A stretch of DNA of 39,619 nt from Rhizaria sp. SCN 62-66 (lineage: Eukaryota): positions 1 to 39,619 of the forward strand of contig MEDY01000312.1 in NCBI GenBank assembly GCA_001724265.1, in the 5' to 3' direction. The notes beneath the pieces were generated by a model that had not been told where the DNA came from, made no database searches, and worked only from the letters and a program-made list of their open reading frames with translations. Both the position numbers and the translations under genes were made by a program. This document shows positions 1-39,619 of this stretch, piece after piece. The first letter of the stretch is position 1, and every line of letters begins with the position of its first letter.

Positions 1-3000
1 GGCGCGGCCGCCAGCGGGGCGCCCGGCGCCGCGAAGGCCGCGTACGTGAGCACGACGTTGAGCGCGCGGAAGGTCGCGGGCGCGGGTGCAAGGGCCGCGG
101 CCGCCACGGCCTCCGCGCTGCTGCCGTTCTGAGCGCGCGCGGGCGGCGTGAAGGGCGCGAGCACGAGCGCGACCAGGTCGCCCAGCCGCGGCATGTGCGC
201 CGGCGCGCGCAGCGGCAGCGGCCCGGAGCCAGAGCTGCTGTCGGCGCCGTCCTCCGCCGCAGCGCTCGCGCTTGTGTTCGCGGTGTTGGCGTTGGTGCTG
301 GCCGCGGGGACGGCGCCGACGACGTCTGCGTCGGGCGTGGAGCCCAGCGCGGCGGAGGCGGCGGCGTCGCTGCGGCGGCCCGCGAAGCCGGCCAGGGCGC
401 CCGTGCGGCGGCACACGAGGTCGAGCCGGGCCAAGGGCGCCGAGGGCACCACCGTCTGCTGCTCCTGCTCCTGCTCCTGCAGCGAGTGCGAGTACGAGTG
501 CGCGGGAGTCAGCGAGATGCGGGTCACGAGCGTGCCCGAAGCAGCAGCAGCAGCGGCGGCAGCGGAAGTCTCGGCCGCAGTCGCAGAGGAGGCAGACGCG
601 GCAGCGGAGGCCGTGGCGGCGACGATCGCGTCGGCGGCGGCGCATGCCTCCGCCTCTGCCTCCGCCTCTGCCTCTGCCTCGGCCTCGGCGGCGCTGCGGC
701 CGAGGTTGCGGCTGCGGCTGTGCGGCGACAGCGCGCGCGCGGCGACGGCGACGACGGACTCGGACGCCGCCAGCGGCACCTCTCCGACAGCAGCGCTGGC
801 GCTGGCGCTGGTTGCAGTTGCGGCGGCGAGCGGCGTGCCGAGGCTGCCCTTGCCGTAGCGGATGCGCGCGGGCTTGTTCACGACCGCCGCGCGCACGCAT
901 GCGGGCACCGGCACCGGCACGTCGGTCGCACTGCAGTCGCCGCCGCCGCTGGGGCAGAGGCTCGAGAGCCAGTGCGCAAGCTGCTGCCATTGGGCGCCCT
1001 CGGCGGCGGCGCGCGAGCCGGGCGCCGCGGCAGCCGCGGGCAGCTGCGCGGCGGCCGCGGCGGCCACGTCCCGCAGCGACTCGAGCGCCCACGCGGCCAC
1101 CAGCGACGCGCTGTCGCTGCGCACGTTCGCGACAGCGCTCTTACCGCTTTTGCTGCCGCTCCCACTGTTGATGTCGAAGTTGGGCGGCAGCGCGGCGGCG
1201 AGCGCGGCGGCGTCGGCGACGACGCGCGCAGCGGCGGCGACGGCCTCGAGCGCGGGCGGGCTGCGGCGCGGCCACGGCAGGCGGCGCGCGCGCTGCGTGC
1301 ACAGCGCGGCCGCCGCCGCCTCGTCTGTCGTCAGCGCAAAGCCCGCGGCCTCGAGCTCGGCGCTACTCACGCGCCCGCTCACGCCGCCAGCGCCTCGAGA
1401 GGCTGCGAGCGCGTCTGCGGCGGCGGCGACGTTGACTGCAAGGACGAAGACCTGGTCGGCCTTGGCCTTGCGGCCCTTGGCGCCGGTCTCCACGCCCGCG
1501 GCCGCCGCAGCCGCGGCGGCGGCGCCGACCGCGGCGCGCGAAGCGCCGTGGCCCGCCAGTGCGGCGAGTGCGTCGAGCGCGGCCGCGCGCTTGGCGGGCG
1601 CGAGCGCGGAGCCGGCGGCGGAGACGTCGAGCGCGTCGTAGGGGAAGCCCGCGTCGTCGCCGGCCTCGGCCTCGGGCCACGCCGCGGCCGCGGGCGGCAC
1701 GTGGAAACACACGCGCAGCACCAGCGTCGAGACGGCGTCGCGCGCGGCCGCCAGCGTGCTCTGTGCAGACGCCGCGTCAGAGCTAAAGCTGGAACTAGAA
1801 CTAGCAGCAACGCTGTTGTTGGAGGACGCAAAGAGCGTGAGCGTCTGCAGCAGCGCGAGCGCGTCGACGGCGGCGCGGCCGGGGTCTGTGGCGGCGGCCA
1901 GCGCGCCCGCCAGCGCCGCCGCGGCCTGCGGCGTCAGCAGCGGCTGCGTTGTCGAGGGCGCAGCCGCCGCAGTCGCGGGGCCCGAGGCGGCGCGCACGGC
2001 CGCGAGCACGCGCGCGCATGACTCGGCGGCGCGGCCGCTGGCGACGAGCGCGGCAACCAGCGACGACATGCCCTGTCGCAGCACCGCTGCGCGCTCCGTC
2101 GCGACCGCCGCAGCCTCCGCACCCGCACGACTGCTGCTACTGCTAGGAAGGGGATTGGCGGCGGCGAGCGCGGTCCAGGCGGCCCAGGCGGCGGCCTCGA
2201 CGGCGACCGGCGTCCACACTGGCAACGCGAGCGCGGCGGCGGCGTCGGCCACGGCGCCCGGCCGCGCGGTGCCCGCCCACGCCGCGTCGGCCAGCGCGGG
2301 CGCCAGCGCGGCGGCGGCGGGCACCGCCAGTGCGCGCGGCAGCGCCAGCGCAACGGCGGCGGCGTATTGCAGCGGCGTCAGCGCCGCCTGCAGCGGCGTA
2401 ACCGCACCCGTCACGCGCCGCCGGACCGTCAGCGCCGCAAAGCGCGTTGGCGCGGCGCCCAGCGCGGCCGCGGCCGCCGCAGGCAGGCGCTGGTGCCGCG
2501 GCAGCACGCCCGCGTTGGCAGCCGCGTTGGCGGCAGTGGCGGCGGCGGTGGCGGCCGCGCCTGCGCTGGCGCTGACGGCGTCGGGCGTGGTAAGCGCCAC
2601 GCGTGTGGTCGTCTCCGTCACGGCCACGGCCGACGTCGCGATCGGCAGCCGCAGCGGCGCGCGGCCCAGCCGGCCGCCGGCCGCCCGTTCGCGCCATCGG
2701 CGTCGGCGCTCGCGCCGGCGGGGAGGAGATGCGGCGCGGTGCGCTTCTGCAGCAGCAGCACGTCTGCAACGGCGAGCGGGGGGCCCTCGCCGCGCAGCGC
2801 GGCGCAGTGCAGCGCGGCGGCGTAGCCCAGCCAGAGCGACTCGGGCGCGTGTCCGCGCTGCAGCTGCGCCGCCCAGGCCGCGGGCGCGCGTACGGCGGCC
2901 AGCGCGGCCAGCGCCGTGAGGTGCACGCGGTCACCCACGAGCTGCGCGGGCAGCGCGGCCGCCACGGCGCGGTACGTGCTGGCCACGTGCTGCGGGAAGC

Positions 3001-6000
3001 GCCCGTCGGCCGCGAAGAGGTTGAGCAGAGCCACCAGCAGCGGCACCGGCAGCCGCGCCGCGGAGACCACGACGGGCATCAGCGACGTCGCGGCCGCCGC
3101 GCCGGGCTGGCCCTGGCCGTGCCCCTGCCCCTGCTGCTGGGCGGAGGACAGGAAGGAGCCGAAGGGCGTGGCGCCGGCATCCGCATCGGCCGCAGCGGAC
3201 GCGGCGGCCTCGGCGGCCACTGCGTCAGGACCGTGCTCGCCGCCGAGGCCCGCGGCGTCCACAGCGCCGCTGCCGCTTGCGCCGCCGTTAACAAGCGAGC
3301 CGCGCAGGAGCGCCGAGAGCAGCGAACCCTCGGCCGCACCCTCGGCTGCGCCGGCCGCCGCGTCAGCGGGGCTCAAGCGGTAGTACTCGTCCTCCTCATC
3401 GTCCTCCGCGCCCGCGCCCTCGCTGCTGCGGCTGCTGCCGTGCGCGGCGTCCACCTCGGCGGCCGCGGCCGCGGCGGCTGAGGTGGCGCTCTCCGCGGCG
3501 GCGGCGTTCGCGCGCGCGGCGGCGGCGACACGCGCGGCGCGGTCTGCGGCGCCGCGCGGCAGGCGCCACTGCACGTGCTCGAAGTAGGCCGGCTGGAAGC
3601 AGTAAAGGCCCGCCAGCGGGACCAACGAGAGCTGCCCCGCGTCCGCAGCCGGGAGGTCCAGCGTCAGCGCCTCCGGGTCCAGCGCAGCCGCGGTCGCCGC
3701 GGTCGGGGTCGGGTTCGTCGAAGCAGCAGTGCCCACTGAGTCGAGGCTCAGCAGGCCGGCGGCGGCGGCGTCACTGCCACCGTCGGCGTCGGAGTTGGCG
3801 CTCAGCTCGGCTCCGTAGGCCTCGGCGGCAGCGGCTGCGGCGGCGGCGGTCTCCGCGCTGACGGCCGCATCACCGCCGCCGCCGCCGCTGCCGTGACCGT
3901 CAGCGTCGGCGGGCAGCCCGGCCGCGGGCGCGAGGCGCGAGAGCATGCGCGGCGCGAGCGGGCGCGGCCGCAGCGCGGGGTTGCCCAGGCGCGCCAGAAA
4001 GCGCGGCAGGTCCGCGCCGTCCCAGCCCCAGAAGTCGGGCACCAGCGTCGAGTCCACCAGTACGCGCCGCCCGGACAGCTGCAGTTCGGTGCCGGCGCTG
4101 GCGCCAGTGGCGGTGTCGGCGCCGTCGCCGTTGTCGTTGTCGTTGCTCTCGCTGTTGCTGTTGCTGCTGCCGCGCGTGAGAGCGGAGAGGAGCTCGCGCA
4201 TCGACGCCGGCATGCGCTCGCTGCCGCCCACAGCGTCTTCATTGACAGTGTTGTTTTCGTCGATGGCAGCAGTCTCAGCGCCGTCGCCGGCGGCCTCGCG
4301 GAGGCGCTGCGCGCGGCGGCTACGGTCTGTGCCCGCGAGCGCGGCCTCGAGTGTGCGTGCCACGGCCTCCAGCTCGCGCCGCCGCTTGGCCTCGGCCGCC
4401 AGGTCGCGCCGCGCGCCCTCGGCGTAGCCCGCGAGCGCGCTGTCGGGCGCCGTCGCCAGTCCAGTCGCGGCGCCCGCGGCAGCCTCGGCGGTCTCGGCGG
4501 CGTCCTCGGCCTCGGCGGCCGCGCTAGCGTCGGCGCGGGCCCCGGCGCCCGCCGCGCGCGCAGCCTTGGCCGCCGCGCTCGTCAGAGGCGTCCGCATCAG
4601 GTTGCCAGTGCTGGGGTTCGCAGAGGCTTGAGCGGAGGCGGCGTGAGCGTTGCCAGGCAGCTCGTCGAGGCTCCCGTTGGCCGTGGCGGCGGCGGCGGCG
4701 GCGGCGGCGGCGCCGTGGGGCGGCGGCGCGGGCACCGCGTAGTAGCCCAGCTGCGCCTGCGGCTGCTGCAACTGGAGAAGTTGCTGGCGGTGCCGCAGCC
4801 ACGCGCGCGAGCCCGGCTGCCCCTGCGACTGGTCGCGCAGCTGCTGCAGCTGCTGCAGCTGCGCGCGCGTCGGCGCCGACGCGAAGTTGAGTCGCATGGC
4901 TGCGTGGAAGCCGCGGCGGCCGTTGGCGAGCAGGTCGAGCAGCAGCGCAGCCGTGTGCGCGTCGCGCAGCGCCAGCGCGCGCAGCAGCAGCGCCTCGATG
5001 GCGGCCAGCGAGGGGTAGAAGCCGTAGCGGTGCGCGTCGAGCAGCACCGAGAGCGCGGCAGCCAGCGCCGCCTGCGGGGTCCCCGTCGCGCGGTTCGCCA
5101 GGCGCGTGAGCGTGTGATCCAGTAGCGCGCGCGGGTCCGCGCCGGGCACCCACGCGCCCGCCGGGCTCGCGGGCGGCAGCGCCGACGCGGACGCGGGCGG
5201 CGACCGGGGCACAGACGGAGACGAGGCAGCAGCAGCAGAGGCGTCAGAGTCGGCTTCACCGGCTGCGGCGGTGGCGGTGGCGGCGGCGACGGCGGCGACG
5301 GCGGCCTCGGTGGCGGTGGCCGCGGCGGCCGCGAGCGAGGCCTGCGTGGGGTTGCGGTGCGTCACCGTCGCGCCCACCGCGACGTTGACCGCAGCTGCGG
5401 TCGCAACAGCAGTCCCAGAAGTAGAGGCGCCGTCGACAGCCACAGCGAGCGTGCGCTCGCTCTCGTGGTGGAACGACAGCAGCACCTCGACCGCCCCCTT
5501 ACTATGAGCGCTGTTCGCGCTGACGCCCGCGGCATTGCCAGACTCGGCGCCGTCGAGGTAGAGCGAGGGCAGCTCGCCGCCCGCGGCCGTGACGGCGGCC
5601 GGCCCCTCGGCGCCCAACGCCCACAAACGCGCCGCACCAGAGTCCGCGCCCGCGCCGGTGTCAGCGTCGGCGCCGGAGAGCGTGGCCTGCGCCTGCGCCT
5701 CTGCGTCGGCGAACGCGTGCGTCGCGACGGCGGCGGCGACGTCGGCGGCGGCGCGCGCTTCGGCCCGCACGTCGCAGGTGGCGTCGCGCAGCAGCAGGCG
5801 GCCGATGAGCGCCGCGTCGCGCGGGTCTCGCACGACCACCGCGCCCGACACGCGCCGCAGCCGTGCGGGCAGCGCGCGCAGCGCCGCCAGGTCGGCCTCG
5901 CGAAGCGCGCCCGTGGCGGCGTCGACGGCGGCCGCCACGGCGGGCTGCGCTGCGTAGTGTGCGAGCACGGCCGAGACGACGGCCGCGAGGCGCCGCAGCG

Positions 6001-9000
6001 CGGGCGAGCTCGTGCGCGGCGGCGGCGCGGGCGCGCGCGGGAAGTGCATCGAGTAATCCGGCACCGTGCTCGCAGTGGCGGCGGCGTTCGCATTGGCGAC
6101 GCCGGCGGCGGCGGTGGCGGTGGGCGCGGAGGCGAAGGCGGCGAGCGCGGCGGCCGTGGCGGTCAGCGAGGCGGGCGCGGCGGTGCGCCACAGGTCCGCG
6201 TGCCCCTCGGTGCCGTCGCGCTCGGCGCTGTGCTCCGCCTCGTGTGCTTGCTCTGTAGTCGCAGAGAAGTCGCCGGCGGCGCGGCGGGCGGCGGCATCGG
6301 CCGCGGCGGCCGCGCGGCGCGCCTCGTCCTCCGCGCGCGCGGCGGCGGCGTCAGGGTCAAGTCCGGCGGCGAGGCGGCGCGCCGCGGCGGCCTCCGCGGC
6401 GGCCGCGTTCTCGGGCGCGAAGGGCGCGGCCGCCAGCGCGGCGGCGTCGCTGTGCATCGCGTGGAAGAGAACCGCGCCCACGGCCGCCAGCGGGAGCGCC
6501 TGCCGCGCGGGCGCCAGGTCCACGTCTACCGTCGCCACACTGCTGCTGCTGCTGCTGCGCGGACTCGGGCCGGCGTCAGCGGTCGCGGCGGCGCTGCCGT
6601 GCGCGGCGGGGACGGAGCGGGCCCAGAGCGTGGGCACGCGGCGCACCGAGGTGGGTTCGCCCGCGGCCGCGGCGGCCTGGGCGGCGGACAGGCCGCGGGC
6701 CTCGGCCGTGGCCGCGAGCAGGCTGCCGGCGCCGCTGCCAACGCTGCCCAGGGGGTTCGCGCCGGGGACGTAGCCGCCGCTGCGGCGCGCCGAGGAGGGG
6801 AACTCGAACGGAATGTCGTCGCCGTCGCGGCCGCTCGCGCTGTGGAGGCGGGCCTGCGCGCCGCTCTCGGCCGCGAGCATCGCCGCGATCCCGCGCGGCG
6901 CCGCAGACAGCGGCGGCGCGCCGCGCAGCGTGTCCATGGCGTCGGCCGCGGCGCGGCTGCGGTATCCGTGGTCGTGGCCGCCGTGGGGGCCGTGGAAGCT
7001 GTCGCGCTCGCCGGCGGCCGCGGGCGGCATGTACTGCGCGGCGCCGGAGCTCCAGGGCTCGAACATGGCCGCCACGCGCGCGCGCGTCTGCTGCAGCACT
7101 GCTCCGCCGCGCGCGCGCTCGAGGCGGACCGCGGCGGCGCGCGTGATGCGCATGAACTCGGCCTCGGTCTCAGCGCGCGCGGCGCGGGCCTGCGCGTCGA
7201 GCGCGGCGGTGCGCATGGCGGCCAGCACTCGCGCCAGAGTCGGCGCCACGGCCGCGTGCGAGGGGCTGGCGTGCGCGAGCCGCGCGATGGCGACGCACAC
7301 GGGCACCGAGGGCGCCACGCCGCGCGCCGCCAGCGCGTCGAGCAGCTGTGGCACCGAGCGCGCGCCGTCGACGCGGAACAGCGCGGCCGACACGAACTCG
7401 GCCACGGCGGCGTCGGGGGGCGCCCACGCGGGCGCGGCGCGATCCTCCTCGCGCGCCAGCAGCGTTTCGACGGCGCGGAACGCCTCGCGGTCGCTCACAT
7501 GCAGCACGTCCGTCGCGCTCAGCGGCGCGCTCAGTGCCCTCGCCGCCTCGCCATTGCCATCGCTGATGACGCCAGAGTCCGAGTCGGCGAGGCCGGCGAT
7601 GCGGTCCAGGCGGTCGAGCGCGACGGCCTGGAGCAGCTTGCCGTGCAGCAGCGCCTGCGCGTGGGCCAGCGCCTGCGCGTCGTTGGCGTCGACGTCGGCG
7701 ACCACGCCCACGACGAGCCGCGCGACGCGCTCGCAGCGGTCCTCGCGCAGCGCCGCGCGCTCCGCCGCCACGTAGCGCGCCAGCGCGGCCTGGAACGCGG
7801 CGCGGCGCGCGGCCAGCGCGGCCCTGGCGGCGGCGGCGCGCGCGTCGTGCGCGGCCCGCAGCGCAGCGCACATGTCGTCGAACAGCTCCCAGAGGCGTCC
7901 GCGCACGCGTCCGCGCGCGGCGAGCGCGAGCAGCGCGGCGTAGGCGGGCGGCGGCAGCGCCACGGCGCCGCGCTTGCAGTGGTCGAACACGCGTAGCGCG
8001 AGCGCGGCCGCGGGCGGCACGGGCAGCGGCAGCGCGGCGTCGCTGGGGAAGCGCGCCGTGCGCAGCGCCGCCAGCAGCTCCGCCGCGAGCGCGGGCGCGG
8101 GCACCACGCTGCGCTGCTCCAGGTGCGTCACCAGCGCCTCAAGCGCGGGGCCCGCGCTCCGCAGCGCCTGCGCGCGCGCCAGCGCCAGGTAAGCGGGCTG
8201 GCTCAGCCGCAGCGCGTGGCGGTCCGCGTAGCCCAGCAGCGCCTCTGCGGCGGCGGCGAGAGCGGCCACGCCCGCCGCCGCGGCGCCGGCGCCCTCGCGC
8301 GCCTCTGCGGCGGCGGCGGGTAGTGCGGCGGCCACGGCGGCGGCGGCCGTCTCAGCGGCCTGCGCGGAGCCGGGCAGTCGCAGCGCCTGCTCGTGCGCGG
8401 CCAGCAGCGTGAGCACGCGGCGCCCCGTCTCGACAGGGCCCGGCGGCGCGGCGTGCGGGAAGCGTGCGCGCGGCACGCACAGCGCGGCGGCCCACGCGTC
8501 AGCCAGCAGCGGCCGCAGCGACACGAAAAGCAGCTTCGACACCTCTTCAGCCCAGCGCGTCTGCACCGCGGCCGCGGGCGCGCTGGCGGGCACCGGCACC
8601 AGCGCCACCGCCGCCGCAGCGTCCTGACTGGCGCTGTCAGCGGCGGCGGCGGCTTCGGCGGCCTGCGCGGCGACGAGCTCGGCGGGCGAGAGCGGCAGGT
8701 ACGCGGGCGCGGGCGCGGGCGCGGCGGCAGCGGCGGGGGAGAGGTGGAGCACGCGCGCGTTGAGGCGTAGCGCTTGCGGGAAGAGCGCGGCCGCGAGCGC
8801 GGGCACCGCGGCGGGCGACGCGTAAAGCGGCGGCAGCAATGCCGAGACAAACCGCGGCAGAGAGTCGCCGCTGCCGTCGCCGCCGCAATCGGCAGAGGCA
8901 CTGAGCGGCGGCTGCATCGGGTAGCAGCCGACGGCGGCGGCGGCGGCGGCAGGCGCCTGCAGGTGGCCGGCCCACTTCATGTCGAGCGCGGCCCGTGGCA

Positions 9001-9870
9001 GCAGCGCGCGCGGCGGCGGCACCGGGACCGGCGCGCTCTCGTCGACCACCGAGACAGCAGCAGCAGTGCCAGGGTCGGTGTTGCTGTTGGGGACGACAGG
9101 CACGTCGATGAACGCGTCGAGTCCGTGGAATAGCCCGCGCGGGGCCGCGCCAGAGGCGGCGACTGCGGCGGCGGCGGCGGCGGGCGCGTGCGGCGCGAAC
9201 ATGCGCAGCCGGCCCCAGTGCGGGAGCGCGCCGGCCGGGAAGGCCTGCGTGTAGGCGGCCAGGTAGAGCAGGCGCATGTAGACGAAAAGCACAGGCACTT
9301 CGGCCTCGCCCGCGCGCGCGACGGCGGGCGCGGCGTCGCCGGCCTCGGCCACGGTCACGGGTGACTTGCGGGACCGCGAGTGCGAGCGCAGAGCAAGGGC
9401 GGCGACGGGCGCGCGCATGGTGCCGGCGAGCGAGTGCCCGCGGAGCGCCTCGCTAAGCACGGCGGGCGCAAACACAATGCCGGACCGCGCCAGCTGCTCG
9501 GCGGCCGAGAGCGCGGCCGCGGCGCGGCGGCCAGCGCACGAGACGAGGAACTCGGCGACCGTGAGCACCAGCACGGGCGCGGCGGAACCGAAAAAGTCCG
9601 TGAAGTGGTTAAGCTGCAGCGACTCGAGCGACTCGAGCACGATCGGCGCGCGCACGACGGCACCGTCGGCGTCGCCGCCGCCGTCGGCACTGCCGGCACT
9701 AGCGGCGTTGCCGTCGGCGGGGACGGGGAGCAGCTCGCAGTCGTCGCTGCCACCAAGGCGTTTACTGCCGCTGTCGCTCTTGTCCCATAGTGCGGAGGCG
9801 GGGAGGAAGGGCGCGGCGTCGACGAGCAGCGCCTGCGCGGCGGCGGCGTGGCTGGGCGGCAGCGCCACGC

Positions 9871-9901
<31 letters not shown>

Positions 9902-11606
9902 GGCCAGCACCGAGCGGACCCACTCGCCCTGCTGCTGCGGCGACTGCACCGCGCCCGCCCCCGCGGGGCCCGACGCGGCGGCCGCGGCGACGGCGAGGTC
10001 GGCCCACAGCGCGGAGCGCGCGAGCCGGGGCGCGTTGCCGTAGCGGCGGCCCGAGCCGGCCAGCGCCGAGTCGCTGCCGGCGGCGCCGGGGCCCGCGGCC
10101 GCGGTGGCGTTGCTGCTGCCGAAGAAATGTGCGTAAGACTCGGTCAGCGCCGCGATCAGCGACTGCGGCTCACTGCCCGCGCTCACATTCGCGTCGCTCA
10201 AGCTGTCGGCAGCGACAGAGCTGCTGCTGCTGTTGTTGTTGTTTGAGGGCACGAAGAGGTTGTTCGAGTTGGAGACGAGCAGCCCCAGCAGCGCCACGAA
10301 GTCGCTCAGCTGCGCGGGCCGCGCCACGTCTTGCGCGCTGGCGGTGGCGGTGGCTGTGACGGGCTGGAGCGCTGCTTGGAGGTGCGCGACGAGCACGCGC
10401 GCGGCGGCAGGCGCATCGCCCTGCAGCGCGGCGAGCCGCAGCTCGGCCTGCGCCACCAGCGCGGGCAGCCGGCGGCCATGCGCCGAGGCGCGCAGCTGCG
10501 CCGTCAGCGCGGACAGTCGCGTCGCGTCGCCCAGCGCGGTCAGCCGCTGCAACAGCGACAGCCACAACTGCAGCGGCAGCTCGCCGGGCGCCGCAGCGTC
10601 GTGCGCCGCCAGCGGCGACTGCTGCTGATGCGCTTGCTGCGACTGCGCCTGCAGAGACTGCGGAGACTCGCCGTCGGCGGCATGCTCAAGCTCGCTCGCA
10701 GCGCTGCCGTAATTGGCGGCCGGGGAGGCGGCGGCGGAGCGCGCGGCGGTCTGGAAGCGCAGCAGCGCGGCCTCGGCCTCGGCGTCCGTCTCGACGTCGC
10801 TCACAGACCCGCTCTTGGCGGCGGACCGCGACTGCGGTCGTGCACCCACGAGGCTAGGGCCGCTGACGCTGTCGTCCTCCTCGCCGCTGCGGCGCTCGGC
10901 GGCGGCGACGGCGGCCGCAGCGGCCTCGGCCTCAGACTCGGCGTCGCGCGCAGCCGCCTCTGCCGCGGCCGCCGCCTGTGCCGCCACGGCCCTCTCGGCC
11001 TCCGCGCGCGCGGCCTCGGCCTCGGCGACTGCGCTGCGCGCGCGCACCGCGGCCCAGGCCTCCGCACGCGCGGCGTCGCTCACTGCGCGCGCGTGCGCCC
11101 GCGCGGCGGCGGCCCGGAGCGCGGTGAAGACGGCGAGCGCGTGGCCCGCGCCGCCGTGGCGCAGCGCCGCCTCGAGTACTGCCCACAGCAGCGGCGTCGT
11201 CAGCGGCACGCGCGCGCGCTCCACCGTCGCGAACGCGGCCTCGAGAGGGTCGGGAAGGCTGCTCGAGCCCGCGCCCGCGCTCGCGCCCGCCTTGCTATTG
11301 TAGTAGTTGTTATAGCTGGAGTTGTTGGCGGTTGCGAGCGCGCCGGGCGCGGTGGCGGCGGCGGCAGCGGCGATGAGCGCCGCGGCGGCCGCGTTGGAGA
11401 GCAGCGGCGCCGCGGCGGCCACGGTGGGCGGCTGCGCGGCCACGGGCAGCAGCGCGGGCTGCGCCACGCTGGCCCCCGCAAGCGGGCCGCCGCTCAGCAC
11501 GTGGCGCCCCTCGCGGCTGCCGCCGCCGCCGCTGGTGTGCTGCTGCTGCTGAGCGCGGGCGCGGGGCTCCGGCTCGACTGCAGCGGCGACAGGGATGCCG
11601 CTGCCG

Positions 11607-11639
<33 letters not shown>

Positions 11640-14600
11640 GCGTCGGTGTCATCGAGCAGACGGGGGCGGGCGGCGCGCGCGCGCAGCGCCGCCACGGTGG
11701 CCTGCGTCGGCGGCGGCGGCGGCGCTGCACTCGCAGAACCAGAGCCCGCAGGCGCAGCCCCACTCGCAGTCCAGGCCGGCGCGGCGGGGTAGGGGAATGC
11801 CATATAAGTCGCCTCTGCACTGGCGCTGGCGCTGGCGCTGGCGCTGCTGGTGGTGGTGGTAGTGAGCGCGACAGGGGAGTACGCAGCCAGAGTGGGGTCG
11901 GCGTCGATCATTGGGGCTTCAGCAGGGGCGGAGTCCGCGCCGTCGCCGCCCTCCATAGTGAGGAGGCGGGCGCGCGGGCGCGGGTGCTCCAGGTGGTCCA
12001 TGAGCCGGTTGAGGTGCACCAGCACGCTCAGCACAGCGCCCGCGGCCCCCGCCACAGTGGCCCCTCGCTCTGCCGCGCTACCGGCGCTGTGCCCGGCGCC
12101 GTGGCCGTGGCCGTGGGGGGCGGCGAGGGGCAGCATGACGTCGGGCAGCGCGCGGAGACGCGTGGCCTGCGCGGCGAGCGCGTCGGCCATGGCGGGCGAG
12201 GGCAGAACGCCCATCGCGAGCGTGGCCTGGTAGAGCCGCAGCAGCAGCGCGTGCAGCTGCTTCGTGCCCAGCAGCCGCATCAGCCGCGCCGTCACCGCGA
12301 AACGCACGCCCGCGCCCGCGCCCGCACCCGCGTCCGTGCCGTGCGCGGTGCGGGCCTTGAGGGCGGCGAGGCGCGCGGCCGAGTCGCGCAGCAGGAGCGC
12401 CACAGCCGTCTCGGCCTGGCGCGACGCCACTAGGCCGGCCAGCACCGAGAACAGCTCACCGTCGCTCAGTGTGTCCGCCGCACCGCCAGCAGCAGCGGCA
12501 GCGCCAGTGGAGGCGTGGGCCGCGGCGGCCTCTGCCTCTGCGTGGGCGAGCGCGGCAACGACGCTCTCGGCGCGGCCCGAGAAGGCCAGCGCGCGCAGCT
12601 GCAGCAGGCGCGCCTCAGCGGGCAGCGGGCCGCGCAGGCGCGCGCAGAAGGCCACGTCGAGAAGCTTGCTGCCGCTGTCGGTGTCAGTGTTGGCGCTGGT
12701 GCTGGCACTGGGGATGTCGTCGGCGGCAGCGCCCCCGGGGGCGGAGGCGGAGACCGTGGCCGAGGCCAGGACGGGGTGCAGCGCAAGCAGCGCGGGCGAG
12801 GCGGGCACGGCCACGGCCAGGGGGCTGCCGGCCACGGAGCCGGGGCCGGGCGCAGGGGTCGCGGCGACCTGAGAGAGGGGCAGAGGAAACAAGGGAATGA
12901 GGCGTAGAAAGAGTACGTGAGGAGATGTCACAGTGAAATTGTTATAATGCAATTAATCAAAAATAATAAAATCTAAATACAAGTCAAAATATCACAGAGT
13001 CGCAATTAACCCAAGTAAATCAGTCCTATAAATCACGATGTGAGACAGTAGACCGCAAGAGATCGATCGTACGTACCTGGATGGCTGCGGCGGCGTGGGT
13101 GGGCAGCCCGCGGCGCAGGAAGCCGGCCGCGAGCGCGGTCAGCACGGCGGCCGGGAACGGCGCCACCACCTCTGCGCGGCCCCGGACCACGCGCGCCACC
13201 ACCGCCTCAGCGCTCTCAGTGGTCTCACTCCGTGAGGCGCCCTCAGTGCAATGCAGCGCGACCGCGCCCTCTGCTGCGAGGGCGGCCTCCTCGGCCGTGG
13301 GCGCGTAGCAGGCGAGCGCGGGCGCCAGCACCTGCATGGCGGCCGTGGCTGTCGGCGAGTGCGCACCCAGCGCCGTGGCGGCCGCGACCAGGTCCGCGCG
13401 CGCCAGCGGCAGCCCCGCGCGCGCGGCGGCGGCCAGCAGCGCGGCCAGCGGCGCCAGGTCGCGAGAATGGGCCACAGTCGCCACGGTGCTGCCAAGCGCG
13501 GCGCGCGCGGCGGGCAGCGGCTGCCGCGCCGCGAGACCGACGACGCGTGCAAGCAGCGCGTGCGCGCGGAGCCGCACGCAGGCGCGGGCGAGCGCGGCGG
13601 CCGCGGTGGGAGCCAGCGGCACCGCGGCCTCCTCGGCCCAGCCCACCAGGTCCGCCAGCAGCGCCGTCGTCGCCGGCACAAACGAGACCTGCGCCGACGC
13701 ATGCGCGCGGGAGCCGGCGCCGGTCGCGCTAGTTGCGGCGGTCGCGGCGGCGGCGGCTGCTGCTGCTGCTGCGGGAGCGGCGAGCGCGGCGGGCTGGGTG
13801 AAGCAGCGCGCGGCGGCGAAGACGATCGCCGACGTGACCGCCCAGTCTAGCACGGGCGGCAACGCGCGCGTCGAGGGCAGCGATGCGGCGCTATCACCGC
13901 TGCCGCTGCTGCTGCTGCTGCTGCTGCTGCCGCTGGACATGTCGCTGGAGTCGCGGCCCGTGAGGGGCAGCGGGGGCAGCGGCCCGTCTGCGAGGGCGCG
14001 CAGAAGCCGTAAGACCCACGTCACGGGCACGTCCGCGGCCGCAAAGCCCGACACCAGCGCCGCCGCAGCGAGCTCGCTCTTGCCCGCGCCCACGCTCACG
14101 CCGGCATTGTCTGTCGCGTGACTACTGCCGCTGCTGCTGGGGGTGAGGGCGAGGGCCAGCGGGGGCGAGCGCGCGAGCTGGAGCAGTTCGGCGGCGACCT
14201 CGTCGGGCATGGGCGCGGCCCAGAGCTCAGTCTCAGCCGTCGCTGCCGCCTCGTGGGGGTCGAACACGGCCGCGGCCGCGGTCGCGGCGGCAGTAGGCGT
14301 GGCGGCGCCGGTCGCCGCGGCGGAGGCTGCGGCGGAGGCTGCGGCAGCGGTGGCGGCCTCAGCGGCGGCGGCCAGTTCGGCAACGCGCGCGGCGCGCCAG
14401 TGCTGGGCGGCCGCGGCAAGCGCGTCGAGCGCGCGCGTTAGCGGCGTGAAGGGCAGCGAGCCGCCGGGGGGCGGCGGCAACAGCGACGACGACGACGTAG
14501 TGGCCGAAGCTGAGGCTGAGGGTGTGTGAGCGTAGGAAGAGAAACAGGCGCGGGGCGCGGCGCGGGCAAGCAGCAGCGCGGGCGCGAGCAGCGCCGACGA

Positions 14601-14945
14601 CGATGACGATGACGACGACGATGACGACGATGTAAAGGACGACGACGACGACGAAAGAAGTGCCGGGGTAGGGCGCATGACTGTCGCTGCCGCAGCAACA
14701 GCAGTGGAGTTGTTGCGCTCGGACAGCATCACGGCGGGCACGTGCGCGTGCGCGGGGAGAGAAGGCCTGGCCGAGGCAGATCCGGAGATAGTCGAGGCAG
14801 AGGCAGCAGCGGCAGCGTCGGCCGTTTTAGCTGTTGTTGCAGTTGTCGTGGCTGCGGAGCCGGGGAGGCTCCGAAGCAGGGAGGGGGCAAGCACGCCAGG
14901 CTTGGCAGAGCCAAGGCGGCGAAGAGCGTCACTGAGCGGATGCAT
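1..14945 (-). CDS. Giant (>4,900 aa, 3'-truncated by the window edge) Ala-rich alpha-helical repeat protein with degenerate PPR-like motifs and a probable mitochondrial presequence; 2 exons: 14945-13077 and 12868-<1; apparent 1-nt frame break near 2685
   Basis: ATG at 14945 (MHPLSDALRRLGSAKPG..., Arg/Ser/Leu/Ala-rich, acid-poor). Phase-0 intron 13076-12869 (CAG|GTACGT...CTCTCTCAG|GTC) joins ORF 13026..15104 to ORF 2618..12952. Below about 2685 the coding-like frame changes (LGRAPLRLPIATSAVAVTE...) and stays open to base 1. PPR-like segments include ALALRVFDHCKRGAVALPPPAYAALLALAARGRVRGRLWELFDDM and PLTTPLLWAVLEAALRHGGAGHALAVFTALR. The PPR call is by eye only. Confidence 0.75.
12869..13076 (-). 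other. GT-AG spliceosomal intron (208 nt) in the giant gene
   Basis: AT-rich island between two GC-rich exons; donor GTACGT, pyrimidine-rich stretch and CAG acceptor; splicing preserves frame (phase 0). Confidence 0.9.
14594..14655. repeat. (GAC/GAT)n trinucleotide microsatellite encoding poly-Ser in exon 1 of the giant gene
   Basis: gacgacgatgacgatgacgacgacgatgacgacgatg...gacgacgacgacgacga; translates on the minus strand to [20 protein letters not shown]. Confidence 0.85.
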
Positions 14946-16202
14946 GGTACCGCGCAGAGTCGATCTGGAAAACAATAGAAGGCAAGAGCGCGCGAGAGAG
15001 ACATGGGTAAGCGTCAGGTGAGACTGGTTCGACAGTGGAGCGCGGCGATTGCGGTTGTGACAGATGGTAAAGCTCTGCAGGAGTATAAAAAGAAGATTAT
15101 ACACAAAACGTAATATAAGACCAGGTACACACTGAACATTCTATGCTTACGATTATACACATGTGCTATTCGAGCAATGCGCAGTTCGAGGACTCAACCA
15201 ACCGCAGGCCCACAGTCGGGTCACTTTCGGACTCGTAACCGGAGCCTACATTCTAAAGATCTAAGAGAGGGAAGATGTTCGTTATTATGAAACTTCTTGC
15301 TGGATTCGAAGGATAGACGTGATATTGTGTTATATTCTATTTGTCATTTGTCTCCTGGATTTCGATGCGATGCACACCAGCGCTGTCTTTCTGAGCTGGC
15401 TTCGCCCGACGCCAGTCTCAAGCTTTTGCTTTTCGTCTTTGCTCTAGGCGTTCATTAGCGCACATAACACCGTACTAGGCGTACCCCTGTGTTATTTGTT
15501 ATATTATGTATTGAAAGCAACTCGATCTTAGCTTGGTAGCTCGTTGTGCCGTCATCTGACCTTGGATTGGCCAAACTGACACCAATTTGGGCTCATGATG
15601 CTTACTCCTTGCGTCTGATTCGCTGTGAGTTTTTGGATTTTGCAAGTGAAATGCTCATCGTGGGAATCTTTTCCAGCATGTAAACAGTGTATTGGCGACG
15701 ATTTACGCTTGTAGGGCTTTATAGTGACGACTTAGAGACTATACAGTGTGCCTTCGAGGGTCATGTGCTGCTGACTTAATGAAGGATATATCTATAGAAT
15801 AAAGACATAATAGCAGAATATCTGCTCCACATAGTAAAAAAGTAGTATTTGTACATTATATAGCAAGTTAGACAACATAAGAGCATGTTTTGTATTCGTA
15901 CACAGCGAGATATGCGTTTGATTGGTGCTTTCGCGCGTTGCACAGCTGTGCTTTGTCGACTTGGTGGTTGGCGCCAAACATTTGCATGAAGCGCACCGCT
16001 GTATATTGAACGTCAAGGCGATTTTAAAGATGAGCACAGCCTTTTATTTTATGATATGTACACTTTTTCTATTTAACGCTTCTTGATTCTGTGTATATCC
16101 GCTGTACCACTTCAGACTTTGTTTTCCTTTCCCAGCGTCTGTTGACCACCCGATCTCGTTCTGCAGCGCCATTCCCCGCGGCCCTGTCCGACTGTTTTCG
16201 CG

Positions 16203-18418
16203 ATGAGTTCCGGTGCTGAGGACGCGTTTGACGCAATGCGTGATGCCGCGGACTCTGCTGGCCCTGTTTCGTTTGATTCGATGTTCCCGGACCCTGTTTC
16301 CTCGTCCTCAGCCTCTGCCAACAGCGCGAGCGCCAGCGCCAGCTCCGCAAGCGCCTCCGCGGGCTACAACGGCGACCGCTTCGGCCTCGACCGCTTTGCC
16401 GCACCTGGCGCTCCCGCATCCCAGCACATCCCCTTGGGCCAGTATTCTCAGCCGCGCTCGCAGCGCACCGCTGACGACGACGGCGACGACTACAACCGCA
16501 GCAACAACCGCCTCGGCGGCGCCGCCAACGATGAGGAGGCGAAGGAGTCTTCTTCTTCTGCCTCGGCGTCGGAGGAGCCCCCCTTGCCGTCGGCGCCTCC
16601 CAAGCGTCCTCCTACGGCCTATTTTGCGTTTATGGCAGAGCAGCGCGCTCTAATCGCTGCCGGCTCAGGCTCATCGGCAGCCGACGATACCGACTCCACA
16701 TCTGCGTCCGCATCTGTGTCTGCAGAGTCCGCGGGCCTGTCCGTGGCGGAGGTGTCGAAGCGCATCGGCGCGCTGTGGTCTGCGCTGCCCGCGGAGGAGA
16801 AGGAGGCTCGCGCCGCCGCCGCGGCCGAGGCCAAGGCCAAGTGGGAGCTCGAGATGCGCGCTTACGATGCCGCTGCCGCCCGCGCCCGCGCCCGAGCGCG
16901 CGCGCTCTCCGGCGGCGACGCCGACGCCGGCGACGACCACAGCGACGCTGAGGCCGCCGGCTCTGCTGACGCGGAGCAGAGCACGAAGCTGCTGCTGCCA
17001 CTATCTCGCGTCAAGCGGCTGATGCAGACTGACCCCGACGTCAAGGCCGTCGCGCGCGAGGCACTGCTCTTCGTCACGCGCGCCGCCGAGGGCTTCGCGC
17101 GCTACCTGGCGCGGCTGGCGACGCTGCACGCGGCCAAGACGGCGCGCAAGACGGTCAAGACGGACTTCTTCAAGGCCGCGGTGCGCGCGAACCCTTCGCT
17201 GGAGTTCCTGTCCGAGTGCGACTTCCTCCTCACGGGGCCAGAGCCCAAGTTTGCGAGCGCGAGCGCGAGCGCGAGCGCGGGCGCCAAGGGCAAGGGCAGC
17301 AAGGGCAAGGACAAGAAGAAGGCCGCCGCTGCCGTGACAGAGGGCGAGGGCGAGGGTGAGGGCGAGGGCGACGGCAGCGACGGCGAGGCGGAGCGTAAGC
17401 CGGCCCGCAAGGCCATTCTCGACTCGTTCAGCGCCGCCGCGGCGGGCTTCGGCGGCGGTGACGGCGGGTTTGAGCTCGGCGGCAACTACTTCGGTGACGA
17501 CGACAAACAGAAGGCCAGCGCCAGCGCCAAGGCCAAGGCAAAGCCCAAGGCGAAGGAGCCGAAGGCGACTGCGAAGAAGAGCGGCAGCGCATCCTCTGAG
17601 AGCAAGAGCAGCAGCAAGAGCAAGAAGATGACCGACGACGACGTTATTAGTGACGGCAAGGGCGACACGGAGGCCAAGCGGCTGGCTCGGCGCCGTGCCG
17701 CTCTCGCCAGCGACAGCGAGGGCGACGGCAGCGGCAGTGGCAGCGGCAGCGGTGACGATGATGAGGACGACAAAGAGGGCGACGGCGAGGATGACGAGGG
17801 CAAGAGCACGAGCGCCAAGGCTGCCAAGGCTGCCAAGGCTGCCAAGAGCGCCAAGGGCAAGGGAGGTAAGGACTCGGCTGCCTCTAGCGCGGGCGCGAGC
17901 GCGGGCGTAAGCATTCTGAACATGTTTGCGCGCGCGCAGGCGGCCGAGGCGGCGGAAATGCTGCAGGACGGCGGCGTGGCGGCCGCGGCGGAGCGCAGGG
18001 CCAAGATGGAGGCCTTCTTGCGCCAGGGCGAGGAGCAGGACTCGGCGCGGCGCGCGGCCAAAGCCAAGGCGGCGGCTTCGGGCAGCAAGGGCAGCGCCAA
18101 GGGCAAGCGCGGCGCCAAGGCCGGCAAGCGCGGCGGCGACGGCGACGAGGACGACGACATGATTCTCGGCGTTGACTATGAGCTCGACGAAGACGGCGAG
18201 CGCGTAATGCTCAACAGCAACAACAACAATAGCAGCGGCGGCAAGGGCGGCAAAGCCAAGGCCAAGGGCAAGGGCCGTGTCGTCAAATCAGACTCCGAGT
18301 CTGGTTCCGGCTCTGGCTCTGAGGTCTCCGACTCTGACGCCGGCTCCGGCTCTGGCTCTGGTTCTGACTCCGAGTCAGCCGCTGCTGCCAGCCGCCGCCT
18401 AGCCGACAACTGCACCAG

Positions 18419-18449
<31 letters not shown>

Positions 18450-18902
18450 AACGTGAGCTCGCGCGGCCGCCGCCGCGGCGCCGCGGCCAGCAAGCTCGCC
18501 GCGGCCGCGGGCGCGCTGTCGAAGAAGCGCGCCGCCTCCGCCGCGGTGTCCGCCGCTGCCGCCGCCTCGGCCTCCGCCGGAGGCAAGGGCGGCCGCCGCC
18601 GCGTTGTCGTGGACGACGACAATGACGACGACGACGATGACGAGGAGGAGGAGGAGGAAGAGGAGGGGGCGCGGGTCAAGAGGGCCCGGCGCGCGGTGGT
18701 CACTGACTCCGAGTCGAACTCTGACTCTGACTCCGACCTCGAGACCGTCTCCGACGTGGAGGCGGGGTCCGGCAACGACAGCAACGCTGGCGGCGACGAC
18801 GGCGGCAGCGACGGTGACGAGAGCGGCCCCGCCGCCAAGCGGCGCGCGTTCAAGAGCAAGCTGGCAGCCAGCATGGCGGCCTTTGAGTTCAAGCGTCGCT
18901 GA
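16203..18902 (+). CDS. HMG-box plus histone-fold (NF-YC / POLE4-Dpb3 / CHRAC15-like) chromatin protein with a long Lys/acidic low-complexity tail, 899 aa, intronless
   Basis: HMG box PKRPPTAYFAFMAEQR...LSVAEVSKRIGALWSALPAEEKE...AKAKWELEMRAY (about 16599-16866). H2A-like fold LPLSRVKRLMQTDPDVKAVAREALLFVTRAAEGFARYLA...RKTVKTDFFKAAVRANPSLEFL (about 16989-17230). Strong GC3 bias; TGA stop. Confidence 0.85.
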
Positions 18903-19263
18903 GCGCCCGAGGCATGGGTGCAGATTGACGAACGTGCTGCTGCGTCCCCTGTGACCATAGCAGCGTCTTTGCGAAAGGCCAGTGGGTCAACGAGGCTGAC
19001 CGCTTATTATGTGTTTATGTTTGCTAAACTTAAATAAAGTGAGCTATTCAATATTAAAATTCGTGTCTACTCAAAAGAATCCTGGGATTTTGTTCATGTT
19101 TGTTTTGAATAATGTTTTTATTTCAATCGATTCTCTATCTTGCCGTCGTTATTTGTTTTTAACTTGTGTTACTCATGCGCTCGTTACGCGGAGTTGGAAA
19201 ATGTGATGCACACAAAAGTTTTATGTCTGCGTTATCGTCTATTATATCGAATAAGCTGTTTGC

Positions 19264-22200
19264 TTACGCCTGCTTTGCTCTTCCAGCCCCAGTGTCAGCC
19301 CCTTCACGACTCCTTCGACTCCCTTTACGTGCACTGCCGTTTCTGTTGTTGCTGGTGTTATTATTGCCAGCGACGGAGGCTTCAGATGCAGGTTTGCTGT
19401 CTTGCTCGCTGTTTTTGTTAGCACAGCTGTTACTTGGCTTAGCTTTGTCACGTCCGCTGCTGTCGGGACTGCTGTTACTATTCTTTCCTAACTTGCTGGT
19501 TTCAGCAGCAACGCAGCCGCTTTGTTGCTGCTTGTTGTGACGCTGTTGATGTTCCTGCTTCTGCGCAGCCTGAGTGACGCTCTTCCTCGGCGTGTCAGTT
19601 CTAGCCCCAGCAATGCTGCCTTTGTTTGCGTCAGGCGACGGCGCAGCGCTAGTGCTTGCGCTTGCAGCAGTCTCAATGGCCGTCTCGTTGTTGTGACAGC
19701 TTCTACCGCGATTGCAGCTCGCAGCGTCAGCATTGGCAACGCCAGCAAGCTTCGGAAAAGCTTGTTGCTTTTGCAACTTTCCTTGACTTTGCGGATGCTG
19801 CTGTTTGTGTTGCTGTCGCTGTTGAGCTGCAGTCTCAGGGCTCCTCGTTGTTGCGGATACAGTCGCGGGTTTATCGGCTGCGGCATCAAAGCCACTCTTG
19901 CAATTAGCAGTTGCAGCATGCGCAGAGGTAACATCGATCGTTGATTGAGGGCGCAGAGGCGACTGCGACTGTCGCACTGACTGCGACAAGAGCCTAATCC
20001 GTGACCGTGACCGCGAAGTGTGTTCTGTTTTTGCGGCCGCAGTTTGCGCCGCGACAGCCTCAGCGTTATTCACCTGCGGAGAGGGCGTAAAACGACGCGA
20101 GCGCGCGCGCGAGGCGGCGGCCACTGCGGCGACCGCGGCGGCCGCGGAGGCTGCGGCCGCGCTGGCTGTGGCGGCTGCAGCGGCAGCGGCGGCAGTCAAC
20201 TTTGTGACAGGCGTTACCATAGCAACTGTTGGGGTCGGTGCGAGTGGCAGAGTCACACTTGTTGTTGCTGCCGTTGTCACTGCCGCAGCGGTAGTCGGGC
20301 TGTGTAGCGACTACTGCGATCGCTCTTGCGACTGCAAGATCTCCAGCAGCGACGGCAGCGGCAAGGGCAGTGGCGCAGGCACAGGCGTCAGCGCAGCCGC
20401 TGTGATCTCAGTTGCTGCTGCAGCTCTTGTTGTTGCGGCCGCGTTCGTGGACGCTGGTGCCGCGGTGGCAACAAATGACTGTCCTAGCGCGGGGGACGCC
20501 AGCGCCCAGCCCTGCTCGTTGCCGTGAGTGTGGGCAGGGAGACGTAGGCTGTGTGCACTGCCACTGTGCGCGTCGGGACTGTGGACACCATGTCCGTTAG
20601 CGCAGTACTCATAAGCCGCGTTTGCGTTATTTTGAGCCGCAGCGGCGGTGGCAGCAGCAGTGGTGGTAACAGCAAGCGGGGACACAAGGTTAAAGCTGTT
20701 GCTACTGTGGCCGTGATCAGCAACAAGACTCGCAGCATCACAAACTGTTGCAGAAACGGGACTCAGCTTGGCACGAGTGCCTACAGCATTGCCATTATTA
20801 CAGCTCACAACGGCGCTGCTGTTGGTGTTCTTTGTGACCGTGCTTGCGTACGTAGTGCTAGGCGCAGGCTCCACGTTGACAGCGGTTGTTGCCGCTGGCA
20901 GGGCAGTGCAGTAATTGTCTGGCAAACTGACCATCTCTAGCGGCGACTCCAGCAGAAGCTGCTGAGAGTGTTGGGGAGACTCAGCAAGCAAGGCAAACAG
21001 GTGCTGTTGCTGATGCTGTTGCTGCTTGAATTCCGTTTCGCTGTCATCGCAGACTACATCAACATTGCCGCTGTTCGTGTCTTGGCCGTGTGTGTTATTG
21101 TTGTAACTGTTGGTGTCCCAGCCAACTGCAGGCCAAGCTCCAGTAATGTTGTAAGCGTGATTAAACGACTGCCCCTGATCATGGCCGTAATCAAAGCCGC
21201 CGCTGTAGCTGCGGTAGTTGTGACTTTGCGTGTTGCTGGTCGGACTAGTTGTGTTATAAGTCGACGGCATGTGCCCAGACTCAGTGCCACGATATGCATG
21301 ACTCAGGTGCTGCTGCTGCTGCTAAAGGTGCAGTTGCTGCTGCTGTTGTTGCAGTGCTTTTGCAATATCAGAGCCAATTTGCATGCCAGCCTCTGCTTGC
21401 GGACTTGAAACTTCAGCGACATGTTCACAGACACCGGCAGCTTGCTCACAATCAGTCTCATCCTCGCTGTCGCAGCTTGCTGCACTGAGCAGCAGCGCGG
21501 CGGCTGCAGTGGCCCCACTGCGCGCTGGCGCGGCCGGCGATGGCGACGGGGAGAGCATGAGCGACCGCGGCCCGCGCCCAGCGTCGCGGTCGCAGTCCGT
21601 GGCCCCGCGAGACCGGGTGCCCGCGCCGCGGTTCGGACCAGCACCAAAGCTTGAGAGAGCGTTTGTGTGAGAGTTAGGGCTGTTGCGCGATGTTGTCGTC
21701 GCCGCGGCGCTGGCAACTAACGCAACAGTACTGCGCGGTGGCACCGAGTTGCGTCGCACCCGTGGGTCACTGCCACCGGCATCAGCGTCAAGTCCTCCCA
21801 TCCCTGTCGCTTCCGTTGCCCTCACAATAACAACTGCTGCCGCGGTAGCGCTTGTTGCGGGGGCAACACTTATAGCGTCTGCAATAGCAGTAGAACCTGC
21901 AGTGGCGCGGCCGTCGCTGCTCACAGTCACAGTACTGCTTGTATCAACAGTGTTTCCAACAACACCTAGTTTACTGTCGGGGGCACTTGTGACATCAGTG
22001 TTGCTGCTGACGCGAGGAGGGCTTGAAACAGCTGCAGCCACTGGGGATGGCCGCATGAGCGCCTCAATGTGCTTTGCATCGAGCACTAGAGGCGCTGTGG
22101 CTTCAGCGGATGGCTTTGACATCTCAGCAGCCTGAGATGCGGACTTGAAGGTGAACGCGGACGAATACTGTGGGTGGCCGCCGCCATTACTGCCGCCACT

Positions 22201-24755
22201 GCTGTTGAATGCGGCTGTGTTTGTTGTATTGGAGCGACGCAGCGGCGATATGTGGGTGCTGCTCCTGCTGACGTCTGCTTGACCCTGTGCAATGCAGTTG
22301 TTATACGCAAGAGCATAACTATGAGAGACGTCGTGATTTTGAGCGGAGTAGCTGTAAGTATTGCCATGAGCAGCAACGGACGCCTAACCAGGCCCAGCAG
22401 CTGCGCTAAGAGCTGCTCCAAAGCTTGAGCTCGAGCTGGGGCCTGGACCGCGGCTGTGATGTCCGTGCGCGAAGCTGTGTTGGTGGCCGTTGCTAGCACC
22501 AGACATGTTGCCATAGCTCTGACTGCAGCTGGAAACGTTGTAGTTGTATGCGGCGCTGTTGTTCTGGAGTTGAGCACTCGAGATGTTGTGACAGTTGTAA
22601 TGTGTCGGTGTTGGTGTAACAGACTGAGCGCTCTGGCATCCGCTTGCACTTGCGGATATAGCATTAGTACTGCTGTTGAGGTTGCTGTAGCTGTTACTCA
22701 CCATCGCCGTTGTTGGAGTCGGAGGCCGGCCCCCGCGCCGGCGCCCAGTAGTACTGTTACCGTTTGAGCCCGTGTTCGAGTTGAAGCTAAAGCCAAGGCC
22801 ATTATTATTATAACTGCTGTAGCCATGGCTGTAACCGTAAGCAACGCCTGAAATAACAGGAGTTGGTGCGTGGGGCAAAACAAGCGACCTCGCGCCGTGC
22901 TGAATGCTATCACTGGTATAGCAGTACTGCTGCTGCTGCTGCTGCTGTTGGGCTGGCGTTGCATTCGGCGTCGGTGTCGGTGTCGGCGCGTGCTGGCGCG
23001 TAACGGCGCGCGCATTGCGCGGCACAGGGGTGCTTAGCCGCGCGATGGGAGTGCTTACAGCAGCTACTAAGGGGGTACTCACCCCGCCAGGTCCGCCACT
23101 GCTGCTGGACAGGAGCTGCCCTCCACGTTGAGCCCGTAACAGCATCTGCTGTTGTTGTTGCTGCTGCAGTGGCCCTCCGCCCTTGAACTGCTGTTGCTGA
23201 ATTGTTGAGCGCCCACCTGTGGCCGAAAGCGGTGTGTTGCTAAGCGCTTTCACATTAATGCTACTACTGCTGCCGTGGCTGCGGTCGCTGCTGCCGCTGC
23301 TACTGTGTACATTCGCGCGCGGCCGCGGCTCTCCCGAGGCAGAGCGCGCGCGCACCAGGGGCGAGAACGACGTCGACGGCGACGGCGGGGGCAAGTGGTG
23401 TGCGAGCGCGGCGGCGGCGCCGGAGGCGGGGGAGTCGTGGGCAATGTTGGGGATTAACAGAGAGTGGGACACCTTGGACAGCGCCGCCATCAGCGATGTC
23501 TTTAAAGATAGAAGAAATGGAGGACACGAAAGGCGGATAGGGTTAGCGTACATATTTGACAGACACAATGCATTTTTTTAGCACAGATAGTGTAACGTGA
23601 TCATACCTTGTGGTGGGCCGACTTGGCAACGAGCTGGCCGCAGCGCTGCATGGTCAGTTCCCTGTCGTGCGCGGTGAGTTTGGGCGTGGGCGCTGGCAGC
23701 GGACGCCGCACTTGCTGCCACTCGCTGCGGCGCCAGCAGTCAACCCGCGCGGCGTCCTTCTCGGCGCGCCGCGCGGTGCGGAAGGCGCTGTTAAGCGTGG
23801 GAATGTTGACCATGTCAAGCACGCTAAGCGCCTCAACGGGCTTCACGTCGGCCTCCTCGTTGAGCACGGAGACGGTGACCGTGTAGCGGTCGATGCACGG
23901 CTGATCGTTAGTGAGCCCGCCGTCAAGCGCGAGGCCGTGAGACGTGCGCGGGATGTCGCGCAAAAACACCACAGGCAAACAAGTCGACGCAATGATGCAG
24001 TTGATTAGGTCGTCGCGCGTCGCAAAGCGCGACACGACACGGTTCTTGAAGGACGGGAAGAGTGTGATGGACAGAAACAACCGGTCTGTCGCGCGGATAT
24101 GCGCGTCTTCGGGCAGGTAGTTGCTCCACAGCGTGCGGTAGAACGCAGTTTGGTCCAGAAAGCAGCCCAGCGGACGCGTGCGGTAGTGTGTAAGACAGTA
24201 GGGCCAGTCGCGGCGGCACCACTCGTAGGGGTCGCGGCCCATGGCCAGCGGCACCGCGGCGAAGCAGCCGCCCGAGCTGGCGAGGAACTTGACGCGCGCA
24301 ATGTCAAAGTTCTTAAACAAAAAGTGGCCTACACCGAGATAGTAGCACCACAGCATACCACCGCCGCCGAAGGAGACCGAGGGCCCAAACTCGAGCCCCA
24401 AGTCCTGCTTGGGGATGAAGGAGCGCACCAGCCACACAGCGTAGAAGCGCTCTGCCAACCGTGAAAAGCACCAGAACCACAGGGCGTTAACGTGTGACGT
24501 AACAGCGGCCGCTAGTGCACGAGCAGGAGATGTTATTAGGGCCGTCACGGTAGCAGTGAGCGCACGCGTCGGGGCTGTCACTGCGGTGGTCATAGCGGCT
24601 GCAGCGCGCGCGGTCAGGTCGGACGCGGCGTCTAGCGGCAACACAACGCAGAAGTGATACAGGAGAATAATGAGCTCGAAGAGGAGCTTATGTAAAATGG
24701 TAGCGCGCGCGACGCCGTCCGTCGTGGTCACTGTGCGGACCAACTTCGGCGCCAT
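19264..24755 (-). CDS. Patatin-like phospholipase/lipase (PNPLA family) with a long low-complexity C-terminal extension; exons 24755-23607 and 23499-19264; three in-frame TAG codons (22386-22384, 21324-21322, 20313-20311), predicted 1,794 aa if TAG is a sense codon
   Basis: Exon 1 carries patatin motifs: SFGGGG (Gly-rich loop), FLASSGG (nucleophile elbow variant) and LDGG. Intron 23606-23500 (AAG|GTATGA, GCTAAC branch point, TTTAAAG acceptor) is phase 0. ORFs 22384..23568, 21322..22122, 20311..21270 and 19264..20280 share one frame, and I translated the gaps between them with no further stops. The frame ends at TAA 19266-19264. Confidence 0.7.
23500..23606 (-). other. Predicted 107-nt GT-AG intron joining the patatin domain to the TAG-containing exon
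   Basis: Minus strand: CACAAG|GTATGA ... TACGCTAACCCTATCCGCCTTTCGTGTCCTCCATTTCTTCTATCTTTAAAG|ACATCGCTGATG. AT-rich, has branch point and pyrimidine tract, preserves frame. Confidence 0.75.
23601..24755 (-). CDS. Patatin catalytic exon; if unspliced it gives a 384-aa patatin-like lipase ending at TGA 23603-23601
   Basis: ORF 23601..24821 with likely start MAPKLV at 24755; N-terminal hydrophobic segment; GGGG, ASSGG and DGG motifs. Confidence 0.85.
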   Translation of the reverse strand: MAPKLVRTVTTTDGVARATILHKLLFELIILLYHFCVVLPLDAASDLTARAAAAMTTAVTAPTRALTATVTALITSPARALAAAVTSHVNALWFWCFSRLAERFYAVWLVRSFIPKQDLGLEFGPSVSFGGGGMLWCYYLGVGHFLFKNFDIARVKFLASSGGCFAAVPLAMGRDPYEWCRRDWPYCLTHYRTRPLGCFLDQTAFYRTLWSNYLPEDAHIRATDRLFLSITLFPSFKNRVVSRFATRDDLINCIIASTCLPVVFLRDIPRTSHGLALDGGLTNDQPCIDRYTVTVSVLNEEADVKPVEALSVLDMVNIPTLNSAFRTARRAEKDAARVDCWRRSEWQQVRRPLPAPTPKLTAHDRELTMQRCGQLVAKSAHHKV

Positions 24756-25803
24756 CGCGGGCTGCGCGCAAAGCAAGAAGACAAGACGGGTCGAAGAGTG
24801 GGTCACAGAAAAGACTGGCATTCTTAGAGATGATTATAGTTGTGATAGAAGATATTAATATACCAAATTTAAGTTTAAGTAATATTAAATTAGTTTCCAG
24901 TGTTATAATTGCATTAAGTTGCCTTGATAGACCAGCCAATAGCTTTTCCAATCGGGATGTCATCCCGACCCTCTGATCGCGTTGCTGACTGCCAACGGCT
25001 ACATCTTGAACGCAGCGTTCAGGGACAACACAACAACCATCAAAAATACGCTCACAATAATATGCAATATTGCAATACTGTGTCATACTAACACAATTTC
25101 CTTTGTTCTTGCATCTATTGTGAGTATGTACTTGATCTAGACGATTTGTAAATGCGCAACTTGAAGTTTGAATACGGAGCCGAATCGACAATATATAGAG
25201 TGTTTTGTATAGAGTGTTTTCAATTTCATAAGCTCGAAACTATCTAAAAAGGAAAAAATCATTCTATTTTTTGTTGATACATGTATGAATGGATTAGTAT
25301 GTTTTTTGTTGTTCTATGATCGTAATCCTTAATTTTCCGATCCCTGTTCAGATACAGTTTGCATTTCTGACCTTAGGCCAGTTGGGCTTGTGTGTGGTCG
25401 TTAAGCGAAACATGACTTTCTGCATCAAGAGCCCGCCCATCATGTCCATTGTTTGGATATACGATTTGAACACAACGTGAGACTTTTAATCTACTTGAAG
25501 GCCACTCGTTTCATCCCGTTGACATTGCGCTTCACACGCCGCGAGTTGCTCCTCTCTCCTTTTTGCGAGTGACGTCGCCCACTACCACATAAGGCCAATT
25601 TTCCTCATGATAGACTTCTGTTTTTCCGAATTAATCAGGACATGCAAATAATGCAAGTTGGTTTATGTCATAATTACAACATTATATCCTACTCGTCGTG
25701 GACTAGCTCTCTCCAATTCTCGTTTCTTACCTTGCCAACCAACTCGCTCATTTGCCTCTTGTCTCTATGACTTTCTGACTCGTTGCACACAGACGGGGTT
25801 TTC

Positions 25804-27924
25804 ATGCGGCTGTTCCTGCTGCTTCTTCTGTCAGCTGTGCTCTCCGCCACGGTTGCCGCCACCGCGGCGCTGTCGCTGGCGGTGGACTCGACGACGCCGT
25901 TGTTCGCGGACCCACTGACCGCGCCCAAGGTGCGCACCAACACGACGCAGGGTGTGGTCGAGGGCTACTCGTACCGCCACGTGCACCACTACCGCGGGCT
26001 GCCCTACGCCGCGCCGCCGACGGGCTCGAACCGCTTTCGCGTGCCGCAGCCGCCCGCGGCGTGGTCGGGTGTGCGCAAGGCCTACGCCGACGGCCACGTG
26101 TGCCCGCAGTTCCACCTCTCCAAGTCGCTCTATCTGGGTAAGGAGGACTGCCTGTACCTCTCGCTCTACGTCCCTGAGAAGGCCAAGACGTCCAAGACGC
26201 CGCTGCCCGTGCTTTTCTGGATCCACGGCGGCGCCTGGGTGCTCGGTGACGGCTACGAGTTCGGCTTTTACGACGGCGCGACCCTGGCGCACGAGCGCGG
26301 GGCCATCGTCGTCACCATCAACTACCGCCTCGCCGCGCTGGGCTTCCTCGCGCTGGACGAGCTGCGCGACGAGTCCGAGGACGGCAAGAGCGTCGGCAAC
26401 CTCGCGCTCAAGGACCAGCGCGCCGCGCTGCTCTGGGTGCAGCAGCACATCGCGTCCTTCAACGGCGATCCGCACCGCGTAACGCTCTTCGGCGAGTCGG
26501 CGGGCGCCTTCTCCGTGTGCTTCCACCTTGCCTCGCAGGCCTCACGCGGGCTCTTTGCGGCCGCCATCGTTGAGTCGGGCACGTGCGACTCCCGCCTCTT
26601 CTTCGTCCCGCCGCAGCAGGCCGTCGCGTGGTCGCGCACGTGGCTGCGCTCCGTCGGCTGCGACACGGCCACGCGCGCGGGCGTCATGGCCTGTCTGCGC
26701 GGCAAGAAGGCCGAGGAGCTGGTTGCGCCCCCCGTGCTGCGCCGCACGGCCGCGGCCTGGCGCACCGCCGGCGAGCTCGCCTCGGGCCTCGCCGCGCCGG
26801 GCCCCAACGACGCCGACGCCGCCATCGACACTCTCGCCGTCGCGTCCCTCACGAACCTAACCGCAGCTGACGCCGAGATCGTGCGCGCTGTGTTCGACCG
26901 CAAAAGCGCGCGCAACGCCGCCTATGCCGCGGTGCTCTCGGCACCCGGCGTTGAGTTCGGCTCCATCGCGCGCTCGGTCGCGTTCGACGACGCCGCCGCG
27001 CTGCGCGCTGGCAAGAAGCTCGCTCGCGAGGTCGAGGCTGAGGCCGAGGTCGCCGCGCTGGCGCACTCCCTGGCGCTCGACGACGCCGCCGCGCTCGCCG
27101 CGCTTCTGCCCCGGCGCGCGCCCTCTGCTGCGGCCGCGGAAGAGGAGGATTACTACCCGCCGATGTACCCGCTCATGTCCTGGGCCGCGGTCATCGACGG
27201 GTCGCCCCACGGCCTCACTGACGCACCCTCGCGCGTCATGGCCGCCGGCCGCGGTGCCGCGGTGCCCGTGGTCATGGGTTCCAACAAGGACGAGGGCACG
27301 CTCTTCATCCCCATCATTCCGCTCATCGTGCCCGGCGTGTCGTTCCCGCTCAAGGCCGGCGACATCCCTGTCGCACTGCGCCACGTCTTCGGCGCCGACT
27401 TCCCCGTCGAGGCCGCAATGGAGCTCTACCCCGCCAAGCAGTTTAAGTGCTCCGGCTCGCGGTTTGCGCAGATGCTCCGCGACAACATCTTCACTTGCAC
27501 GGCGCGCCGCGTCGCGCTCGCGCGCGAGCCCTTCAGCGCGCGCGCCGGCGCCGGCGTCGGCGCCGCGGGCAACGGGACGACCCACATTTACCACTTCACC
27601 TACAACTCGGGCTTCATCGAGACGCTGCTGCTGGGCACCTACCACGCTGCCGAGCTGCCCTTCGTCTTCCACAACGAGTGGCCCTGGCTCATCCACGCCT
27701 TCAAGCCCGCAGACCACAAGGTCGCAAAGGTCTTCGGCGCCTACTGGGGTAACCTCGCCGCCACGGGCGCCGTCAATGGCGTTGCGGGTGCGCCCTTCGC
27801 AGGGCCCGTGGCCTGGCCGGCCTTCACGGCCGCCGCTGAGGAGACGCTTGTCATCGACAAGGCCAGCTCAGTCAAGGCCGGGCTCTTCAAGCCGCAGTGC
27901 GAGTTCTGGGACGCGCACGTCTAA
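25804..27924 (+). CDS. Secreted type-B carboxylesterase / cholinesterase-family alpha/beta hydrolase, 706 aa, intronless
   Basis: Signal peptide MRLFLLLLLSAVLSATVAA; family motifs GLPYAAPPTG, EDCLYLSLY, WIHGGAW, NYRL; catalytic triad FGESAG (Ser), GSNKDEG (Glu), YHAAEL (His); C-terminal CEFWD; TAA stop. Confidence 0.93.
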   Translation: MRLFLLLLLSAVLSATVAATAALSLAVDSTTPLFADPLTAPKVRTNTTQGVVEGYSYRHVHHYRGLPYAAPPTGSNRFRVPQPPAAWSGVRKAYADGHVCPQFHLSKSLYLGKEDCLYLSLYVPEKAKTSKTPLPVLFWIHGGAWVLGDGYEFGFYDGATLAHERGAIVVTINYRLAALGFLALDELRDESEDGKSVGNLALKDQRAALLWVQQHIASFNGDPHRVTLFGESAGAFSVCFHLASQASRGLFAAAIVESGTCDSRLFFVPPQQAVAWSRTWLRSVGCDTATRAGVMACLRGKKAEELVAPPVLRRTAAAWRTAGELASGLAAPGPNDADAAIDTLAVASLTNLTAADAEIVRAVFDRKSARNAAYAAVLSAPGVEFGSIARSVAFDDAAALRAGKKLAREVEAEAEVAALAHSLALDDAAALAALLPRRAPSAAAAEEEDYYPPMYPLMSWAAVIDGSPHGLTDAPSRVMAAGRGAAVPVVMGSNKDEGTLFIPIIPLIVPGVSFPLKAGDIPVALRHVFGADFPVEAAMELYPAKQFKCSGSRFAQMLRDNIFTCTARRVALAREPFSARAGAGVGAAGNGTTHIYHFTYNSGFIETLLLGTYHAAELPFVFHNEWPWLIHAFKPADHKVAKVFGAYWGNLAATGAVNGVAGAPFAGPVAWPAFTAAAEETLVIDKASSVKAGLFKPQCEFWDAHV

Positions 27925-27960
27925 GTACCTCGTCTAAGTGCAATATCCACGTCTAAGTAC
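27916..27960 (+). repeat. Three copies of CGTCTAAGT spanning and following the carboxylesterase stop codon
   Basis: cacgtctaagtac ctcgtctaagtgc aatatc cacgtctaagtac; TAA at 27922, 27935 and 27954. Confidence 0.75.
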
Positions 27961-28707
27961 GACGTGTATGCGCACCCGCCTTCATGTGTTGTTAAGATTT
28001 TACAACACATTTGCTGATTCTGACACGAATTATCTAGTTCTTGTTGTCCTGTTCTTGTTCTCCATTTCTTCTTCAGATTTCTTCCCATTTTATTACTTCG
28101 CACATTTTGTTGTTGACAACTGTTATATGTGAGTGCTTGCCGCGCTTTTGATTGCGCTTCTGTGCGAGAGACTGTACGTAACTGTGTCTGAATCCTCATG
28201 ACAATAGAATTGCTGACGTGTGGCCTTGCATGCAACGCTTCAGAGCGCAGCACAGCACAGTAGGATACTCCACGACAGGGGTATCTGCATTGATAACGAT
28301 TCTTTTGGATCGTGTAAAAATACATCTGTATAATTGTAATTTCACTGAACAATGTCTATTCGGCGGCAACATCCGCCACATTCAACAATGCAGTTGTTGG
28401 CAATCACCAATGCAGTGTTAAAGTTGCACTTGTGATTGATTACAATAACGACATTGACGACGATTATACAAAAATCAAGTCGTGTATTAAGTTAATAGTA
28501 GTCGGTTTACAGGTTAAGATTAGTTTACAATAGTACCGTCACAGTTATGCATGCAGCCGTCGTTGCAAGCACAAGGTAAAAAATATACAGTTACATGTCC
28601 TTTTACTAAGAGTTACGTATGACACAAAACATTCACAGGAACATTATTCATGTTGCTCGCACATAAGTTGGGTGATTTCCGCTGGCAGTCACTCAGGTCG
28701 CTGAAAG

Positions 28708-31659
28708 TCACCGCATGTTAACGCCGCCGCCGCTGCCAGCGCCAGTGCCCGTGCCGACATTGGCGGGGCCGTGACCGTGGGCCGCGTAGTGCTGCTGCTG
28801 GTGCATGGGATAGGGCGGCGCGTGCGCCGGATGCCCGCAGTCGTCCCCGTTGCAGCCTGCGCTGCCATTGCCTCTAGCAGCAGCCGCGTGACCGCCGTGC
28901 CCGTGGCCATGACCGTGGGCGGAGTGACCGTGGGTGGAATGACCGTGGGCGGAATGACCGTGAGCAGCGCCCAAGCCGAGCGAGGCCGCGGCGGCGTGCG
29001 CGGCCGCGGTGGCCGCCGCGGCCGCTGCCTGCTGCACCGCCGCCGACACGGGCACCGACACCGAGGGGGCGGCGCCAGAGGCAGCAGCAGATGCAGAGGC
29101 TGCGTCGTGTTGATGATAGTGGTGGTGGTGTTGGCCTTGACTGTCGTCGCCATCGCCATGCCCATGCCCATGCTGCTGCTGTGGCTGCTGCAGAGCCACG
29201 GCGGCGGCGTGCTGCGCCGCCTGCAGCGCGGCCGCGGTAACGGCCGCGTACACGGCGGGGTTCGCACTGGCCACCGCGGCCGCCGCGGCAGCAGAGTCCA
29301 GCTGCGGCTGGCCCTGCTGCTGTTGGTGTTGGTGTTGTTGATGATGATGCGACTGTGCGTGTTCGCTGTCGTCGCCGGCGCCGTTCGCTGAGGCGTCACC
29401 ACTGCTACTGCTACTGCTGCTGCTGCTGCTGTTGCTGCTGTTGTTGCTGGTGTTGATGTGATTATAGCTGCTGCTGCTGCTGCCGCCGCTGAACTGGCCG
29501 TGGTTGTTGTTGCCGTAGGACCCATGACCGTCAGACACCGCCTCCGCGGCCGCGTCCGCCGCCTCTGCCTCCGCCTCCGCCTCTGCCTCCGCCTCTGCCT
29601 CATCGTCGTCGCCCGCGTCGCCGCCGGCGCTGGCGGCCGTGGTGACGGCGCGCAGCTTGAGGTCCGCGAAGAATGGGTGCGCGAGCGCGTCCTGCGCGGT
29701 GATGCGCGTCGCCGGGTTGACGTCGAGCAGGCGCGCGAGCAGGTCGAGCCCCACGGCGTCGAGGCGCGGGCACACCTGTGCCAGCGGGACGGGCGCGAAG
29801 CGCGGCAGCTGCGAGGGGTCAAGGTCCGGCAGCAGGGCCAGCGCGGGCAGCTCGGTTAGCGAGGGCGTGCCCAGCAGCGAGAAGATGACGCGCAGCTGGT
29901 CGGCGTTGCTGGCGCCGGGGAAGAGCGGGCGCCCGTTGACCATCTCGGCGAAGATGCACCCCACGGCCCAGGTGTCGACGCCGGGCCCGTAGTTGGTGCC
30001 GCCGCAGAGCACGTCGGGATCGCGGTACCACAGCGTCACCACCTCGGGCGTGTAGGCGTGCGGGGTCGCGCCGAAGAGCCGCGCCAGACCGAAGTCGGCC
30101 AGCTTGAGCTGCCCGTCGAGCGTCACCAGCAGGTTCTGCGGCTTCAGGTCGCGGTGCAGGATGCGGTTGCGGTGGCAGTACGCCAGGCCCTGCGGACGGC
30201 GCAGTGGGATGTGATGCAGTGTGGTGAACATCAGAGTGGTGGACATCAGAGTGGCGGACATCAGAGTGTGCAGTGGCAGTGCGATGGAGTATAGCGTGGT
30301 TTAGCATCACACAGTTGAGTTCAGTGCAATGCAACGTGATTGTGGAGAGATAAAAAAGAAAACAAGTGAATTGATGAGAGAAATGACATTTGTGTGGCTT
30401 CTGTAAGATATACAACAACTGCGCTCGATTGCGTGTGAGTTATGTTAAGCCGTACCTGGAGGGTCTGGAAGAGGAACGACTTGACCGCGAAGGGCTCCAG
30501 CCCGGCGGGCCCGCACGCGTCCACAACGTGCTTCAGGTCCTGCGCGTATGTGTGCGACGTGTGTGTTTACGTGCGTATGTAAGGGATTGCAGTCGGGAGA
30601 GAGGGTGAAAAAAAGGGGGAGCGGGTTTGGGTGAGTAAGAGTAGGAAAAAAGCGCGTTTTGCAAGTAAATGTGACGAAGTACAGTAAAAAACTCCTAAAC
30701 TCAATAAATCGATTCCTAGTGTGCGCGCGTGCCTGATGGAGGTACTCGAAGACGAGGGTGAGGTGCCTGGGCGCGTGGACGACGTCGAGCAGCCGCACCA
30801 CGTTGGGGTGGTCTAGCTGCCGCAGGATCGAGATCTCGCGCAGAGACGTCGACGGGATGCCTGCGCGTGCGTGTCGCGGGGCAGTGCGCGGTGTGTGTGT
30901 AGCGGTGTCGTGTTAGGTGTATCGGACAGAGTGAGAGTGCGAATGTGAATGTGTGAGCGAATAGTGCGGAGTTGTTTTGAGATTGTTTTAGTTTAGATAG
31001 ATATGATTAAATGCAATTTATGAATGACGCAATGCTATAGGCAAGGGACGCATGATAAACAAAAGAGCAGTCAGGATGTAACGAGCTGACCGCTCTTTGC
31101 GCCGTTCAGCTGCGGGCTGCGAGATGCGAGACGTGCCTTCGTCATCAGAGTTGAGGCGGATACGCTTGAGCGCGAGCGTGCTGCCGGTGCGCCAGTCCGC
31201 GGCCTTGAACACCACGCCGTACGTGCCCTCTGCGCGGGCGAGGCGAGGGAGGCGTGCGAGGCGAGTGAGGCGGGAGAGTGAGATGATGGAGGAGTTAGGT
31301 GATCGTGAGCGTGAGAAAAGAGATTGAGGTGGACGTGTGCGTTGGGTTGAAGTTCATAAAACATGCTAAGAAATATGCTACGCGTGTCAGGACGCAGGAC
31401 GAATGCAGAACGTACCGCCAATTTTACCGAGGACAGTGTACTGTTCGCGAGGGCAAACAGCGTCGCGAGTTGAGCAGAGAGCAAGGCAGGGCAGGAATGT
31501 ACGGGAAAGGAGAAGAGAGGAAGGAAAAAAAAAAAGGCGTGAGCAAACGTGGAAAACAATCTGTGCGGCTGCGACTATCGAGCCTGCGGCTGAGACGGAC
31601 GGTGACAATAGTGTGGATATGTGACCGTGATGTGAGTGTGCCGGACGTACCCGGTCCAT
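28708..31659 (-). CDS. Cyclin-dependent kinase (CDK2/CDK5-like, PSTSLRE cyclin-binding helix) with a His/Gln/Ala-rich tail, 606 aa; exons 31659-31651, 31440-31416, 31229-31137, 30860-30733, 30539-30456, 30189-28708
   Basis: Spliced product [21 protein letters not shown]...[39 protein letters not shown]...[11 protein letters not shown]...[10 protein letters not shown]...LADFGLAR...VVTLWYR...HPFF. Exon phases are consistent (1,821 nt total); TGA stop. Confidence 0.92.
30226..30268. repeat. Short 15-bp tandem repeat (about 3 copies, ACATCAGAGTGG(T/C)GG) in CDK intron 5
   Basis: gaacatcagagtggt ggacatcagagtggc ggacatcagagtg. Confidence 0.8.
30540..30732 (-). other. GC-AG intron (CDK intron 4)
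   Basis: CATCAG|GCACGC...CGCGCAG|GACCTG; required to rebuild the conserved FEYLHQDLK sequence. Confidence 0.85.
30861..31136 (-). other. GC-AG intron (CDK intron 3)
   Basis: GAAG|GCACGT...CGCGCAG|GCATC; required to rebuild the conserved DEGIPST sequence. Confidence 0.85.
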
Positions 31660-32646
31660 GAGGCGAGGGGGCTGTCTGGCGGTAGAGCTCGACCAAACCA
31701 GCCACGCGGGCGCTTAGGGACGTGTGCAGAGCGAGAGGGTAGACTACGGGGGAGCAGACAGAGACTGCTGCGCGCGATTGCTGAGCTGGGGTCCGGGTGG
31801 GGTTGCCAAGCCTTGTTGGCTGCAGGGGAGAGCGCGGGGGGAAAGAAAGAAGAGGCGTAGGGCGGTGAGACTTTGGGGCTAGAAAAAATAAAACTTAAAA
31901 ATCCCACATTAACACATGCAGAGCAACTAGAAAAAACGTATTTGAACACACGCTCGTTGTTTAGCACATATATGAGGCATTATTGCGTCGTCCCTTGTCG
32001 AGGCGAGATACGCTGCTGAGCGCTCCTCTGACGGCATAAAGCGGGTGATGCAGCATCAGATTGGCATGCTGCAAAAAAATAGAGCTGTTAAGGGCGCATA
32101 TTATCGGAATCAAGAGGCATTGTGGGTGTTGCAAGCGTTAGTCGTCGTGCCGATGAGGCAGAGCGAGGGAGCAGCAACTGAGGAGTCCATGGTGAAAGCC
32201 ATGCCCAGAAAGTGGGGAAGATGAATCACAGAAGGCACATTAATAAAGGATCATGACATTCCGATTCCAATAAGTCAAAATGCGTCGTCATAACTGCAAA
32301 CTTGCGACCAGTATAATATCTATATCGAGCGTCCGGAGCCCTTCCTGGCCCGACCCCCCTTGCCTCAATTTTTCTCGAGGCAACGGGCTGGACGATGACC
32401 CAGAGTTCAAATTCAGTCAGCGCAATTCTAGATTCTGCCATGGAAACTCCGTTACCAGACTGTGCGCACATGTATCATATGGATTGCTGATAGAGATACT
32501 ATAATCTCTTTTTATTTTTTCTAGGGCTTCTTTCTGCGCGCACGCCAGCTTCGAACCTCCCAGCTGACCCTGCACTGCGCCACACCGCGCCCGTTTTGTT
32601 CTCCTCCTCGCGCTGCGCTTCTGCCGCGCTTCCTCTGCGCGCCCCG
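31660..32646. promoter_or_regulatory. Putative bidirectional promoter region between head-to-head CDK and CDC23-like genes
   Basis: Inferred from position only: 987 nt between divergent start codons. No specific element recognised. Confidence 0.35.
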
Positions 32647-35600
32647 ATGTGGTCCCCCGCTTTCTCTGCGGACGCCGCGCAGTCGGGCGTGGGCGACTCA
32701 TCTTTCTGGCTCCCCGCGATGCCGCAGCCCTCGGGTCTGGGCCTCGACGCCAGCACCGCCAGCTCCGTATCGACAAGCGCCAGCGCCAACGGCAGCCGCG
32801 TCAGCAGCAGCGCCGCTGCGGCGTTCCGCGTGGGCTTTGGCGCCGGGCCCGAGCTTACGGTTTTCACCGACGGCAACGGCAGCAGCGCCAACACCAGCAC
32901 CAACAGCAGCCTCAACGCCTCCACCTCGCACTCGCACTACTCGCACTTCGCCTCAGCCTCGACCTCAGCCTCCGCGGGCGCTGTGTCCGCCCTCGAGCCG
33001 CCGTTCGCGTCCGCGCTGCTGCCCGTAGCGCCCGCGCTGCCGCTGGTGATCGGGGACACGCACACGGCGCTCCAGTACCTGTCGCAGCGCGGGCTTGCAG
33101 CGCTGCCCGCGCACGGCCCCTCGCTGTCATTGTCGCTGCCGCTGCCACTGTCGCCGTCGCCCGCCGTGCTCGCGCGCCTGCTCGCCGACGCCTCGGAGCA
33201 GGCGCGCGTGGCGCTGGGCGTCGACGTCGCGGCCGCCGTTGCTGCCGCCGCGCTCCCGCCGCCGCCCGTCCCCGCGGCCGCGGCCGCCGCGGCGGCGCTG
33301 CTGGCCGTGCGAGAGTGCGCCGACGCCGAGGCCGCGGCGGCCGCGGGGACACGAAAGTACATCAAGCTCTACGCGCGGCTGCTGTTTCCCTCCGCGTTCG
33401 ACGTCATCAGCCTCGACCAGCCCGAGCAAGAGACGCAAGAGATAGAGCAAGAAGGTACAGAGACACAGGAGACGGATACGACCGAGCCCGGCTCTGTCTC
33501 TGAGGAGCGTCTGCTATCGCTCGCGCGCGCGGCGTCGCGGGAGTCCGTGGCGCGCGCGGCCCGCGCTGGCGTGGACGACGGCGGCCACGGCTCGCTGCTG
33601 GCTGCGCTGCGGTGGCTCGCGCACTGGACGCACGGCGAGCGGCTGCGGTCGCTCGCCGCGGCCGCCGTCGACCCCGTCGAGGCTATCGAGGTACGCGCGA
33701 CGGGCGAGATATAGATCCGCTTGAGTCAAAACATGAATTTCAAATGTTTTATCACAAGAACATATGATTTATTGTCATCATAACGATGCCTTTCCTAGAT
33801 GTTCACACTCGCGATATATCTAATCTTTTCTAATATTCTGCCTCGCCCACCCTCTTCCCCATGCGACTGCTCAGGTGCGCAACCCGCACAGCGCGTCACT
33901 GCTGCGCGGGCTGATCGCCGTCGCGGCGTGCTCCTGCGCGCTGCATGGCGACCTACACAGCGCGGCCTTCGCGGCGCACCCGCTGCGGCGGCGCATGCCC
34001 GCGCAGCACACGCCACCGCTGCCCGCCCCGCTCTCGTCCCTACGGGATCCGGTGCTGCTGTACCTCCTGGCGCTTGCCGCGGCCGACGCGGGCGACCGGG
34101 CTACGGCGCGCGCGGCGCTCGCAGGCGCGCTCACGGCGCTGCCGCTGTTCCCCGACGCCTGGGCGCTGTTGATCGAGACCTGCGACTCGCTCGAACAGGT
34201 AAGTACGCGCGCGAACCAAGGCCTTTTTCAGTGTTCATCAGTGTAGAGTGCCTTCATACGAATTGATCGAGTTTAAAACAATCAAATGTGAAATTAAAGA
34301 TGAAATTTGTGCCTAAATTGTAGCAATTTAACTTTGTTATGTTCATATATCGACTTGAAACTCTCACTTTCCGTATGATCCTTATTCTGCTTTTGCCATG
34401 CCTGACGTAGCTCTACTCACTGCCGCTCCCTGCGCACTGGTCGCTGGACCTGCTGTACGCCGCGGCGTGCCTGCACCACGCGCGCTCGTTCGAGGCGCCC
34501 TCGGTCTCCGGCGGCAGCGGGGTGCTGGCGGCGCCGCACTGCGCGCCTGCCGCGCAGCCGCGCCTGCTGCAGCTGCCGCGCTTCCTGCTGACGCCGCTGC
34601 AGCGCGTGGCGCAGACGGCGGCGCGCGCCGACGTGCACCTGGCGCGGCTCGAGGCGCTGCTGCCGGGCGCTGCCGCCGTCGCCGCGCTGGCGGGCGGCTT
34701 CCTGCTCAGCACGGGGCAGCTGGCCGCGGCCCAGGAGGCGCTCCGCGCAGCGCGCGCGGCTGACCCCGCCGCCGCGACGGGCGCGCCCGCGGCCGAGGCG
34801 CTCGCGGAGCTCTGGCTGGGCGCCGGCAACGCGGCCGAGCTGGCTCTGCTGGCCCGCGACATGGCTTCATCCTCGTTACAGTCATCATCGTCATCTTCAT
34901 CATCGTCCAGCGGGGGCTTTGGGGCGTACGGGCCCGAGGCGGCGTACGTGGCGGCCCACCACTTCGCCGCGCTGGACGAGCTGGGGCAGGCCAGGAAGGT
35001 ACACACGCGCTCGTTCGAACTTTATGGTGCATATCTCGATAATTTCATATGTTTGTATGGTGATTTTGTATTTTGTGTATATTCATTGTTTTGTGACTTT
35101 TGGTGAAAATGACGCGATTAGTATTTTATATCACTGATATGTAACACATTTTAATCACACTCTCACGTGTTTCTCGCCATGCTCGCCACAAAGGAAATCA
35201 CACGTGCGCTGCGGCTGCGGCCGCGCTGCGTGCGCTACTGGCTCTTCCTGGCCCACCTCTACGGCGAGGAGTCCGCCCGCCCCCGCGCCGGCGCCTCTGC
35301 AGGCTCCAGCGGCAGCGGCGGCGGCGGCGGCGGCTCCGCGGGGCTCCGCGCTGCGTTGGTCCCCTCTTCGGCCTCCACCTCTGCTTCCGCCGCGGGCGCG
35401 GGCGCGGGCGCCGCGGGTGCGGGGGCCGGGCGCGGGGCCGCGCACGACGCGGGCGCGCTGGCCGCCGCCGCGCTTGCCGTCGCGCACCGGCTGGACCCGA
35501 ACAACGTGGGGTACGTTCCGTACTTGCGGACATGTGTTCCATACTCGTATCGTAGTGCTTGACGATTGACTCTGTTTGACTTTATGCGGATGCTTTTAAC

Positions 35601-37209
35601 TCTATCATTCACGCACATCCCGCATTTTTATTCTTGAAGTGTTGCTTATTTCATTATTTTTGTCTTTTTTTTTAATCTTCAAAAAATTTATTCTCAACTC
35701 TTGTTTGCATCGCTTGCACGCTTCCATCCCACGCTGTGCCGCCCGCCGCGCGCAGCGTGGTCCTGTCGCTGGGCGCGCTGCACGAGCGCTGGGGTCGGCC
35801 CGCAGACGCGCTGCACTGGCACCGGCGCGCGCTGGAGCTGAACCCCGACGCGGCCGCCGCGTGGGCGCAGGCGGGGCACATGCTCGCGCAGTACGTTCAC
35901 GCATATTACCCAAATTGGATATCACTTGATCACGAATGACGTTGCACACAAAAGATGCTGTTTAGCTTGGGATTTACTGTAAATAGCTTTTTGTTGCTTG
36001 ATGTCAACGTATTATTTGCATTCGAATTTGTTTTATCACGCTGCCCCATATATATTGTTTTCTCTTGTTTTTCCCCCTAAGACTGGGCCACACGGCCGCC
36101 GCCGTGGCCGCCTACCGCCGCGCCGTGGCGCTGCCGGACTCGGGCGCGCGGGACAGCCAGGCCATCCAGCCGCTCGCGCGCCTGCTCGCGTCGCTGGGGC
36201 GCGCGCAGGAGGCCGCCGAGGTGCAGCGACTGGTACGTTGCTGTTGCTACTGCTGCTGCTGCTGATGCTGTGTCAATGACGTTGTTTTACTGTTGTTCAC
36301 GTTCAATTCTGCATTTACAGTTGCCGGCGTGGCTTGTGGTTACAACTGTGTTTCACGCAAAACTATCATGAAATTGCTTGCTTTGATGATCACGACGCGT
36401 TATGCTTCTTAAAACAAACTCATCTCACTGTTTTCCTTTCCCTGCGTTTACTTTGCATTGCTTCCACAGCTCTTCGACCTGCCCTCGAGCGCGGCGCTGT
36501 CTCCACTGGCCGTGGAAGCGATGTCGCACACCGTGGCCTTCCTGCTGGCGCTCGCCACGCCTCCCGCGCTGGCCGAGGCCGCCGCGCTGTGTCGCCGCAT
36601 GCTCGCCGCCGCGCTCGCTGCAGACGCGGCCGCGGACGCCGGTGACGCCGCAGACGGCGCCGCCGCTGCTGCGGCTGCCGAGAGCGCTGCGGGCGCGAGC
36701 CCCGGGGTGAACGAGAGCGCGCGGGTGGGCGCGATCCGCCGCACGCTCGCAGGGTACGTGCTATTGTGCTATTGTGCAACTTTGACATGACATATCTTAC
36801 GAAAGCTCCAGTTTTAGAAGTTATATTACTTAACAAAGTAGTATAGGGTAGAAGCGGTGTTTGTATGTAGGTTCATTTTTGCCAAAGTGAGTTGTCGTCC
36901 GCTTCTACCCTATACTACTACAAGTTGTGTATCACAACATTTAAGTTTATAATGCATGATATCGCTATTAAAACGAACTATATTCGACTGTTTTCACAAG
37001 TATTAATTGCTTTCCACTTTTTTTTTTTGCTGTGCTGCAGTGTCGAGGCCCGACTGGCGCGCGCTGAGACGAGGCGCGCCAAGGCCAACGCAGCCACTGC
37101 AGCCGCTGCCGCTGCTGCTGCAGTTGCCGCTGCGACGGCTAACCGGAACAATATCAACTTTGCGGATGGCGTCAACACCAGCACTGCGAGTGACGTAACG
37201 TACTTCTGA
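32647..37209 (+). CDS. CDC23: Divergent CDC23/APC8-like TPR subunit of the anaphase-promoting complex, about 1,003 aa; exons 32647-33690, 33875-34198, 34411-34998, 35194-35510, 35756-35890, 36082-36232, 36470-36753, 37041-37209
   Basis: Seven phase-consistent GT-AG introns (CDS 3,012 nt). Segments resemble APC8 in the expected order: LSQRGL; HGERLR...VRNPH; DPVLLYLLAL...ARAALAGALTALPLFPDAWALLIETCDSLEQLYSLPLPAHW; TPRs RALRLRPRCVRYWLFLAHLY, ALHWHRRALELNPDAAAAWAQAG and AAVAAYRRAV. Start codon is uncertain; family assignment is from recalled similarity. Confidence 0.7.
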
Positions 37210-37566
37210 GGTGGTGCTGATCTTCTCGGATTTTACGATTAGGGTTATTTAGCTGAATTAAGTTAAGAGTGAATACCTGCACAAGGACTCCATAAATACA
37301 GTATTTCAAAATCAGACTTTACTCGATCTATCTTTGGCTTACTAGCGCCGCTTTTGTTGTTTCACCACAAGTGATGTGCGACTGACTACAGTGGTGACTC
37401 GTGACATGAAGGGGTAGGAAACGCATTGCTTCGCCGAGCAATATCACCACTCTCTGACCGTCACTGAGAATACCACGTCTGCGTGGAACACAAGTCATAA
37501 TTAAACAACTTATCTTACAACTTCACTTTCTTCTGCGCTTTATTATCCACAGGAGCGACCAATCTA

Positions 37567-38677
37567 ATGGAAGCTATTCCCACTCTCAAGATCCTCTTGG
37601 TACGTTCTTCTCCCACGCTCGCCAGCCTCATAACCGCCCTATATATCCTCAAGACTAAACTCACAACGTTAAACGAACTACTTTTATTGCTCCTCTGTGT
37701 TTTTCGCCACCACTCTTGGTTCCAGGTCGGCGAGAGCGGCGTGGGCAAGACTTGCATCACCAACGCCTTTGAGAAGGACGGCGCCTTCGACGATACCGTC
37801 GCGCCGACAGTCTTCCTCGCGCTTAAGTACCGCGTCGTTACCGCAGCAGACGGGCAGCAGTACAAAATCACTATGTGGGGTACGCACACCGCGCAGCACT
37901 CTAACGCACGACAGCAAACTTGCAGAAACGGATTCCTCACTCATTCTTTTTTTTTTCTTCTTTCTCTTCTTCTTCTCTTGCGGCCCCGTCCCAGACACTG
38001 CTGGCCAGGAGCGCTTCGGCGCGCTGAACCGCGCGTTCTACCGGCGCGCGCACGCGGCCCTGATTGTGTACGACATCACGTCACGCGCTTCGTTCGACCG
38101 CGTGGCGCACTGGGTGGCCGAGATCACGGACCACTGCGCGGGCGCCGAGGAGGCCGTGCTCATGCTCGTCGGCAACAAGCTCGACCGCGCGGACGAGCGC
38201 GCCGTATCCTTTGCCGAGGGCGCCGCGATGGCGCGCGCGCACGACATGCTCTACATTGAGACCTCCGCGCGCAGCTACGCTGGCGTGCGCCAGGTATGGC
38301 CTCGAAACACATTGCAAATACGCGTTTGGACTATTCTGAGTGTTTGCGATACTATGCTTCACAGACTATGATCGATTGAGTGTTGTTTTTTTGTTTTATT
38401 TTTGTTTTTGCGCTTACATCCCTTTATCCCCCTATTTTCTTTTACCTGTTTCAAATTCGTTTATTTCGTCTTTGATGTCCTATCCTGATGATCTAATTGA
38501 TGTCCCCCGCAGGCGTTCGACGAGGTGCTGCAGAAGATAATCGACAGCGGCGTGATTGAAGCCCACGCCACGGCGCAGGGCAGCGGCAGCGGCGCCAAGG
38601 GCGAGCCCGCCGCGGCCGTCGACGTCACCGCGGGGGCCACCGCGGGCAACGGCAACGAGGGCTACTACTGCTGTTGA
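37567..38677 (+). CDS. RAB18: Rab-family small GTPase, Rab18-like, 216 aa; exons 37567-37599, 37726-37879, 37995-38293, 38513-38677
   Basis: TLKILLVGESGVGKT (G1), WDTAGQERF (G3), MLVGNKLD (G4), ETSAR (G5), Rab18-like AFDEVLQKII, C-terminal CC prenylation motif, TGA stop; three phase-consistent GT-AG introns. Rab identity is secure, the subfamily less so. Confidence 0.85.
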
Positions 38678-39619
38678 GTGCGAGGGAACGCTATACCACG
38701 CTCTAGAGTGTGATATCTACACAATAGAGGAATGCGATGTGCTGTTGGTTGCATTGACCGCGCCGCATTGTTTGCACTGCGAAGCCACTGCTGCCACACC
38801 GCGATTATAGCGGGAATTTGATGACGAATGTGCCAAGAGCAGAAATCTGGCCAATGATTGTGATTATAACAACATTGATGATCATACAACTGTTTTGAGT
38901 TATAGTATTCAGGTTTTGCAGCTTTTGTTTGCAAAAGGAACTTTCTGTCTGCGCGGAGCATGTTTGCCATGCACAGCAGCCACAGCGCAAATTTCTTCAG
39001 ACGCAGTAACAAAATAATCGGTAAAATACATGCAGACGACACAGAGTTGCCACATCAGCACGGTTTTTTAAATACGCATAATCATGCGGGCACAACGAAC
39101 ACATCTCACCGCAAGCAGATCATGATATTTTGAGAACCCCAACGGAAAGGACGGGGCAGGTGGTGTCGAAGAGTGCGCAACTACAATGTGAGATTGCTAA
39201 CCATTTGCGCACAAACACGACGGCGATTTTGTGTGATGATAGTGTTTATGAATTTATTATGACAACGAGGTAAATGTAGTGAACATTCGGTTTGTTATTA
39301 ATAGAACGAAGTTGTGGCAGTGGACAACATTTGGACTAACTGACCTACTTTAAATGTGCATTTACGCAATTCTACGACTTGATGTTTATATGTAAGGATA
39401 CCAAGGAATATGCTCAATTATGCTGTATATCGAGGACTATTTGAGGGGAAATAAAAATTAAGTTTGTACATGTACGTACTTTCCAAGAGATCAGTATTGT
39501 CGTTCTTGCAGGCCATCAACGTACCACGTGACAGCATTTGCCATGTTGTTGCTGCTGCTTTTGTTGCTGTTATTTTGTTGTTACTGCTGCTGCTATTGCT
39601 GCTTCTGCTTTTTTTTTTT

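Follow-up and report, generated by a model that had tools for sequence, protein, structure and literature searches.

A 4.2-kb minus-strand reading frame adjoining a patatin-like phospholipase gene is coding now, or was coding until very recently, and its only interruptions are three TAG codons that are real at the DNA level. The reading we favour, to which we give about an even chance, is that this organism uses the standard code and that a continuous orphan coding tail was recently struck by three nonsense changes of the CAG-to-TAG type; we infer the splice junction that would attach this tail to the patatin gene, the descent of the TAGs from CAG and the recency of the changes. The original prediction had proposed that UAG is probably read as an amino acid, most likely Gln. 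We regard a UAG sense codon as possible, 'probable' as too strong, and a variant code as not established. The window (i.e. the whole stretch of DNA analysed, 39,619 nucleotides) contains the following features at this locus.

23607..24821, minus strand: exon 1 of the patatin-like phospholipase gene, running for 405 codons between the ATG at 24821 and the AAG at 23609-23607
23500..23606, minus strand: likely spliceosomal intron of 107 nt, with donor AAG/GTATGA, a pyrimidine tract and acceptor AAAG
22387..23499, minus strand: segment 1, 371 open codons, low-complexity and Q/S/A/T/N-rich, GC of 0.56, 0.61 and 0.64 at codon positions 1 to 3
22384..22386, minus strand: first TAG, context CCT GGT TAG GCG TCC; a 776-aa protein would end here if the code is standard
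21325..22383, minus strand: segment 2, 353 codons, same frame, open; part of it is the 244-aa library ORF P0004 (100% identical)
21322..21324, minus strand: second TAG, inside QQQQQQLHL*QQQQH and within an imperfect 21-nt tandem duplicate
20314..21321, minus strand: segment 3, 336 codons, same frame, open; its ATG-started ORF is P0003 (319 aa, 100% identical)
20311..20313, minus strand: third TAG, context TCG CAG TAG TCG CTA
19267..20310, minus strand: segment 4, 348 codons, same frame, open
19264..19266, minus strand: terminal TAA, with an AT-rich spacer beyond (GC 0.26-0.42 per 80-nt window)

Translation of the whole frame (19264-23499, minus strand) confirmed what had been claimed from inspection of the sequence: it comprises 1,412 codons down to the terminal TAA, its internal stops lie at codons 372, 726 and 1063 and are all TAG, and it holds no frameshift, internal TAA or internal TGA. 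The other five frames over the same interval contain 30, 83, 25, 53 and 54 stops. The base composition of the frame at each codon position predicts 24.4 stops (TAA 7.2, TAG 11.0, TGA 6.1), so that the observed number is eightfold below expectation; under the same composition, the probability of three or fewer stops is 7e-8 and that of having no TAA or TGA is 1.5e-6. The segments of 353, 336 and 348 codons located 3' of the first TAG are each open independently. Openness so far beyond chance indicates that the frame was under selection to remain open, and it is therefore coding at present or was until very recently. The four segments show no similarity to one another, which makes the regular spacing of the TAGs coincidental, and no terminal repeats of mobile elements were found at this locus. 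The stop of the convergent HMG-box gene is at 18902, i.e. 362 nt from the long frame, in agreement with the distance of about 360 nt given earlier. GC3 of the long frame is 0.57, compared with 0.78-0.91 in the other genes of the window, and its codon bias is weak; among its 1,411 sense or TAG positions, the Gln-type codons are 57 CAG, 36 CAA and 3 TAG.

The sequence of the window was recovered from bioreactor and wastewater metagenomes, and the organism is present in runs X1-X4 and X14. In run X4, which comes from a different study and year, the contigs 20117-20906, 21197-21539 and 22125-22911 together cover all three TAGs with no difference listed, and an X3 contig spanning 20225-23588 shows zero differences, X3 being possibly the source sample. 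At the level of contigs the three codons are thus confirmed, and assembly errors are excluded. Of the runs listed as containing the stretch, none is registered as RNA. In the poly(A) run X14, patatin exon 1, the carboxylesterase gene and the interval 18986-19267 have error-free contigs; 19268-23499 has none, no contig joins 23607 to 23499, and the uncovered parts carry no weight. The X14 contig at 18986-19267 can be assigned to either of the two convergent genes. Candidate RNA joints proved to be short low-complexity cross-matches (sides of 18-26 nt) rather than splice junctions, and run X7, labelled RNA-Seq, is probably DNA.

Exon 1 matches the Pfam family PF01734 (Patatin) with 34.3 bits against a cut-off of 27.7, and has a GC3 of 0.78. 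S183 (in ASSGG) and D300 (in DGG), which we take to be the catalytic dyad, are invariant in all seven aligned sequences. The homologues are 47-68% identical to exon 1 and align with it over their full length; the seven of them, two Paulinella proteins included, measure 284-445 aa and end at most about 70 residues from the end of exon 1. These two Paulinella (Cercozoa) proteins, P0007 and P0009, are the nearest named homologues (47-58% identity), which gives a lead to the taxon and no more. One carries a GEZN01 accession, the series of the P. chromatophora transcriptome; the other, 'g36976.t1', is attributed to Paulinella as a guess from its naming style. A JGI contig (L001, 1,846 nt, 40% GC) encodes a patatin domain 77-84% identical to that of exon 1 and stops before the tail. 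Synteny searched through the patatin exon was detected neither in genome contigs (with P0006 as query) nor in viral contigs.

The long frame is probably exon 2 of this patatin gene, the two being linked through the 107-nt intron. The first base of the frame, 23499, directly follows the likely acceptor at 23500, and the TGA at which the patatin ORF seems to end (AAG/GTA TGA, 23609-23601) falls inside the donor. This donor fits the pattern G[T/C]A[C/T]G, like the eight further donors identified in the window, and the intron has 14% G, compared with 13-17% in the seven introns that protein or ORF continuity fixes, and a length within their range. Its removal joins ...AHHK in frame to TSLMAALSK..., giving a product of 776 aa up to the first TAG and of 1,816 aa if every TAG is read. 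The closest relative, P0006, which is encoded on a 5.2-kb contig and shares 65-68% identity with the patatin exon, ends in ...AK-VCILTS, the end that one might expect from a prokaryotic gene caller reading into the same AAG/GTATG donor. As an alternative, the patatin protein would end at the TGA at 23601 and the long frame would be a gene of its own, with ATGs just 47 or 110 nt downstream of that stop. Of the single-exon frame that had been proposed, the open frame itself stands, while its free-standing character probably does not, since 23499 directly follows a likely splice acceptor.

Beyond exon 1, no relative of the tail came to light. A phmmer search with residues 250-1411 against 1.84 billion representative proteins returned 2 matches, both being ORFs of the window itself; 592 pattern matches to the long frame in JGI metagenome contigs yielded 0 confirmed relatives; a word-based search with segment 1, covering proteins of 204-650 aa, gave none, and segment 1 has no Pfam match. 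The tail is thus an orphan without counterpart in the patatin homologues and, judging from these comparisons, looks dispensable: being orphan, weakly biased and absent from homologues, it could be lost without harm.

The window is eukaryotic and encodes an HMG-box and histone-fold protein, the patatin-like lipase, a type-B carboxylesterase, a CDK-like kinase and a Rab-type GTPase, with a coding GC3 of 0.78-0.91 and AT-rich spacers and introns. The best named matches of the carboxylesterase are from Thecamonas (45% identity) and Capsaspora (41%) and say nothing about the taxon; the protein atlas likewise yielded family names alone. Protein continuity or the joining of ORFs fixes three introns each in the Rab and CDK genes, two of the CDK introns being GC-AG, and one that joins a 692-codon ORF to a 3,444-codon ORF into a gene of 4,092 aa; the eighth fixed donor lies in ORF 32596-33689. 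All of these donors read G[T/C]A[C/T]G, and the introns span 107-276 nt and contain little G (13-17%). Two ORFs appear to end in TAG, and in both of them the TAG falls within an intron. A multi-exon gene at about 32.6-37.2 kb (plus strand) was considered as a further test of the code and was left out, as it offers no homology to anchor its exons.

The code was assessed on six well-supported gene models of the 39.6-kb window (giant gene, HMG/CBF, patatin exon 1, carboxylesterase, CDK and Rab). They contain 169 CAG, 16 CAA and 0 TAG in 6,921 codons (i.e. 185 Gln codons), and none has an internal stop, so that among these genes the interruptions are confined to the long frame. The comparison of 0 TAG in 6,921 codons with 3 in 1,411 gives a Fisher p of 0.005 per codon and of 0.04 per Gln codon. 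In-frame TAG at orthologue-conserved positions across many genes was not seen in the 39.6-kb window, the TAGs being confined to a frame devoid of homologues. The five verifiable terminators are four TGA and one TAA; if the code were standard and TAG closed about 20-25% of genes, finding none among the five would have a probability of about 0.24-0.33. CAA, relative to CAG, is 6.7 times rarer in the strongly biased genes than in the long frame, and by our own arithmetic a TAG scaled in the same way would be expected about 1.3 times at the 169 CAG positions of the other genes, with a probability of about 0.26 of finding none. Within the window, ARAGORN detected 0 tRNA genes, there were 0 Rfam families and no eRF1 gene was present. 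Of the one-step substitutions that create a stop in the long frame, 50-54% give TAG; the abundance of CAG, with 57 targets, makes TAG the commonest nonsense product. If nonsense mutations strike at random in one step, the chance that all three are TAG is 0.125-0.155, which is not significant in itself.

According to the reading we favour, the 4.2-kb frame would be a genuine coding region, maintained over a long time but orphan and of low complexity, and in all likelihood the 3' exon of the patatin gene reached through the 107-nt intron, or otherwise a gene abutting it. Three recent point mutations would have produced the TAGs, most plausibly by C-to-T changes in CAG codons. In the other copy of the 21-nt duplicate (TRF array 21305-21344, period 21, 1.9 copies), the codon matching the second TAG is CAG, which fits a C-to-T change, whether nonsense or synonymous. 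Translation would now stop at 22384-86 and release a 776-aa protein, the 3.1 kb past the first TAG persisting as a young, frame-intact relic, either as 3' UTR or as untranscribed DNA. The absence of TAG from the 6,921 neighbouring codons fits lesions of one gene rather than a genome-wide property. Against simple decay stands the low GC3: drift after inactivation is excluded as its cause because so much of it would give dozens of stops, and the frame would thus have stayed intact until very recently; with a GC3 that predates the lesions and with no frameshift, TAA or TGA, the interruptions would be very young. Also against this reading, three lesions without any frameshift, TAA or TGA would represent, by a rough estimate, only about 1-3% of three-lesion histories if frameshifting indels are assumed to be about as frequent as nonsense changes. 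Truncation also implies an in-frame 'UTR' of 3.1 kb, well above the length of any spacer of the window, and the lack of TAG among the verifiable terminators is a further point on the same side.

The main rival is that UAG encodes an amino acid, probably Gln, throughout the organism while UAA and UGA terminate, UAG being a rare codon found mainly in weakly biased genes and the product measuring 1,816 aa; we judge this possible but rather unlikely. TAG accounts for every interruption in 1,412 codons and the frame is unchanged past each of them; two of the three TAGs adjoin Gln codons, and one pairs with CAG in its tandem copy. None of the verifiable terminators is TAG, the long frame itself ends in TAA, and both ORFs that seem to end in TAG have it in an intron. 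The scaling on CAA makes the absence of TAG from the other genes unsurprising, and PMC5304391 provides precedent for UAG-only reassignment, Rhizaria included. On the other side stand the Fisher comparison and the density of the UAG-only codes reported there (71 genes contain 384 in-frame UAGs in one of them, and 126 genes contain 204 in the other). In the long frame, moreover, TAG is 12 times rarer than CAA (3 versus 36) and 3.7 times below composition; a UAG codon so rare even there would need to be either very young or inefficiently decoded. The 39.6 kb searched yielded no suppressor tRNA, the prior is low, and the evidence is drawn entirely from a single orphan frame that offers no conserved position for alignment. 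One such frame, orphan and of low complexity, is not enough to sustain a claim about the genetic code. What this rival would amount to, with the same rather low likelihood, is a young and sparse use of UAG as Gln, caught early in an uncultured, possibly cercozoan wastewater eukaryote, restricted to weakly biased genes and accompanied by UAA and UGA terminators.

The remaining rivals keep the standard code or dispense with a single coding frame. Leaky or context-dependent termination at TAG, of the readthrough or Condylostoma type, would yield nested, C-terminally extended isoforms and agrees with the intact frame past each TAG; we hold it to be very unlikely. The three contexts (TAG GCG TCC, TAG CAG CAG and TAG TCG CTA) share no motif, and the CAG that follows the second TAG is presumably the sole partial likeness to published readthrough contexts. 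Three successive readthroughs at ordinary efficiency would leave almost no full-length product and could not have kept segment 4 open. A meaning of stop codons that depends on their position in the mRNA is reported from ciliates (PMC4967479). It is still harder to credit that the TAGs lie in spliced introns and that the mature mRNA carries an uninterrupted standard-code frame. The window does hold eight fixed introns, two of them GC-AG, and a 117-nt GCACGG...TTACAG candidate with a length that is a multiple of three (3n) encloses the first TAG. This candidate has, however, 30% G, against 13-17% in the eight real introns. All three introns would need 3n lengths to keep the common frame, and the third TAG has 0 candidates with a G[T/C]A[C/T]G donor at most 500 nt upstream and a 3n partner. 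The candidates around the first two TAGs have an exon-like composition, the sequence enclosed is open and codon-like, and no AT-rich or G-poor island occurs at any TAG. By these sequence properties, introns of the organism's type appear unable to remove the TAGs. Equally improbable, in our view, is that each of the four ORFs is a gene in its own right, or that the stretch does not code and is left open by a trinucleotide-repeat composition. The biased composition and the short repeats rich in CAG and GCN lend themselves to such a reading; every intergenic spacer of the window is nonetheless AT-rich and no such spacer separates the ORFs, all four share one frame, the 4.2 kb contains just two short tandem arrays, the segments are mutually dissimilar, and stops are eightfold below the position-specific composition.

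What is at stake differs between the readings. If the TAGs are ordinary nonsense codons, the locus is no more than a lipase gene whose fast-evolving tail has just been truncated. If they are translated, UAG and UAA would show a rare natural split in meaning, and the very low usage of UAG would be informative on the first capture of a stop codon. Going by PMC5304391, the organism would then represent the third UAG-only lineage outside ciliates and the second in Rhizaria. Judged by title, a search of the literature since 2017 on Cercozoa and UAG=Gln brought up nothing relevant, and one on activated-sludge protists with stop reassignment, judged by title or the start of abstracts, brought up no work on such an organism.

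Among known systems, the locus resembles the patatin-like phospholipases P0007 and P0009 in its PF01734 domain, in the invariant Ser and Asp columns and in their full-length match to exon 1, and differs from them in that these homologues, at 284-445 aa, have no counterpart of the tail of 371 to 1,411 codons. In a young unitary pseudogene, or a tail truncated by nonsense mutation, stops are likewise restricted to a single gene and stem from the most frequent one-step change (CAG to TAG), and the part affected here is orphan, low-complexity, weakly codon-biased and absent from homologues; unlike what is usual in decay, the three lesions include no frameshift, TAA or TGA. In Iotanema spirale, where UAG encodes Gln while UAA and UGA terminate, Panek et al. 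2017 (PMC5304391) report 204 in-frame UAGs in 126 genes, with 348 of 730 contigs having at least one in-frame UAG, many at conserved Gln positions. If the TAGs are translated, our locus shares with this species UAG as the only stop in frame, UAA at the gene end, UGA or UAA elsewhere and Gln-rich surroundings; it differs in having three TAGs in one orphan frame and 0 in 6,921 other codons. For the rhizarian exLh (Sainouroidea), in which UAG encodes Leu, the same paper counts 384 UAGs in frame across 71 genes, the majority at conserved Leu positions. Here the sole informative context pairs TAG with CAG (Gln) and not with Leu; nevertheless, exLh provides a rhizarian precedent for UAG-only reassignment, and the nearest named homologues of the patatin exon belong to the cercozoan Paulinella.

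The base composition of the window (1-39619) is extremely heterogeneous, with a GC content of 71-81% across its first 15 kb versus 44-72% further on. Spacers and introns are AT-rich, the latter being G-poor on the coding strand. Four of its features are the following:

2618-12868 and 13077-15104, minus strand: gene formed by two joined ORFs
16203-18902, plus strand: single HMG-box and histone-fold protein of 899 aa
30540-30732 and 30861-31136, minus strand: CDK gene introns of GC-AG type (donors GCACGC and GCACGT)
32596-37200, plus strand: putative multi-exon gene (first exon 32596-33689, donor GTACGC)

In the first of these, a 208-nt intron (12869-13076) links the 692-codon ORF in frame with the 3,444-codon ORF. 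The resulting gene (about 78% GC, GC3 of 0.89) encodes 4,092 aa, and its product contains no Pfam domain. The putative multi-exon gene gave no Pfam match; beyond its first exon lie some seven blocks of high GC content, with AT-rich gaps between them. The 899-aa protein carries an HMG box (residues 170-221) and a CBF/NF-Y-type histone fold (residues 265-327), both flanked by long low-complexity stretches, acidic and Ser/Gly-rich.

GC-AG boundaries were found in two of the three CDK introns, and the CDK sequence is uninterrupted once the exons are joined (e.g. …EYLHQ|DLKHVV…). Such introns represent a high share (2/8) of those fixed in the window from protein continuity or ORF joins.

Sequencing run X4, from an independent study, contains a second carboxylesterase gene variant on one contig (17 differences over 178 nt, window 26175-26352), which could correspond to a related strain or a paralogue. 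Additionally, a patatin homologue (domain identity of 77-84%) is encoded at positions 535-1846 of the JGI metagenome contig L001. As its coding sequence is spread across different frames, this gene probably contains introns. With a GC content of only 40%, L001 is a relative of very different base composition.
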